Shown: in pieces, positions 1-64,000 of the stretch | Position numbering within the stretch: position 1 is the stretch's first letter | Layout: each line of letters starts with the position of its first letter | IMG/VR virus record: IMGVR_UViG_3300028591_000075 | Coordinates: 1-64,000 of that record | Length of the DNA stretch: 64,000 bases | Origin: a virus | Lineage: Duplodnaviria > Caudoviricetes | Direction: 5' to 3' (one strand) | The notes under the pieces: model-generated | Told to the model about the DNA's origin: nothing | Seen by the model: the letters and a program-made list of their open reading frames with translations, nothing else | The model's database searches: none | Made by a program: the position numbers and the translations under genes

Positions 1-1
1 C

Positions 2-913
2 GCCCACCTCGGTCACACGGTCGAAATAGTCACCGGGTTCGGTGATATGCTGGCGCATCATGGTGACCGTGCGCATAATCGGGTTGTCCAACGCGGTACG
101 CATGACCTTGTTGAGCATGAAGCCGTATTGCAAGTTAAACACGGGGGACTGCAGAAGACCACGGTTACTGTCCTCGACAGCAGGAATCTGGCACGGGTCA
201 CCCACATAGAGAACCTTGATGTAGCTGAATTCAACCAGGTCGCCCTCGATATTCCTCAGCAACTCGGTCCCTGTCATGGAGGCTTCGTCAATCACAACGA
301 TATCATATTCACCCAGCTTGGATTCACCATCGCGTTCCAAGTACGGTTCCTTGTCATCCAAGTCAACGAGTTTCAGGCCACAAAGGGAGAAAATTGTACG
401 GTCAAACTGTCGGTTAGTACGCTTGGCAATGACTTCGACGGCCTTGTTTGTCGGGGCGGTACAGACATACTTTACATGCTTCTTGTCCAGTTCATCGAGC
501 AGGACATTCACCAGGGAGGTCTTACCGGTACCGGCAGGACCACAGAGCACCATCTGGCGGCATTCGCTTTCCATGAAGGAATTGATATATTCAAGGGCAG
601 CCTTCTGGTCATCGGTCAGGTCGTCCTTAGTCAGCAATTTCTGCTTGACTGCGGGTTCCTTTTCAGGCTCCTTCTCGGGTTCCTTCGTTTCCTCGTCCTC
701 GGACCCATCCGGGTCATCGTTAAACGGGTCGAATGGCTTCGGCGGATCCGGAAGTTTAGGAGGTACTTCCGCATCCTCCTTGGGTTCCTCCACCTTTTGT
801 TCGGCATCGCCAGCAAGCAAACCACTCGTGGACACTTCCTTGCCCTCGACACCCGATTCCTCGCGGTCCTTCAATTCCTGGTTCAATTCTTCGAACAGTT
901 TGTGAAAATCCAT
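2..913 (-). CDS. Dda/RecD-like SF1 DNA helicase, runs off the left edge; acidic Pro/Glu-rich N-terminal extension
   Basis: Not in the ORF track; translated by hand from ATG at 913 (MDFHKLFEELNQE...). Motifs LCGPAGTGKT (Walker A), TAPTNKAV, VVIDEASM (Walker B), YVGDPCQIPAV. Confidence 0.85.
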   Translation of the reverse strand, partial: MDFHKLFEELNQELKDREESGVEGKEVSTSGLLAGDAEQKVEEPKEDAEVPPKLPDPPKPFDPFNDDPDGSEDEETKEPEKEPEKEPAVKQKLLTKDDLTDDQKAALEYINSFMESECRQMVLCGPAGTGKTSLVNVLLDELDKKHVKYVCTAPTNKAVEVIAKRTNRQFDRTIFSLCGLKLVDLDDKEPYLERDGESKLGEYDIVVIDEASMTGTELLRNIEGDLVEFSYIKVLYVGDPCQIPAVEDSNRGLLQSPVFNLQYGFMLNKVMRTALDNPIMRTVTMMRQHITEPGDYFDRVTEVG

Positions 914-918
914 GCCCC

Positions 919-932
919 AAATATAGCAAAAA
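919..932 (-). promoter_or_regulatory. TTTTTGCTATATTT promoter element (extended -10-like)
   Basis: Same 14-mer also precedes the GT (8112), polymerase (38683) and helicase (53224) genes, with a variant at 49562. Confidence 0.65.
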
Positions 933-955
933 ATACCCGATTTGCCAACCAACTA

Positions 956-963
956 TATAAACT
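956..963 (+). promoter_or_regulatory. TATAAACT late-promoter-like box
   Basis: One of about 12 exact intergenic copies, here 17 nt upstream of the ATG at 981. Confidence 0.7.
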
Positions 964-980
964 ATCGTCGAGGTACCATC

Positions 981-1712
981 ATGAATATGTCAGTTCGTCT
1001 CAATAATCTTGCCGCAGTTTCCACGGGAACGGCCCGCGCCGTATTCGAATCCGCAAATGCGGCATACAGCGCAATCTTCGAAGGCGAGGAGGACGAACTG
1101 GCCGAACTCAGCGAACTCGGTAACGAACTCGGCGATGACCTGGGCACGAATGAAGAAACCGAAGACCCCAATGCAACACAGGAACCGGCAGAACAGACTG
1201 AACAACCGGCACCCGAACAGCCTGCCCCGGAACAGTCCGGACCGGCACCTGAACCCCAGAACGTGAATGCACAGTCCCAGCCCGCATCCATCAGCGCAGA
1301 TGCCCTCATCAAGGAATTGAAAGATCTGAAATATGATGAAAAAATCCGTATCGTCGCGCAGAAGATGAAACGTGCCGCCAAGGGAAAGGCTCCCGATGCG
1401 GAAGACATGGCCAAGCCGGTCGCCGAGGCAATCGCCAAGTACATGACCAAGAAGGGCTATGCGGCCATGGACAAGGAAGATTTCGAAAAGGTCGTCAAGA
1501 CGACTATCATGTCCGCGACCACACAGGCCGAAAAGGTCCAGAAGCAATCCACCGAAAACCCGCCAGCCCAGGAAGCACCGGCTGAGGACGCCCCTGCCGA
1601 AGAAGCCCCCGCCGAGGAAGCCCCGGCGGAAGAGGCCCCTGCCGAGGAAACTCCCGCAGAAGGCGGTGATGAAGGCGGTGGAGATGAAACCGGCGACGAA
1701 CTTGGCCTTTAA
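981..1712 (+). CDS. Acidic hypothetical protein, probable virion/head-internal protein
   Basis: ATG at 981 after AGGT and a TATAAACT box. N-terminus contains AVFES...AIFEG; C-terminus has PAEEA repeats. Confidence 0.7.
   Translation: MNMSVRLNNLAAVSTGTARAVFESANAAYSAIFEGEEDELAELSELGNELGDDLGTNEETEDPNATQEPAEQTEQPAPEQPAPEQSGPAPEPQNVNAQSQPASISADALIKELKDLKYDEKIRIVAQKMKRAAKGKAPDAEDMAKPVAEAIAKYMTKKGYAAMDKEDFEKVVKTTIMSATTQAEKVQKQSTENPPAQEAPAEDAPAEEAPAEEAPAEEAPAEETPAEGGDEGGGDETGDELGL
1571..1662 (+). repeat. 15-bp coding tandem repeat (APAEE about x6)
   Basis: gcccc(t/c/g)gc(c/g)ga(a/g)ga(a/g) units encoding EAPAEDAPAEEAPAEEAPAEEAPAEETPAE. Confidence 0.8.
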
Positions 1713-1715
1713 TTG

Positions 1716-1745
1716 AAAAATGCTGCCTCATGGGCAGCATTTTTT
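1716..1745. terminator. Bidirectional intrinsic terminator
   Basis: AAAAATGCTGCC-tcatg-GGCAGCATTTTT between convergent genes. Confidence 0.8.
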
Positions 1746-2301
1746 AGCAGTAGTATTCAGCGTAGAACTCGGTTTCGAGCTCCTTAGCGGGGAGCCGCTT
1801 CTCCCAGTCGATAATAGCATCCTGCAACTTCCTGTATTCGGAAAGATACCGGTCCCTGCGGTCATAGTCCTTCTGAGTCGGGTTCGGGATGCGCCCAAGG
1901 TCGATGTTGTCTTCAAGGTCACAGACCTTTACCTTGGCAGCAAGATAGTTCTTGGCAACATTTTCGATGTATTCTTCTCTAGGGGTAGTCTTGCCCCTGG
2001 TCAGAACCTCGACAACCTTCCACACAACATCCGGGAAAAACATCTTCAAGTCAGAAGTGGCGAAGCCACCATCCTCAATGGTATCGTGGAGATACGCAAT
2101 GGCGGTAAGATGGTCATCCTCGTAAGCATCAGCTACCCTAGCAGCAACTCTTTCCGGGTGTTCGAAATATGGTTTCCCGCCCTTGTCCTTCTGCCCATCA
2201 TGTGCAAAGGACGCAAAAATTCTAGCCCTTTCCACCATTTCCACTTTTTGGGGCATTCCTCGTAAAAATTCCTTGATTTCGTCACGAGATCGCATTGGCA
2301 T
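1744..2301 (-). CDS. HD-domain small alarmone hydrolase (RelA/SpoT hydrolase, Mesh1-like)
   Basis: AHDGQKDKGGKPYFEHP, AYLHDTIED and VKVCDLEDN motifs typical of SpoT-type HD domains; no synthetase domain. Confidence 0.85.
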   Translation of the reverse strand: MPMRSRDEIKEFLRGMPQKVEMVERARIFASFAHDGQKDKGGKPYFEHPERVAARVADAYEDDHLTAIAYLHDTIEDGGFATSDLKMFFPDVVWKVVEVLTRGKTTPREEYIENVAKNYLAAKVKVCDLEDNIDLGRIPNPTQKDYDRRDRYLSEYRKLQDAIIDWEKRLPAKELETEFYAEYYC

Positions 2302-2407
2302 TCATCTCCGGTTTAGATTACTGGATGTTGCGTAATATTTTACTATCGAAAAACTATTATTTTTACCATTAAAGATACTAATTTTTATAAAAAAGTGGGC
2401 AAAAATC

Positions 2408-2854
2408 ATGACCAAAGAACAACTCATCGAAGGAATTAAGTGCAAATTGACCGAGGCGCTATCCTTCATCGTGGAAACTACCCCAAGCATCACCCTCAAT
2501 GAGCCGGTTCCTGGCTACAAGAGCGCCGGTACGGAATACTTCAACGTCTCTGGTGAATATGCTGCCGGTGAACTGTTCGGCAAGATCGAACTCGCCGTAT
2601 CGGAATCACCCCAAGGTGCCCGTCCAATCAACTTGAAGATGTCCTTTGGCGAGGAAACACCCACTCCGATTTCGATTACGAGTCCAAACGACCTGTTCGA
2701 ATCGATTACTAACAAGCACCGCCTGTTCGTGGAACGCTCCTACAACAAAAGCAGCGCATTCGCGTTAAACGATGCGCTGAAAGAACTAGAAGAACTTCCC
2801 TGCCCACCCGAGGTTCATCAGAAAATCATGGACATTATCCAGAAACTTCGTTAG
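2408..2854 (+). CDS. Hypothetical protein
   Basis: 148-aa ORF filling the gap; upstream TATAAAAA variant. Confidence 0.65.
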   Translation: MTKEQLIEGIKCKLTEALSFIVETTPSITLNEPVPGYKSAGTEYFNVSGEYAAGELFGKIELAVSESPQGARPINLKMSFGEETPTPISITSPNDLFESITNKHRLFVERSYNKSSAFALNDALKELEELPCPPEVHQKIMDIIQKLR

Positions 2855-2858
2855 ACAC

Positions 2859-3389
2859 TCACAAGCCTCGTGCGGCAGGCATGCTGTCGAGAAGTTTCTG
2901 AATTTCCTCACGTGTCCGAATCCGCTGATTCGAACTACCCCTGAATTTCAGTGAAATATCCCTCTGTTCCAGGATGAACGGGCCGTCCACCAAGACATCC
3001 ACCGTTTTGAGGATGTTCGACGTTACGAGATGGATATCCTGGCGCTGCCCAGTCAGCAGGTCCTTATCCAACACATAGCCGGTAAACATCCACAGAGTCT
3101 TGTCAGGATACTTTTCCTTGAACTTGGAAAGGAACGGCAAGAGCCCCCACTGGTTCTCGGGCTCAAACGGTTCGCCACCAAGTACAGTCAGTCCGGCAAT
3201 ATAGGATGGCCGGCATGCTTCGAGCACCTCATTCTCGGCAATAGCGTCGAATTCCTTGCCATAGGAAAAGTCCCAGGTCTCTGGATTAAAGCAACCCTTG
3301 CAGTGGTTGCGGCAACCGGAGACGAAGAGTGAGACCCGAAGGCCTTCCCCATCGACTATTGACATCGGATCAATCTTGCTGTAATTCAT
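2859..3389 (-). CDS. nrdG: Anaerobic ribonucleotide reductase activase (radical SAM)
   Basis: DGEGLRVSLFVSGCRNHCKGCFN (CxxxCxxC), LGGEP, LVDGPF, FRGSSNQR; adjacent to nrdD. Confidence 0.95.
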   Translation of the reverse strand: MNYSKIDPMSIVDGEGLRVSLFVSGCRNHCKGCFNPETWDFSYGKEFDAIAENEVLEACRPSYIAGLTVLGGEPFEPENQWGLLPFLSKFKEKYPDKTLWMFTGYVLDKDLLTGQRQDIHLVTSNILKTVDVLVDGPFILEQRDISLKFRGSSNQRIRTREEIQKLLDSMPAARGL

Positions 3390-6130
3390 TAGATGTTGTG
3401 CCTGTCACCGAGTTCAGCGAGCTTGCCGTCATTCCAGGACTTCAAAATTGTCTTCCTGGGTGCGCCGGTCAAGTAGCCAGTGATACGACGGACGCGGACG
3501 AACATGTCCTCATCCTTACAACCGCACTTCGGGCATTCATTGTCGATAATGCCGTGATAACCGCAGGCAAGGCAGTCATCCGAATCCATCGTCGTAGTGA
3601 AGTACCCGAGGTCACCTTCATACATCGCGTCGATTGCGGCCTTGACAGCCGGGATGTTCTTGGACAAGTCACCGTTGAGCTTGTAGTAAAAGATATGACC
3701 GGCGTTCGTAATCTTGTGGAACGGCGCCTCGGTCTTAATCTTGTTTTCAAGCGAGGTATCCAAGGAAAAGTACATCATGTGGCTGTTGGTGTAGTAACCC
3801 TTTCCGAAAATCTGCATGAGGTCAACATCTTCAAGGCCCTTCACGCCAACCATGCGAACCTTCTTCTTACGAGCGGAAGGATGGGCGCATTCGCAACCGG
3901 TAACAAAGTCGTCATCAGTCATCTTCGGGTTCGGATGACCTTCACAACCGGTCATCATATCATCATCACCCCATCCATCCTGCGTGGTATCCGGTTCCTC
4001 GATGATTTCCTTACAGAACTTGTTCTTGTCGATGGAGGCAAAGCGGCCAGCGACGGCTTCTGCCGGAGTAGCGAAGCAAGACCAGTTGAGGTGAGTTTCC
4101 TTCTGGGTCTTATCGCAGAACTCGCGGATGTGCTTCACGATGGAAAGCGCAAAGTCATCGATGTCATGGTCAATACCGAAAGTCTTGCCGGTAAGGAGGG
4201 TGATGACTTCGGCGATGCCGATATAACCGATAGACAGGGTGGACTGCTTCATCACTTCCGCAATGGAATCGGTGAGCGCGTGCTTCTTGTCATCGGATGT
4301 CAGGTAAAGACCCTGCTGCATCGTGAACGGGAAGTTCTCGTAGGTCTTGGTGTTGCAGATAAAGTTGAAACGGTCAAGGAGGCTATTCTTGGCGCATTCA
4401 AGCAACTCGTCGAGCTTCTCGAAGAATATCTGTTTACGGGTTTCCTCGTTCTTGCTCTTGATGTGAGCCTCGATAGCGATACGGGGCAAGTTGAGCGTAT
4501 GGAACGCGAAGTTACCGCGGGCGGTAGTCTGTTCCGGTCCGTTGATGTTGCCGATGACCCTGGTACGGCAGCCCATCGTGGAAATGGTGGTGTTCGGGAT
4601 AATCTTGCGGACTTTGAGCTTGTCGCCCGTCTTGGACACGACTTCCCAGTAGTCGCCATTGCCCACATCGTATTCAAACGCAGTGGTTTCGCCGGCCTTG
4701 TAATCGCCGAAGCCGAATTCAAAATCTTCGTTCCTACCCCGGTACTTGAACGTCGGGTTTGCATCCTCGACTTCCTTGTATTCGTACTTGACATACGGGA
4801 GGTTGAAGGAGGAGTCAACACGTACAAAGTTCGGGTAGAAGCGGCGGGCGAGACATTCGATTGCCTGGTTGTACAGGTCGTAGTTCGGGTCGCCCTCGTA
4901 CTTGGTATAGCCCTTCATGAGCTTGAAAATCAAGATCGGGAAAATCGGGGTAAGGCCGTCACCCATGCCTTCGTACTGGGCACGCATCAGGTTGTAGCTG
5001 ACCATGCGTCCGCAGTTCGACGTATCGAGACCGAAGTTGATGGAGGAGAACGGAACCTGGTTGCCAGAACGGCTCTGCAAGGAGTTCAGGTTGTGAACGA
5101 GAGCTTCCATTGCCTGGTGCGTTTCAATGTTCGTGTACTTGATGGCCTTCTCGATGCACTTCTTGGGGAAACGGCCATAGTAATGATGGGGAGGCTTGTT
5201 CATCGTAACATCGGCGAGGAGCTTGCGCCAACGGGCCTTGTCCTCATCTTTTTCCGGATCGCCGGCAAAGTCCTTGAAGTGCTCGTCGCCGGTATCGTCA
5301 TAGTAGTCATTGAGCCTGATACCGAGATGGGTACGGAAACTCTCGTCCACGGTCGGGGCCAGGTCAAAATCAAAGTTGTCACAGGCAATACCACCGTACT
5401 GCTGGTTGGACTGAAGCTGGAAAATCACGGCAGCCAGCGCGGCAGCACTCTGGACAGAATGGGCACGGCGAATGAAACCCGTGCCGGAATCGAACCCGGA
5501 CTTCAAGAGCTTACCTACCGGGGCAAAGAGGCAGTTGAATGTCAGGTTGTACATATTGAGGTCGTGGATGTGCAGGTAGCCTTCCTTGTGCATCTGGGCA
5601 TACTTCTCGTTGATGTTGTTCAACAGGTTGTATGTCTTGTTGGTCTCGGATGCAATCTTGCCGTATGCACCGGCGGGAGTGGCACCGCACTCGTTCGCGT
5701 TGTCACGCAGGATATTCGAGGTGTTCAGCGATGTGAACTTGTCGTCGGTAATTTCACGCACCGTGGTCAGGAGCGGCGTATTCTTGATAATGGCATTCTT
5801 GGTTGCAAGAACCTTGTCACGGTTGGCACGGTAAATCACATAGGCATCGTATGCCTTGGGCCACTTTTCGCGGAGAACATTCTTCACCGCATTGGCCACC
5901 TTGTCTGCAGAAACTGAAATTGTGTTATATCCCTGGACTTCTTCGATGACCTTGTTGGTCGCCTCGTCGAGTTCTTCATCGGTGACCGAGGTCTTGGTCA
6001 CGTAGAACACGGTCTTCATCGCGTGTTCGATTTTGCTTGGATTAAAGGTCTGTGGTCTTCCGTCACGCTTGTTTACTTTGGCAAGTTTCGGTGTGGCAAC
6101 TGGTTCAGCGACTTCGCTTACATTACTCAT
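3389..6130 (-). CDS. nrdD: Class III anaerobic ribonucleoside-triphosphate reductase with N-terminal ATP cone
   Basis: ATP cone VNKRDGR...FNPSKI; HIHDL, NC and MGCRT catalytic cysteines; ATPAE, YTNS, CxxC...CxxC, glycyl-radical motif RRITGYL. Confidence 0.95.
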   Translation of the reverse strand: MSNVSEVAEPVATPKLAKVNKRDGRPQTFNPSKIEHAMKTVFYVTKTSVTDEELDEATNKVIEEVQGYNTISVSADKVANAVKNVLREKWPKAYDAYVIYRANRDKVLATKNAIIKNTPLLTTVREITDDKFTSLNTSNILRDNANECGATPAGAYGKIASETNKTYNLLNNINEKYAQMHKEGYLHIHDLNMYNLTFNCLFAPVGKLLKSGFDSGTGFIRRAHSVQSAAALAAVIFQLQSNQQYGGIACDNFDFDLAPTVDESFRTHLGIRLNDYYDDTGDEHFKDFAGDPEKDEDKARWRKLLADVTMNKPPHHYYGRFPKKCIEKAIKYTNIETHQAMEALVHNLNSLQSRSGNQVPFSSINFGLDTSNCGRMVSYNLMRAQYEGMGDGLTPIFPILIFKLMKGYTKYEGDPNYDLYNQAIECLARRFYPNFVRVDSSFNLPYVKYEYKEVEDANPTFKYRGRNEDFEFGFGDYKAGETTAFEYDVGNGDYWEVVSKTGDKLKVRKIIPNTTISTMGCRTRVIGNINGPEQTTARGNFAFHTLNLPRIAIEAHIKSKNEETRKQIFFEKLDELLECAKNSLLDRFNFICNTKTYENFPFTMQQGLYLTSDDKKHALTDSIAEVMKQSTLSIGYIGIAEVITLLTGKTFGIDHDIDDFALSIVKHIREFCDKTQKETHLNWSCFATPAEAVAGRFASIDKNKFCKEIIEEPDTTQDGWGDDDMMTGCEGHPNPKMTDDDFVTGCECAHPSARKKKVRMVGVKGLEDVDLMQIFGKGYYTNSHMMYFSLDTSLENKIKTEAPFHKITNAGHIFYYKLNGDLSKNIPAVKAAIDAMYEGDLGYFTTTMDSDDCLACGYHGIIDNECPKCGCKDEDMFVRVRRITGYLTGAPRKTILKSWNDGKLAELGDRHNI

Positions 6131-6236
6131 ACATTTTCCTCATTTTTACCTTACAACGGCGACCGCCTATCGGTCGCGTTGAAATAAGGCAAGTAGTGTT
6201 TATATACCTCGGAATCCGGCCACATACTACACAAAA

Positions 6237-6284
6237 ATACAGTATATTGTGTTTTTTGAAGCATTTTTCCACTAGATATGGCGG
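6237..6284. promoter_or_regulatory. Tandem NrdR-box-like operators upstream of nrdD
   Basis: ATACAGTATATTGTGT (6237-6252) and CCACTAGATATGGCGG (6269-6284), 32 bp apart; consensus acaCwAtATaTwGtgt. Confidence 0.65.
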
Positions 6285-6319
6285 TTCCAGCCCGTTTGGT
6301 GAAGAATGTAAATTGTTAT

Positions 6320-7066
6320 TTACCTTGCATTTTCGCCAACGGCCTCCAAGAATTGCCGGATAGTGGACGGCTCGAAGTTGTTGTCCGATGTCCTCGTTAT
6401 CAGACCGGACCCCCTGGATGCCGCACGTACCGCCATGGCATGCAAAAACCCGCGCTTTCCCGACCCACAGTGGACAATCTGTCCGGCTGTAAGGTAAAGC
6501 GCGGTAATCATGGGGTATGACTGGCGTTTCTTCCACGAGACCTTCTCAAATGACGACATCGTCTCCCCGTAAACTAGTCCCGAAATCATCTGCTCGGTCT
6601 TGTAGGAACCACGGTCATAGAGGGCCACCGTAATCGTCAGGGAACGGTCCATGCCTTCCAGCACATTCTTCACAAAGTCAAGGGTATCGTTGCCCGTACA
6701 TTGTCCGGCAATCAACACGTCATTGTCCGGGTGCCTGGGCTGTTCCGGGAGATCCGGAATGGGAAAACTGTCCATCGAGATGGCATTGGACGGCACCCCC
6801 TCAATCTTGCCGATGGTTACGACCCGTGTCGCGTGGTCGAGCATCTTGGCATACTTCTCGTTCCAGTCATGCAGTACCAGTATGTGGTTCTTCTTCTCTA
6901 TCCCGTCGGGTCCGAGAATTCTCCCGTCACCGCATTGCACCACGATTGGGTCCTTGCATTCCGAATGTACCCAGCATGAACGGTGATCGTAAATGGCACA
7001 CATCCTGGCCAAAACATTGAACTTACTATGCCAGTCCGGCACCAACAAATCACGACTGAACTGCAT
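6320..7066 (-). CDS. Hypothetical protein, possibly a degenerate GT-B glycosyltransferase-like fold
   Basis: 248-aa ORF overlapping the upstream GT gene; alpha/beta pattern (ILVLHDW, DVLIAG). Functional call is weak. Confidence 0.55.
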   Translation of the reverse strand: MQFSRDLLVPDWHSKFNVLARMCAIYDHRSCWVHSECKDPIVVQCGDGRILGPDGIEKKNHILVLHDWNEKYAKMLDHATRVVTIGKIEGVPSNAISMDSFPIPDLPEQPRHPDNDVLIAGQCTGNDTLDFVKNVLEGMDRSLTITVALYDRGSYKTEQMISGLVYGETMSSFEKVSWKKRQSYPMITALYLTAGQIVHCGSGKRGFLHAMAVRAASRGSGLITRTSDNNFEPSTIRQFLEAVGENAR

Positions 7067-8105
7067 TTGCCATCTCCTCGTAATACTTGCGCAAGCCCAT
7101 AATCTCCTCCAGCTGTACCGGCGAGAGGTCTGGCAACTTCAACAGAATATCGTCAATGAAGGTTACACAGTATTCGGCCCGGTCCTCTTCCTCAATAGCC
7201 TTCATCACCTTCGTAAAACTCATCTCCCCGGTACGGTCCACATCATAAATGGTGGTATCCATGTGCAGGGAGGATTGCGGGGTGCACTGCCATTCCAGGC
7301 TGACTTCCAGACGACCCATGTCGTTGTACTTGTCCACCAGTTCGGACAGTTTCACCTTGCCGGAAACATACCGTTCCATGTCCTCGTCACTCATGCGGCG
7401 AATGCACGCCTGGCGCACTCGGTTAGCCAGGTACAGCGGACTGTTCTTCAAGTAATCTTCCGTATTGACGACCGGATGGAACAGGTGGTACGCGATGCAT
7501 CCTTCTTCCCGGCTGCGGCTGATTGGGCCGACGATGCGCCGGCACTTGGTAAGGAACGCATCGTCCTCAGCACCCCAGTTCACGAACTCCTCGTCATACC
7601 TGCCGATGCGCTTCCAGGTCTCACGGGTGAACACGTTGCACAGGCCGGTCTGGCGGTCAATGGTCACCCCATGGTCCTTGTAGCCAGGGAGAAGAGGCTT
7701 TCCGCCCACGAGAAGGCGGGTATCTGTCTCTTTCAGGTACATCGCCTCCGAATACGGAAAGACAAGGGAACCATCTTGCCAATGGTTCCGTATGTAGTTG
7801 ACCACCTTCTCGTTAAGAAACACATCGCCGTCCACCATCACGATGATTTCGGCATCCGGGACTGCCTCGATTGCCGCATTCAGTAGCGCGGTCTTGCGGA
7901 AACCGCCCTCGATTGTCAAGGTAATATGGCGGACCTTTTCAGGATCCATTTGAAGGGTATCAAACCAACCGGTAGGATTCTGTTCGGCCACACAGAACAT
8001 GGCCTCGGGGAACAAACTCATGTTATTTGCAAGGGTCGCCGTGAGGTTTCTTCGACGGTATCTATCACCCTTGTCGCAAAACGCAGTAATCACAAGAAAC
8101 TTCAT
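7050..8105 (-). CDS. GT-A glycosyltransferase (GT2 / GT7-C-like)
   Basis: RRRNL, FRKTALLNAA, VMVDGDVFL (DxD), IGRYDEEFVNWGAEDDAF, YHLFHP. Start set at ATG 8105 just below the promoter motif. Confidence 0.85.
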   Translation of the reverse strand: MKFLVITAFCDKGDRYRRRNLTATLANNMSLFPEAMFCVAEQNPTGWFDTLQMDPEKVRHITLTIEGGFRKTALLNAAIEAVPDAEIIVMVDGDVFLNEKVVNYIRNHWQDGSLVFPYSEAMYLKETDTRLLVGGKPLLPGYKDHGVTIDRQTGLCNVFTRETWKRIGRYDEEFVNWGAEDDAFLTKCRRIVGPISRSREEGCIAYHLFHPVVNTEDYLKNSPLYLANRVRQACIRRMSDEDMERYVSGKVKLSELVDKYNDMGRLEVSLEWQCTPQSSLHMDTTIYDVDRTGEMSFTKVMKAIEEEDRAEYCVTFIDDILLKLPDLSPVQLEEIMGLRKYYEEMANAVQS

Positions 8106-8111
8106 AGTAAA

Positions 8112-8125
8112 AAATATAGCAAAAA
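8112..8125 (-). promoter_or_regulatory. TTTTTGCTATATTT promoter element, likely leaderless transcript
   Basis: TATATT ends 7 nt before ATG 8105. Confidence 0.6.
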
Positions 8126-8194
8126 ATTCCCGAATTTCCGTATAAAATTGGTTACTATGCAATTTTTTCTTTAACCGCCCACAAATCATAACCT

Positions 8195-8202
8195 TATAAA
8201 CT
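8195..8202 (+). promoter_or_regulatory. TATAAACT late box
   Basis: 10 nt upstream of the terminase ATG. Confidence 0.7.
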
Positions 8203-8212
8203 GTTCTTTACT

Positions 8213-10096
8213 ATGCCATTCAACGGGATACATAATTTAAGGTCTGCAAACGAGTCCGTGAAACTCGAAATGTGGCAGCTGCAAGAAATCGAGCGCTGCA
8301 CCAAGGACCCTATTTACTTCATCCGGCACTACGTCTATATCAACACGAAGGACGAAGGTACCCAGCTGATGAAGACGTACCCGTTCCAGGACGAGGCAAT
8401 CAGGCGCTTTCTCAAATACAGGTTCAATATCAACCGATGGTCCCGACAGGTGGGTAAATCCACGATAGTCAGGGCCTTTATCCTTTGGTACGCGATGTTC
8501 CACGAGGACCAGCTCATAGCGATGCTGGCCAACAAGCTCATGCTTGCCAAGGAACAGTTGCAGCTCCTGCGCGAATCCTACCTGAACCTCCCCTTCTGGC
8601 TCCAACCGGGCGTGAAACTGTGGAACAAGATGTCCATCCAGTTCGCCAACGGCTGCCGTATCATCATCGCGGCATCATCCTCGGACGGTATTCGTGGTTT
8701 CTCCCCGAACCTCCTGTACCTGGACGAATTCGCGTTCCTGCGCCCCGGCATGGCCGACGAGTTCATGGCCTCCGTGTTCCCGACGATCTCGTCAGGTAAG
8801 AAGACGCGAGTAATCATCACGTCCACTCCGTGCGGCATGAACCACTTCTATCGAATGTGGGAGGATGCCGTTGACGAGGCCACGGCCACCGCCCATGACC
8901 TGCAAGCCAAATATGTCAGGTCCACGGTGCTCTGGAACGAGGTGCCCGGTCGTGACGAACAGTGGGGTCTCGACGAAAAGCTCCGTTGCGGCGAGGAGAG
9001 GTTCCGCCAGGAATACGAATGCGAATTTATCGGTTCCGCCGTCACCCTTATCGACTACCGTACCTTGCAGAATCTGCACCCGGACAAGCCGATGGCCCAC
9101 CCGAGAATACCGGACGACTACCAGCTCCGCGTCTACGGGCGCCCTCTCAATCCGCAGCAGATGGAAATGGACGAATCCGTGTACATCGCGGCCCTGGATA
9201 CCGGCTACGGTATGCGCCAGGACTACCATGTGCTCCAAATCCTCTATGCCAGGTCCAGCACCAAGCTGGAACAGGTGCTCACCCTGTCCTCGAACAGCGT
9301 GACCGTGGAGGACTTCTGCGCGGTTTCCTTCGCCCTGCTCCGCAAGTACCACTTCCCGGCCCTTACCATCGAATATAACGGCGGTTCCGGTGCCCTTGCG
9401 TACCAGACGATGACCGCAGCGTTGCAGTACCCGAACATGGTTGACTACGACAGCTACTTCCGCGGCATGTACTCCACGACCACGACGAAGAGCCAGGCCG
9501 TAATGTTGCTAAAAACTTACATCCAGAAGCACTATCTACTCATCCATGACGAGAAGACGATTAACGAACTCATGTCGTTCACCAGGCCCACCAAGAATAC
9601 CTGGGGTGCTTCCGGCGGCAACCATGACGACCATGTGACCAGCCTGTTCTGGGCCGTTTACCATGCGTACTCCCCGTATTTCCAGGGCAAGATGGAAGAA
9701 ATCTCCTGGGACGATGTTGTCAGGACGGTGTTCGCCCCCGCCGCAGAAATCGCCGATATGCGCAACGTGGCTGAACAGGTCCGCAACCCGCAGATTGTAC
9801 AGGAACAGCGCGGCCTCGCGGAACTATCCGGCAACCAGCGCATGCTCCCGCAGGTTCGCCCGCAGCCGGTACAGGCTACCGTCTATGCCGGCGTTCCCCA
9901 GCAGTACCAGTATGGCCCTCCGCAGGGATACCAGCCGAATATGCAGCAGACGTATCAGGCATATCCGCCTGGCTACAACCACATGCAGCAGCATCCGGCA
10001 TATCAACAACAGCAATACCAGTATCCGGGACGTTACCCGCAGGGCTATGGCTATCCACAGCAAGTGCAAGGGCTCCCAATGGCCTCTCGGGTATAA
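8213..10096 (+). CDS. Terminase large subunit (T4 gp17-like) with Q/Y/P/G-rich C-terminal tail
   Basis: DPIYFIRHY, YPFQ, SRQVGKST (Walker A), LYLDEFAF (Walker B), IITSTPCGMNHFY, FRQEYECEF; nuclease LDTGYG and NHDDHV. Confidence 0.95.
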   Translation: MPFNGIHNLRSANESVKLEMWQLQEIERCTKDPIYFIRHYVYINTKDEGTQLMKTYPFQDEAIRRFLKYRFNINRWSRQVGKSTIVRAFILWYAMFHEDQLIAMLANKLMLAKEQLQLLRESYLNLPFWLQPGVKLWNKMSIQFANGCRIIIAASSSDGIRGFSPNLLYLDEFAFLRPGMADEFMASVFPTISSGKKTRVIITSTPCGMNHFYRMWEDAVDEATATAHDLQAKYVRSTVLWNEVPGRDEQWGLDEKLRCGEERFRQEYECEFIGSAVTLIDYRTLQNLHPDKPMAHPRIPDDYQLRVYGRPLNPQQMEMDESVYIAALDTGYGMRQDYHVLQILYARSSTKLEQVLTLSSNSVTVEDFCAVSFALLRKYHFPALTIEYNGGSGALAYQTMTAALQYPNMVDYDSYFRGMYSTTTTKSQAVMLLKTYIQKHYLLIHDEKTINELMSFTRPTKNTWGASGGNHDDHVTSLFWAVYHAYSPYFQGKMEEISWDDVVRTVFAPAAEIADMRNVAEQVRNPQIVQEQRGLAELSGNQRMLPQVRPQPVQATVYAGVPQQYQYGPPQGYQPNMQQTYQAYPPGYNHMQQHPAYQQQQYQYPGRYPQGYGYPQQVQGLPMASRV

Positions 10097-10099
10097 ACT
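10092..10099 (+). promoter_or_regulatory. TATAAACT late box overlapping the terminase stop codon
   Basis: GTA TAA ACT; 22 nt upstream of ATG 10122, which has a GAGGAG RBS. Confidence 0.7.
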
Positions 10100-10121
10100 G
10101 ATAACGTAAGAGGAGTTTACC

Positions 10122-11030
10122 ATGACCTTTCAGGAAGAATTGAAAAATCTGGGTGAACGTTCTGGCGAACGCGCCCTGACCGAATCCATCATCGCGGCAT
10201 ACGAAGCGCTACTCGAATCCGATTCGACTGCGGGAACGAAGACACCTGAAGTGTGGCTTCATGTCGGTAACGGTTATGACAGAGTTCCGCTCAGCGAAAT
10301 CAGTAAGGCAATACGGGACTATGACCGGCTTACCCTATGGTCATTCGACAAGGATATCCTAGACAAGGCTAAATCCGATTTCGATGGCTACTTCAACCCG
10401 TACTACATAAAGACTGGCAAAGTGCTTGAAGAAGACGATCTTCCATACTGGTCACTCGACATCATGTATAATGATGTGGTCAAAGGAAACAAAGCCCAAC
10501 TGACACGCCTGTACAACAAGATTACCGACTATGTCAATGACGGTCCTGAACCCGGAGATGACGGACGAATTGGTACTAGCGACGGAATTCCCGTGTATCG
10601 AGCATCCCCGGAAATGTCCAGAGAACTACGCCAGGCAATGGGAGAATCAGTAGAAACTGTCCCCGTTACCACAAGTATCCCCGACAGTAAAGTGTATGTA
10701 AGTGCCGACGGTTCGCAGGTACTCGGTCTTACCTGGGGCGACGACCCCCAGAACATCGACCCCGATCTTGACGAGGACGACCCGGAAAGCTACCTGGCGC
10801 AGGGCTACAACTGCTACACCTACGCCGACCTCTACGATGTCGATGAAGGATTCGACCTGTCCCAGCTTCCCGCCGACCCATGGGAACTCGATTCCCTCGA
10901 AGGCAAGGGGCTGTCCCTTGTAGCCAACATGGAACAGCACATGTACAAGAAGAGCGAACTCCCGTCCGAAGAAGATGCCCTCGGGGAGTATGTCAATCCC
11001 GACGATGGCTGGAAAGTGGTGTCCAAATAA
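10122..11030 (+). CDS. Hypothetical protein with putative capsid-targeting leader
   Basis: N-terminus MTFQEEL...ALTESIIAAYEALLES; strong RBS; late box upstream. Confidence 0.75.
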   Translation: MTFQEELKNLGERSGERALTESIIAAYEALLESDSTAGTKTPEVWLHVGNGYDRVPLSEISKAIRDYDRLTLWSFDKDILDKAKSDFDGYFNPYYIKTGKVLEEDDLPYWSLDIMYNDVVKGNKAQLTRLYNKITDYVNDGPEPGDDGRIGTSDGIPVYRASPEMSRELRQAMGESVETVPVTTSIPDSKVYVSADGSQVLGLTWGDDPQNIDPDLDEDDPESYLAQGYNCYTYADLYDVDEGFDLSQLPADPWELDSLEGKGLSLVANMEQHMYKKSELPSEEDALGEYVNPDDGWKVVSK

Positions 11031-11031
11031 C

Positions 11032-11039
11032 TATAAACT
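11032..11039 (+). promoter_or_regulatory. TATAAACT late box
   Basis: Upstream of the 11069-13240 operon. Confidence 0.7.
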
Positions 11040-11068
11040 GCAACCGAGTAAGAAAAGGAATTTCACCG

Positions 11069-12040
11069 ATGTTCGAGGAACTTGACGATTTGCTTGCCAT
11101 CACGAGGACCATTGAGGCCTCCCCAATTTCCCATCCGATGATGGAGGCCGAGGAAGATCTCGATGCCGTATATGTCGATTACGGCGACAGCGCTACCCCG
11201 TTCGACACCAAGCCGACGGTGACCAAGGTTACCAGCAAGGTGATCGCTGCCAAGCCAGAACCCGGTGAATGCGCCGGCAATCCCACATTCAAGGACAAGA
11301 AGAAAGGTCCCCTCTTCGAAGACCCAGGTTCCGATGTCATGAGTGATCTGAACCAGGGAGTGGAAGACCTGAAAACCGGCGTCGAAAATTTCATGAACGA
11401 TAGTGGTGAAGGCGGTGAAGCCCAGAAACCGGTTACCAACGAAGCAATGGGACTGAAGCTTACTCTCGAATGCATCGAGCGCGGAATGGGCCGTGACTTC
11501 ATGCGCATGTACCAGCTCGAATGTGCCGGCCAGTGCTGCCCGCAGCAGAACGGGTTCCGTCTTGGGGACGTGGTCCACTGCGGAAACACCCCTGCACTGT
11601 TTGTCGTGAAGAAGGCCGATGGCCAGATGGTCACCGCTGCCAAGCCGACATCCAACCCGAACGAACTTCTTACTTCCAACGACGGCGAATGGCCTACCTT
11701 CACGTTCCGCGCAAGCGAAATCCAGCCGATGCTCAACGCATCCATCGATGACGTGCAGAACATCGTCGGCTTCAACGACCAGGCCATGCCGTTCGACGGC
11801 AGCACCATCGACGAAAGCCCGATGAAGGTTGCCCAGAACGATGCCAAGTGCAACATGGTTGAACGCATTGCCGACAACCTGGACGAGATTCTCGGCATGC
11901 CCTACAAGGACCTCTGCTCCGGCAAGGACCCGAGTTGCAATGTCATGTCGCAGCCTACCGAAGTCGTTGTCATCAACCCGGACGGTTCCTTTGGCGCCAC
12001 TCCCCAATTCGGCGGTTACAAAATCAAGATAGGCGACTAA
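11069..12040 (+). CDS. Cys-containing acidic hypothetical protein, probably virion-associated
   Basis: ATG 11069 after AAAGGA; MFEELDDLL...PMMEA leader; several E-C sites. Confidence 0.7.
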   Translation: MFEELDDLLAITRTIEASPISHPMMEAEEDLDAVYVDYGDSATPFDTKPTVTKVTSKVIAAKPEPGECAGNPTFKDKKKGPLFEDPGSDVMSDLNQGVEDLKTGVENFMNDSGEGGEAQKPVTNEAMGLKLTLECIERGMGRDFMRMYQLECAGQCCPQQNGFRLGDVVHCGNTPALFVVKKADGQMVTAAKPTSNPNELLTSNDGEWPTFTFRASEIQPMLNASIDDVQNIVGFNDQAMPFDGSTIDESPMKVAQNDAKCNMVERIADNLDEILGMPYKDLCSGKDPSCNVMSQPTEVVVINPDGSFGATPQFGGYKIKIGD

Positions 12041-12372
12041 TGGCTCTCCCAAGGATCATATATGACGCTACCTGCCCCGTGTGCACGAACTTCATGCACA
12101 TGATTAGGGCCAAGGTAAAGGACCGTGCGGAATACTACAAGGCCGACGAAGGCGCACGTGATTTCAAGTATGTTGATGCGAAGGGCGCGTCCTATTCCGG
12201 TACGGCAGCCGTTGACAAGATGGCTACCGATTTTCCCGAAATTGGCGATTACCTGTTCATCCTTCCGGAGAAGTTCAGGAAGGCCGGTTTGAAGGCCGTC
12301 TACAAGGTAGCTGGTCCTGTAAGAAAAGTTATTGGCGCAGTGAAGAAAGGTTGCAACTGCGGGAAACATTGA
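12040..12372 (+). CDS. DCC1/DUF393-like thiol-disulfide oxidoreductase
   Basis: IIYDATCPVC (DxxCxxC) at the N-terminus; coupled to the upstream gene by a TAATG overlap; C-terminal GCNCGKH. Confidence 0.7.
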   Translation: MALPRIIYDATCPVCTNFMHMIRAKVKDRAEYYKADEGARDFKYVDAKGASYSGTAAVDKMATDFPEIGDYLFILPEKFRKAGLKAVYKVAGPVRKVIGAVKKGCNCGKH

Positions 12373-12382
12373 GGAGTTCAAA

Positions 12383-12775
12383 ATGAATACCAACCAAAAG
12401 AAATACACTGCTTTCATGGAAAGCGTATGTAAAGAGTTCAACCACCCAGAAATGCTTCCCGCACTCAAAGAAGGGTTCAGGGCTTTCTGCGAAGCAACTA
12501 CCCAAGATGCCCCAGCATTTGAAAGCATCGGTATATATAATACCATGCGTTTGACCACCGACGAAATGCTGCTCCTCCAGGAAATGCGCCAGTATTATCA
12601 GGAATTGTGTCGCGACGGTTTGATGTCCGATTTCCTCCATGGTGGCGGAAACCCATTGAGCGCAGCCGATAACCTTGCCCTGCTGGATGCATTGGTTGAA
12701 ATGTACAACAGTGTTGAAGATCTTCCTGAAGGATTCTTGGCACTCTACCATAAGTTGGGTGGCCAAAAGATTTAA
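12383..12775 (+). CDS. Leader-tagged hypothetical protein, paralog 1
   Basis: GAGGAG RBS; first 38 aa nearly identical to the next gene, remainder unrelated. Confidence 0.8.
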   Translation: MNTNQKKYTAFMESVCKEFNHPEMLPALKEGFRAFCEATTQDAPAFESIGIYNTMRLTTDEMLLLQEMRQYYQELCRDGLMSDFLHGGGNPLSAADNLALLDALVEMYNSVEDLPEGFLALYHKLGGQKI

Positions 12776-12913
12776 CCGTTCAGATTAGGAGAATTCCCAA
12801 TGAATACCAATCAAAAGAAATACACAGCTTTCATGGAAAGCGTTTGTAAAGAGTTCAACTGCCCGGAAATGCTTCCTGCTCTGAATGCAGGGTTCAAGGC
12901 GTTCTGTGAGGCT
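12383..12913 (+). repeat. About 114-bp direct repeat (12383-12496 / 12800-12913) encoding the shared leader
   Basis: Both copies start atgaatacca(a)ccaaaagaaatacac.gctttcatggaaagcgt.tgtaaagagttcaac; similarity stops after ttctg(c/t)ga(a/g)gc. Confidence 0.85.
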
Positions 12914-13240
12914 TTGGATGGACAGCCCGATTCTTGTGGCAGTATAAGTCCAGATGGCCTAGCAATGTACGATGAATTCATGCACGTACTTGATACAAAT
13001 CCTGAATTGATGTCCGTCTCGAAGGATTGGAAAGACTACGCGGCTCGGTTAAAAAGTCGTTGTGAGAAGTGCGTGACAACCCACGACTACAACAAGTCCC
13101 ACTACGATAGCGCAACTGAGTCCTTTGTGCCAAAGGAAACCCATTGGACTCCAGCGTACTTTGATGAGGTAATGACAGACTTGCTGGCCAAAGCAAAAGA
13201 TGGCTCGCTTGGCTGGTCTACTCCCAACTGGGGTGACTAA
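12800..13240 (+). CDS. Leader-tagged hypothetical protein, paralog 2
   Basis: AGGAG RBS; MNTNQKKYTAFMESVCKEFNCPEMLPALNAGFKAFCEA followed by a distinct payload. Confidence 0.8.
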   Translation: MNTNQKKYTAFMESVCKEFNCPEMLPALNAGFKAFCEALDGQPDSCGSISPDGLAMYDEFMHVLDTNPELMSVSKDWKDYAARLKSRCEKCVTTHDYNKSHYDSATESFVPKETHWTPAYFDEVMTDLLAKAKDGSLGWSTPNWGD

Positions 13241-13270
13241 GCATTACGCATTTTGCCCACACCAACAATT

Positions 13271-13295
13271 AAAAAGGCGACCAACCGGTCGCCTT
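13271..13295. terminator. Intrinsic terminator
   Basis: AAAAAGGCGACC-aacc-GGTCGCCTT between convergent operons. Confidence 0.75.
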
Positions 13296-13333
13296 AACTG
13301 TTTTCAGTCTCTGTCGTAGAACCACGAAACATA

Positions 13334-13633
13334 TCACGGCTCCACGCTGTCAACGAACACTCTGATGCGATTGGTCAAGTGGCCCTCAGCATCCTCAATG
13401 TGGATGACATTCGTCTTCATGAAATTATGCTTCGCGAGCACACCCAAAATCGTGTCCACTTTCTGGTCCACCGAATTGTCGGCGGTCAATATATGAACAG
13501 CCTGTTCCAGTTCCGGCTTGCACTCGGCATTGAACCGGGTGTACTGCCGGGATGAACCCGGAGTACCTTCCGCATCATCGATGGTCTCGACATGGATCCG
13601 GCCATCAGTCAATACAAGGTCGAACTTTACCAT
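13334..13633 (-). CDS. Hypothetical protein
   Basis: 99-aa ORF directly after hsp20. Confidence 0.6.
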   Translation of the reverse strand: MVKFDLVLTDGRIHVETIDDAEGTPGSSRQYTRFNAECKPELEQAVHILTADNSVDQKVDTILGVLAKHNFMKTNVIHIEDAEGHLTNRIRVFVDSVEP

Positions 13634-13636
13634 GCG

Positions 13637-14599
13637 CTACCCCAGCCCGATAGAAATTCCAGTGTCCGCACCGGCCACCTTCATCTCGATATGGAGGATG
13701 CCGTCGGCCAGGTTGGCCTTGAACGAATCCGGGGAAGTGTCCACCGGCTTCGGGAAGTAGAACGGGAAGCTGAAATCCCCGAGCAGATGGCGCCCGACAC
13801 CGATGAGTGCCTCGTACTGCGGCTTCTTGCCCTTGTTTCCCTTGCCCTTTCCCTTCGGACGGTACTTCTCGCACATGAGTTCACGATGCCCGCTGACATA
13901 CAGGCTTCCACCGGAGAAGTTCATTTTAAGCTCGCTCTTCTTCACGCCCGGAAGGTCGATGTACAGGTGATACACGCCGTTCACCTCAATCATCTCGTAT
14001 GCCGGGAAGTTCGGGGCGATTGCGATGCGTTCACCCTGCACCAGCTTGATTTCATCGTCGCCCTGCGGCTGCTGGACGGGCTGCTGGTAATACTGCGGTT
14101 GCTGCTGATAGCCGTACGGCTGCTGGTAATAAGGCTGCTGATAGACTGGCTGCTGGTACATAGGCTGCTGATACACGGGTTGCTGGTAGACTGGTTGCGG
14201 TTGAGGCTGCGGAGCCGGCTGCTGGACCTGCTGCACCGGCTGTTCCGCGGGTGCGGCCTCGGGTGCCGGTTGGGCCTGCTGCTGGGGCTGCTGGACCGGC
14301 TGCTGTTGCTGCACGGGCCTCTGCATGGGCCTGCGCGGTCTCTGGCGGTTGACTATCTGCCCAGGCACAATCATGGACGCATTCGCCCTGGCGACCCTTT
14401 CCAGGTCAGCCCTTGCGCTAGTGGAGGCATGGCCCACCATGCGCCCGCTGTCCGCGTCGTACACGGCATCCGACAGGTTTGGTTCATCGCTGTAAATTAG
14501 GGTAGGACCGTCATCTACATTATACATACTGCGCTCCTCGGAGCCGTCGTCTTCCGGCTTCGACTTGAAAAAATTGACGATTTTGGACCAGATGCCCAC
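13637..14599 (-). CDS. Small heat-shock protein (Hsp20/alpha-crystallin) with long Q/P/Y-rich N-terminal region
   Basis: YHLYIDLPGVKKSELKM, LYVSGHRE, GDFSFPFYFP, KANLADGILHIEM. Confidence 0.85.
   Translation of the reverse strand: MGIWSKIVNFFKSKPEDDGSEERSMYNVDDGPTLIYSDEPNLSDAVYDADSGRMVGHASTSARADLERVARANASMIVPGQIVNRQRPRRPMQRPVQQQQPVQQPQQQAQPAPEAAPAEQPVQQVQQPAPQPQPQPVYQQPVYQQPMYQQPVYQQPYYQQPYGYQQQPQYYQQPVQQPQGDDEIKLVQGERIAIAPNFPAYEMIEVNGVYHLYIDLPGVKKSELKMNFSGGSLYVSGHRELMCEKYRPKGKGKGNKGKKPQYEALIGVGRHLLGDFSFPFYFPKPVDTSPDSFKANLADGILHIEMKVAGADTGISIGLG
14060..14320 (-). repeat. Coding low-complexity repeats (QQPVY/QQPY)
   Basis: QPVYQQPVYQQPMYQQPVYQQPYYQQPYGYQQQPQYYQQP. Confidence 0.8.
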
Positions 14600-14605
14600 A
14601 TTAAG

Positions 14606-15418
14606 TTATTCCATATAGCAGTCGCGGAGGACATTGAGGCGCTTGCTGTCCCTCAGCTTCTCTATTGCCTGGTTTTTGATCTTGCGAACCCAGTCCTTGC
14701 TCATGCCGGTATTCGCCGCCTCTTCCTCAAAACTACTTCCATCTCCGTCAAGACCGTACAGAGAACGCAACAATCTGTTCTCGATCGGGGTCAGGACACG
14801 GCTCATCTCGGCTTCAAGGCCGGTTCTCATGTCCTCCATGATGGCATTCTTCTCGGGATTGGCGTCAGATGTCTCGTCCGGGATGACATCGTGCAGCAGG
14901 AACGTGGAATTTTCACCATCCTCTCCCACAGGCATGTCGAGCGAATCGGGGCCCAGGATGGCATTCATGGCCTCCGTGCCGTAGTTCATGTCCACCGGGA
15001 GACCTTCACGGATGGCTTTCAGCACGCGCTTGCGCTGGCGCACGGGCACATGGACCAAGTCCCTGCCCTGGACAATCATGGACATGTGGCGCCGGATTTC
15101 CCAGATGGCAAAGGAGGCGAACTTGACACCGGTACGGTAGTCGTACTTGTAGAACGACTCCATGAGGCCCAGCTTTCCCTCGGTGTAGAAGTCAGTAATG
15201 GGCAACCCAGTGACATTGTGGTAGTCCATAGCGAACTTCAATACCAGCCTGAGGTTAGATTTGATGATTTTGAGCTTGGCGGCTTCCCGTATGCCCTCGT
15301 CCTTGCTCGTATGGTAGGCCTGGAAACAGGCGCTTTCCGCCCGGTGACCTATGATTTCATATCCGGCCACCTCGGCGATGAGTTCTTTTACTCCCGGTTC
15401 AGTTGAATTTACGGGCAA
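14606..15418 (-). CDS. Sigma70-family RNA polymerase sigma factor (regions 2-4)
   Basis: SNLRLVLKFA, EGKLGLMES, YDYRTGVKFASFAIWEI, region 3 SLDMPVGED, region 4 HTH ending WVRKIKNQAIEKLR; TTG start after AGGGG. Confidence 0.9.
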   Translation of the reverse strand: MPVNSTEPGVKELIAEVAGYEIIGHRAESACFQAYHTSKDEGIREAAKLKIIKSNLRLVLKFAMDYHNVTGLPITDFYTEGKLGLMESFYKYDYRTGVKFASFAIWEIRRHMSMIVQGRDLVHVPVRQRKRVLKAIREGLPVDMNYGTEAMNAILGPDSLDMPVGEDGENSTFLLHDVIPDETSDANPEKNAIMEDMRTGLEAEMSRVLTPIENRLLRSLYGLDGDGSSFEEEAANTGMSKDWVRKIKNQAIEKLRDSKRLNVLRDCYME

Positions 15419-15447
15419 AATACACCCCTTTGCATCTTGTTAACTAT

Positions 15448-15476
15448 AATATAACAATTTATCAACACTCTGTCAA
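15448..15476 (-). promoter_or_regulatory. Sigma70-type promoter for the sigma-hsp20 operon
   Basis: TTGACA-17 bp-TATATT on the minus strand; spacer contains TGTTGATAA. Confidence 0.75.
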
Positions 15477-15483
15477 CAGGTAA

Positions 15484-15512
15484 TTGACGAAAATGTAAGA
15501 AAAGTTTATACT
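15484..15512 (+). promoter_or_regulatory. Divergent sigma70-type promoter for the patatin gene
   Basis: TTGACG-17 bp-TATACT. Confidence 0.7.
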
Positions 15513-15569
15513 TTCCGGGGCCGAAAAAAGCTGTCCAACCGTTAAACTACTGAAAAAGGAGATTCTCCA

Positions 15570-16433
15570 ATGAAAAAGCTCGCAATCAGTATCTCGGGTG
15601 GCGGTGCCCTGGGTATCGGCCCCCTCGCATTCATGACCAGGATGGAACAGGACTTCGGAAAGAAGCTCTGTGACATGACTTTTGCCTATGGCGGCACTTC
15701 CACCGGCTCGATCATCGCTGCCGGCCTCGCGGAAGGCCTCCAAGCGCATGAAATCTTCGACCTGTACAAGGGAAACTTGAAGAATATCTTCAAGAAATAC
15801 CCCTGGTACAAAATCCTGGACAGAAAATGCCCGACCTACGACCACACGAACCTCAAAAAGATGCTTCAAAAGACCTTCTCCGGAAAGATAGGCGCATGGA
15901 AGAAGTCCGTGTACTTCCCGGTGACCTACATGAACGGCAAGTCCGTCGAGAAAGTGTGGGACCTCGGGGACAAGGACACCGACAAGTGGTTCGCCGTCCT
16001 CACTAGCTGCTCCGCACCGACCTACTTCGACGTGATTGTCCAGAACGGCATGAGCTTCTGTGACGGTGGCATGTGGGCGAACGACCCAGTGGAAACCCTG
16101 GAATCCGGCTTGACGAAGGCCGGTCACCGTGACTTCAAGATCCTGTCGTTCAATACCGGCATGGACACCCCACATACGGCATGCGGAAACATGTCCAAGC
16201 TCGAGTGGCTCGAATATATCCTGGATGAATGGGTTGCCAGAAGCGGAATGGCCAACTACTACGAAGCATGCGCCCATCTCGGCGAGGAAAACGTGTTCCG
16301 CGCTTCACCGTCGCACAGCAAGAAGATCAAGATGGACAAGACGGACGACAAGACCGTCAACGAGGTCATCGACATCTGGCAGAACTACTATGAAAGCGTG
16401 AAGGGCAAGTTGAAGGAATTCATCAACCGTTAA
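15570..16433 (+). CDS. Patatin-like phospholipase
   Basis: SGGGALG oxyanion motif, GTSTG nucleophile elbow, SCSAPTYF, DGG catalytic Asp; AAGGAG RBS. Confidence 0.92.
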   Translation: MKKLAISISGGGALGIGPLAFMTRMEQDFGKKLCDMTFAYGGTSTGSIIAAGLAEGLQAHEIFDLYKGNLKNIFKKYPWYKILDRKCPTYDHTNLKKMLQKTFSGKIGAWKKSVYFPVTYMNGKSVEKVWDLGDKDTDKWFAVLTSCSAPTYFDVIVQNGMSFCDGGMWANDPVETLESGLTKAGHRDFKILSFNTGMDTPHTACGNMSKLEWLEYILDEWVARSGMANYYEACAHLGEENVFRASPSHSKKIKMDKTDDKTVNEVIDIWQNYYESVKGKLKEFINR

Positions 16434-16749
16434 ACTTGCGCTTCATGTGCTCCGTTACGAAATCGATTTCGTAATCGGCAGCGACTACCTTGCCATTTAG
16501 CATTGCGAATATGAGTGTACCGGTCCTGTTCCGGTACACTTCGCATGTACGGCGGTCCTGGGAACATTTCACCGTAATGACAAAGTCGGAATACATGTTC
16601 CCCGGCCCCGGCTTCAACATCATGCCGGTCTCGGAAACATGCTTGCATTCCGTCTTCATCATTTTAAGGAGTATGCCCATGAACTCCGCCTGGGAAGGCG
16701 TGAGTATCAATGAGCCCTTTATGTCCTTCGGTTGTGACGCCATAAGCAA
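16423..16749 (-). CDS. Hypothetical protein
   Basis: About 106-aa ORF downstream of the fibre gene; probable ATG at 16743. Confidence 0.55.
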   Translation of the reverse strand: MLMASQPKDIKGSLILTPSQAEFMGILLKMMKTECKHVSETGMMLKPGPGNMYSDFVITVKCSQDRRTCEVYRNRTGTLIFAMLNGKVVAADYEIDFVTEHMKRKFNG

Positions 16750-16762
16750 CTATGCCCCATGG

Positions 16763-19579
16763 TTATTCCGTCGGGAACATCTCGAATTCCTTGTAGATGG
16801 TAAACGATGCCGGAGGAGAAGATGAACCGATGAAGCACGTAATGTACTTGGACTGGTCGCCATCATTCCTATATATGAAGGATGCGTGTTTGAGATCCAT
16901 ACTGTAGCTACCCGTCCACATACCACTACCATGCCACAATGCCGATGCCCCAAAGGTAGTTGGCTCTGCCGTAGGATCCTTCGTATCGGTCAGGTAGAAT
17001 CTAATCCACGACGTGGTACCCTGCGAGGCATCACCGCCCGGACTATTACCATATATGATACAATGCGCGGAACCTCTATGATGCGGGGGAACGCGAAGAA
17101 TGGATGTCCCCGTCGTATCCGTTGTACTCATTGTCGAGGTATAACTACAAAGGTACGAAGATACATACGACGACGGGATTATATCAGTGTTGATATACAT
17201 CGAGCCACCGGAACTCGTAGCCAAGTCATACTTACCAAACGTAGGAACCGCAAGAACCCCAAAATTTGTTTCCCATCTGGTGGATGCAACGGTGCCATCA
17301 TGACTAGCTGCAAGAATTTTACCTTTGTCACTGGGGTTAATCGCGGGTGCTAGATATCCCTCAGTAGATATGGATATCATCTTGTCACGGCCAACGAGCA
17401 TATTGCGCCATTTGCCATCACTAGTGATAGAATCAAACGTGTATCCACTGAAGTCAGCTTTCAATAGATGCCAATAACTCGATCCAGCCCCGGAACCATA
17501 CATTATAGTTGCCAGGTTATCAGACCCAATCGCATCGGCCATTGTATTATATTCAGCATCAGTTAAAGACGGTGCACCACTATATTTGATTACGGTATCA
17601 CGTGCTGAAATGTCATTCCACACCACCTTTCCGTTATTTACCACAAGCATTTTTCCCGTCGTACCAGAGGCAAATGCGGGTGCCAAATATCCAAGTTTAG
17701 TGGCAGTTGAAGACGATGGCCATGCTATTGCGGTGCCGCTTTCCTTATATATACCGACCGATGCACCCGACAATGTGTCACTGCATACCAGCCTCATCTG
17801 TATCCCGGCGGGCTTACTTGAATAAGTACCCTCGGTAATCTGGAAAGTGTTCGGCATAGTGATTGTCATCTTAGCCAGGCTAGTATCGCCAGATGCCGCC
17901 TCAGATTTCACCGTAATACCATTACTACCGATAAACTGAACACTCGTGATGAGCCCTTCGGAAAAGCCTGGATTGAATAACAGGTATGTGCTATTGTTTG
18001 TCGTAGTCTGGTTTCCGGTAATGTATGCCCCTGCACTGGACCCGACACGTATCTGCGGGCTGCAGAACCAGAAGCACCCGACCGAGTGGCTCCATGCAAG
18101 TGACCCGTTGCCGACGGCAGTGCGATCAGTTTGCATTTTCAAAGACAATTTACCAAAATCCGAACTACTTGTGCCGCTATCTACATATAAGCCCGTACCG
18201 GTATTAACGAAAATGTAGTTTCCACCATTACCTACATAGCTAGTAGCCAAGCCAGACGCATGCACGTAACTGGAATCGGTTGACGAGGTTATATAGATTG
18301 TCTTCAAGCCATGCGATGTGCTGTCCACATAGCATACGGCATTATCGCCTATGGTGGACACGTTTGTCCAATTACCATTCTTGTTGAGGAAGAGGTTCGC
18401 ATCACCGGATTCGGTCCCGAATGCCGGCCCAGTCTTGACAAAATTGTCATTGTCGGTAATCAGGAGAGCCTTCTTCGTGGTTGCGGCAACGGTCACCTTA
18501 CCGGTACTCGAAATGCTACCATGGTCATGCGTCTTGTTGGCGGTATTGTCAGTGCCAGTAACACCGGTAATGACACCGTCAGCCTCTGTCACAGTCACAC
18601 TGAAATTCGTGCCATTGTATGTCTTAGTTGCATCCAGAGCATTGATTGCCGCCTTCACGCCACCGGATGTAACCGGGTTCGACGAATTGGCAGTCGGAGT
18701 AGTATCCATGTTCGAGACAGTGTAGTCAATCTTGCCATCCGTCTGGGACAATGCGGATATGAACTTTCCGGCGGAAAGCTTGTTGCCATAGTCGAGCTGA
18801 CCGATTGCGTTCTGCACCCCCTTCTGCGTAACCGCCATAGTTTCGTCGGTACCATATCCACTGGTGAGGCGCGTGATACCATCAGCCGATGTTGTTGCAA
18901 GTAGTAACTCATGCGTCCGCATCCCGGTATTCACTATGTGGCCCTGATCATCGTATTCGGCCCACGGTATCTGCAACTCATTGCGGCCTTCGGTATCCTC
19001 GGTTTCGCCTATATACCCGGAACCAACATATTTATTATGCGTAATCGTTAGGGTATCTACATGGTCAATGTCTTCGATGGAGACACCAATCCAACTGTCA
19101 CCAACCACTTTCAAAGTATCCATCGGGCGGTCGGCTGTCACATAACTATCATCCACTGATATACGTCCAAACGCACTCTGGCTGGAAATCTGGAAAAAGC
19201 CACTTGCCTCGGTCCATCGATAGCCAATCCCGGCATCCGGATCAGTAATGTCCACGTAGGTGTATCCATCTTCTCCGGCAATCTCCTGAGTGTGTGCAGG
19301 GTCCTCGTAAAACTTGATTACACCGGATACAGAAACCGCGTATCCATCAATGACCTCGTCGACATATGATGGCAGATATTCGGCTGGAACAAGACCGTTC
19401 TTACCGAGTGGGGCAATACCTGTATATTCCTTTCCACCCACGATTACGGTTGGCCATCCAATGACCTCATCCAGACCAATGTTGTGCCTGGCCATCCACA
19501 TCTCTTCGCTAGTGTTGATTTCACCAGTGGACCGGTCCCTCTGGTCAACGTTGTAGAGAACCTTATTGATCTTGCTCAT
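16763..19579 (-). CDS. Probable tail fibre / receptor-binding structural protein
   Basis: Start MSKINKVLYNVDQ at 19579. Fibre-like motifs GLVPAEYLPSYVDEV, ATTSADGITRL, DTTPTANSSNPVTSGGV, HDHG; S/T/G-rich C-terminal half with lower GC. Confidence 0.65.
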   Translation of the reverse strand: MSKINKVLYNVDQRDRSTGEINTSEEMWMARHNIGLDEVIGWPTVIVGGKEYTGIAPLGKNGLVPAEYLPSYVDEVIDGYAVSVSGVIKFYEDPAHTQEIAGEDGYTYVDITDPDAGIGYRWTEASGFFQISSQSAFGRISVDDSYVTADRPMDTLKVVGDSWIGVSIEDIDHVDTLTITHNKYVGSGYIGETEDTEGRNELQIPWAEYDDQGHIVNTGMRTHELLLATTSADGITRLTSGYGTDETMAVTQKGVQNAIGQLDYGNKLSAGKFISALSQTDGKIDYTVSNMDTTPTANSSNPVTSGGVKAAINALDATKTYNGTNFSVTVTEADGVITGVTGTDNTANKTHDHGSISSTGKVTVAATTKKALLITDNDNFVKTGPAFGTESGDANLFLNKNGNWTNVSTIGDNAVCYVDSTSHGLKTIYITSSTDSSYVHASGLATSYVGNGGNYIFVNTGTGLYVDSGTSSSDFGKLSLKMQTDRTAVGNGSLAWSHSVGCFWFCSPQIRVGSSAGAYITGNQTTTNNSTYLLFNPGFSEGLITSVQFIGSNGITVKSEAASGDTSLAKMTITMPNTFQITEGTYSSKPAGIQMRLVCSDTLSGASVGIYKESGTAIAWPSSSTATKLGYLAPAFASGTTGKMLVVNNGKVVWNDISARDTVIKYSGAPSLTDAEYNTMADAIGSDNLATIMYGSGAGSSYWHLLKADFSGYTFDSITSDGKWRNMLVGRDKMISISTEGYLAPAINPSDKGKILAASHDGTVASTRWETNFGVLAVPTFGKYDLATSSGGSMYINTDIIPSSYVSSYLCSYTSTMSTTDTTGTSILRVPPHHRGSAHCIIYGNSPGGDASQGTTSWIRFYLTDTKDPTAEPTTFGASALWHGSGMWTGSYSMDLKHASFIYRNDGDQSKYITCFIGSSSPPASFTIYKEFEMFPTE

Positions 19580-20225
19580 AGGAAGAAACCTTTTCCTTTG
19601 CCGGGGATACCCACAGCTCCATTTCGTTATCCGACCCGTCAATCTTCAAGTGACCAACCTTCATGTAGCCGCTTTCCTGAACATTCTTCACCGTAGGGGC
19701 ATCGGTCGGATCTACCACGATGAAGCAGGGGGACGCATTCGTATTCAGTTGCAGGAAGAGTTCCTTTGCAACACCGGTGCCTCGGTAGTCTTCCTCGATG
19801 GAGAAGAATGACTGCTGCAGACGGCCTTCCAGGTTGTACCCGGTCTTCAATGAATAGAACCTGATGGGAACATACCCATGATAATCTTCGGCGGACGGGT
19901 CCACCACGTTGGTCACGGCGACCGGGGCCTCGTCACACGTAATGTAGATTACGAGGATGCTTCCCATCAGCTGGTCGATAGTTCTCGGGGTGGCCATCGG
20001 TTCGCGTCCCATAGCCTGTTGCGCGGCGATTACGTTCTTGGAATCATGCGCACGGTCAACCATGTCAGCCAGTTCGGCCAGTGTGGTCGGGTCAATCTCG
20101 CTGGGGTTTTTCGCGTATGCCTTGTAGTGCGAGGCATCGATTGTACCGGTAGGAGCTTCCATATTCATGGAAGCCATCTCGCACAGTGGAAGCATCATAT
20201 CGAGTGTTTCAAACATGTCCATCAT
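19563..20225 (-). CDS. GNAT-family acetyltransferase
   Basis: Motif A FSIEEDYRGTGVAKELF and a motif-B-like region ending ESGY; N-terminal MFETLD...MNMEA leader. Confidence 0.7.
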   Translation of the reverse strand: MMDMFETLDMMLPLCEMASMNMEAPTGTIDASHYKAYAKNPSEIDPTTLAELADMVDRAHDSKNVIAAQQAMGREPMATPRTIDQLMGSILVIYITCDEAPVAVTNVVDPSAEDYHGYVPIRFYSLKTGYNLEGRLQQSFFSIEEDYRGTGVAKELFLQLNTNASPCFIVVDPTDAPTVKNVQESGYMKVGHLKIDGSDNEMELWVSPAKEKVSSYEQDQ

Positions 20226-20812
20226 TAGTACACCCAGCTGTTAGTTTCTTCATCGTAGTGACTTTGTGCAGGTTCAATCTTCGCGGCCATATTGCGCTGA
20301 TGGATGCTTTCATCATCCTCCTCGGTGCAGCACGGAGGGGCACCGAATACCTTGTTCTGCTGGTTCACGGAACGCTCGAACATGCTTGCAAGGCCTTCGC
20401 CGGTGGAGCCATCATCCGGGTGAGATTCCTGCAAAGCCTTCTTGATTGCTATGGCTTCCTTCCATGCCTTTGTATCACGGAAGCTATTCGCCTTCTCGGC
20501 CTCGGTATGCATCTCATCGGAAACACGTGTAGCAAGCTGGCGCACAGTTTCTGCATTCACCCCATTGCCGTCGATACCGCGCATGTAGGACTGCATGTTG
20601 TCAAAGTTTGCCTGGACAGACGGGGCATTGCCGGCACACGCGGTAAGCATGCAGGCAGCCGCAAGGAGCAGCCCCTTCACCGTCTTACCTACACTCTCAT
20701 TAAGGACATATCCGGAATATCCTTCAATCAGTGCGCGACGCACCTCGGGAGTTTCGGACCCGATGCTTTCAAGAAACACGACGTAATCAAGGTGCTGCTG
20801 AACTCCGTTCAT
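20225..20812 (-). CDS. Leader-tagged protein with internal lipoprotein-type signal sequence
   Basis: Start preferred at ATG 20812 (GAGG RBS; alternative 20839). Leader aligns with 12383/12800, then KTVKGLLLAAACMLTAC. Confidence 0.7.
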   Translation of the reverse strand: MNGVQQHLDYVVFLESIGSETPEVRRALIEGYSGYVLNESVGKTVKGLLLAAACMLTACAGNAPSVQANFDNMQSYMRGIDGNGVNAETVRQLATRVSDEMHTEAEKANSFRDTKAWKEAIAIKKALQESHPDDGSTGEGLASMFERSVNQQNKVFGAPPCCTEEDDESIHQRNMAAKIEPAQSHYDEETNSWVY

Positions 20813-20844
20813 ACTGTCCTCAATCAAAAAATCTTTCATGGTAC

Positions 20845-20852
20845 AGTTTATA
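20845..20852 (-). promoter_or_regulatory. TATAAACT late box
   Basis: Upstream of the 20812-16423 gene string. Confidence 0.7.
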
Positions 20853-20871
20853 CTTTTCGGTAGGAATAAAT

Positions 20872-20902
20872 AAAAAATGAGAGCAGGTTTGCACCTGCTC
20901 CC
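20872..20902 (-). terminator. Terminator after the major capsid gene
   Basis: GAGCAGG...CCTGCTC stem followed by a T-tract on the minus strand. Confidence 0.7.
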
Positions 20903-20944
20903 ATCATTTCCTGTTCACCTCTTTCGAGGCAAGCCCGGTAGAAA

Positions 20945-22435
20945 CTACCAGTGCTTGTCTTCGAAGGTCATGCCACCAGGAGCATTCCAGAGTTCGCTGG
21001 AAGTGTCGTGGTAGGAGAGACCCGGTTCGAGGTTGTCACCGGTGAAGGAACCGTTGGATTCCCACGGGGCTTCGTTCAGGTCGATACCAGTAATCACGTT
21101 GTTCACGTTCTTGAACTGGATGATACGATAGAACTGGCCAGCGCCGAGGAGGTTAGCCACGATGGCGTAACGGCTCTTGACGATGAGACGCGGAGAACCA
21201 TCTTCCTGACCGGCGGTCTTCGTGAAGATGTACGGGATGTACGGCATGAAGATGATGCCGCTTTCACCCTGGCGAGGACCCTTGAAGCCAACGAGGGCGT
21301 AGGAGGCGTTCGCGTAGATGTCCTGGTACAGCTTGATCTGACCGTTGAGGAGAGAACCAGCATCAGCCACACCACCAGCAGGCTGCATGGTAGCATCAGT
21401 ACCGAGGTAGCCGTTCGGGATGTAGATACCGTTGTTCAGAGTAGCGATAGCAGCGCCCACGTCCGGAGAGACGATGGCGAAGTTACCGGAACCCATACGG
21501 GTCGTAAGAGCGATCTTACGAGACACGGCGATGATGGTGTTCACGATACCGGCAGCGATGGACTCAGCAGCCCAACGACCCTTGGCAGGACCGGTTTCAG
21601 TGTTGGAGAGGTCAACCTGGATGACCTTTTCACCACCGAGGCGTTCGTTCTGAGCAACCATGATCATGGCCATGAGGATTTCACGGTCAATGTTCTGCTG
21701 GATTTCGAACTGGAGGCCTTCGAGGAGCAGGGCTTCAACGTCCTGACCGTGAGCGGCAGCCATATCCTGCTGGAGTTCCAGAGTATAGTGGCTCTTGATG
21801 GCACGGGTACCGACGCGGATAGCACCGGAAATCACCTTGATGGAGGCCTTCTTGATGTTGTAGCTGAAGTCGCCGTAAACATCGTCACCATCGTTGGTCA
21901 AACCACCGAAGTTGTTGTAGAGCTGGCCGGGAACGCCGAAACCGTTCGGACCCCAAGCAACGCCAGTGCGTTCCTGAGTGCCTTCAGCATAGTTAGAGAG
22001 CATTTCACCAGCGCCAGTGCTGTACGGGTTGAAAGAAGTAGCGAAACCAGTGTGGTCAGCGACGAGGTCGTAACCGATTTCCTGCTTCTGGCCCTGACGG
22101 AAGGCGGTGGACTTCAACGGTTCGTTGTCGTACAGATAACGAAGAGCGAAGTAGATACCCTGCGGAGTAGTCGTCGGGATGACGGCCACAGTGTTCATAG
22201 CCAAGAGTTCAGGGAACTGACGGCGAATGAGCGGCAAGGCATACTGTTGATACTGAGCCACATCAGCGGTGATGTTGGCAGATTCGAACTTGGCACCACG
22301 GTTGACCAAGTTCTGGTTTTCAAGAAGCACTGCGATGGCAGAAGCTTCCCCACGGTTGCGGAGCGGACGACCCAAATTGGATTCGAGCACGGCCTTCCAC
22401 TTACGTGTATTGGACTTGTTCTGGATAACCTGCAT
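20945..22435 (-). CDS. Major capsid protein (T4 gp23-like)
   Basis: KWKAVLE, AVLLENQ, LIRRQFPEL, PQGIYFALRYLY, YTLELQQDM, HGQDVE, IDREI, GNFAIVSP, IFMPYIP, KSRYAIVAN. Start at ATG 22435 after AAAGGT. Confidence 0.93.
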   Translation of the reverse strand: MQVIQNKSNTRKWKAVLESNLGRPLRNRGEASAIAVLLENQNLVNRGAKFESANITADVAQYQQYALPLIRRQFPELLAMNTVAVIPTTTPQGIYFALRYLYDNEPLKSTAFRQGQKQEIGYDLVADHTGFATSFNPYSTGAGEMLSNYAEGTQERTGVAWGPNGFGVPGQLYNNFGGLTNDGDDVYGDFSYNIKKASIKVISGAIRVGTRAIKSHYTLELQQDMAAAHGQDVEALLLEGLQFEIQQNIDREILMAMIMVAQNERLGGEKVIQVDLSNTETGPAKGRWAAESIAAGIVNTIIAVSRKIALTTRMGSGNFAIVSPDVGAAIATLNNGIYIPNGYLGTDATMQPAGGVADAGSLLNGQIKLYQDIYANASYALVGFKGPRQGESGIIFMPYIPYIFTKTAGQEDGSPRLIVKSRYAIVANLLGAGQFYRIIQFKNVNNVITGIDLNEAPWESNGSFTGDNLEPGLSYHDTSSELWNAPGGMTFEDKHW

Positions 22436-22585
22436 TTTGTTACCTTTTGTTTGAGTTAGTGTTCCGTTCGTACTTTCGTGCCCCGAACGGAAGCACTCTC
22501 GAACGATTTCTGACATAATGTTTAGAGTTTTCGATTTTTTACATGAAAAACGGTGCAAAAACGTGCACTGAAACTGGCAAAAACG

Positions 22586-22613
22586 AAAAAATCCCGGTAA
22601 AACCGGGATTTTT
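22586..22613. terminator. Terminator between portal and capsid genes
   Basis: AAAAAATCCCGGT-aaa-ACCGGGATTTTT. Confidence 0.8.
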
Positions 22614-22627
22614 CGCTATTTTTGAGG

Positions 22628-24340
22628 CTACATCAGGCCACCGAGACCACCGGCGTCGCCACCGCCACCGCCACCGGCATCTCCACCGCCTTCACCTTCG
22701 CCACCCCCACCGGCTTCGCCATAGAGTTCATCGTTCTTTTCCTCGCGGAGCCAAGTACGGATCTGGTTATATTCCTCATCACTGACCCTAAGGCCCTTCA
22801 TGAGAGCGAACTTCCTAGGCAGCATGCCGGATGGATTATCCTTGGAGCGGCAGTGCTTGGCCATGAGGTCGAAGGTATTGAGCCTGGTGTTCCAGATTTC
22901 GCTTTCGATGAAGTTCTGGAACCCGTTGGACCTCTTGAACCTGACGGAGAAGTTGATTTCGCTCTTGATGGAGTTGTCCACATTCTTCATGGTATTCAGG
23001 ACCATGACGAACAGGCGGACCATGATGGCCTCCAAAGGTGTCTGGTAACGCTGAATAAGTGCGGCAAACGATACTTCGGACTGGGTGACTTCGCCAATCT
23101 TGCCCTGGGTGTAGTTCTGGTTGTCACCGGCAAGGGCCGTGATACGTCCCGGAGGCACCATGAGGGAGTTGACAAGGTTGCGCTTGAAGAATTTAAGGTC
23201 ATCGATGTTCTGCAGGTTGTTACCGCCCTGCATCCTTTCGATGGAGGAGCCGGTACGACCCTGGGAGAGACTAACGATGTAGTGTTCGGTCAAGCCGATT
23301 GCCTTACCGAAGTTCGTCACTTCACCGGTCTGGGAGTTGTAGTCGAGCTTTCGAGAGAAGACCTTGGCCTGGTCCTTCATGTACTTCTCGGCCTTATCCT
23401 TCGGCATGTTACCGGTATCAACCTTCATGACCAGCTTTTCCTGACCCCAGAGGATACGGTACATGACGACGGAGTCTTCGATGGTATTCAACTGATTGTA
23501 CGGCTTCATTGCCGGCTCGAGAATAGATCTGGGGTCGTTGATGCCGCCGGGGCCAGTCATGTCAAGCGAAGCATAGAGAATCTGGTTCGGGGAGAAGTCC
23601 TTGTAGTTCTTGCCACCGTTGCGCATGTTCATCGGGCCCGTCTGCATCTGGCGGTAGCCGATAATCAAGTCATCCTGGTAGATAACAATCATGTTCTCCT
23701 CACGGAGCATCTTCACACCGAGAATCTGGCTCTTGTTCTCGTCGAACTCAACTTCAAAGAAAATTCGGCCATGGATACACAGGTAGCGCATGTAGTTCCA
23801 GCCGTTGATACGGAAATTGAGGAGTTCGCGGAGAACCTTGCGACGGAACGTCGTGTGGAGGATGTCCTGGGTTGCATCACCAATCTTGGCATCCGGGTCG
23901 ATTTCCAGTGAGCAGGATTCGCCCATATCGTCCTTATAGGCAGCCTCGTTACAAATCTGGATGATGGATTCGTTCACTTCGGAACGACCAGCGACCGTCT
24001 CGTATTTCAGGGAACGCTCGACGTTCTTGCGCCAGTAGAGGTCACATTCCTTCTGGGCAACCGCGTCCTGGATTTTGTCCGGATCCAGCGGCTCGGTGGA
24101 AATGCCGAGCATAGGGGTGTAGGTGCTATATCCGTCCGGGGTGGCCCCGTTCGGGAACAGCATGTCGTTCATGCCCTGGGCGACCGAGTTCCTGGAAGCA
24201 TTGACCTTGCGCTCCGTATCTATACGGTTGAAAATTCGGTCAAAATACTGCCCTTTCGGGTTGCCGATGCCGTAATTGCGCTCGTAGTTGAGAAGTCTCG
24301 ACGCGAGGGTTTCCGGTGTCTTGTTCTTCTTGAAAAGCAT
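22628..24340 (-). CDS. Portal protein (T4 gp20-like)
   Basis: IHGRIFF, SILEPAMKPYNQLNTIEDSVVMYRI, VDTGNMPKDKAEKYM, NIDDLKFF, LMVPPGR; Gly-rich tail; start at ATG 24340. Confidence 0.92.
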   Translation of the reverse strand: MLFKKNKTPETLASRLLNYERNYGIGNPKGQYFDRIFNRIDTERKVNASRNSVAQGMNDMLFPNGATPDGYSTYTPMLGISTEPLDPDKIQDAVAQKECDLYWRKNVERSLKYETVAGRSEVNESIIQICNEAAYKDDMGESCSLEIDPDAKIGDATQDILHTTFRRKVLRELLNFRINGWNYMRYLCIHGRIFFEVEFDENKSQILGVKMLREENMIVIYQDDLIIGYRQMQTGPMNMRNGGKNYKDFSPNQILYASLDMTGPGGINDPRSILEPAMKPYNQLNTIEDSVVMYRILWGQEKLVMKVDTGNMPKDKAEKYMKDQAKVFSRKLDYNSQTGEVTNFGKAIGLTEHYIVSLSQGRTGSSIERMQGGNNLQNIDDLKFFKRNLVNSLMVPPGRITALAGDNQNYTQGKIGEVTQSEVSFAALIQRYQTPLEAIMVRLFVMVLNTMKNVDNSIKSEINFSVRFKRSNGFQNFIESEIWNTRLNTFDLMAKHCRSKDNPSGMLPRKFALMKGLRVSDEEYNQIRTWLREEKNDELYGEAGGGGEGEGGGDAGGGGGGDAGGLGGLM

Positions 24341-24344
24341 ATCG

Positions 24345-24545
24345 CTACCTTCCGTAAATGATGACCGTGCCCCCGTAGGTCGCGGCGAAGTTCGCACGCC
24401 GCACGGTATTGAAATAGTCCTTCAATTCTTCGTCGCAGATATTGCGAGCCAACATGCGCTTGCCATGCATGACGCATTCGACTATATAGGAGAAGTCCCC
24501 GAAATCCACTTCGAAAAGTGGCAATCCGTTGTACACCCTACGCAT
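24345..24545 (-). CDS. Small hypothetical protein
   Basis: 66-aa ORF from ATG 24545, overlapping the upstream stop. Confidence 0.55.
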   Translation of the reverse strand: MRRVYNGLPLFEVDFGDFSYIVECVMHGKRMLARNICDEELKDYFNTVRRANFAATYGGTVIIYGR

Positions 24546-25263
24546 TCGCGACAGTCCTCCATTGTTCAGCCTGGTTGTTCTCGCCAAAGTCCCTGGGTTT
24601 CAGGATATTGGACGAGACAATCTTCCTTGCGGCACGCACAAGCAGGACATACCCGTCATTGTTCAGGCCGCGACCGTCAGTAATCTTCGCATTCCTTGCG
24701 TATTCGAGGAATTCCTCCTGGGAACCCAATGCACGGATGCCGAAAGTCGATTCCACGGACGGCAAAACTTCATCGTCAATCTCGACAGTATTCGGGAAAC
24801 GGCTGAACCTCGCGGCATACAGGAGGAAGTTTGCCACCGAAAGTGCAAACGAGATGCGGTCGCCCAACGGGAGTTCACTTGTCTCGTTGGCCTCGCCTGC
24901 CTGACCGCGCAGACCAGCGGGGATATAAGCGGCTTCCTCAATGATAGCGAGCACCGGCTGATAGTTTTCCGCATACTTGCCGATATCGACATTACCGTTC
25001 ATGAGGGCATAGGCATCCACGTCGGCATAGGTCTTGCCCAGGTTGTTCACCCGGTCGCCGAGGATTGCCTTCAAATCGAATACCAGCTTGTCCAATCGAG
25101 TGTACGACCAGTCATCGGGCGCCTTCAATTCGTTGCCCTTCTCATCGACATGGCCAGTATGGTACGCATCGGTGTCCGTAATGGGCATCGACAGACGCTT
25201 CACCAAGTATCCATAGACGGTATCGTCAAATTCCTGCTTCTTTTTCGTGTACAACCTGGACAT
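24538..25263 (-). CDS. Hypothetical protein of a type seen in T4-like phages
   Basis: LVKRLSMPITDTDAYHTGHVDEKGNELK...YTRLDKLVFDLK resembles a motif I recall from T4-like phage proteins; function not assigned. Confidence 0.65.
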   Translation of the reverse strand: MSRLYTKKKQEFDDTVYGYLVKRLSMPITDTDAYHTGHVDEKGNELKAPDDWSYTRLDKLVFDLKAILGDRVNNLGKTYADVDAYALMNGNVDIGKYAENYQPVLAIIEEAAYIPAGLRGQAGEANETSELPLGDRISFALSVANFLLYAARFSRFPNTVEIDDEVLPSVESTFGIRALGSQEEFLEYARNAKITDGRGLNNDGYVLLVRAARKIVSSNILKPRDFGENNQAEQWRTVANA

Positions 25264-25270
25264 GTTCTAC

Positions 25271-27493
25271 CTACGATTTACTGTCAACGTTATCCTTGAC
25301 AAATACTGCGTCAAGGGAGGCCTTGTTGGTCAAATTCTCATTCTGCACACGGATAACCACATCGCTGTCCGGGTTCGGCGCCAGGGAGGACGGGTCCTCG
25401 CCTGCGACCGGGATTGGCGGGTCAGTCCTGCGCGGATCCACTTCGATGTGCAATGCGGGTTCGCCGGTCTTTGCTGGCGGGTTACCCCAGCCATCCGGGA
25501 CGATAACACCCTGCAAAATCTTACGCTGCTTGGCATCCTTACAGATGGCCACAGCCTTGTCACATACGGCCTTGCCGTACTTTGACATGTGGGTGGCACT
25601 GATGTCGATTGCCTGGTAGATGGTCGGGTCGCAGCAGTGGTTCGAAACCTTGATTCCGCTTGCGACGATATCGACAGCCTTTTGCTTCATCGCCTCCTTG
25701 ACTTTCGGTAAGTCGGCATCGCTCACTTTCAGCAAGGTATCATACGGCAAATGCTTGGCGCACTTGATTTCGGTACCACCATTCTTCTTGGTCCAGTCAA
25801 CATATACCATGTTGACTGCAGTACCGCCCTTACCATATGAAATACGCTTACCGCGATGCCAGTTGTCGCACATGATACGACCCTGGTCAACCGGTTCACG
25901 TATGAGCGATGCAATCTGGATGGTATCGACACCGAGCTGCCCACCGAGCCATTGGAGTACCTGTTTCGAGCGCGGTTGAAGCCTGGTACCGTCCGGGTCC
26001 ACGTACTTCGTCTGCATCTCAATCTTCACATTGGCACCGGAGCCGTAGTTCCCGGACTTGTTTGGGAACACATAGACGGTCGATTTCATCAGGTCTAGGA
26101 ACCCGCGCTTCACGAGGGCATCGGCCTTCAACTCGGACGCAATGGATGCCGGAGACATGCCATACTTTACTTGTGGATACCCACAGTAGTTATAAATGAG
26201 GTTAGCCTCATCAACACGGCGCTTTCTCAAATCGATATCATTCTCGGAAGATCCATTGGTGAGCCTGATGAGAATATCGGCAATATAGGTGAAATGCAGC
26301 TTGGCGAGCTTGGCATCCTTCGGCACACCGCCTTCATAGCGCACGGCCTTTCCATACTCGGTAACCTCGGTCACCGTCTTGGAACCCTTGTCCTTAATGC
26401 CCTTCAACTTCTGACCCGGAATGCCCACGATAGTGACCGGCTTGTTACGTCCAATCAGATAGGCCATGCCGATATTCAAACAGTAGCTAATCATGGCTGC
26501 TGGACTGTTCACATTGGCATCGAGCGCCAGACCGTTGGTCTTCAAGAAGCTGCATACGGCAGTCTTGACCGGTTCGGGCATGGAGTTGTGCGAAAGAATT
26601 CCCCAGTGCAAGTAGGCCCAGTTGTTCTTGTTGCACACGGCATCCCACATGACCATGTTTACATAGCGGAAATACGAAGCACGTGACTGTTCATCGCTCA
26701 AAGTGAAATTCTTTTCGGCATCAGTCAATTCACCCATGGTGCGCTTATCCATCGCGCCCTTGACTATCTCGAACTGTTCCTCGGTAAGACCCCCTTCCAT
26801 GTCACCCACCGGGTTCCCGTGCTCATCCACGGTAGGAACGGCAAAAATAGCCTTCAATACGAGGATCTTCGCCTTGCCACCCAGGGACATCGGGATGCCT
26901 GGACCGAGCATAAGGCCATCGTCACCTTCATAGAACCCGCTTTCCTTGCGGCTCTCGTGCTCATAGAGGAATGGCCAGTTCGGCTGGGTAAAACCAGGCT
27001 TGTAGTAGTTGGCTAGGGAAATCGGCAAACCGTTCAAGCCAATCGAAATCGGCGGAAGAATATCCGGATCGAACTTGTTTCCCTGCATTGCGGCAGCGAT
27101 TGCCGAGGATAGTGCCTGTCGCGCAGATTCGCTGGCGCCACCGGTGAGACCACCCAATGCGCCACCAACAGCATCCATTTCACCGGCAGTCTGGGCGGCA
27201 CGCTGGTCCAACTTGTTGATAATGTCATCAAGTACGGTAGTCATCACGCCATATTCATCATTCGCAAGGAAATCGACCATCATGTCGGCAAATGCGCTAC
27301 AAAATGCACTAATCCTGTGCTGGTTAGCCTCAGGAACGCCGGCCCTCTGCCAGTCAGTCAATCCATTCTCGGTATCGGCGACATCGAAAAACTTGTAAAA
27401 CTTGGCGATATCATAGAATGCGCCTTCCTGGCCCCTTGCCTTCTCGGCAGCGGCTTGCACAGCATCTTTGAGTCGTCCACTAAAATGTCCCAT
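25271..27493 (-). CDS. Probable virion-associated peptidoglycan hydrolase: lysozyme-like (pesticin-C/GH24-like) plus peptidase M15-like domains
   Basis: FLYEHE...GLMLGPGI, PEPVKTAVCSF, LRKRRVDEANL (muramidase-like); ASLIR...Q, VSNH...AIDIS, ALHIE (M15 Zn ligands). Confidence 0.6.
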   Translation of the reverse strand: MGHFSGRLKDAVQAAAEKARGQEGAFYDIAKFYKFFDVADTENGLTDWQRAGVPEANQHRISAFCSAFADMMVDFLANDEYGVMTTVLDDIINKLDQRAAQTAGEMDAVGGALGGLTGGASESARQALSSAIAAAMQGNKFDPDILPPISIGLNGLPISLANYYKPGFTQPNWPFLYEHESRKESGFYEGDDGLMLGPGIPMSLGGKAKILVLKAIFAVPTVDEHGNPVGDMEGGLTEEQFEIVKGAMDKRTMGELTDAEKNFTLSDEQSRASYFRYVNMVMWDAVCNKNNWAYLHWGILSHNSMPEPVKTAVCSFLKTNGLALDANVNSPAAMISYCLNIGMAYLIGRNKPVTIVGIPGQKLKGIKDKGSKTVTEVTEYGKAVRYEGGVPKDAKLAKLHFTYIADILIRLTNGSSENDIDLRKRRVDEANLIYNYCGYPQVKYGMSPASIASELKADALVKRGFLDLMKSTVYVFPNKSGNYGSGANVKIEMQTKYVDPDGTRLQPRSKQVLQWLGGQLGVDTIQIASLIREPVDQGRIMCDNWHRGKRISYGKGGTAVNMVYVDWTKKNGGTEIKCAKHLPYDTLLKVSDADLPKVKEAMKQKAVDIVASGIKVSNHCCDPTIYQAIDISATHMSKYGKAVCDKAVAICKDAKQRKILQGVIVPDGWGNPPAKTGEPALHIEVDPRRTDPPIPVAGEDPSSLAPNPDSDVVIRVQNENLTNKASLDAVFVKDNVDSKS

Positions 27494-27545
27494 GTTCTGC
27501 AGTTTATCAGGTTTGATGTAAAACTATCTTCTTCCGCGCAAACAG

Positions 27546-27575
27546 AAAGACACCGCCGGTCTGGCGGTGTCTTTT
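27546..27575. terminator. Intrinsic terminator
   Basis: AAAGACACCGCC-ggtct-GGCGGTGTCTTTT. Confidence 0.8.
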
Positions 27576-27593
27576 CAATTTGTTAAGCCGAAT

Positions 27594-29408
27594 TTACTTG
27601 GCAGCGGCAATCTTTTTCTTTGCCGTGGCAATGATGGATTCGAGCTTGGCATCGAGGCCGGCCTTAGGAGCGGCAGGAGCAGCCTTGGGGGCAGCAGCCT
27701 TAGGAGCCTTCACGGATTCCACGATGGCAGCGAGCTTCGCATCGACAGCCTTGGCATTCTTGACCTTACTGAGGATGGATTCGAACTTGGCATCGAGGGC
27801 CTGAGAAGCAGCCTCGCTGGCCTTTTCAGCCTTGAACTGACCAAGGATGGATTCGAACTTTGCATCAAGGGCATCAGCCTTGTCGGCACTTTCACAGAGC
27901 GTTGCAACCTTGTCACCGAGTTCGGAGAGCTTTTCACCCATGGTGGATTCTACCATGGCCTGACGATCCTCGGCTTCGTGACGGGCTTTGTAGTCAGCAA
28001 TGATGCTTTCGCAGAGAGCTTCCTTTTCGGCCATATCACGCTTGCGTTCGTAGGATTCCACTACTGCGCGAACACGTTCACGAGCGATGGATTCCACATA
28101 GTTAGCCTTGATGGATTCGAGTTTGGAATCAATGGACTCATCAAGTATTTCTTCTCCATCTGTCGGGACTTCTTCGGTACCATCTTCGACACCTTCAACA
28201 GTCGTAGGAGGAACTTCACCGCATTCAACAGTCGTAGGAGGAACTTCACCGCATTCAACGGTCGCAGGAGGAACTTCGCCGCATTCGGCAGTGGCGTCAC
28301 CGCATTCGTCCTTGATTGGCTTGGCCGGACCATTTTCCGGTAGCTTTTCGGAGTTCGGGTCACCCGGATTTTCAATCACGGGAGTAGCCGCACCATCCTT
28401 GGCTTCGGTTTCAGCCGGTTTTTCTTCGTCTTCGGCAGGAGCCTCTTCACCGCCTTCGGCAGGAGCTTCCTCACCACCTTCATCGGCAGAGCCATCGTCC
28501 AGGGCTTCGTCACTCATGCCGTCGAGAGCGCTGAACAGGTCATCCTCTTCGGATCCAGCTTCACCGCCTTCGGCAGGAGCCGCTTCACCGCCTTCACCAC
28601 CTTCGTCACCGAAGTCGAGTTCACCGATAGTGTCGGTACCATCGTCAGCAGAAGCTTCACCACCTTCATCGCCAATGTCGAGATTGAAGGAATCGTCGCC
28701 TCCTTCAGCTCCGACCTCGGCACCCGGTTCGGGCACATCGAGATTGAAGTCGCCTTCCGCACCCGGTTCCGCACCCGGTGCATCCAGACTGAAAGCATCA
28801 TCCGGATTGGCATCGAGAGCAGGGGATTCGGTCGGTTCAGCGAGACCACCCGGAGCTTCCGGAGGAAGTTCGCCCATGCCGGCGGCAGCAAGGGGATCGG
28901 CAGCAGGAGCTTCGCCTTCACCACCATTGGTGAGGTCGGCAGCAACACCGTTCGGCTGGGCCTCGGAGGTATTCTGGGTAGCCAGACGAGCGTCAGCATT
29001 GCTGGTAATCTGGTCAATGAAGGAAGTCAGGTCCTGGGAAATGTTGTTTTCGCCCTTGATCTTCACCATGAACGGGATGAGGTCCTCGTCGGTGAGAGAT
29101 TCACGGCCATCAGCCTGCAACTGCTTGGCAAGTTCATCAACGACAAAAGCCTGAGTTTCGCCGTCCATTTCTTCCTGACCGAGCTGCGGGAAGGCAGGCA
29201 TGCCATCCGGGTTCTCGTTCACGGTCACGTCCAGGATGTTATCCGGAGTGTAGTCCAGCGGTTCATCGGTAGCTTCGTCGTTTGGATTGAGGCCAAGACC
29301 GCCAATGGCTTCACAAACGGCCCTTGCATCCTCGATGCAGAAGAGGTCCGCGACAGCTTTCTTGTTCATTTCTTGTGACATATAGTTTTGTTCCTTTTGA
29401 GCAGCCAT
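27594..29408 (-). CDS. Probable prohead scaffold/core protein
   Basis: Very acidic; coiled-coil C-terminus with repeated (L/V/I)DAK(F/L)ESI and many x-E-S sites; late box at 29428; near portal and capsid genes. Confidence 0.6.
   Translation of the reverse strand: MAAQKEQNYMSQEMNKKAVADLFCIEDARAVCEAIGGLGLNPNDEATDEPLDYTPDNILDVTVNENPDGMPAFPQLGQEEMDGETQAFVVDELAKQLQADGRESLTDEDLIPFMVKIKGENNISQDLTSFIDQITSNADARLATQNTSEAQPNGVAADLTNGGEGEAPAADPLAAAGMGELPPEAPGGLAEPTESPALDANPDDAFSLDAPGAEPGAEGDFNLDVPEPGAEVGAEGGDDSFNLDIGDEGGEASADDGTDTIGELDFGDEGGEGGEAAPAEGGEAGSEEDDLFSALDGMSDEALDDGSADEGGEEAPAEGGEEAPAEDEEKPAETEAKDGAATPVIENPGDPNSEKLPENGPAKPIKDECGDATAECGEVPPATVECGEVPPTTVECGEVPPTTVEGVEDGTEEVPTDGEEILDESIDSKLESIKANYVESIARERVRAVVESYERKRDMAEKEALCESIIADYKARHEAEDRQAMVESTMGEKLSELGDKVATLCESADKADALDAKFESILGQFKAEKASEAASQALDAKFESILSKVKNAKAVDAKLAAIVESVKAPKAAAPKAAPAAPKAGLDAKLESIIATAKKKIAAAK
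28194..28286 (-). repeat. 30-bp tandem repeat x3 (ECGEVPP[T/A]TV)
   Basis: ttcaacagtcgtaggaggaacttcaccgca repeated three times with few mismatches. Confidence 0.9.
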
Positions 29409-29427
29409 TGGGGCTGATTTGACAGAA

Positions 29428-29435
29428 AGTTTATA
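29428..29435 (-). promoter_or_regulatory. TATAAACT late box
   Basis: 19 nt upstream of ATG 29408. Confidence 0.7.
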
Positions 29436-29450
29436 ATGGTTTGAAATTTT

Positions 29451-31034
29451 TTATACCTCGTCATACTCCAACTTTATGTTCGGAATGCAGCTTCCGGGAT
29501 CGGTGTCGCCATCGACCTCGATCTGCATGTAAACATAGTCGGACTCACCTGCCATCAGGGGGTTATAGATACCACCGCCTACACGGCACATGTTGTAGCT
29601 TCCACACATGGCCAGCGGGTAGTTGTAAACCACATTTCCGAGGCCAGGGGCGCATACGCTCTGGTATGCGTTAATCCGACATCCGGACTTCAAGATGAGT
29701 TCCGGGTTGACGAACAGTTCCTCCATGTCCGTATTGCCACGAAGTACGACGACACCCGCGGAAACGACATCCTCCGGGACACATGCCTGGGGAGCAAACA
29801 TGTTGCCGATAAAGCGCATGGGAAACTTGGCACCACTCCTGTTAAAGAAGTGGTATGTCTTATGGATATCAAAGATCAACTGCGGGCGCTCAACACCATT
29901 GAGGAAATATGTCGGGCATCCGTTGGAGCCAGTCCTGACTTCAACATCATAGAATTCGACCGGCTTGTTCTTGAAATGGTCAGGAAGCTGTTCTTCGCGA
30001 ACGGAGCCATCGGTCAGCGTATAGATACGCTTAAACCAACGGTTCGGGACATAGGCCGTCTCGACCAGTTCCGTATCACCGGAGTCAGTAGACTGCCACC
30101 CAGGTTCTCCCCAGTAAAGCGGCATCCAAGCAACAACGTATCCGGATCCGCGATGGTCACATTCACTATCCGGCGGAATCTGGTAAACAAGCCCGGACGG
30201 GAACAGTTCCATAAGGTTCCAACCACCATCCCCGGTCTTCTTCACTTGAAGCTCAACGACCGGCCCATCGCTATGGTAGACACCACCAGTAGAATCGGGA
30301 ACAACCACCTTGTAGAACTGGCCATATCCCTTCTCCGCAGCAATCACGTTGATGTCCTTGCCGGTAGCCGGATCAACGAACATCAGGCAGCAGTGAGGGT
30401 CTTCCTTGTTCGCAACAAACGTGCGGTCCTCAAACGTGATGAGAATGTCCTTGGTTTCGTCGGTATAGACCCCGACCGGCACCACAGGCTGGCGCATGCC
30501 GTCAAGGAACACTACGTTCCCGGCACCGACATCGCGATATTCCGTAATAAAGTGGGTATGCCCCAACTGCTGCTGAGGCATCTGGCCATAGAGGCCGGAC
30601 ACAGTAAGATAGAACGGATGGAACTTGTCGAACTCCCAGATATCATGCGTCGCCACAAGGGACCGCGTGTTAGTCGGTCGAGAATAGGAAATCGAGTTTC
30701 CGATGCGCAATATGGCTGGATGCTTCCCACGAGGGCGCGGGCCGGTCGGGTAAAGCCTGATGTTCGTAAGCTGTCTGTCCGGAGGGGCAATCAGGTGAAC
30801 CTTAAAGACACACTCCATGGAGTATGCCTTACACTTGGGGTCATCGGGTCTGTAAATGCAGTAAAACTGAGATTCGCTTCCGTCATCAGCAGGAACGGTT
30901 CTGCCTCCAAGGCGTTCCGAGCTGTAAACCGACGGGACACAGGTATCTACCCTCTTGATACCAAGGGACGATACCAGCGTACCGAATTCGGAATCCTTTC
31001 CGGTATATTTCTTAATCGCTACTTGTGCAGGCAT
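29451..31034 (-). CDS. Hypothetical structural protein, beta-rich
   Basis: 527-aa ORF in the late cluster; TATAAGCTGCAG variant box at 31062; internal duplicated motif (VFLDGMRQPVV / YFLNGVERPQL). Confidence 0.65.
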   Translation of the reverse strand: MPAQVAIKKYTGKDSEFGTLVSSLGIKRVDTCVPSVYSSERLGGRTVPADDGSESQFYCIYRPDDPKCKAYSMECVFKVHLIAPPDRQLTNIRLYPTGPRPRGKHPAILRIGNSISYSRPTNTRSLVATHDIWEFDKFHPFYLTVSGLYGQMPQQQLGHTHFITEYRDVGAGNVVFLDGMRQPVVPVGVYTDETKDILITFEDRTFVANKEDPHCCLMFVDPATGKDINVIAAEKGYGQFYKVVVPDSTGGVYHSDGPVVELQVKKTGDGGWNLMELFPSGLVYQIPPDSECDHRGSGYVVAWMPLYWGEPGWQSTDSGDTELVETAYVPNRWFKRIYTLTDGSVREEQLPDHFKNKPVEFYDVEVRTGSNGCPTYFLNGVERPQLIFDIHKTYHFFNRSGAKFPMRFIGNMFAPQACVPEDVVSAGVVVLRGNTDMEELFVNPELILKSGCRINAYQSVCAPGLGNVVYNYPLAMCGSYNMCRVGGGIYNPLMAGESDYVYMQIEVDGDTDPGSCIPNIKLEYDEV

Positions 31035-31075
31035 CAGGCTACCAAATTCCTTTTCTCCTGCAGCTTATAAGAAAA

Positions 31076-34000
31076 CTAGCGGCGAGACATCAGGTCATTG
31101 GCCCCAGGGGCCCTTCCTTCCATTACTGCGCGATAGATTTCACCCGGTGTCAAGCCGTTGCCCTTGTCGGTAATGTGCATGCGTTCGCTGGTCTTGACAG
31201 CCTTGCGCATGCCGGCCAACTGGGCATTGTTCACCACCTTTTCATAGATGCTGACATTGCCGTCACCGTCGTCAATGATACCGTTGCGTTCACCGTTGGT
31301 CTCGATGTCGGCGAGCTTGTTGATGTCATCCTGGGCAAGCAGGGCTTCCAGTTCATCGAAGTCCATCAGATCCTGTGCGGCAATGGCACCGAACTCGTTT
31401 TCCAACTGGGAGAACTTGTCGGCGTTCGGGCCATCCTGGAACCTGTCGTACATCACGGCACCCTTGTACCGTTCAAACAGATCGCGGATTTTCAGGAACG
31501 CGGAATGGAGTTCAGAAGCAACCGCCTGGTGCAGGAACATCGCCTCGCCGAAGGAAGCCTGGCCATCCACATAGCCCTCAATAACCGGCCCATCGCTCTC
31601 CGTATATGGGATTTCGATTTCATCCAGGCCATAGAATATGCCATCGCGCCACACACCGCGCTTGATATGCTTGTTGTCAACGCGCTGCTGCCCGTGCATG
31701 TCAATCATGGTCGGCACATTGTCCGGTATCAGGTCGTGGACCTTAATGTACATCTTACCGTTGCTCAACGAGATAAAGCCGGCATCGTTCAGGGAATCGA
31801 CCGTGACATAAACATCCTCGTAGTGACTGCCGAGCATATTCTTCACATAGTCGATTACGGACGACGAATAGTAGGCATCCTCGACCGCCTGGTACTTCTC
31901 AACGAAGTCACCAGCAATCAGGGCCTTTGCAGACTTGATATTGTTAGTCAAGGCAAAGTATCTAATCAACTGCGTACATGCGGAATCGTTCAGCGACTTC
32001 CATTCATACATGTTCCCGCGATCGCCCAACTTGTTGCCGTTGGCATTCATTTTCAAGTTAATCAGGTCGATGTACTCAACGATGTCATAGAGAACAATGT
32101 CTTCCGGAGTGCTGTAATTCATGATGCGGTCAGGAGACACAAAGTGATGACCGTTGATTACTATCGCATTCTTGTAGGCGGACGATGTGTTCAGGATGTA
32201 TGGGATATTGCCACTCGGTGCCTTGCCCTTGACCAGCTTGGCCGCATCCACATCGACATAGGCGCATTCCTTGATTGGGTCACGCTGTGCCATGATGGCT
32301 TCCCTGAACTTGAAGGCATCCTTATGTCCAACACCAATGGGCAGGAACTCCCAGTCGAACAGGCTCGGGTTAATCGTGAGACGACCACACCAGACTACAT
32401 TGCACGGTGCACCAAGACGACCATCACCGCATATCTCGGTAAATGCGCGGGCAACCTTGACCAGGTGCTTCATGTCGTCACTCTTATCCTCAATCGGAGT
32501 AGTGCCATCCGCCTGGTAAATCAGGATTTTGGCAGCCATGCCATAATTGTGCCATGATAGCATGCTGCTTTCCGGACCGCCGGTGCATATACCCTTCTGG
32601 TCATCGGCAGAACGCCATGTGTTAATCAGTTCCACACGGGTCGAGCCAAATTCATGAGTAAGGATGGACATGAGGAAGGCAACCTTGTCATACAGCCCAA
32701 ATCCTTCGCGCATATCTTCAATCTTACGAGATGTCGGTCGGAAAATCTTCCAACCATCAAAACGCTGGTCTTCTGGAACATTCGGGAAACCGCCGTCCCC
32801 ATAGCGGACAACCTCGAAGAACTTGTCCTGGGAGAACGGCCCATATTCCACGAATGCCTGCTTGCGAATTTCTTCGTCGTAAGGCAGTGCGGGAGCCTTC
32901 AAGTGGACTGTCACCGGCGTCTTGTTCTCGCTATCGTTACGACTGCGTTCAGGCGGAACCTTCACCGTCTCGACAACATGCTCACCCATCAAGGTAGGAG
33001 CATCGACACCCTCGGGCACATGGGCGCTCATCTCGTTATCGAATTCAACCTGTAAGGTAGTCTTGGACACGTCATCAAACTGCAATTCACCCGATGCGGC
33101 ATTCCAGATGTCCTCGGGCAATGCCTCGTCAAAGTTGACTATCCACTGTCCATCGACCTGTTCAATCGTTGCCGGCTTACCCAACTGCACGGTATTACCC
33201 GGAGTTTCCTCAACCTGGGGATACTCACCGAACACATTCAGGTCATAGAAGCGGACTTCCACCCAACGGACGCCACTGTACACCTTCACCGTCTTATGGC
33301 GGGTGCGGCCCCATCGCTTGTATTTCCTTCTGACCTTCTTGTACATCGCAACGGGCACCATGAACCTTGCCGGCAGCGACCACGGCGTGAATGGAAGGGA
33401 CACATAATCACCTTCGTCATCATCTAACGATCCAGTATTCGCTTTCAGCCACTGGTCCTTGTTGAGATACATGGACTTGTTGGTAAATGGCGACTCGTTC
33501 ACGAATGCCTGGTACCAGACAATCCTGTCAATCGTCTCATTCAATTTGGAAATATCGTCGGATACGTCTTCAAGTGCAAGCCATGCCCTCGCCACACGAA
33601 CCGGGCTCATGATGAAAGCCTTGGCCACAAGTTGCGAACGCATCTCCTTGTATGCCTTCTTCATGACATAAGCAGCCTGGATGGCTCCATCGATATCATT
33701 CGGAGAACCAGGATCTACACCCCAGTCCATCTCGTATGTAGGCTTGAATTTTTTGTATGCTATGGCGCCATCATCCGTATTCGAGCACTCTTCCCACACA
33801 ATCACATTGTATTGGCCATGCAAGTTCCAATTTATTTCAGCAACCCCTTCGGTACCTAGACGGTTGAGCCATTCCATGGCGGTTTCCGAAGCGTTTAACG
33901 GATGAGCCTGGACAAATTCCCATACCTTCTCCTTACTACCGAGCGTCCTGAACAGGTTCATCCAGCCCGCAACAAATTCGACATATCGCTTGCACTGCTT

Positions 34001-35686
34001 GACCCTCTGGTCACTATCACTTGCACTATTATATCCGTAGGCAAACGTAGTATCAGTGATTTGTAATTCACTCTCGTTACTAACCGGCTCATTGTCATGC
34101 TTTTTGAGAATCCAGTTATACGAGTCGATAATCATATCGCGAACTTCGTCCCAGTTCATGGCAATATATGACTTATCCCACGCATAGTTATCCGACTTAT
34201 AGTCATTGGTGCCATAGTGCACCCATTTCAGACCGATGCCACTACCCTTGGGATCATTCGAAACTGGACATGCGCCCCACGAGGAAACACACCCCTCACT
34301 TTCAACATATTCACCGTTAATCTGGAACACCCTCGGAAAAGCGGTGACATTTTCAGAACCGTATATACCAGTCGCATATACTTCGCGGCCATCACCGCTC
34401 AATTCTCTGTAGTTCGACTTGACCGAGTTTATAAGCGAATCCATATCGAATGCCAACCCGCCGTTGGCTGACGAGTAATTCGAGAACCTACCACCAATCC
34501 TCTTTATCTTGTTCTTCGTGCTGGAACTAAGGTATATCCACATGATGGACATCGCGTCCTTCAAACTCGTGTAAACGTTTTCAAACTCTTCAATGAAATC
34601 GTTCTCAATGTCTTCCTTGGGATAGAATATGCCCTTCACCGCATCCTTGATTGGGGGGATAATGGCGGTCACACCATCACCGACACTCCGAAGGTCATCA
34701 ACCAGGGCAGCGGTCTTGCTTCCGGGAGATAAGAAAGTTGACAAGTACCCATCTGGACCATACGCGCTTTCAAAGTTAGTATAACGCTGCATCTGCGTGC
34801 GCGTGATGTCTGCCTTCATGCATGCCATGATGTATTGGCGATGTTTCCAGCGGGCCCATTTCTTGTTCTTCTTGTAGTCCTCGGTCGTGGCATCAGTAAT
34901 ATAGTCAGGCACCGCCTCGGCCATGTTTTCGTCATAATACTTGACATCCACGCCGTAATTGTTCTCGGCACACCAGTCGGAAACAGCGTTCATGCGCTTC
35001 CTGAACAGGTCATACCCGATAACGGCGTTGGCTTTGGTCTTCGAACCGCTTGCCAGCTTGCGGAGCCACTTCATCGTAGTCTTACGACTACCACCGATTC
35101 CAAGTATCGCATAAATAACCTGCATCGTCGAAGGAAGGTCAATGCCGGAACTGTTCGAGATTACATTCTGGTTCACCGTCAATGGACCAAGCAAGTTGGC
35201 ATCAACCTTGGCCTTTACGTCATCCCGTCCGATGCCGGTAATGAATTCATAACGCGGGGTCACATATACACGGGCATGTGTGAAGGTCTGGTTGGCCAGG
35301 GAAGTTCCATCATGGATAACTGTGTAGGTGATATCGCTGTCACTATCCAGGTCAAGTTGGGTTTCCTTGTCCTTGCCCGGACGCCATTCACTCGCAACTT
35401 CCGCCTCGATTACATCAGCCAGCGGTTCATAGAGGGCAAAATATGCATTATCGTATGAGCTACCATCCCTGATGGTGACCATTACTCGGTCATTTATGCC
35501 GAGTTCGACAGCCCCAGAAAAACTCTCGTCATTAGCGAGCTGTGCCCTCGTGACGAAATAAGCCACGTTGTTGGTCACATGCTCATTCGGATTGCCTTGG
35601 GGATTCTCGATTCTCACGCCGCTCAGGTCGATATTCACGTCGGCCTTTACGTCCATGTCAGCATAGTATTTCTCGAAATCGTACAT
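31076..35686 (-). CDS. Large virion protein (baseplate/tail) with degenerate M15C peptidase-like domain
   Basis: 1536 aa; NTWRSADDQ...SWHNYGMAAK...VVWCG...FDWEF; late box at 35728. Confidence 0.65.
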   Translation of the reverse strand: MYDFEKYYADMDVKADVNIDLSGVRIENPQGNPNEHVTNNVAYFVTRAQLANDESFSGAVELGINDRVMVTIRDGSSYDNAYFALYEPLADVIEAEVASEWRPGKDKETQLDLDSDSDITYTVIHDGTSLANQTFTHARVYVTPRYEFITGIGRDDVKAKVDANLLGPLTVNQNVISNSSGIDLPSTMQVIYAILGIGGSRKTTMKWLRKLASGSKTKANAVIGYDLFRKRMNAVSDWCAENNYGVDVKYYDENMAEAVPDYITDATTEDYKKNKKWARWKHRQYIMACMKADITRTQMQRYTNFESAYGPDGYLSTFLSPGSKTAALVDDLRSVGDGVTAIIPPIKDAVKGIFYPKEDIENDFIEEFENVYTSLKDAMSIMWIYLSSSTKNKIKRIGGRFSNYSSANGGLAFDMDSLINSVKSNYRELSGDGREVYATGIYGSENVTAFPRVFQINGEYVESEGCVSSWGACPVSNDPKGSGIGLKWVHYGTNDYKSDNYAWDKSYIAMNWDEVRDMIIDSYNWILKKHDNEPVSNESELQITDTTFAYGYNSASDSDQRVKQCKRYVEFVAGWMNLFRTLGSKEKVWEFVQAHPLNASETAMEWLNRLGTEGVAEINWNLHGQYNVIVWEECSNTDDGAIAYKKFKPTYEMDWGVDPGSPNDIDGAIQAAYVMKKAYKEMRSQLVAKAFIMSPVRVARAWLALEDVSDDISKLNETIDRIVWYQAFVNESPFTNKSMYLNKDQWLKANTGSLDDDEGDYVSLPFTPWSLPARFMVPVAMYKKVRRKYKRWGRTRHKTVKVYSGVRWVEVRFYDLNVFGEYPQVEETPGNTVQLGKPATIEQVDGQWIVNFDEALPEDIWNAASGELQFDDVSKTTLQVEFDNEMSAHVPEGVDAPTLMGEHVVETVKVPPERSRNDSENKTPVTVHLKAPALPYDEEIRKQAFVEYGPFSQDKFFEVVRYGDGGFPNVPEDQRFDGWKIFRPTSRKIEDMREGFGLYDKVAFLMSILTHEFGSTRVELINTWRSADDQKGICTGGPESSMLSWHNYGMAAKILIYQADGTTPIEDKSDDMKHLVKVARAFTEICGDGRLGAPCNVVWCGRLTINPSLFDWEFLPIGVGHKDAFKFREAIMAQRDPIKECAYVDVDAAKLVKGKAPSGNIPYILNTSSAYKNAIVINGHHFVSPDRIMNYSTPEDIVLYDIVEYIDLINLKMNANGNKLGDRGNMYEWKSLNDSACTQLIRYFALTNNIKSAKALIAGDFVEKYQAVEDAYYSSSVIDYVKNMLGSHYEDVYVTVDSLNDAGFISLSNGKMYIKVHDLIPDNVPTMIDMHGQQRVDNKHIKRGVWRDGIFYGLDEIEIPYTESDGPVIEGYVDGQASFGEAMFLHQAVASELHSAFLKIRDLFERYKGAVMYDRFQDGPNADKFSQLENEFGAIAAQDLMDFDELEALLAQDDINKLADIETNGERNGIIDDGDGNVSIYEKVVNNAQLAGMRKAVKTSERMHITDKGNGLTPGEIYRAVMEGRAPGANDLMSRR

Positions 35687-35727
35687 AGGGAATCCCGTCT
35701 ATTTTCCATAAAACTACATCGGTCTGC

Positions 35728-35735
35728 AGTTTATA
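35728..35735 (-). promoter_or_regulatory. TATAAACT late box
   Basis: TATAAACTGCAG upstream of 35686. Confidence 0.7.
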
Positions 35736-35748
35736 GGATTTGAGGCCC

Positions 35749-38673
35749 CTAAACGAATGCGCGAACCTTCTTGGTTTCGTCGTATTCGAGTTCCTTCGGC
35801 CACCCGACAGCCTCGAAAAGACGGCCAAGTATCTGGGCGACAGAGACATGCCACTGTTCTTCCCAGTCAGCATGGAACAGTTGCAGGAGGCGTTCCGGGC
35901 ACTTCTCACCGCTATAACAGATGATTGAGACACCGTAGCGGTCATCAGCCTTCTTGATGAACTTCATCTTGTCACCGGCATAGATAGGCTCGTACGGCTC
36001 CTGGGCAAGAACGGGGTCATTCTCAATCAGGTAGTTCCACACGGAAGCGGCCCTGCGGCGCCAGTCGATATCCTTGATTTCGGATCGTGGCATCGTTATC
36101 ATCTTCAAGTACGGCAGGGGTTCTTCCTTCATACCGGAAGGACATGCGATGTATGAGTAGTTACCGGCATTGACGGCCTCGAAGAATTCCTTCTTCATGA
36201 CAAGCAGCCTACGACGCACCTCATCCCTATCCATGGTTTTCAGCATCAGCTTCACCATGTCGAGCATACGCTCCCTACTGAACAAGGTGGTAGAACTACG
36301 GACAATTTCAAGGCCAGTAATGGCAAAATGCGGTTCCAGTTCAAGGGTACCCGGCACCCACTTACCGTCCTCGTCCTTATGGCCAAGGTCGAGGTACACG
36401 ATATCTTCGTTGGATTCGGCTTCGCAGATGTACTTCTTTTTAGCGGTAACGATTGCCTTGTAAATACATTTTTCGCGTTTCAGGAACAGTTCGTTAGTGA
36501 GGAAGTTCCATTTCTTCGCATAGGCAAGCATGAACTCATCCAGCTTCTCTTCAAGCATGGCAGCGTCCATGATACGGCAGAAGTCCGTAAGGCGGAAACG
36601 GTTGTAGATGACACGGTAGCGCTTGCCCATGACGATGCCGTCATGGAACATAATCTGCACCTTCGTCAGGCCAGTCTTCTTGTCAACGGAACGGTTCTCC
36701 GGGTCATGCCACACATCATGCAGGTACTGGTTGCAAGCCGCATTGAAAATCTTCTTGGCTTCGAGAATGTGGTCGTTGTCGAAGCCCTGCCGGAAGATTT
36801 CCTTATGTTCATCGAAAACGATGACTTCCACACCGGTACCGGCCTTGGCACCGAATTCCTTGAAGATATCACCAATCTTGCAGTAGAAGGAGTCGGTATC
36901 GCCATGGGACATGCGACGGTAGAGCACCTGGCCATCCTCGTCCTTGGTAGTACCAAGGAACGACGGGTCAATCGTCGGCTTGTATCCGAACGCATCATAG
37001 AATCGCTTGTCATTGACAAGTTCCTCGTTGAGGTACTTAGCAAGTTCAGCAATAGTAAACTTAATGAGCCGCTGACCGTAACCAGTAATGGATGCAGCGT
37101 TATCGACATCATAGAACGGGAAGAAGTTAGAACCGAGAAGACCATACAGGGAGTTGCCGAGGACCTTATAGACCTTCTGCATCATGTCGTATATGTCCTT
37201 CATTTCCATGTCGCCGGCCTTTTCAGCGGCTTTCTTCTTGTTCTTCAACTTGGCACGGCCATCGAACAGCTTCCTGGTCACCTGCGGGACGATGCCTTCC
37301 TTGTCACGACGGAAGTACACCTTGTACTGACCGTTGTGGGTCCACGGGCTCTCGATGAGAAGGTCCCTCTCTTCCGGGGTAAGAACGTAGTCGATTGGCT
37401 TGATGACCTTCGTCTCTGGAGAGGTATTGAAAGTCATCATGATAGACGGGTACAGGGAACGGTAGTCATAGGAGACCAGGAACTCGTAGTAGCCGGGGAT
37501 CGAGTACACGAATGCACCCGGATATTCTTCCTTGTTCTTGGCCTGCATCGGAGGGAACACGAGATGCTGCTCGTGAAGCATGTTCATCACGAACCCGACC
37601 AGCATCTTCTTGGATTCAAACACGGAGGAGAACGGCACGCGGGCTTCCGAAGCAGCCATGACGGCAAGCTGGAACATGCGCACCTTCAATTCAATCTTTT
37701 TCAGCAGCCTAACGTCCTGGAAGTTATACAGGATGAACTCATCCCAGTAGTTCTTCCATGACTTGTAGCCATCGGGCAACGGGGCCTTGTGTTCGCCGAC
37801 AACGAGGCCGCCAATGTAGTCGAGTTTGTAGGACGGTTCTTCCGAGAACGTGTACTTGCGGTAGAGGGCAAGGAAGTCGATAACTTCCGTACCGGCAATC
37901 TGCAGGTTGCCCTCGCGGTCGAAGTAGGCCTTCTGGAACTGGCCGGGAAGTCTGGACATGAGCTTCAAGTCCACCTTCAACTTGGCGGCACGGTTCACCA
38001 TGTAGGTGGTATCGTAGGAGAAGTTCCAACCCGACAGGATATCGACCTGGTTCTTGCCAATTTCGGAGAACAGCTTTTCAAGGAGTTCCTTCTCGGTGTA
38101 GCAGAGAACATACTTGCCGTTCTCCTTCGCCATCTCTTCCTTGACATAATCGGAAACATCTCGTCCAAGACCGTATGTAACGTAGTTGTCGGTCTTCGAG
38201 AAATAAATAGTAACGCAGTTAATCGGGTACTCGGCACGGTGAGCCGCAGGGAAGCGACCCACCGTCTCCACTTCAATATCGAGGAAGCACAGGTTAATCT
38301 TCTTCATGTCCGGTTTCAACATACCGGACTTTGAGTAATGCTTCTGTAAGAAACGCGCCCTGGGGTCAATATCAATTTCGGAAAGGTGGTTGTTCGGACC
38401 CATGGTACGCTTGCGTATGTCCTGTTCCACCTTGGACTTACAAGTAACGGAGTACATCTCCCTGCCGTAGATGTCCTTCATGCCGCAGGGTATCGAATTG
38501 TACTCGCCTCGGTTAGGCGTATAGAATGTGTTGGTAATAACCTTGGTCTCCAACTTTCCGGTATCGTACCATAGGAAAAGTTGGTCAGTTTCCCGGTCAT
38601 GGTAAATCGCGGTCCACATCGGGTGGACTTCTTGGGAATCTACGACCTTGTTGTCTTCTAACGCTAATGCCAT
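35749..38673 (-). CDS. Family B DNA polymerase (T4 gp43-like)
   Basis: ExoI DIEVE, ExoII SGWNFSYD, ExoIII YNFQDV; motif A DYRSLYPS, motif B KVLGNSLYG, motif C HGDTDS; KKKY, GLEIVRS. Confidence 0.95.
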   Translation of the reverse strand: MALALEDNKVVDSQEVHPMWTAIYHDRETDQLFLWYDTGKLETKVITNTFYTPNRGEYNSIPCGMKDIYGREMYSVTCKSKVEQDIRKRTMGPNNHLSEIDIDPRARFLQKHYSKSGMLKPDMKKINLCFLDIEVETVGRFPAAHRAEYPINCVTIYFSKTDNYVTYGLGRDVSDYVKEEMAKENGKYVLCYTEKELLEKLFSEIGKNQVDILSGWNFSYDTTYMVNRAAKLKVDLKLMSRLPGQFQKAYFDREGNLQIAGTEVIDFLALYRKYTFSEEPSYKLDYIGGLVVGEHKAPLPDGYKSWKNYWDEFILYNFQDVRLLKKIELKVRMFQLAVMAASEARVPFSSVFESKKMLVGFVMNMLHEQHLVFPPMQAKNKEEYPGAFVYSIPGYYEFLVSYDYRSLYPSIMMTFNTSPETKVIKPIDYVLTPEERDLLIESPWTHNGQYKVYFRRDKEGIVPQVTRKLFDGRAKLKNKKKAAEKAGDMEMKDIYDMMQKVYKVLGNSLYGLLGSNFFPFYDVDNAASITGYGQRLIKFTIAELAKYLNEELVNDKRFYDAFGYKPTIDPSFLGTTKDEDGQVLYRRMSHGDTDSFYCKIGDIFKEFGAKAGTGVEVIVFDEHKEIFRQGFDNDHILEAKKIFNAACNQYLHDVWHDPENRSVDKKTGLTKVQIMFHDGIVMGKRYRVIYNRFRLTDFCRIMDAAMLEEKLDEFMLAYAKKWNFLTNELFLKREKCIYKAIVTAKKKYICEAESNEDIVYLDLGHKDEDGKWVPGTLELEPHFAITGLEIVRSSTTLFSRERMLDMVKLMLKTMDRDEVRRRLLVMKKEFFEAVNAGNYSYIACPSGMKEEPLPYLKMITMPRSEIKDIDWRRRAASVWNYLIENDPVLAQEPYEPIYAGDKMKFIKKADDRYGVSIICYSGEKCPERLLQLFHADWEEQWHVSVAQILGRLFEAVGWPKELEYDETKKVRAFV

Positions 38674-38682
38674 TTCGTTTGG

Positions 38683-38696
38683 AAATATAGCAAAAA
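38683..38696 (-). promoter_or_regulatory. TTTTTGCTATATTT promoter element for the polymerase
   Basis: TATATT ends 10 nt before ATG 38673; overlaps the upstream terminator. Confidence 0.6.
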
Positions 38697-38720
38697 ATCC
38701 ACCCAGTGGGTGGATTTTTT
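38692..38720. terminator. Intrinsic terminator
   Basis: AAAAAATCCACCC-agt-GGGTGGATTTTTT. Confidence 0.8.
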
Positions 38721-38741
38721 ACAAATTTATTACGGCTTTGC

Positions 38742-39524
38742 TTAGGCCTGACCATTACCAGCGAATGCGTCGTCGATGTCAGCCTGCTGCTTGGCGATGC
38801 ACTTCTTGATGCATTCCTCAACCGGCACGCCGGCATGGAAGTCGTCGGCGACTTCACCGATATCGAAGGTGTTATGTTCACCCGGTCCGAATTTCTTTGC
38901 CATAGCATCGCTCACTGCCTTGATGTAAGCCTGGGCACCACCATCGATTGCTTCAAACTGCGCCTTGAATACCTTGGCTGCCTCAGCAAGAACGGTATCG
39001 GCAGCCTGGCGGGAAGCTTCATCAACTACGAGGCTTTCAATGAAAGCCTTGAACTTCTTCTGCTTCTTGGCCACTTCGGCGAAGTGCTTTTCCTTCTCGG
39101 CGCCGGAACGGTTGGATTCAGCGGCGGACTTGGCCTTGCTGTCGAAGTTCTTGACCTCGGGTGCCGGTTTGGCCTTGTCGCCATCAGATTCCTGCTTGGC
39201 TTCGACCACCTGGTCCTTCTTCTTGGTCATTTCGACGTTCTTGACTTCCGTCACCTTGCCGTCTTCCTTCTTTTCCTCGACAGTATCGTTCTTGGTGATG
39301 GGCTTGGCAGATCCGGTGTTGACGGTCTTGGCCTTGTTCACCTTCTTGCTGTCGCTGGTCCACTTGTTGAAGTCGACCTTTACGTCATCGAAGACAGCCA
39401 TCGATTCAACAATGGGCTTACCCCCATGACGAACCGCGGTGTACTGGCTTTCATTGACGGGTTCCTGGGAAATGCGTTCGATTTCCTTCATGATTTCCAA
39501 ATCTTGGTCAATAGAGTATCCCAT
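38742..39524 (-). CDS. Hypothetical late protein with internal leader-like segment
   Basis: Late box at 39559; VNES, IVES and KKQKKFKAFIES...AQFEA, similar to the shared leader. Confidence 0.7.
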   Translation of the reverse strand: MGYSIDQDLEIMKEIERISQEPVNESQYTAVRHGGKPIVESMAVFDDVKVDFNKWTSDSKKVNKAKTVNTGSAKPITKNDTVEEKKEDGKVTEVKNVEMTKKKDQVVEAKQESDGDKAKPAPEVKNFDSKAKSAAESNRSGAEKEKHFAEVAKKQKKFKAFIESLVVDEASRQAADTVLAEAAKVFKAQFEAIDGGAQAYIKAVSDAMAKKFGPGEHNTFDIGEVADDFHAGVPVEECIKKCIAKQQADIDDAFAGNGQA

Positions 39525-39657
39525 GTTAAATCCTCTGGAGATTTTTTCTTATGCTGGAAGTTTATAGTGTAGGACAAAAAATAAATTTGCTCAATTTACC
39601 ACAAAAAGTCCAAATTACACTATAAATCTATATCTGACAGTAAAAAGGCATTTAATC

Positions 39658-40272
39658 ATGGAACTCAATGTCCCCTCATCCGGCGAAGTAAGCCACGAAT
39701 CCCCCGCAGTTGTACAGCTTCACGAAGATACCAAGGTACCTGTCAGTGAAATCAAGGCCAAGCTCCACAACAAGGTCATGGAACTCAACCAGCAGCGTCT
39801 CGCCAAGCCGTCCGAAGTCCCGTTCGGTCACACGACCGATGACATGAGGGACCAGAGCTACAGTGAGGTCGAGGACGAACTTCTCCACCCGGAAGAACAG
39901 CAGGAAACCCAGGACGACCAGTTCAAGGATTTCTTCGGCGACACCTATCCGGGTGCAGAAGCCTTCAATGCCCCTGCTGAGGAAAACGGATTTGACAACG
40001 GCATGGACAGTGGCTTCGGTGGTGGCAGTGACTTCGGTGGTGGCATCGACAACAACGCCATGGGGTTCAGCGATACCGACATGGACACGCTCAATGCTAC
40101 CGCGGACAACGCATTTGATGACTTCACCGGAGAAGACGGCACGGAAACCGCCGGCGACGTGAACAATATCTCCGCAGAAGAACCGGGCGCCACCGAAGAA
40201 GTGGCTACCGATACCGCAACCGATGCCGCTACGGAAGCCCCGGCGGAAGAACCCGTACCGGCGGAAGCATAA
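39658..40272 (+). CDS. Acidic hypothetical protein
   Basis: 204-aa ORF; TATAAATC variant box at 39621. Confidence 0.7.
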   Translation: MELNVPSSGEVSHESPAVVQLHEDTKVPVSEIKAKLHNKVMELNQQRLAKPSEVPFGHTTDDMRDQSYSEVEDELLHPEEQQETQDDQFKDFFGDTYPGAEAFNAPAEENGFDNGMDSGFGGGSDFGGGIDNNAMGFSDTDMDTLNATADNAFDDFTGEDGTETAGDVNNISAEEPGATEEVATDTATDAATEAPAEEPVPAEA

Positions 40273-40275
40273 AAA

Positions 40276-40346
40276 ATAAGCGTTGCAAAAACAACGCTTA
40301 TCGGCATTTTTCGACCATAACCGTTGCATTTGCAACGGTTATTTTT
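40276..40346. terminator. Twin hairpins between convergent genes
   Basis: ATAAGCGTTG-caaaaa-CAACGCTTAT and ATAACCGTTGCA-tt-TGCAACGGTTAT. Confidence 0.7.
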
Positions 40347-40348
40347 GT

Positions 40349-41479
40349 TTAGTTCCCGAGGTAATAGACCTTCCTGGCAAACAACTGGTTGCTGAAACAC
40401 AGCATCAGCTTTCCATCCGGGCCAGTCTTCAACAGGAGCGACTTGCAGTTGGAATTGCGGATCATCATGGTAATGACATCCATTGGCAAGGTGATTTCCC
40501 TGTCCAGGTCAAGCATATGCACTTCCGCCATTGTCACCGTGGCGCCATACCGGCCATCCACATTGAATTCGATGGAGGCATGGGCCTCGTCCACCGGTGT
40601 AATCTTGACATTGGCAACAGGGTTCTTGTAGTTCACGCGGAAGATAGTGTCGATGGTCGCAATCATTGCAGCAGTGTCGAACTTCATGTAATCGGTAAAC
40701 CCTTCGGAAGACATGGCAGGGAACTCGGCTTTCTTGAAGGAATAGTCGATGCGCATGACCTCACCGGCAATGCGGATACGCTTGTTGGTATAGTCGATGT
40801 TGAGAGTGCAGTCCTGGGATATTTCAAGCATCGGTATGATACGGAAGATATCGCATGGAATTCTAAATGCAAAGTCCGGGAGGTTCTTGTCCACACCCAG
40901 GCCATTGGGTGTTTCAAGGGAGGCGACTATGGTCGCAAGTACAACGCGGTCATTTCCTGAACGATAGGACAGCAACCCTTCGTGACGATGAATTTCCATC
41001 CATTCGAAATCAAACGAGCTGTCAGTCACGATTGAGAAAGAACCCTGCTCAATCTTGATTGTTTCATCGATATGGTCGCCGAGATCCTTGTATTCAAAAG
41101 GTTCAACCGGTTCACAGAAGCATTCAAGCTCGAAACCCTCGATTTCTTCATTGAACGACGATGCCACATAGAGCCGACCACTGTCAACCCACAGAGTGAC
41201 ATTGTTCTCCTGGGACACTTCCCTACACAGCACACAGAAGTCGCGCAGGTTGACCCAGGCATCGCAGTCAAGCAGCTCGGACTTCAAGGTGGAGTCCGAG
41301 TTCACGTAGACACCGTGTTCGGTCTGGACATGGAGGATAACGATACCATCGGCATCCTTGTCGGTCCACACATGCGCACGCATGTTGTCATCCCTGGACG
41401 ATGAGTAGAGGAACGAAATTGCCGAACGGAACCTAGTTGCCGTATTGAACATTACGAGAGATGGAGTTTTTTCAGACAT
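40349..41479 (-). CDS. Putative divergent DNA polymerase III beta-clamp (DnaN)-like protein
   Basis: 376 aa, with three apparent repeats of a beta-alpha-beta pattern; PVEPF and KAEFP linkers where DnaN has EEFP/GxFP; ITLPMDVITMMI resembles DnaN domain III. Pattern-level only. Confidence 0.5.
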   Translation of the reverse strand: MSEKTPSLVMFNTATRFRSAISFLYSSSRDDNMRAHVWTDKDADGIVILHVQTEHGVYVNSDSTLKSELLDCDAWVNLRDFCVLCREVSQENNVTLWVDSGRLYVASSFNEEIEGFELECFCEPVEPFEYKDLGDHIDETIKIEQGSFSIVTDSSFDFEWMEIHRHEGLLSYRSGNDRVVLATIVASLETPNGLGVDKNLPDFAFRIPCDIFRIIPMLEISQDCTLNIDYTNKRIRIAGEVMRIDYSFKKAEFPAMSSEGFTDYMKFDTAAMIATIDTIFRVNYKNPVANVKITPVDEAHASIEFNVDGRYGATVTMAEVHMLDLDREITLPMDVITMMIRNSNCKSLLLKTGPDGKLMLCFSNQLFARKVYYLGN

Positions 41480-41578
41480 TACTTAACCTCATTCCGAAAA
41501 CTACATGGTATTGCCCATCCAAGGGGTTGCTAAGGATGTTGGAACGATATATAGTGGTCGTGACGCTACCTAGAGTAC

Positions 41579-41607
41579 AATATAGGACTTATTCATTGGC
41601 ATGTCAA
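41579..41607 (-). promoter_or_regulatory. Sigma70-type promoter
   Basis: TTGACA-17 bp-TATATT about 100 nt upstream of ATG 41479. Confidence 0.75.
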
Positions 41608-41656
41608 GGCATTTTTTCATGGAACAACACTTTGGGTGGTCATAGCCAACTACATC

Positions 41657-41681
41657 AAAAAGGCGCCCCGGAGGGCGCCTT
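41657..41681 (-). terminator. Intrinsic terminator
   Basis: AAAAAGGCGCCC-cgga-GGGCGCCTT. Confidence 0.75.
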
Positions 41682-41702
41682 GTATCTAGGAGGAAATATC
41701 GA

Positions 41703-43214
41703 TTAGATGTTTTCGAGCGCGGCTAGGTCGAAGTCCACGTTGTCGTTTCCTTCGTCACCTACGCCTTCCTTCATCTCGGTTCCAGGTTCACCAAACATGT
41801 CGTCAGCCATGGACATCATGTCACCGGTTCCACCGAGGCCGCCCTGCGGATCACCAATCTGGGCATTCGGAGACCAACCGACACCGACACCAGTCTGGTC
41901 ATCACCAGGCAACTGCATTGCGGCAGTCTGGGCATCCACGTCATTGATGGCCGTTCCATCGGCATTGTAGACTTCCGGGAACCATGTGCCGAGACGCTGG
42001 TCAAATGTCTTCGGGTCGATACCGTCTTCAAGGGCCTTGGCCATCTTAACAAGTCCGTCCTCGGAGAGAGGTTGAGAGCCAAGGGCCGCATACTTCTTGA
42101 ATTTGAGGAGCGTCGGAACAGCAACCTCGCGTGGCTGTGCGGTAGTGCCGGCCCAACCGTTGAAAATTTCATCGGCATCAGGCTGAACACCCGAGCTGTC
42201 ATCCTTCAATTCCTTGACGTAAGCATCGGCAATAATCTTGTTGAGCGTATCAACAGCCTTCTGGGAAAGACCGTTGTTACCCGGATCCGTCGGACCAGGA
42301 TCGCAGAACGCCGTAAATTCCTTGGTCTTGGGAGCACCTTCGGCAGTTCCAGCCGGATTGGCGTTCACGTCGCCAGCATCCTGCATCGGAGGAGGATTGC
42401 CCTCGGCGGGCTGTTCAGTTTGCTCGCCATCTTCGGCGGGTGCGGCGAAATCTTCGGCCCCGAAGTCACCTTCGCCTTCGAGAACAGCCTTGTTGCACAG
42501 GCCGAGAAGCGCTTGCAGCTGCCAGTCAACGGATTCATTCTTGACCAGGGCGCTCGGACCCATTTCGGCCACGTTCAGGTTGTCGAAATTCACGTCGTTG
42601 AAATTGTCGTTTCCGATGAATCCAGTCGCGGCACCGACACCGCTGGTCATCTGGTCAAAGTCGGATGCCGTGTCACCATTCTGCACCAAATCCATCGCCA
42701 TGCGCTTGATAACCAAGTCAAGACGACCCTTCAACTCATCGGAATCGGCGGGGAAGTTGCGCTGTGTGGTATTTCCGGTATTTTCGTCATCGAGGATGAT
42801 GGTGACTTCGCCCTCATCATTCGGGGCCATCATCTGCATACGGATGTCGTGGCCAAGGCACTGAATCTTACCGGACGTGACTTGCTGGCTCATGACTGGC
42901 AAATCCAGCTTGAACGTCACGTTGTTGGCCTCGTTCAATGCGCGGAGCCTGGATTCGGTCATTACCTTGATGCCGAGATCCTTCAAGTTCAAGTAGTTCT
43001 TGTTCAGGGTAAGCGGGTTGTTGTCGTACTTGCGATGGTCCCACTTGGCCTTGGTCTGGTCACCGACCGGCTTCGGGGTACCCTTGGTAATGGTATCGAT
43101 TAGTTCCTTTTTGGCCGGAACGACCGGACCACTCTGGGTCTTGACATAGCCCAGCTTTCCCAACTTTTCCAGGAGTTCCTGACGAGATATAGTAATCGGC
43201 ACGGTTGACCTCAA
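41703..43214 (-). CDS. Acidic hypothetical late protein
   Basis: 503-aa ORF; late box at 43234-43241; MTES, LNEA, KNES and VLEG sites. Confidence 0.7.
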   Translation of the reverse strand: MRSTVPITISRQELLEKLGKLGYVKTQSGPVVPAKKELIDTITKGTPKPVGDQTKAKWDHRKYDNNPLTLNKNYLNLKDLGIKVMTESRLRALNEANNVTFKLDLPVMSQQVTSGKIQCLGHDIRMQMMAPNDEGEVTIILDDENTGNTTQRNFPADSDELKGRLDLVIKRMAMDLVQNGDTASDFDQMTSGVGAATGFIGNDNFNDVNFDNLNVAEMGPSALVKNESVDWQLQALLGLCNKAVLEGEGDFGAEDFAAPAEDGEQTEQPAEGNPPPMQDAGDVNANPAGTAEGAPKTKEFTAFCDPGPTDPGNNGLSQKAVDTLNKIIADAYVKELKDDSSGVQPDADEIFNGWAGTTAQPREVAVPTLLKFKKYAALGSQPLSEDGLVKMAKALEDGIDPKTFDQRLGTWFPEVYNADGTAINDVDAQTAAMQLPGDDQTGVGVGWSPNAQIGDPQGGLGGTGDMMSMADDMFGEPGTEMKEGVGDEGNDNVDFDLAALENI

Positions 43215-43254
43215 TAAAAACTTCTTTGGGAGAAGTTTATAAGGTCAGCCGCAA

Positions 43255-43632
43255 CTATTCACGCTCCCGCACCAGCCGTTCGAGCCATTCTACATCACCG
43301 GCGTCAGCCGTATGGTAGCTCGTAGTGTAGGTATAAAACAGATTGCCTACTTTGCTAGAGCGTGTTCTGACAGTCACTAGCATGTATTTATTCGGCGTGT
43401 CATAATGAGAGAATACCTTGACGGATATAAATTCATCATCCACCCAGCAAGTGTCATCATGATCCCACACAGGCATGTACAAAACAGCATCCTTGACTGT
43501 ATCAATATCAGTCTTGATATGTTCAGACCTCAACGGACGACCCATCTTGTTGCACTTGCTGAAATAATCAATTACCCTGTCCTTGAACATCGGGTCAATA
43601 GCAGGCCATTTCGAAGTTTGTTTCATTTTCAT
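43255..43632 (-). CDS. Hypothetical protein
   Basis: 125-aa ORF with AGGAG RBS. Confidence 0.65.
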   Translation of the reverse strand: MKMKQTSKWPAIDPMFKDRVIDYFSKCNKMGRPLRSEHIKTDIDTVKDAVLYMPVWDHDDTCWVDDEFISVKVFSHYDTPNKYMLVTVRTRSSKVGNLFYTYTTSYHTADAGDVEWLERLVRERE

Positions 43633-43638
43633 GTCTCC

Positions 43639-44502
43639 TTAATCAACAAGCTCTTCCGCATTTTCCTCGGCACCGGAACATTCCACGATCATCGCGTAGA
43701 TGCCGATGGGATACATCTGGTCATTGCCCTGCAAGTTGGCGAACGCCTTCAATGCGATGGAATCGTAGTCGGCAGCGACATAGCGGATTTCCATGTCATA
43801 TTCCTCGCAGCCGAGGCCTTTCAGGATTGTAAAGATGCTGGTGGGTATTTTACGGTAACGCTGCTTGGAATCCTTGCCGTATGCGGTGGCGATTGCCTTG
43901 CTGTCGCCCGGAAGGGTCATGGTGTAATCAACCTTGCTGGTAATCTGCTGACCGACACGGCCCTTGAAGTAGAACTTGACTTCACCCTTGTCGGTGACAT
44001 TCACGCTAAAGAACTGACAGCCGGGAACGAGTTTCAGCTTCTGGACATACTTTTCCAAGTCCTTCTTGTTCAGCTTGATGGTGGCCAGGAGGCTCATCGG
44101 GTCGGCTTCACGGGAACTCGGCACCTTGGTATCGTCCTCGTTAAAGAAGGAAGGCTCGGCAGTGAGACTACGGGCCGTTTCGGTACCGTTGCCGAACCTG
44201 ATAAATTCGTACACATGGCCGGCAATCGTTTCTTCGTTATCGACAACGATTGTACCGGTTTCGGGATATCCGATAAGTTCAGCAAATCGGATAAATTCGA
44301 TGAAGGAAGAGGAGTTGACTTCCAGGCCGTCGAACGAAAAGTCGGCGGGGCCCGCACTGATATGGATGAAGCTGTTCTCGTTATGGATGTTCAGGCATGA
44401 CTTATCGCCGTCATGGAAGAACTTGACAGTCTTTGCCTTAGTCACCATGCAGACCTGCTTGATGACATTGAAGAACGGCCTACTGAACCTTATTTCTTGC
44501 AT
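43639..44502 (-). CDS. Sliding clamp (T4 gp45-like)
   Basis: IRFSRPFFNVIKQVCMV N-terminus and FIEFIRFAELI resemble gp45 (LSKDTTALLKNFATI...LNGFLGILSLV); two-domain size; replication operon. Confidence 0.6.
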   Translation of the reverse strand: MQEIRFSRPFFNVIKQVCMVTKAKTVKFFHDGDKSCLNIHNENSFIHISAGPADFSFDGLEVNSSSFIEFIRFAELIGYPETGTIVVDNEETIAGHVYEFIRFGNGTETARSLTAEPSFFNEDDTKVPSSREADPMSLLATIKLNKKDLEKYVQKLKLVPGCQFFSVNVTDKGEVKFYFKGRVGQQITSKVDYTMTLPGDSKAIATAYGKDSKQRYRKIPTSIFTILKGLGCEEYDMEIRYVAADYDSIALKAFANLQGNDQMYPIGIYAMIVECSGAEENAEELVD

Positions 44503-46526
44503 ATCTCTTTCCTGCGGTTAAACGCTATGGCCTGCTCGGTGGCCGACACATAGTTGATTATCCTGTCCTCGATTTCATGCCATTTCGGGCTATTGAACGG
44601 GATGACGTATCCGGCAGCACACGAGGAACTGACCGGTACCTGCATCATCCCGAGCCGATATCTCCGACAAATTGCGGAAACAATCGGACCCATAGCGCCT
44701 CGGCATTCACCCAGGACATTAAAATAGTGAATTTCTTTGAGTTTGTCAAGCATTTCGCCGCGAACGGCGACAAATGGACCATCAAGAACCTCGACTTGAT
44801 GGCATCCGTTCACCTCAGCGGACCCCAGTACCATCTGGTTGGATGCCGGAGACAGGTTGTATGTCTGGTAATACCCGTATGTACGGGTGCACTGTGACCA
44901 GGTGCCATCGAACTGGGTATATTCATACCCGAACGGAGCGACGGCCATGATTTCCTTCGGGACACTGCGTAAGGTTTCGTACAAGTTGATATCGTTGATT
45001 ATCGACGTACCCGGCACAATGATGATCCATTCAGGCAGCATCTTTACCTTCGGTACAATGGAATTCTCGATACCACGCAGCACCAGCCGGGTCGATGAAT
45101 TTGGTGTCACGCGCCGTCTCAGTCGCAAATCCTGGTCGCGCACGAACACTGCAAGGTCATATTTCGTCAGTGACCTGTCCTTGTAAATGTTGCACCCGGA
45201 ATGGGTATAAACCAGCGAAATAATCTCACGGTTCTCGGAATACTTCAATACATTGTCGCGACGAAGGAGCAATTCCCGCGTTGGTTCAAACCCAAGTTCG
45301 ATGCGCATGGCTTCGCGCTCACGCTTCTTGTCATTTTTCGACTTGATGATGTCGCGGGCATGCTGTTCCTTTGCAAATTCCCGTTCGGAATACGCATTGT
45401 CAAAGGCATTCTCTATGATGTCAACAACGCTGCGGGTAATGACGGTCTTCGGTTTCGGCGTGGTGAAGCGCTTCGGCTCAGGATTCTTGATGGTCTTGCC
45501 CATGCGGATTACCGGACAATACTCGACACCTGACGCGATGATTTCCTCGACCGCCTTCTTCTCCCATCCGCATATCTTGTTGAAGGCTTCCTTCTTTTCC
45601 ACGCGGTCGCCATACTTGTCCACCAGAGGGCACTTACCACGTATAAAAGTATCGATCCATGCCTGGCTCTTCCCAAATATGAACTCGATTTGTCTGGCAT
45701 TGTAGTAAGGCTGCTTTCCGCTTCCGTAGCAGCGACCGCGCCAGCACTTGCTAATCAGGGAATCCAGCTTTGCCTTGCTTATTCCCCACTTCACCTTCCC
45801 TTCCGGGGTTGTATACTGTTCGCACTTGACCAGTTTCCCACGGACGGCATTACGGGCCTCGGGAACTGCAGCACAGTAGATTTCGGCAATACTGCGCGGC
45901 ATGTATTCCGGGATTGGGTTACGTCTGAACTTGTGCCCATTCGCTACCCTTTCCTGTGCGAATTTCAGCAGGGTTTCATGACTAACCTTGCGCACCTCGT
46001 ACTTCTTACGCGGTTCGACTTCAATCCGCTTGGCCTTGATCATGAACTTCATGTTGCTAATCTTGAAGCCGAACAGGAGCGCAGCATCCGTAAAGAGCAA
46101 CGGTTCGCGCACGTATTTCAACAGATATAGACGGTCAAAGGTGCGGAGGAATTCGTCGGCATCCTCGCGATATACGCGCTTCTTCCCGTTGGCATTGAGG
46201 TGAACCTTTATATCCCCCGCCCGCACATGCTTCATGTACTTGGCGGGACTATGGATATTGAGGTAGACCATGGCCTCCTCCTGGGTCATCTCGAACAATG
46301 GATGATCATTGGAGGGAGGCATCAACCTGTACTTCATGACGCGGTGCTTGATTACCGATGTCTTGTAAATCTTGTGCCCCTTCTCATCAAGGCGGAACGG
46401 GACCATTTCGCATAGCTTGATTTTCCGGACGTACTCCACGTCCTTCTGGATGTAGTCGGCCACCCACTTCTCACTCACGAACTCCGGTTCGGGCTCGTTC
46501 ATTTTCTTGATCAGTCGGTCCAGCAT
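44490..46526 (-). CDS. Multi-HTH (excisionase/MerR-like repeats) protein fused to a GT2-like domain
   Basis: About five 60-aa wHTH-like repeats (e.g. MTQEEAMVYLNI...HVRAGDI...KKRVYREDADEF); C-terminal VEVLDGPFVAVRGE and ICRRYRLG resemble GT-A. Confidence 0.55.
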   Translation of the reverse strand: MLDRLIKKMNEPEPEFVSEKWVADYIQKDVEYVRKIKLCEMVPFRLDEKGHKIYKTSVIKHRVMKYRLMPPSNDHPLFEMTQEEAMVYLNIHSPAKYMKHVRAGDIKVHLNANGKKRVYREDADEFLRTFDRLYLLKYVREPLLFTDAALLFGFKISNMKFMIKAKRIEVEPRKKYEVRKVSHETLLKFAQERVANGHKFRRNPIPEYMPRSIAEIYCAAVPEARNAVRGKLVKCEQYTTPEGKVKWGISKAKLDSLISKCWRGRCYGSGKQPYYNARQIEFIFGKSQAWIDTFIRGKCPLVDKYGDRVEKKEAFNKICGWEKKAVEEIIASGVEYCPVIRMGKTIKNPEPKRFTTPKPKTVITRSVVDIIENAFDNAYSEREFAKEQHARDIIKSKNDKKREREAMRIELGFEPTRELLLRRDNVLKYSENREIISLVYTHSGCNIYKDRSLTKYDLAVFVRDQDLRLRRRVTPNSSTRLVLRGIENSIVPKVKMLPEWIIIVPGTSIINDINLYETLRSVPKEIMAVAPFGYEYTQFDGTWSQCTRTYGYYQTYNLSPASNQMVLGSAEVNGCHQVEVLDGPFVAVRGEMLDKLKEIHYFNVLGECRGAMGPIVSAICRRYRLGMMQVPVSSSCAAGYVIPFNSPKWHEIEDRIINYVSATEQAIAFNRRKEICKK

Positions 46527-46531
46527 TTCTT

Positions 46532-46699
46532 CTACATGTTCCTATAGTCGATCGAAATGGTGCCATACTTGAATTTGATGGCAATGAAAAATAAAAGCAT
46601 CACGATCATGGAGTCGGTTTCGAAATGCTCGTGCCAGCAGAAACGGCCATCTCGGCCAGCCGCCCACTTGTAGCTAATCAGGTATTTCTTGGGATTCAT
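46532..46699 (-). CDS. Small hypothetical protein (55 aa) with a hydrophobic stretch
   Basis: Translated by hand: MNPKKYLISYKW...MIVMLLFFIAIKF...; fills the gap exactly, AGGGG RBS. Confidence 0.55.
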   Translation of the reverse strand: MNPKKYLISYKWAAGRDGRFCWHEHFETDSMIVMLLFFIAIKFKYGTISIDYRNM

Positions 46700-46707
46700 A
46701 GTTTCCC

Positions 46708-47868
46708 CTAAAAGTAAGTTTCCGGTGTCATCGCGGCCTCACGTCTTGCGTTGGCCTCGCGACGGGTCTTCATCGTGGCCTTGAATTTCTCCTTGGCCAC
46801 ATTTCCATATTTCAGCATGAACAGAATATCGGAACCACCGGGTTGACGGATACGCGCATCTATGTACTCCTGTCGCACATACCCGTCTTCCCCGAGGGGC
46901 AGGTTGCATCCATTGAGGACTTCGCCGTTGATGTCCTTCTCCGTGATGCCTTCCCAATCAAACCACTTGTACCCATCGTGACAGGTAGCCGTGCGACCGT
47001 CCCTACCAGCTTCGTCATTATCCCAGATGAACACGCAGTTTTCCTTGTGCTGGGCAATCTTGGGGTTATCCATCAGAATCTCGTGGAGATGCTGAACACC
47101 ACCGATGCCTATCGCATTGGGGATAAACGTAGAGTCGATGGTGCCTTCCAGAACATAGAAGGGCTGGTCAAATCGGATAAAGTCGATGTTGTACGCTTCC
47201 CTGCGAACGTTTTTGAGGTTCAGGTAGCGCATCGGGTTGTTTCGGTCGATTGCACGGGCATCGAACTGTGTCCACTTGCCACCGAAATGATAGAACGGCA
47301 TGATGATACGGTTCTTGTACTCATTGCCAACCGGCCTTCCGGTTTCCGGGTTGATTATCAGGTTTCCGTTGGCATACCTGTGCAGGAACTGATTTCCTTC
47401 AAGACACACGAACCACTTCTCGAAAACCTCCGGACGGATCTTTCTCCTCTTGCACTCAGCCAGACCAGCTCGGGCCAATGGATGGTTTGATGTAATTGGT
47501 ATCAATTCACCATCAACGAAAGGAGAATCCGGCGGAAGCGCTGGACGGTCATCCTTGACTTCCTCCTTGCGCTTCCTCTGGCCCGGCATCGCACCAAACG
47601 CGGAATAGATGAGCTTGGAGTAAGTCTCCGGTTCGGTCTGTTTCAAATACGACGCAAACGGCATGGAACAAGGGCACCTGAAGCAGATGTACTTCCAGGT
47701 ATCCTTGTAAATCCACGCCTTCCTCTTATTCGGAAAGCGCATATCGCCGCAGACCGGACACACAAACTCATAATGGTCAGAACGATCTTTCAGGTTCTGG
47801 GTACCATACAGTTCATGAATGACCTGGTCATAGACACTTGCGGGTATTTCGGAATAATCGATAGCCAT
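46708..47868 (-). CDS. DNA primase (T4 gp61-like)
   Basis: Zn ribbon CPVCGD...CFRC; RIIMPF, FDARAI; TOPRIM VLEGTIDSTFI and FIWDND; KDIN. Confidence 0.92.
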   Translation of the reverse strand: MAIDYSEIPASVYDQVIHELYGTQNLKDRSDHYEFVCPVCGDMRFPNKRKAWIYKDTWKYICFRCPCSMPFASYLKQTEPETYSKLIYSAFGAMPGQRKRKEEVKDDRPALPPDSPFVDGELIPITSNHPLARAGLAECKRRKIRPEVFEKWFVCLEGNQFLHRYANGNLIINPETGRPVGNEYKNRIIMPFYHFGGKWTQFDARAIDRNNPMRYLNLKNVRREAYNIDFIRFDQPFYVLEGTIDSTFIPNAIGIGGVQHLHEILMDNPKIAQHKENCVFIWDNDEAGRDGRTATCHDGYKWFDWEGITEKDINGEVLNGCNLPLGEDGYVRQEYIDARIRQPGGSDILFMLKYGNVAKEKFKATMKTRREANARREAAMTPETYF

Positions 47869-47883
47869 GAAACAAACTCAATG

Positions 47884-47915
47884 AAAAACGGCACCGTCTT
47901 GGGACGATGCCGTTT
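47884..47915 (-). terminator. Terminator after the SSB gene
   Basis: AAAAACGGCACCGTC...GACGATGCCGTTT. Confidence 0.65.
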
Positions 47916-47930
47916 CGAACTAGACAAATA

Positions 47931-49454
47931 CTAGAACGGGAGGTCGCCGTCGTCATCCACCTGGATTGAGGTTCCAGCCGGAGTTCCTCCTACCCCCGGT
48001 GCACCAGCGAACTGGTTAGGCTGCGGGGTCGGTGCTGCAGGAGGTACATACTGCTGAGTCGGCTGTGCAGCAGGTGCCGCAAACTGCGGAGCGGCCTGTT
48101 GCGGTGCCGGGGTACCGAAGTTGGGCTGAGGCGCTGCCGGGGTAGCAAATGCGCTCTGCTGAACCGGAGCCGCGCCAGGGACGGCACCCGGAGTAGCAAA
48201 TGCACTCTGCGGAGCCGGGGCTGCACCAGGGACGGCACCTGGAGTGGCGAATGCGCTCTGCTGGGCAGGAGCTGCGCCCGGCGTTACATAAGCGCTCTGC
48301 TGCGGCTGAGGCTGGGCATAGTTAGGTGCTGCCGGGTTGTTGAAGAATGCACCGGCGTTACCGACGGTGGTCTTCGGCTGAGGAGGAACGTAGGCGCTCG
48401 GAGTAGAGGCCGGCATCGCGCCACCCTGGCCAGGTTGGGCATACTGCTGCTGACCGTACTGGGCCGGCTGTTGATAGGACGGATAGCCGTTTGCCGCGAT
48501 GTTGTTATTGTTATCAGCGGCCATGGCGGGAGCGCCATCGTAGGCAGCATAGAAGCTACGGGTGATACCTTCCAATTCATCGACGCTCTTCGGCTGAAGT
48601 TCGTACTTGGAGAGGTCATGGCACTGGTTAAGAATCTGCATGATGCCTTCGTCATTCTGGGCAAGCGGAGTTGCCATCGGTTCGAATTCGGAAGCATCCC
48701 ACACGGCTGCACCCTTATGGGTACCCCATGCCTTGGTGGTGTCCCAGGTGCCCTTCAAGTGGAAGATTGCGCCGGAAAGAACATGCCAAGGAATGCCGAC
48801 ATACTTGGCTGTACTGGTGTACTGCTGCTTGGCCTGGCCATTCTTGTTGACGTTGCGTTCAGGCAACGCGGCCATGACCTTGTCCCACTGCTTGGTCTTG
48901 GCGTGCCAAATCTTAATCTGGCCGTTGTTTTCCGGGTGAACGAAGTCATTGAGGATGAGGACGTTCACGAAGATATCGTCAACGGACAGGTTTCCGGAAA
49001 TACCGGAATCCTTAGCCTGCTGCTCTCCGTAAGTGTTCTTGATTTTGTAGTAACGGTCCCATGTTTCCTTGCAGAGCGGGCAATAGGACTTGCCGTACTT
49101 TGCGTTCGGATCGGGAATGTTTCCGCGACAGATGACCGGGCCTTCGCCCCAACGCTGGCCATCGCGCTTTTTGAGATAATGCTTTCTGCAATTTACGTGG
49201 GGCCAGAGGTTGCCCTGCACGCCCGCGAGTCCTCTCGGGAGGATGCGGATGATGGCTTCGACGCTTTCGTGCTGTGCATCGCACTGGAGCTGCCATTCGT
49301 TCGGGTCTGCCGGGGCGGCTTGTCCACCTGCCGGGGTTTCCGGGACGCCCATGTTTGCGAACATGGAGTTAAACTGTGTAGCGGCACCTGGTTGGGCGAA
49401 CTGAGGCTGTCCACCAATGCCAAACTGATTCTGCTGAGGGATATTCTGATCCAT
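47931..49454 (-). CDS. Single-stranded DNA-binding protein (T4 gp32-like) with long Q/P/A-rich tail ending DDDGDLPF
   Basis: AIIRILP, H...C...CPLC Zn ligands, NVLILNDFVHPENNGQIKIW, GAIFHLK, WDASEF. Confidence 0.85.
   Translation of the reverse strand: MDQNIPQQNQFGIGGQPQFAQPGAATQFNSMFANMGVPETPAGGQAAPADPNEWQLQCDAQHESVEAIIRILPRGLAGVQGNLWPHVNCRKHYLKKRDGQRWGEGPVICRGNIPDPNAKYGKSYCPLCKETWDRYYKIKNTYGEQQAKDSGISGNLSVDDIFVNVLILNDFVHPENNGQIKIWHAKTKQWDKVMAALPERNVNKNGQAKQQYTSTAKYVGIPWHVLSGAIFHLKGTWDTTKAWGTHKGAAVWDASEFEPMATPLAQNDEGIMQILNQCHDLSKYELQPKSVDELEGITRSFYAAYDGAPAMAADNNNNIAANGYPSYQQPAQYGQQQYAQPGQGGAMPASTPSAYVPPQPKTTVGNAGAFFNNPAAPNYAQPQPQQSAYVTPGAAPAQQSAFATPGAVPGAAPAPQSAFATPGAVPGAAPVQQSAFATPAAPQPNFGTPAPQQAAPQFAAPAAQPTQQYVPPAAPTPQPNQFAGAPGVGGTPAGTSIQVDDDGDLPF
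48138..48305 (-). repeat. Imperfect coding repeats (QSAFATPGAVPGAAP), period up to 51 bp
   Basis: Four QSA(Y/F)xTP units in the SSB tail. Confidence 0.75.
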
Positions 49455-49480
49455 TTTACTATCCTTTTGTTTCTAGTTCT

Positions 49481-49520
49481 TGATGCTAAGTAGCTGCTAG
49501 TATCTGCTAATATCTGCTAT
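49481..49520 (-). repeat. 10-bp tandem repeats in the SSB 5-prime leader
   Basis: tgatgctaag tagctgctag tatctgctaa tatctgctat. Confidence 0.7.
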
Positions 49521-49524
49521 CCAC

Positions 49525-49532
49525 AGTTTATA
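49525..49532 (-). promoter_or_regulatory. TATAAACT late box upstream of SSB
   Basis: Exact motif; a TTTTGCTACATTT variant lies further upstream at 49562-49574. Confidence 0.65.
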
Positions 49533-49628
49533 AGTAGGAGCACTTCTTCGCACCCGTTATAAAATGTAGCAAAAGAAAAGGCGGTTTGGAGGCCGCCTTT
49601 CAAAAAATTTTTGATTGTAAAGATTATT

Positions 49629-50261
49629 TTACGTTTCTTCGGGCTTCTTGTAGGTAATCCTGGCCTTCATCTCGGCATCGTTTACCGCCGCGGTCACGAT
49701 TTCGTCCATGTTGTCCGGGAGCACGAAGTCCTCGCCATATTCTTCCTCGAAGGCCATGGCGCATTCCTTCATGACATCCTCGAAATCCCAACCGATGCAC
49801 TTGGCAGCGACATTCTGGATAATGGCCAGGTCGATGACCTTCTTGGCCTCATCATCCAGGTCGGATGTCTGGGAATCGTCCACATTGGGGTTGTAGGTTT
49901 CCGGGATATACTTGTTACCGTTCTCGTCCGTGACAAACATGTCCTTCGTTTCCTGGTCGGTAAGTTCGTGGGCCTCGGTGACGACATCGGCATCGGTCTC
50001 GTACTCGGGTGCACGAGAAATGTAGCTCTTACCGAGCATCGGGTTGTCACGTTCCTCGCGCAACTTCGCGAGCCACTTCTCCCTATATACTGTCGGGAGG
50101 TTCTGGTGGCTACCGTAGACACCGTCCTGCGCATTGAGGAGCATCAGGCTAGTGCTCTTGATTTCCTCGTTACGCTCTTCGGCCTCTCGTTCCAGGGTCT
50201 CCTGGATTTCCTTGACCACGGCGCCGTGTCCAGGGAAATGAAACTTACTCATCGTCGTCAT
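49629..50261 (-). CDS. Hypothetical protein
   Basis: About 207-aa acidic ORF in the replication operon. Confidence 0.7.
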   Translation of the reverse strand: MTTMSKFHFPGHGAVVKEIQETLEREAEERNEEIKSTSLMLLNAQDGVYGSHQNLPTVYREKWLAKLREERDNPMLGKSYISRAPEYETDADVVTEAHELTDQETKDMFVTDENGNKYIPETYNPNVDDSQTSDLDDEAKKVIDLAIIQNVAAKCIGWDFEDVMKECAMAFEEEYGEDFVLPDNMDEIVTAAVNDAEMKARITYKKPEET

Positions 50262-50817
50262 CCTCCGCTACCATGTCCATCATGGCGGTGAATTCAGCAT
50301 CTTCATCTTCTTCCGGTTCCGTCTGGGGCTGCGGCCTGGGAACGTCGAAATTCAGTTCGCCGTGCCTTACCTGCTCGTTCACCCGTTCAAGTTCCTCGAC
50401 GGAAATCTCGATACCCTTGTCCGCGGCAATCATCAGCTTGATGTCATTGTCAATAAGGGGCCCAAGCTTTGCAGATTCCACTACGCTTTCAATCGCGCAA
50501 AGAATGGTCAGCATGGTCACCCCATAGTCCTTGTACCGGTCGTACACGACATGGATTGCCTCGTTCAACTTTGCGCGGGCCTTTTTGAGGTAGGATTCCG
50601 GCATGGTGAGCACGACTGCCATGTCGCCCTCGTATCTGGGAGGAGCACTAAGGAACTTGTTGATTTCGCTGACAAGGAGTTCAGTCTCGGCTTCCTTGCT
50701 CAGGTTGACTGCACTGGATGGATCGTTAGAATCTGTGTTCAGATGAAGCATAATTGTTTTCCTGGTTGTTACCTTCGAAAAACTACTCCATTTGAGCACT
50801 ATCTTTCTTCCGGACAC
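50245..50817 (-). CDS. Hypothetical protein
   Basis: ORF between ruvC-like and the upstream-of-SSB gene; true start may be ATG 50751. Confidence 0.65.
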   Translation of the reverse strand: MSGRKIVLKWSSFSKVTTRKTIMLHLNTDSNDPSSAVNLSKEAETELLVSEINKFLSAPPRYEGDMAVVLTMPESYLKKARAKLNEAIHVVYDRYKDYGVTMLTILCAIESVVESAKLGPLIDNDIKLMIAADKGIEISVEELERVNEQVRHGELNFDVPRPQPQTEPEEDEDAEFTAMMDMVAEDDDDE

Positions 50818-51553
50818 TCTTCCTGCGCTTTGCCGCGGCCTCCTGGTCGAACATCATGTCCGAACGGAGGGCAAGGTCGTAATCCAGGAGGCACCTGGAC
50901 TTCCTTTTCTTTCCCGATGGCTTGGACGTATAACGCATGAGGGCGAGAGTGTCCGGCGGGAGGGAATCCGGGCCGAGAACATCGAACTTGATATGGTTGC
51001 GCAATATCTCGCACATCCAGAACGCATCACAAAAGTCGGAATGCGGACTCTCGTACTGTTTCAGCGTTTCAAAGTACGGGTAGTAAAACTGTGGATAAAA
51101 TTCTTTAACCGCCTGGCACATGGCCGGTTTCTTTGCACCGCCGCTACCGGTGGCAAAATGCTTGATTTGGGGAATGCCGTAGGTGATGATACCCTTGCCC
51201 TGCATGAAGAAATGATAGCGCACCCCGCCGCAGAACTCACCAATCTGGAAAATCGCGTTACTTCCCTTCTCATTGGCCTCTTCATACGCATAGTCTTCAA
51301 AGGAGATATACTTCACATCCTCCATGTCCTTGTTCAGCAGGGTATATGCGCGTTCCATCCTGGCCATCATCGGCAGCTTGGTATAGTCCGTCCCGAGGGC
51401 ATAGATGTGAACATGCTCCTCGTCGTGCAGGTAGCACAACTTGGAGCTATATCCGTAGTAGTCCACGGACTTGATGTCAAGCGTAACATCGTCAAGGTCC
51501 ATAATGACCTTGCCCGACGAATTCATGGATGGGTCTATTCCGGCAATCTTCAT
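50783..51553 (-). CDS. RuvC-like Holliday junction resolvase
   Basis: IAGIDPSMNSSG, ISFEDY, IGEFCG, IKHFATGSGGAKK, DFCDAF. Confidence 0.85.
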   Translation of the reverse strand: MKIAGIDPSMNSSGKVIMDLDDVTLDIKSVDYYGYSSKLCYLHDEEHVHIYALGTDYTKLPMMARMERAYTLLNKDMEDVKYISFEDYAYEEANEKGSNAIFQIGEFCGGVRYHFFMQGKGIITYGIPQIKHFATGSGGAKKPAMCQAVKEFYPQFYYPYFETLKQYESPHSDFCDAFWMCEILRNHIKFDVLGPDSLPPDTLALMRYTSKPSGKKRKSRCLLDYDLALRSDMMFDQEAAAKRRKSVRKKDSAQME

Positions 51554-51562
51554 GCCGAAAAA

Positions 51563-53191
51563 TTATATCATGCTGGCAACTCGTTCACCGGGTCTCGACG
51601 GCAACTGTTCCTGAGGAGGCGCCTTTGGTGGCTGGGTGTTGTCCTTCTTGGGAGCACGCGGGCCACGGGTGGGTGCCTGGTTCGCCATGTAGGCTTCCTG
51701 TTCAGTGCGGAGTTCCTGGTAATGGGTCAGTTCTTCCTGGGTGGCATCGAACCACTTCATCTTCATGAAGTCGCACCTTGTCTGGAAGGTATCGGAGTTA
51801 CGTCCGAAACGGTTCTTCAAGAAAGTATGGTAGAACATGCCGCATTCGCGCAGAACGGAGTCGGATGTAATGGAAATCATCACGTCGGAGGTTTCTGAGT
51901 AACCGGAAGAACCCTGCACCGCCTCGATACCCGCATCGAGAGAATTGTAACCCATACGGTTGAACTGCACTGCGGAAAGGCCGGCGATATTGCGTTCAAT
52001 CAGGAAGTCACGGATCTGCTCGGCCTTGGCCACACCATCAAGATACATGCTGCGCTGCTCGGCAGCGGAGAGGCCCGGCTTCATGATGCCGATGTAGTCG
52101 ATGACCAGGAGGTCGAGCTTACCGAAAGTGGCCTCGAACTGGTCAACATACATTTCAATGTCAGCCGGAGTGGTGGTGGTCTTCAAGCGCTTAATCTGGA
52201 AGTTGCCATGGACACCATCGCCCTGGTTTGCACGGAGCGTTGCGTCAATCTTTGCGCGGCATTCTTCCTCGGTCATCTGCAGGATGTCGGGCATTGCCAC
52301 ATCACACAGGTTGGCTGCCAAACGCTGCCACAGGTAGTCTTCGGCAAGTTCGAGGGAGATGTAAAGGACATTGTACCCGTAGGAGTACGCGAACACGGCC
52401 TCGTTACCGAGGATAAGGCTCTTGCCGACGTTCGGCTGGCCGACATAGAGGGTAAGGGTCTTGCGGTAATATCCGCCACCCCTGATGGAACCATCCTTCT
52501 CGACAGTACCTGTCTTGGCGCGAATTTCGTTGATGGACGACGGGATGCATTCCTTGCGTTCCTTCAACAATGCAAGCGCGGTGCCAATGTCGTTGTAGAC
52601 ATTTAGACCGAGGTTCGTATGTAAAGAGAAATTTACCGCTTCTTTGAGTTTCGGTATCAGGTTGTTAATCCCGTCGACATGCCGGTCATGAACATTCTCC
52701 GCGGCACTGATGAGGATATTCTCGGTCATCCTTTCACGGAAATGACCTTCAATCAAATCTATGAGGTATTCCTGGCGAACGCCTACCATCGGCGTATTGC
52801 AGATATACCCGAGTTTCTGGACAAGCTGTTCTGAGAAACCGGTGGAACCCATGCCGAGGATAAGTTCCTGTGCAGTAGGGCTACGGCTGTATTTCTTCTC
52901 GAACTTCCCGATGACCTTGGTGAGCGCCTGGTTTACAGGGTCCACGAACATCTTCGGGTTCATGTACGCTCTCAGTTTCGGACCAATGATGTTATCATTG
53001 AAATATGTCCTAAGAACAAGGTCTTCCTTGCTAAGTTGTATGACCGGCACCGGTCGCGATGTTGGGTCCCAGGCTGGAGGTAGGGATGCCGCCAAGGCAT
53101 CCTGAGCCGCCCCCTGCTGTGCTGGAATCTGTACCGGCGCTGCCGGTTGGAAAGGGGGTGGTACTGTGTTTTCGATTACTGTATCTGACAT
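51563..53191 (-). CDS. Replicative DnaB-family helicase (T4 gp41-like)
   Basis: GQPNVGKS, LYISLEL, LVIDYIG, AVQFNR, LKNRFG. Confidence 0.92.
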   Translation of the reverse strand: MSDTVIENTVPPPFQPAAPVQIPAQQGAAQDALAASLPPAWDPTSRPVPVIQLSKEDLVLRTYFNDNIIGPKLRAYMNPKMFVDPVNQALTKVIGKFEKKYSRSPTAQELILGMGSTGFSEQLVQKLGYICNTPMVGVRQEYLIDLIEGHFRERMTENILISAAENVHDRHVDGINNLIPKLKEAVNFSLHTNLGLNVYNDIGTALALLKERKECIPSSINEIRAKTGTVEKDGSIRGGGYYRKTLTLYVGQPNVGKSLILGNEAVFAYSYGYNVLYISLELAEDYLWQRLAANLCDVAMPDILQMTEEECRAKIDATLRANQGDGVHGNFQIKRLKTTTTPADIEMYVDQFEATFGKLDLLVIDYIGIMKPGLSAAEQRSMYLDGVAKAEQIRDFLIERNIAGLSAVQFNRMGYNSLDAGIEAVQGSSGYSETSDVMISITSDSVLRECGMFYHTFLKNRFGRNSDTFQTRCDFMKMKWFDATQEELTHYQELRTEQEAYMANQAPTRGPRAPKKDNTQPPKAPPQEQLPSRPGERVASMI

Positions 53192-53223
53192 AATGATTGG
53201 GAACTAAAAATTCTGTATGCTGA

Positions 53224-53237
53224 AAATATAGCAAAAA
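53224..53237 (-). promoter_or_regulatory. TTTTTGCTATATTT promoter element for the helicase operon
   Basis: Exact motif 33 nt upstream of ATG 53191. Confidence 0.6.
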
Positions 53238-53264
53238 TATCTTGCGCTGAAAGAAAAATAAAAG

Positions 53265-53292
53265 AAAAAGTCGGGAAAGTCCCGACTCTTTT
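53265..53292 (-). terminator. Terminator after uvsX
   Basis: AAAAAGTCGGGA-aag-TCCCGACT. Confidence 0.7.
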
Positions 53293-53307
53293 CGACTTAC
53301 GAGATTT

Positions 53308-54639
53308 TTACTCGGCGGTTTCGTCCGAGACCACCATCGCCGCGGTTTCCGGTTCCGGTGCCTCTTCCTCTTCGCCGAGGGCCTTCGCCATGCTGGCAGC
53401 CTTCTTCTTGGATTCCTTCCTGGCCCTTTCGAGGTTGCGTTCGACTGCTTCCTCGTCCACTTCGAGACTTACGTTCTCGTCGATGCCATTCTCGCCGAGC
53501 TTGTCCGCGAGAGACTTGTTCTTGAAGGTCTCGTGAACATAGTCGTTAATCGGGTCGAGGATGGTACCGATGGTTTCCGCCTTGTGGAGGTCCTTGTTCA
53601 AGCAGGCAATCCATTCGGAACGCGGCTTGCGCGGATCCTTGATGACCCAGGCACCGGCATTGCCGATACGGCCAGCAGGAGGCGGAACATCCGGGAACTT
53701 GGAGGCGGTGTATGCTTCCAGGAGGCCGGCAGCCTTCGCGATATCATGGAGACCGTAGTACGGGTTCAGACCGGTCTTCCAGTCAAGGTACATCTTGACC
53801 TTGGTACCGACGTGGACAAAGCAGCTCTTCTTGATGTTCACGTTCAGGATAAGGCCGAGCTTGGTCTTGTCGGTCGCGGAAACGACTTCAAATCCAGTAG
53901 TGAGGTCGAAAATAACACGGGCGAAATACTTGGCGCCTTCACCGCCGGCGATTTCTTCCGGGTTGCCGTAGCTGGTCGGCTTCAAATACTTGTGGTTCGT
54001 GATGTACATCGGAACGCCGAGTTCGCCGCAACGGAATGTCATGTCGGTGAAGAAGGCCTTCAACTTCTTGGCCTTGGTCATGTCGGCGCTATCGGCACCC
54101 TTCTGGGCATCGTCCACACCCTTGTTAGTAAAGAGACCGCCCGCGGAGTCAAGCACGACCGCACACTTACGCTCATTCTCGAACTTCTCGCCCTTGTCTT
54201 CTTCAAGCTGGCTGACGAGCATGGACATACTGTGGTGGAATTCTTCGACCGTGTGCATACGGACGATTTCGAACTGGCCAGGGATGAAACCGAAGTTCTC
54301 AATGAGCATTTCTTCGGTAGTTTCGTTTTCAGTGTCGTACCAGAAGATGTAGTATCCCTGCTTCATGAGTTCGAGAGCAAAGTTCAGCTTGGCAATCAAG
54401 GACTTACCGGTTCCGAAGAAACCCACCGCCATGAAAAACTTGTTCATGTGGAATCCCTGATATACGTCACCGGACAAAGCCGCGTTAAACGCATAGGAAC
54501 CGCTGTTGATGAAACCATATTCCGGTCGTTTCTTGTTGTGGTCCAGGTACTTATCACCTGTCTTCAACTTGCGGAAGAAACCGAAATTTGGGGCGACTTG
54601 CACGCCTGATGTTGCTGTACTTGCTGCTTTCTTTGCCAT
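53308..54639 (-). CDS. uvsX: RecA/UvsX-like recombinase
   Basis: INSGSYAFNAALSG, GFFGTGKS, YDTEN, VLDSAGGL, ADMTKAK, ITNH, GGEG. Confidence 0.9.
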   Translation of the reverse strand: MAKKAASTATSGVQVAPNFGFFRKLKTGDKYLDHNKKRPEYGFINSGSYAFNAALSGDVYQGFHMNKFFMAVGFFGTGKSLIAKLNFALELMKQGYYIFWYDTENETTEEMLIENFGFIPGQFEIVRMHTVEEFHHSMSMLVSQLEEDKGEKFENERKCAVVLDSAGGLFTNKGVDDAQKGADSADMTKAKKLKAFFTDMTFRCGELGVPMYITNHKYLKPTSYGNPEEIAGGEGAKYFARVIFDLTTGFEVVSATDKTKLGLILNVNIKKSCFVHVGTKVKMYLDWKTGLNPYYGLHDIAKAAGLLEAYTASKFPDVPPPAGRIGNAGAWVIKDPRKPRSEWIACLNKDLHKAETIGTILDPINDYVHETFKNKSLADKLGENGIDENVSLEVDEEAVERNLERARKESKKKAASMAKALGEEEEAPEPETAAMVVSDETAE

Positions 54640-54662
54640 AAGACACCTCTCTTTTCAACTGA

Positions 54663-54691
54663 AATTTAACTACTTATTCTCAAACTGTCAA
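54663..54691 (-). promoter_or_regulatory. Sigma70-type promoter for uvsX
   Basis: TTGACA-17 bp-TAAATT, then a GAGAGG RBS. Confidence 0.7.
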
Positions 54692-54707
54692 CTACTAAAT
54701 AACAAAA

Positions 54708-54736
54708 ATATCCACACTATCAACAACTTATCAACA
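54708..54736 (+). promoter_or_regulatory. Three tandem DnaA-box-like 9-mers
   Basis: ATATCCACA, CTATCAACA and TTATCAACA next to an AT-rich tract. Confidence 0.4.
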
Positions 54737-54737
54737 C

Positions 54738-55664
54738 CTATGTCATCCTGGACAGTAGGTTCACCCCTCCCTGGACATGCTCCCACATGTCCATCTTGCC
54801 CATCATGGGGGTGCAGAATACCTTGAACTTGCCGTAGGTCACCTTGTGCCACGGGAAGTTGGAACTTTCCGGCAGCTTGAACGGGGCCATGCTCAGGACG
54901 ACGATGGGCCGGAACGAATTGGCCTTCTTCACATCAAGCACCGACTTGAAACCTTCAAGGGCCAGCATGCAGGATCCGTTCTCGGCGATATCCCTCAACA
55001 CGACCCGACCCGGCGTTTCCGCCGTCTCGATGAATATGAGCGCACTGGTCGGACCCTCAGTATGGAACATTGCCGACCTGGGGTCCCTCATTATGGAAAG
55101 GTATTCTTCAAGGTCGAAATATCCAAGCACCGGTATGCCACGGTTCTTCTTGTTCGGCATCTGGTTCACTGTATAGATGTAGCGGCTTAACAGCGGCTCC
55201 ATGAACTTGCCATCATCGAAGTCTATCCTGACCATCAGGTCATGTATGCCACGAAGGTCCTTCATGCGGTTCGCATTGAAAGTAATCCCACGGTGCATCT
55301 TGTCATAGACCATGTTTGGCTTTCCGGGAGCAGTGGAGAACTTCCCGGAAAACTTGTAGGTTCCGAAATCCAGGGTGGGGACATGGAAATGGTTAAGGGC
55401 CTCAGCCAGCGAAGTCGGATCCTTCACATTACCGACAACCCCATCTACGACGTAGACCTCGATACTCTTTCCATCCAGCTTCATCGCCGGCATGAAAACG
55501 CCATTTGAATTGTGATACCGGGCCTCCATGATATAGGTGCCCGCATTGGGAGAACCATCCTCGCGACAGATGCCGAGACGGAGGCCAACTTCCTTCCACC
55601 CAGTCTTGTAGTCGTCCACATAGACCAGGTGGGTATTAGTGGCGACTTGTTGTCCTAGCATCAT
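54738..55664 (-). CDS. Hypothetical protein
   Basis: 308-aa ORF overlapping the stop of the gp25-like gene. Confidence 0.7.
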   Translation of the reverse strand: MMLGQQVATNTHLVYVDDYKTGWKEVGLRLGICREDGSPNAGTYIMEARYHNSNGVFMPAMKLDGKSIEVYVVDGVVGNVKDPTSLAEALNHFHVPTLDFGTYKFSGKFSTAPGKPNMVYDKMHRGITFNANRMKDLRGIHDLMVRIDFDDGKFMEPLLSRYIYTVNQMPNKKNRGIPVLGYFDLEEYLSIMRDPRSAMFHTEGPTSALIFIETAETPGRVVLRDIAENGSCMLALEGFKSVLDVKKANSFRPIVVLSMAPFKLPESSNFPWHKVTYGKFKVFCTPMMGKMDMWEHVQGGVNLLSRMT

Positions 55665-56941
55665 CTAACGAGAGTTCCCCTACTCTTGAACGGGAGAACG
55701 ATGTACTCGGAGTTCCCGTTCGGCAAGACAACGGCGATGATGATACGGATGGTGTTGGCATCGTAGTCGATATCTATCTTGCTTTCCTCATAGTCCACCG
55801 ATACCCTGGGTTCGTATTCGTTGATGGCGGTGAAACATTCCTGCAGAATGCTTGTCTCGTCATCCTCATTCATGATACTGAATACCCGTTCCTCGATGGT
55901 CGTACCGAAGTCCGGATTGAACAGACGCTCACCCTTCCTGGTAAGAAGAATGTTGTAGATGTTCTGAATGAGGCTATTCTCGTCAGTAATTTCAACAAAA
56001 TTGTTGAAACCGAGGTCCCGGTTGTACACGGCAGAATGACTGACGCGCTCATCTTCCCTTCCAGGGCGGGAAGGATCCGTAAAGAATTTGTTACGCTTTG
56101 TCGCACTCGCATCGTAGTACACTCGCGTAGACTTGCTCACCGGAACCCCATCGGCATCGGTAATCACGAGTTCGGACATACCCTCGACCTTTCCCGGTAT
56201 ATCAGGTACGACAATCTTCAACGAAGTGTCGTTACCCGACAGAATAGTCGCCGGTTCGTCATCTATCATCACAACCAGGTCGGAAATACCAGCACCAAAC
56301 GACCGATCGGCATCGGCAATGGTAATAGTCGCACGTCCATCCGGAGCAAGAGTTGTAGGCGTGACATTGATATCAAACGGCTCAAGGACGGGTGTTTCGC
56401 CTTCATCAATCGTTATTTCAATCGGACTATCGGACTCATTGGAGCCGATGGTCATCTCGCCCTCGAACTCAAAGTCGCGGTAAGTGTCGATCGCCAGCGA
56501 TACCTGGGCCAGGTTGCGACGCTTCCACCCCTTGACAATCGAATCCGGAATGGTGAAAACCACCGGGTTCTTCTCGAACCCTTCCGGTGGATCGGTGTCA
56601 ACGTACCCATCACAGTCATGGTCGGCAATCGGCTTGCTTATCGCAATGGGGCTCACGTTTACCTTGTCATCCACCTTGTCATAAGGGTCACTGCCAATCC
56701 AGTTGGAATCGCTCATCTCGTATAGACCGAGCATGCCGATTTCATTGCCAAGCACATTGGTCGATGTGACCGTCACGCTGACCTTAATGACCGGATTTGG
56801 CGTATCATACAAGCCAGAAAGTGGGAACTTGAATGCGACAAAGGACGACTCGGACACCGGCAGGTCGGTGGCATCACTATGCGTGACACCATCATCACCT
56901 ACCCTGAAAAAGGTATCGTATGTCGGGCTGAATGTACTCAC
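55661..56941 (-). CDS. Baseplate gp25-like protein with N-terminal beta-sandwich and IPT/TIG-like domains
   Basis: C-terminal NSLIQNIYNILLTRKGERLFNPDFGT...INEYEPRV; middle VTPTTLAPDG...FG...ILSGNDTSLKIVVP. Confidence 0.8.
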   Translation of the reverse strand: MSTFSPTYDTFFRVGDDGVTHSDATDLPVSESSFVAFKFPLSGLYDTPNPVIKVSVTVTSTNVLGNEIGMLGLYEMSDSNWIGSDPYDKVDDKVNVSPIAISKPIADHDCDGYVDTDPPEGFEKNPVVFTIPDSIVKGWKRRNLAQVSLAIDTYRDFEFEGEMTIGSNESDSPIEITIDEGETPVLEPFDINVTPTTLAPDGRATITIADADRSFGAGISDLVVMIDDEPATILSGNDTSLKIVVPDIPGKVEGMSELVITDADGVPVSKSTRVYYDASATKRNKFFTDPSRPGREDERVSHSAVYNRDLGFNNFVEITDENSLIQNIYNILLTRKGERLFNPDFGTTIEERVFSIMNEDDETSILQECFTAINEYEPRVSVDYEESKIDIDYDANTIRIIIAVVLPNGNSEYIVLPFKSRGTLVR

Positions 56942-56950
56942 ATTACCCCA

Positions 56951-59578
56951 CTAGAAACGGTTGCGTCCAAATCTGGCAATAGTCGGTGCCGCTGGTTTAG
57001 GCGGTTGCTTGTTAGTAGGCTCCACGCGCTTCACACGTTCCTTGCCGGCATCGCTCATGTGCAAGTCTACGACGCCACTGCCCTGATTATTGATTGTACG
57101 AGCCTTATCCTCAATATCAGCCTTGTCTTCGCATGTTTTGAGGTCGGCCATATACGTGCTCAATGTACCAGGTTCCATATCGCAAAGTGTTTCGGCGCAG
57201 TCGCAGATGCACTGGAACGGATCCATCTCAGAAATGTACGCTATGGCACCTGGGATGCCAGATGATTTCAAATTGTTCAACGGCACATTGCAATCCGGGT
57301 ACATGTCGCCATACATGATGTTACCGCCTTCCTGCCCGACCATAATCTCCGGAGCGGCATCTTCCAGGCGCCTTGCCATAGCAACTACGTCATCAGCGTT
57401 CATTTTCAGAATGTACTGATGGATGAGCCCCCTATTCATCGGCTTGGTACCCATCAAGGATGCAAATCGGGCCGCACTGGTAATCAGCGATGGCGTATTG
57501 GTCGGCAATTCAAATAGACCACCCATCATATACACCAGATAACCCTTACCGAATGTCACAAGGCTTTCGGTCTGATTTCCGCGTTCCAATGCATCATAGC
57601 ACTTACGGGCAAGTTCATCCAAGTGAACGTCCGGAGTAGCCTTCTCCCTGATTTCCTCGGGGGACATATGTTCAATATCTCCAATGTCACCGCCAATCTC
57701 ACTGTTCTTGATATGCCGAGACATTGCCCCATTGAAATTCTCAATCGCACGAAGAACCGCACGTGTACTGCCATCCAAGCTCATATTCTTGCCGGCCTCG
57801 GCAATTATCGACGGTTCATTATCAAAAATGATTGCCGACATGCCACTGGCATTCTTGGTAGAATACTCCCTTCCAAGCGTTTCGCAAAGCCACTTCATCA
57901 CGGCAGCAGAGAATTTGGATAGTGTTCCAATCTCATTACCACTTGCCAAAGCATCACCCAGCATGTCCCCAGTACCGGACATCTCGGCAACCTTTTTAGC
58001 ACCGGTTCCACCAAGTAACCGCATGAGGCCATTCGCCGACCACTGTTCGCCTACGTTTGCGTTGATAACAGACATCCCATTACCATCGTCACGATGGGAC
58101 ATGAGATTATCCGCCCAGCGGTTTTCATCATCCTTCTCGCCACCGCCATTTCCACCCTTTCCATTCGCTCCACCTTTTCCATTGCCCTTCCCGGACTGAT
58201 CGGTGGAAATTTTACCTACATTGAGTGTGATTGGAAGTAGGACACCTTTGCGCACCAAATAGTTGATAACACCCAAGTATCGGCTCTCATCATACGCGGC
58301 ACCATATAGATTACCATGAAATTTGGTAGCGCCAAGGGAATTAACTGGCCGAACCTCAGCTCCAACATGGTCAGGACTCCTATCGGCATCAGCCAAATAA
58401 TCGTCAAACATTGTATTGAAATCGGTTACGAAGCCTTCGGTACCCAAGACAATCACCTTGTCATCGGAACGTTCGAGCGTTCCGTACCTAGGACTGGCAA
58501 ACTTTTTGGGAATGTCCTTACGGCCACCGAGCTGTTCAACCAGGCCAGGTTTGTTGGTTCCGTTGGCGAGAATATCAAGGGCCATACCCTTGACCGCATC
58601 ATCAGCCATATCATACCCATTGAACCTGTTCCGTATCCAATCTTCACATGCCTGGAGGTCAGAAGTCAACACGAACTGGTTGAGTACACTCGTCTTGTCA
58701 TTGACTACCGTCTTAGACTTGATGCCGAGGGTTTCGCCTGCCCGTGGTATTGGAGTACGTTTGTCATTGGCCAAATGCGACGCACGCAGCAAATAATACA
58801 TCAGGGAGCCATTCTTCATGAAGTTGCCTTCACCATGAAGTCGGGCATCAAGCTGCTTAATAATAGTTGGGAGTTTTTTCTGGAAAATGTCCAAAACACC
58901 ACTCACCGCTGTATCGGTAGAGTCGCCGTGGTTTCTTCCACTGTAATTATTATACTCGGTACTGAACAGAGTCCTAACTTCATCTTCGGTGATGAGCTGG
59001 CCGGCGTCTTTCAGATACTCACGGTTTTCATAGGCATAGTCAAACAGCGACTTCCAGTTTTCCTGAACTTCCGCAACGGAATAGTTGTTTTCTGCGTCAA
59101 GTTGGCGCTGGCGCTCTTTGGCGCGACGCGCTTCCTCTTCACGTTCAGCCTTTGTCAAACGTGTCGGCTTTCTCTTGGTGATAACCAATTTTTGGTCATC
59201 GCCGGTTTTACCACCCACAACACCTTTGAGAACACGCCCGGTGGGAGCCGGCTGTTCAGCGGGAGCCTCGGCACCATGTTCCGGTTCCGTAGGGGCCGGA
59301 GTTTCCGACTGTTCGGAAGATTCCCCACCTTCCGGGGTTCCAAAGAGATTTTCCTCCCCAAGATCAAGCATTCCCTGTTCCGGGTCACCGAACAGATTAT
59401 CCTCGCCCAAATCAATCATGTCCAGCTTGCCACCCTTGGCAGCCTCCATAATGGATTCAGTCTTCACAGATACACCGGCTTTCCTCTTACCTTCTGCAAC
59501 CGCGTCGGTCAAACGCTTCCAAATTCGCGCAAATGCCGCTTTCGGGCTAAGTTGTGAGGATGTCATTTCAGTGGCCAT
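56951..59578 (-). CDS. Large hypothetical late/virion protein
   Basis: 875 aa; late box at 59607; KTESIMEA near the N-terminus; duplicated DLGExNLFGxPE; Gly-rich linker. Confidence 0.7.
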   Translation of the reverse strand: MATEMTSSQLSPKAAFARIWKRLTDAVAEGKRKAGVSVKTESIMEAAKGGKLDMIDLGEDNLFGDPEQGMLDLGEENLFGTPEGGESSEQSETPAPTEPEHGAEAPAEQPAPTGRVLKGVVGGKTGDDQKLVITKRKPTRLTKAEREEEARRAKERQRQLDAENNYSVAEVQENWKSLFDYAYENREYLKDAGQLITEDEVRTLFSTEYNNYSGRNHGDSTDTAVSGVLDIFQKKLPTIIKQLDARLHGEGNFMKNGSLMYYLLRASHLANDKRTPIPRAGETLGIKSKTVVNDKTSVLNQFVLTSDLQACEDWIRNRFNGYDMADDAVKGMALDILANGTNKPGLVEQLGGRKDIPKKFASPRYGTLERSDDKVIVLGTEGFVTDFNTMFDDYLADADRSPDHVGAEVRPVNSLGATKFHGNLYGAAYDESRYLGVINYLVRKGVLLPITLNVGKISTDQSGKGNGKGGANGKGGNGGGEKDDENRWADNLMSHRDDGNGMSVINANVGEQWSANGLMRLLGGTGAKKVAEMSGTGDMLGDALASGNEIGTLSKFSAAVMKWLCETLGREYSTKNASGMSAIIFDNEPSIIAEAGKNMSLDGSTRAVLRAIENFNGAMSRHIKNSEIGGDIGDIEHMSPEEIREKATPDVHLDELARKCYDALERGNQTESLVTFGKGYLVYMMGGLFELPTNTPSLITSAARFASLMGTKPMNRGLIHQYILKMNADDVVAMARRLEDAAPEIMVGQEGGNIMYGDMYPDCNVPLNNLKSSGIPGAIAYISEMDPFQCICDCAETLCDMEPGTLSTYMADLKTCEDKADIEDKARTINNQGSGVVDLHMSDAGKERVKRVEPTNKQPPKPAAPTIARFGRNRF

Positions 59579-59606
59579 AATATGCTTCCCATCAATGTTT
59601 AACTGC

Positions 59607-59614
59607 AGTTTATA
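59607..59614 (-). promoter_or_regulatory. TATAAACT late box
   Basis: TATAAACTGCAG upstream of 59578. Confidence 0.7.
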
Positions 59615-59628
59615 GATATATGCACATC

Positions 59629-59653
59629 AAAAATGCGCCCAACCGGGCGCATT
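59629..59653 (-). terminator. Intrinsic terminator
   Basis: AAAAATGCGCCC-aacc-GGGCGCATT. Confidence 0.75.
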
Positions 59654-59655
59654 CG

Positions 59656-60588
59656 TTAGATATCTTCCTCGTCGGGAATTTCCGGGGGCGTTTCCTCATC
59701 GCTCTCGGCTTCGATTTCCTTAGCGATGGCCTCGTCTTCAAGTTCACGCAACTTACTGTGGAACATTGCGTAGCACTCCTCCACACCTTCCGTATCCAAG
59801 GTAAAGGCATCGATGGGCAGAACCTCATCCTCGAAAATGCCCCTGGCAGCACGGGTCAATACAGGTGCATTAGGTACCCATACATCGAACACCGAACCAT
59901 CCGTCGAACAGATGCTACCGATGCAAATGATATCCGGAAGTCCGCCATAGGCAATGACTTCCCGCATTCCAGCCGGTATCCCACGCTCGGCAACCGGATC
60001 CTTCACGAAATCCTTGTTGGCACGAATCATGCGGCTCTCGTCAGTATCAAATGCATAGATTTCAAGCCTGGTACCGCCATCCTTCGAGATGACGCCAATT
60101 CGCTCGTTTATCTTGGCATTGACGATATGTTCCTCGGCAACCATCTCGTCTATGTCGGGAGACGACATGGGCAAGTTGTGCATGAGGAATTCCTTGGCAT
60201 GTTCAAGAACGTTCGCTCCGCTCTGGGTGTACCCAAGGGAATATACATGCCGGTTGTTCTGGCCATAGACCTTGGATATCAGGCGCCCACCATCGCGTGT
60301 CACCACGGCATCGCCGAGACCGGCGCCGTCAATGGCATACGGGGAGGACAGAATGAAGGGGATGCCGGCATACAGGAACACGATGAGCATTTCCGCATGG
60401 ATATTCCCGATCGTTCCGGTAGCGATATAGAACGGAACCGGAGTATAGAACAACTCCGGACTTCCCATCATCCCGTCAATTTCATCCTTGAAAAGCTGGA
60501 CAATGTCGGAACCGTCCTCATCGGACAGGACGACACTGTACTGCTCGAAGCATGAACATAGGCCAAGCTGGCAAGGTACTGAAACCAT
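59656..60588 (-). CDS. Hypothetical protein
   Basis: 310-aa ORF in the dnaJ gene string. Confidence 0.7.
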   Translation of the reverse strand: MVSVPCQLGLCSCFEQYSVVLSDEDGSDIVQLFKDEIDGMMGSPELFYTPVPFYIATGTIGNIHAEMLIVFLYAGIPFILSSPYAIDGAGLGDAVVTRDGGRLISKVYGQNNRHVYSLGYTQSGANVLEHAKEFLMHNLPMSSPDIDEMVAEEHIVNAKINERIGVISKDGGTRLEIYAFDTDESRMIRANKDFVKDPVAERGIPAGMREVIAYGGLPDIICIGSICSTDGSVFDVWVPNAPVLTRAARGIFEDEVLPIDAFTLDTEGVEECYAMFHSKLRELEDEAIAKEIEAESDEETPPEIPDEEDI

Positions 60589-60591
60589 AAC

Positions 60592-60954
60592 TTAGAGCAA
60601 CTTGGACAGGGATGCAACAATCTTTTCGTAGAGAGGAGAAGCGCTGTGGTCGGGCGTGTTCTTCTTCTCTTCATCGATCTGTTCCTGCACGTCCTTGACG
60701 TACTGGGCAATCGTATCGATGATTGGCTTGGGGAAACTGGCCGTGTCGTATTCGAACTTGCGGTCAGGGCAGTTGCACTCGACCGTACCGTCAACCACCT
60801 TCACTTCAAATTCCTTGGCTTCCTCGTCGGTAATCTGGATGACTTCCAGGAATTCCGGGAAGGAGAAGTAGGTCACCCTCGTAGAGGGGATCTGGTGGGC
60901 GTACTTGACGATATCGTACCTTTCGGCAATCGTGAGACTGATTTTCTTGCTCAT
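60592..60954 (-). CDS. Hypothetical protein
   Basis: 120-aa ORF with GAGGA RBS. Confidence 0.7.
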   Translation of the reverse strand: MSKKISLTIAERYDIVKYAHQIPSTRVTYFSFPEFLEVIQITDEEAKEFEVKVVDGTVECNCPDRKFEYDTASFPKPIIDTIAQYVKDVQEQIDEEKKNTPDHSASPLYEKIVASLSKLL

Positions 60955-60970
60955 ATCTTTAATTCCTCGC

Positions 60971-61957
60971 TTAACCGGAAACTATATCCGTTCTTGCTTT
61001 TGAAAGTTCTTCCAGCTTCCCCCGGATGGCATCCGGGTCCTTTTCGTCAGCCGGCATGAAGATGAATTCACAGGGATACTCGGTTCCCATGAACTTTTCC
61101 ATGGTTTCCCGGTAGCCGTAGGTCTGCCCAGGGGGTATCCGCTTTACCATCAGGGGCCCCGGATAGTCGATTTCCACGGCATGGCCCAGGATGAAGCCCT
61201 CGACCGGTATGTTGTGGATATACAGGAACTTATCCCCATCAAAACTCAGGTGCTCGGTCGCCTTCGGATGGAATTCCATGACCAGGTTACCGTTCATGCC
61301 GCCGAAGCGGCCACCATTTCCCTTTCCGGGCACAACCATGTCAACAACACCCTTCTTGTAGTGGAATGAGTGGCTGACCTGCTTGCTTGACATCCCCGTG
61401 CCATGGCACACGGCGCATTCGCCCACCGGTACCATCCCGGCGCCATTGCATTTCGGGCACTTCATTACGCGGTCACCCTCGTTGGTCACCGTGCGCACAT
61501 TGCGCTCACCGTGGCAATTAGGGCATGTTTCCAGATGGTCGCCACCGGTTCCGGAGCATTCCAGGCACTCATGTTCAACCATGTAATTTACTGTCATGAT
61601 GGGGGCACCCTTCATGAACGTCTCCATCGAAATTTCCACATTCACCGGGACATCGGTACCGTCCACCTTACGCGGGTCGCTCGTAGTCGGCGCCTGCCCG
61701 AAGTTCTTGGCTACATCGGACTTACCCATCGCGGCACTCCATGTGGCCATCGTGCTGGAAAACGAGTGCGAAGCATCATACTTGCGGCGCAATTCAGGCG
61801 TCTTGATCTTGGCATACGCCTCGTTCAGTTCGGCCATCTGCTCCGGACTGCCCCCGTGGTCGGGATGCAGGTCACGCGCACGTTTCTTGTACACAGCATG
61901 AATTTCCTCGTCGCTGGCCTTCCTGGACACACCTATAATGGCATAAACGTCTTTCAT
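60971..61957 (-). CDS. dnaJ: DnaJ-family co-chaperone
   Basis: J-domain with LHPDHGG and LNEAY; four CxxCxG Zn-finger repeats; C-terminal GKGNGG...GNL. Confidence 0.9.
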   Translation of the reverse strand: MKDVYAIIGVSRKASDEEIHAVYKKRARDLHPDHGGSPEQMAELNEAYAKIKTPELRRKYDASHSFSSTMATWSAAMGKSDVAKNFGQAPTTSDPRKVDGTDVPVNVEISMETFMKGAPIMTVNYMVEHECLECSGTGGDHLETCPNCHGERNVRTVTNEGDRVMKCPKCNGAGMVPVGECAVCHGTGMSSKQVSHSFHYKKGVVDMVVPGKGNGGRFGGMNGNLVMEFHPKATEHLSFDGDKFLYIHNIPVEGFILGHAVEIDYPGPLMVKRIPPGQTYGYRETMEKFMGTEYPCEFIFMPADEKDPDAIRGKLEELSKARTDIVSG

Positions 61958-61973
61958 GTTATTCCTCTCGGGG

Positions 61974-61981
61974 TATAAACT
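61974..61981 (+). promoter_or_regulatory. TATAAACT late box
   Basis: 19 nt upstream of ATG 62001. Confidence 0.7.
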
Positions 61982-62000
61982 ATCTCCAAGAGGTTACATC

Positions 62001-62513
62001 ATGCCCAAAAAAGACACATTCGTAGGTAGCGTAGTGAATGCCGGCAAGAAATCCGGTGGAATCACCCATCCCATTGAAAGCAACGGTCCCCAAAAACGCA
62101 AGGCTGGGTTCTATGGGTATGCCATGGGTAGCGCAATGAGCGACATTCCCGGCAACGAAGCGAACGCCGCAGCCGATGTCGGCTATGCAACCTCCGGTGG
62201 ATGCGATGGTGCTCCGGCAGCCGGCGAATCCGTTGACCTGGAATCCTTCAACGCTTGCCTCGAAGCCGTCCGCGCACAGATTGAAGCAAGCCCCATTGCA
62301 AACCAGATTGCCGACATTTTCAAACGGGCACAGCAGGGCCAATGCAATACTGCCCTCTACTCCGGCGCCGATGGCTATCAGAGCATGGGGAACGGTGAAC
62401 AGCCTGACATGGTTCGCGAAAACCTCATCGCGACCGCGGCAGCCAACTGCGAAAGCGCCCTCCAAATGTTCAAGGCAGTTGCCGGGGTCGATTATTGGGT
62501 GTTCCGTCGCTAA
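62001..62513 (+). CDS. Hypothetical late protein
   Basis: ATG 62001 after GAGGT; several ES/EA sites (PIES, DLES, CLEA, NCES). Confidence 0.7.
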   Translation: MPKKDTFVGSVVNAGKKSGGITHPIESNGPQKRKAGFYGYAMGSAMSDIPGNEANAAADVGYATSGGCDGAPAAGESVDLESFNACLEAVRAQIEASPIANQIADIFKRAQQGQCNTALYSGADGYQSMGNGEQPDMVRENLIATAAANCESALQMFKAVAGVDYWVFRR

Positions 62514-62567
62514 CCGGCAATCTTTAATGTAGTTTAATCCTCGGAAATAAATCCGAGGATTTTTATT

Positions 62568-63347
62568 ATGGAATTGGAAAACAACCAGCCTATTACCCCG
62601 ACCAAGCGCGTTGTCGAGGTGCTGATCGATGAAAACGGCAATCCCAAGGAAGGGGAAGTCGTCAAGAAGGTACTCACATTTGAAACCCTGGACCTTCCTA
62701 CGCTGGATGAAGTCGTAGACAAGACCAAACCCGACTACGACGATTTCGACGTACTCCGTGGCAAGATGGGCGCCTGTGACGAACTCACCGAGTTCACCAA
62801 GGTATTCTATTACAAGGAAAAGGTTGACCCGCCCGTAAACGGTAAGGACTACCGCATCAAGCAGTTGCCCAAGTACCCCAAGTTTCTTGCCCTTTTCGAA
62901 GGCAAGGAAACCATCAATGACATCACGCTCTTCGACGTCAACCGCATGTTCAACAAGGAACAGTTCGAGGAAGCCCTGGAAGAAGATGAGCGCAAGAACG
63001 CACTCGCCGAGGCCGCTGCCGAAATCATGGATAACATGAAGAAGGAAAACCGTTTCTCGTTCGATGCCGAATTGAAGGAAAGCGACCTGGCAATCCTCAA
63101 AAAGTGGATCAAGAACACCGATGGGTTCCTGTCCTACGAAGACCTCCTGGCCGATTCCTTCCGCGAAATGCTCCCGGACTTCGCCAAGATGGGTGAAGAA
63201 TGCGAGAACCCGATTGACTTCAACCCGGATGTCATGATGTTCATGCCGCCCATGGACCAGGGTGACGTTGACAATGACGAAGAAGCAGCCGGTGACATCG
63301 GCAGCTTTATGCCAACTCCGGGCGGATGGAACGTCGAAGCCGACTAA
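62568..63347 (+). CDS. Acidic hypothetical protein
   Basis: 259-aa ORF; its GAGGA RBS lies within an inverted repeat. Confidence 0.7.
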   Translation: MELENNQPITPTKRVVEVLIDENGNPKEGEVVKKVLTFETLDLPTLDEVVDKTKPDYDDFDVLRGKMGACDELTEFTKVFYYKEKVDPPVNGKDYRIKQLPKYPKFLALFEGKETINDITLFDVNRMFNKEQFEEALEEDERKNALAEAAAEIMDNMKKENRFSFDAELKESDLAILKKWIKNTDGFLSYEDLLADSFREMLPDFAKMGEECENPIDFNPDVMMFMPPMDQGDVDNDEEAAGDIGSFMPTPGGWNVEAD

Positions 63348-63366
63348 GGTTCATCAAGCACCATTG

Positions 63367-63396
63367 AAAAATCCCGCCATTTGGCGGGATTTTTTT
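63367..63396. terminator. Bidirectional terminator
   Basis: AAAAATCCCGCCA-tt-TGGCGGGATTTTT. Confidence 0.8.
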
Positions 63397-63398
63397 AA

Positions 63399-63998
63399 TT
63401 AGACATCGACATCATTCTTTTGGACAACCGCTTGTGGCGGGTTTTTCCAAATGACCGCAAGGTTATCCTTGCTCGTCTTGATGACCCCGTTGACAACCAT
63501 GTCCTTGGCGCGACGGGTAATCTCCTTGGTGATGTCATCCTTGATCTTCTTTTCCAGACCAGGGAGGCCACCCTTAACGGTACCCTTCGTCTGGGTCAGG
63601 TACTGCCTGATTTCCTCGCGGATATCGTTCTGCGTAGCATCGCTGAAAGTGGAACCAACCACACCGTGTACGATGGCGGCAATTTTGCCCTCGCCAAACT
63701 TGGCCACGAAGTTGTTGCCCTGAGGGTCGGTATATTCCCGCAAGAAATTACCATCAGCAGTAACGTTAGCCCATTGCTTACCGGTATCCTTACCAGCGTC
63801 ATTCTGGATAGAGCGCTGGATAATACCAATCATAACAGGAACAAGTTGCTTGGCCGCAACCATCGGGTCAACTGGAGCAGTATTGCCACGAACAACCTTG
63901 GCGATTGCCTTCTTGCTATCAGGGGCAAACTTGCCATCCGATGTAAAGACCGAGTGACCAAGTTCCTTTTCGGCCCTGTTGATGATAAGGGTCATCTG
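63399..63998 (-). CDS. Hypothetical protein, C-terminal part (start lies beyond the window)
   Basis: Reading frame is open to the right edge. Confidence 0.6.
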   Translation of the reverse strand, partial: QMTLIINRAEKELGHSVFTSDGKFAPDSKKAIAKVVRGNTAPVDPMVAAKQLVPVMIGIIQRSIQNDAGKDTGKQWANVTADGNFLREYTDPQGNNFVAKFGEGKIAAIVHGVVGSTFSDATQNDIREEIRQYLTQTKGTVKGGLPGLEKKIKDDITKEITRRAKDMVVNGVIKTSKDNLAVIWKNPPQAVVQKNDVDV

Positions 63999-64000
63999 CA

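Follow-up and report, generated by a model that had tools for sequence, protein, structure and literature searches.

An uncultured 250-kb T4-like phage encodes, in two adjacent genes, a 38-residue N-terminal leader that is joined at one codon to C-terminal parts (payloads) that do not align with each other, and the same leader is found on dozens of unrelated payloads in an uncultured clade of 250-470-kb phages. On balance we lean towards reading this leader as a propeptide that directs cargo from a swappable cassette to the prohead and is then cleaved off, following the principle of the T4 capsid-targeting sequence (CTS) and internal proteins. The window analyzed is a stretch of 64,000 nucleotides (IMG/VR virus record IMGVR_UViG_3300028591_000075, positions 1 to 64,000), and its relevant features are collected in Table 1; genes are named by the position of their start.

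Table 1. Features of the leader genes, their neighborhood and leader-like tags, in window coordinates.
Position	Strand	Feature	Evidence
956-963		TATAAACT box of gene 981	
981..1085	+	Gene 981 N-terminus, VFES ... YSAIFEG, resembles the leader in a short motif only	
10122..10220	+	33-residue tag of gene 10122, LTES ... YEALLES, short motif only	
10221..10676	+	Insert of about 145 aa (module) immediately following the 10122 tag	
11032..11039	+	TATAAACT box in front of the operon	
11069..12040	+	Operon gene 1, 323 aa, orphan; TIEA and MMEA site-like motifs at N-terminus	
12040..12372	+	DCC1-like thiol-disulfide oxidoreductase, 110 aa, CPVC	Pfam PF04134
12383..12496	+	Leader copy 1, 38 codons, ends F-C-E-A	BLASTP, leader HMM, AF2
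12497..12775	+	Payload A, 92 aa, orphan, mostly helical	
12800..12913	+	Leader copy 2, 38 codons, position-2 allele	
12914..13240	+	Payload B, 108 aa, orphan	
13249..13295	.	Start of 3' homology arm (13249-13266) and bidirectional terminator-like hairpin (13274-13295)	
20636..20692	-	Lipoprotein-type signal/TM segment directly after the 20812 tag	
20693..20812	-	40-residue tag of gene 20812, FLES ... LNES	
20845..20852	-	TATAAACT box, 33 nt upstream of ATG 20812	
22283..22435	-	N-terminal delta-like region of gp23-type capsid protein, ends KFE/S	
38949..39068	-	Internal leader-like stretch of gene 39524, residues 153-192, ..FKAFIES .. AQFEA	
39559-39566		TATAAACT box of gene 39524	

A common leader on unrelated payloads

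Genes 12383 and 12800 have 34 of 38 N-terminal residues in common (BLASTP 2e-23), and their DNA similarity starts at the RBS/ATG and stops straight after codon 38. The change from 89% to no similarity falls abruptly at a single codon. BLASTP thereby confirms the common N-terminus with divergence after Glu-Ala that a preliminary description of this DNA had reported, and payloads A and B gave no BLASTP alignment at E<=100. A simple tandem duplication, with C-termini diverged past recognition, was rejected because the payloads do not align, and we give it hardly any credence: the genes are adjacent and similar in size, and payload A is faintly similar to the payload of a third copy elsewhere in the genome (14/39 identities, E 0.11), but the loss of similarity at a single codon argues against it, as do orthologous position-2 leaders (96% nucleotide identity) that carry three different payloads between genome flanks that are 95% identical.

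A strict leader HMM run over the genome found exactly three significant copies, namely 12383, 12800 and one at genome positions 124420-124878(-), and only in these does the match span both helices of the leader. In the third copy, which has no DCC1-like neighbor, the leader peptide is 54% identical while the codons differ and a 15-nt palindrome found within the leader DNA is absent. AF2 predicts two helices for the leader (residues 3-18 and 22-39, pLDDT about 70-80) followed by a disordered linker; the payload folds are of low confidence (mean pLDDT 67 and 54). Cys16 is invariant or near-invariant, Cys36 is near-invariant, and Cys or His is common at position 21. A fixed metal site is unlikely, as Arg or Met may occupy position 21 and distant members have Ile, Leu or Val in place of Cys36.

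Among 1.84 billion (1.84e9) proteins, the leader profile detected 141 protein clusters at E<=1e-3, many of them copies with unrelated C-termini, so that the family is not confined to the 12383/12800 pair. In 153 of 163 fetched proteins the leader begins at or within 8 residues of residue 1. The first 40 proteins carry payloads of 19 BLAST groups, and 145 payloads fall into about 72 groups; most are acidic, with a median pI of 4.8. Across 70 unrelated payloads the leader retains 85-100% identity, and in distant metagenomic members residues are conserved, not bases. The modular leader with interchangeable payloads, proposed earlier from a few genes, thus extends to the scale of these clusters and payload groups.

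Searches for known relatives returned little. Pfam and PHROGs gave no family for either window payload, and for 27, then 115, leader proteins only a few zinc ribbons and one uncharacterised PHROG; the ESM Atlas gave no usable match to payload A or to the commonest payload. No relatives were found in a phage collection, either by a near-identical DNA search of the region or by tblastn of protein 12383, nor in IMG/VR scans with proteins 12383 and 12800.

The payload slot, its operon and recombination

Five related contigs have the same hypervariable slot with different payloads, in the order TerL, two genes, a DCC1-like gene, one or two leader genes and a convergent 99-aa gene. The DCC1-like gene (PF04134 E 1.3e-4, below the curated cut-off) is the conserved 5' flank and directly precedes the leader gene(s) at each of the five loci. 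DNA homology across the slot, at 94-96%, breaks off at the last leader codon and returns just after the stop codon, which in window coordinates means that it is lost at 12495 or 12913 and regained at 13249-13266. The place of payload B is taken by other payloads in the relatives L005, L006, L008 and L009, and payload A is found in relatives also behind an extra module (P0016, P0027).

We suggest that payload ORFs are exchanged by recombination between the leader, as 5' arm, and the conserved downstream flank, as 3' arm. Recombination inside the leader is shown by L008a, whose leader combines parts of the position-1 and position-2 alleles in a mosaic; this one relative lends direct support to the earlier idea that the leader serves as a recombination handle. 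L009, too, is closer to other lineages in its leader (pS 0.09) than in its flanks (pS 0.50). Together with the palindrome and with breakpoints that are exact at the leader 3' end, these observations could be taken to mean that the stretch matters primarily as DNA, for instance as a recombination site, as a region for regulation or translation initiation, or as an endonuclease target, and that its translation is incidental. However, the leader is under protein-level selection (pN/pS 0.12, pS up to 0.55 among alleles), the third copy keeps the peptide with other codons and without the palindrome, and the distant members conserve residues rather than bases. A DNA-level cause of the conservation is therefore largely refuted by the codon analysis, leaving the explanation very improbable. 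The preliminary description had the leader conserved also as DNA, which has to be revised: with a pS of 0.54 between the two window copies, conservation is at the level of the protein.

The genes 11069, 12040, 12383 and 12800 form an operon in this order. The TATAAACT box occurs 14 times in the window versus 0.8 expected, with copies 17-34 nt upstream of 981, 10122, 20812 and 39524, and is also found before TerL and the gp67/gp21/gp22-like genes. That all leader genes lie downstream of this box holds for those four tagged genes, but directly before 12383 or 12800 there is none, both being genes 3 and 4 of the operon behind the box at 11032. No conserved -35 was seen among 39 genomic copies; T4 late promoters likewise lack a conserved -35. 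The box also precedes the gene upstream of, and adjoining, DNA polymerase, and to label it "late" is therefore an inference.

The junction, the head-maturation genes and other leader-like tags

The leader junction reads [F/L/Y]-C-E followed by [A/S]. Among 163 leader proteins, P3 is F/L/Y/M/I in 161, P2 is Cys in 149, P1 is Glu in 160 and P1' is A/S/T/G in 159, a residue pattern that fits the gp21-type, Glu-specific site suggested previously. Two site-like motifs lie inside the leader, and more follow just after it in some members (LMEG, AFES). The proteases of T4 (gp21), phiKZ and SPN3US cleave after Glu at x-x-E motifs, several of which are often present in the propeptides that such proteases cut (PMC9026906, PMC5694885), and the T4-type protease acts within the prohead core (PMC5694885).

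The T4-type head system on which the earlier proposal drew is indeed present in the genome, which encodes a gp23 capsid protein (PF07068, 2e-63), a portal, a gp21-family protease (genome positions 135972-136712; Peptidase_S77, PF03420 53.8 bits; phrog_207 4e-33) and a coiled gp22-like core protein of 295 aa, the latter assigned by position and composition only and containing 8 site-like motifs, compared with 10 in T4 gp22. Site motifs reach a density of 2.7-4.2 per 100 aa in the gp67-like, gp22-like and leader proteins versus 0.75 proteome-wide. A double motif, defined by a post hoc regex, is found in 14 of 233 N-termini versus 2 of 1223 internal windows and 0.39 in shuffles, and the short site motif also marks the N-termini of the gp22-like, gp67-like and capsid proteins. 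The capsid KFE/S aligned near the T4 gp23 segment containing LTE/A; this likely maturation site has its hydrophobic residue at P2, not P3, which counts against a capsid-cargo reading of the leader.

Of the other tags, that of gene 20812 is probably a distant homologue of the leader, judging from profile comparison. Its start and leader are conserved in 40 homologues, and the claim that it is alignable stands insofar as hhalign places the two in register (prob 73%, E 3e-5, 28 columns), although its similarity to the leader HMM is weak (E 0.003 against 249 genes, 0.08 against six frames). A longer start at 20839 was rejected: its distance from the TATAAACT box is 6 nt, and the gene calls of most homologues begin at the 20812 position. 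The segment behind the tag has a K-rich start, a hydrophobic core and a lipobox L-T-A-C, with 13 of 19 positions, the lipobox Cys included, invariant in 13 homologues; a lipoprotein-type signal in this place is odd for a capsid cargo and counts against that reading.

Inside gene 39524, where a looser version of the leader had been proposed, only the first-helix motif is recognizable (residues 153-166; hhalign prob 32%, E 5e-4) and the rest is without a match. Genes 981 and 10122 had likewise been listed as looser versions, but profile comparison of the leader with their N-termini showed no homology, and what they share with it is only the 7-mer [YF]-x-[AVT]-hydrophobic-hydrophobic-E-[SGA], a motif chosen post hoc that occurs 12 times in the proteome vs 0.8 in shuffles. 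The module inserted in gene 10122 is present here and in L005, and absent in L006, L008 and L009. Pfam and PHROGs returned no family for genes 981, 10122, 11069, 19563, 20812 and 39524.

Comparison with known systems and competing explanations

The T4 CTS, reportedly described by Mullaney and Black in 1996, is known from a handful of proteins and serves as the textbook example of how a phage loads its head with varied proteins that counter defence. The leader differs from it in having conserved cysteines, which to our knowledge have not been described for the T4 CTS. The CTS is found on IPI, IPII, IPIII and Alt and is removed by the prohead protease gp21 (PMC9026906, PMC3012670), and in T4 an Asp at P1 prevents processing while leaving targeting intact (PMC9026906); the T-even internal proteins are diverse defence proteins with the conserved CTS as their only common feature (PMC3012670). 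Similarly, the leader is N-terminal, portable and common to otherwise unrelated proteins, ends in a hydrophobic-x-Glu / small-residue site, and belongs to a phage with gp21-, gp22- and gp23-type head genes. The same Tyr-x-x-Phe spacing is seen in T4 M-K-T-Y-Q-E-F-I-A-E/A (ipII, ipIII) and in the leader M-N-T-N-Q-K-K-Y-T-A-F-M-E/S, although the match to the CTS (MKTYQEFIAE) is a loose pattern only, the peptide being too short to score. With its two helices and two candidate cut sites, the leader resembles a short T4-CTS-like unit, [Y/F]-x-A-F-x-E then [S/A], present twice in tandem. Its 38 residues compare with 10-19 in T4 (PMC9026906), and this length, in the absence of demonstrable sequence homology to the CTS, counts against a capsid-cargo reading, as do the mostly acidic payloads, T4 internal proteins being basic.

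The slot resembles the T-even internal-protein locus in its conserved flanks, its variable ORFs that keep the leader and its exchange at gene boundaries (PMC3012670, PMC9026906). It differs in lying beside TerL and the DCC1-like gene, in a far larger payload repertoire within one phage clade and in payload modules that also stack, as in P0016, P0027 and the gene 10122 insert. In phiKZ, 201phi2-1 and SPN3US, head and ejection propeptides are cut at S/A/G-x-E by gp175-/gp245-type proteases (PMC5694885, PMC9026906). These are likewise longer propeptides with several Glu sites, cargo there is ejected into the host, and the SPN3US paralogues gp53/gp54 have identical N-termini and diverged bodies; however, they span 20-130 residues and do not form a single portable module attached to unrelated proteins, their P3 is small where that of the leader is aromatic or Leu, and the phage lineage is another. 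Polymorphic toxins and effectors combine a conserved trafficking N-terminus, a sharp junction motif and a variable C-terminus. The leader system is comparable in its conserved delivery part, invariant junction and cassette-like C-terminal swapping, whereas its tag is phage-encoded, of 38 aa, and delivery, if any, would be via the capsid; no toxin/immunity pairs were seen in it.

The strongest competitor, which we nevertheless consider rather unlikely, is that the two helices of the leader fold into a small domain, possibly dependent on Cys or metal, which acts as an intracellular adaptor without capsid loading; it would bind one host or phage partner or oligomerise, with the variable C-termini giving specificity. 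The helical hairpin predicted at moderate confidence, the Cys/His positions, a thiol oxidoreductase always adjoining the slot, the acidic payloads and a length that is great for a T4-type CTS (PMC9026906) all favor it, and the near-invariant Cys16 and Cys36, which could point to a folded functional domain, count against capsid cargo. An adaptor, however, leaves unexplained why a constant hydrophobic-Cys-Glu-small end is followed by free variation right behind it, the same short motif is borne by the gp22-like, gp67-like and capsid N-termini, and the third copy lacks a DCC1-like neighbor. Less probable still is a protease-removed propeptide without a targeting role, either keeping the payload inactive until head maturation or timing the protease as a competing substrate. 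The site-like motifs within and behind the leader and the high site density across whole leader proteins agree with this, but the protease works inside the prohead core (PMC5694885), so that its substrates must be there anyway, and a mere inhibitory peptide would not need such high identity across 70 unrelated payloads.

For the prohead-targeting propeptide that we favor, the following scenario is suggested. The leader-payload proteins would be made late in infection from a structural-gene operon, and the two-helix leader would tether them to the scaffolding core as it assembles. The gp21-family protease would then cut after Glu37 (F-C-E/A) and probably a second time after Glu13 (F-M-E/S), setting the payload free inside the head, from where it may later exit with the DNA. 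Core binding, cleavage, packaging, ejection and an anti-defence role are thus steps that we infer. More tentatively, and with the balance of probability somewhat against it, the leader could be the capsid-loading and release tag of a hypervariable "effector slot", with the roughly 70 orphan payload families forming a large arsenal, injected together with the DNA, of, for example, anti-defence or host-takeover factors.

The system would display the logic of the T4 CTS on a much larger scale, with one leader, one slot and dozens of unrelated orphan payloads, and the codon-level evidence indicates that the leader is retained for its peptide and is at the same time a recombination site. If the tag loads cargo, it would provide a catalogue of candidate injected effectors that are invisible to homology search, and show how payload genes get shuffled. 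The leader would then offer a ready bioinformatic handle on the injected effectors of uncultured jumbo phages, and as a portable tag it could bring foreign proteins into their capsids.

A leader shared by otherwise unrelated proteins

Genes 12383 and 12800 (genes are named by start coordinate) encode proteins of 130 and 146 aa that are identical at 34 of their first 38 residues, here termed the leader; their DNA similarity begins at the RBS/ATG and ends right after codon 38, and the payloads beyond it (A, 92 residues; B, 108 residues) gave no alignment when compared. The leader reaches beyond this pair, since a leader HMM run against all six-frame ORFs returned one further significant copy (the third copy; see table) and no other. 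A leader-only search of a 5.8-billion-protein set yielded 37 clusters (leaders 82-100% identical, lengths 117-238 aa), and a 40-column profile searched against 1.84 billion representatives yielded 141 clusters at E<=1e-3, 75 of them at E<=1e-10. Of 163 proteins retrieved, 153 have a leader that begins no more than 8 residues from the N-terminus; because M still opens it in most of the other ten, most of these resemble fusions made by gene calling or fragments from contig ends, while two of the 163 are internal copies. Payloads of the first 40 proteins form 19 BLAST groups, and the 145 payloads of at least 50 aa form 72, of which 51 are singletons, with a median pI of 4.8 and essentially no Pfam or PHROG matches. 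Modules are also stacked, P0016 and P0027 having another one ahead of payload A. The cluster and group counts bear out the preliminary description of a modular leader on interchangeable payloads.

The looser versions once proposed at 981 and 10122 proved alike at the motif level only, and the match in 39524 is limited to an internal helix-1-like stretch. By sequence comparison, 10122 is a second locus where variation begins exactly at the tag end: homology breaks at 10222, right after the tag, and a 145-aa module follows directly. Against the leader profile, the 40-residue tag of 20812 gives an in-register alignment (hhalign prob 73%, E 3e-5), and conservation extends over the entire protein (195 aa; 40 clusters). 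Right after this tag lies a lipoprotein-type signal (K-rich start, hydrophobic core, lipobox L-T-A-C), 13 of whose 19 positions, lipobox Cys included, are invariant in 13 homologues; were the protein cut at LNE/S, two to three residues would stand ahead of this signal.

The window has 14 copies of the TATAAACT box where 0.8 would be expected, and the genome has 39; 36 genes have a copy within 120 nt upstream, and no conserved -35 element was found at the genomic copies. Genes 12383 and 12800 turned out to have no box of their own, both sitting behind the one at 11032. Just 10 nt separate another copy from the annotated start codon (ATG) of TerL, so the TerL transcript has almost no 5' untranslated region unless the Met at 8270 is the true start.

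Coordinates of features (window numbering unless stated)
Feature	Position	Strand	Remarks
TATAAACT box	8195-8202	+	upstream of TerL
TerL	8213-10096	+
TerL tail	9780-10096	+	about 100 aa, Gln/Tyr/Pro-rich
Module behind 10122 tag	10221-10676	+	in window and locus L005; absent from L006, L008, L009
DCC1-like gene	12040-12372	+	thiol-disulfide oxidoreductase (CPVC)
Palindrome GCTTTCATGGAAAGC	12410-12424; 12827-12841		perfect, 15 nt; encodes leader A-F-M-E-S
Terminator-like hairpin	13274-13295		bidirectional
Hsp20-like protein	13637-14599	-	long Gln/Pro/Tyr-rich region
Lipoprotein-type signal	20636-20692	-	in 20812
gp23-type capsid protein	20945-22558	-	Pfam Gp23, 2e-63
Portal	22628-24397	-
Third leader copy	genome 124420-124878	-
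gp67-like gene			head module; 48 aa
gp21-family protease	genome 135972-136712		PF03420 53.8 bits; phrog_207 4e-33
gp22-like protein			directly after protease gene; 295 aa
Weak Peptidase_S77 match	genome 207089-207427	+	23.6 bits, under cut-off
IS605 OrfB/TnpB (Cas12f-like)	L008 8695-9723	-	between sigma-factor and patatin genes

The payload slot and recombination in the leader

Five related loci share one order: TerL, a 157-/302-aa gene, a ~320-aa gene, the DCC1-like gene (110 aa), the leader genes (one or two), a convergent 99-aa gene, and beyond it Hsp20, a sigma factor and patatin; locus L008 additionally holds an inserted TnpB gene. Where flanks are 94-96% identical, blastn homology stops at 12495-12497 or 12913, the last leader codons, and returns at 13249-13266, 9-26 nt past the stop codon at 13240 and adjoining the hairpin. 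The second leaders in the slot of the window, L006 and L008 (L006b, L008b) share 96% DNA identity ahead of three different payloads. P0002 and P0012 have the same tail (..DNNKGEQKF) on different payloads, which suggests that some 3' crossovers fall within the last codons, not past the stop. The DCC1-like gene always lies immediately upstream of the slot, the leader cysteines are near-invariant and the third copy has no such neighbour; a redox link between enzyme and cysteines is possible.

The leader had also been described as conserved as DNA. Similarity does run through codon 38, but eight pooled alleles give pS 0.35 and pN 0.044 (ratio 0.12). Between the two window copies 54% of synonymous sites differ, a higher figure than the DCC1-like gene shows between the most distant lineages, and their longest identical run is 17 nt. 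The synonymous difference and low ratio argue that the copies are old paralogues held constant as peptides, DNA conservation being a by-product. Recombination inside the leader is visible in the sequence of the L008a allele, whose codons 1-25 match alleles of the first slot position (2 differences against 8) and codons 26-33 those of the second (1 against 7); the L009 leader, with pS 0.09 to other lineages, is far less diverged from them than the L009 flanks (pS 0.50). Together with the constancy of the peptide, these cases support the proposed recombination handle as something that follows from sharing the leader, and not as what keeps it conserved. Seven close alleles retain the palindrome GCTTTCATGGAAAGC; it is disrupted in L009, missing from the third copy and probably incidental.

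Head machinery and a putative cleavage junction

The window covers the opening 64 kb of a viral contig of 253 kb (CheckV completeness estimate 67%). The phage is a very distant T4-like one, its capsid protein being less than 30% identical to that of any phage in the collection searched. No close relative was found in the phage collection or IMG/VR; relatives are present in metagenome assemblies (flanks 80-96% identical), one on a 474-kb contig. The gp67-like gene, gp21-family protease and gp22-like protein sit elsewhere in the genome, and another Peptidase_S77 match, which scores weakly, possibly represents a degenerate paralogue of the protease.

At the leader-payload junction, P3 is F/L/Y/M/I in 161 of 163 proteins, P2 Cys in 149, P1 Glu in 160 and P1' A/S/T/G in 159, and sequence varies freely immediately beyond. 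One 7-mer appears twice in the leader, at residues 8-14 (Y-T-A-F-M-E-S) and 32-38 (F-K-A-F-C-E-A), which gives the leader the look of two units in tandem, both closing with a candidate Glu / small-residue site. The 7-mer, a motif chosen post hoc, occurs 12 times in the proteome vs 0.8 in shuffles, ten times within the first 40 residues. Over the proteome, motifs resembling such a site (Glu preceded at P2 or P3 by a hydrophobic residue and followed by S/A/G) occur on average 0.75 times per 100 aa. The gp67-like protein has 4.2 per 100 aa, protein 12383 has 3.9, the gp22-like protein 2.7 and the third copy 2.6; T4 gp22, at 269 aa, contains 10. A double-motif pattern, likewise post hoc, marks 14 of 233 N-termini, those of 981, 10122, 12383, 12800, 20812 and the gp22-like protein among them; internal windows have it in 2 of 1223 cases and shuffles give 0.39 (>30-fold excess). 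In the capsid protein, the region at the N-terminus ends K-F-E/S and aligns near a T4 gp23 segment with L-T-E/A. Seven distant proteins with unrelated payloads (P0024, P0042, P0043, P0093, P0097, P0152, P0163) have a further L-M-E-G or L-T-E-G 5-10 residues past the junction, which may be an extra cut site.

Proposed prohead targeting and its main alternative

T4 IPII and IPIII start M-K-T-Y-Q-E-F-I-A-E-A, of which the first ten residues are the published capsid targeting sequence (CTS; PMC8442874); positions 4 and 7 are important to targeting, and positions 8 and 10 to processing (PMC9026906). The T4, phiKZ and SPN3US proteases all cleave after Glu, and propeptides often hold several such sites (PMC9026906, PMC5694885). 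The Tyr-x-x-Phe spacing recurs in the leader, although ten residues are too few to score homology. Beyond that spacing, no sequence homology between the leader and the T4 CTS is demonstrable, and the leader's length, its build from two units, its cysteines and the charge of its payloads set it apart from the T4 system; the likeness would lie in its proposed function, the cleavable prohead targeting of varied cargo.

AF2 models of both 12383 and 12800 place helices at 3-18 and 22-39 (pLDDT about 70-80), followed by a disordered linker. The main rival reading, an intracellular two-helix adaptor domain, we hold to be rather unlikely. The best-supported reading, which we consider on balance probable, is that the leader would act as a cleavable propeptide that directs proteins to the prohead, heading a cassette of swappable cargo.
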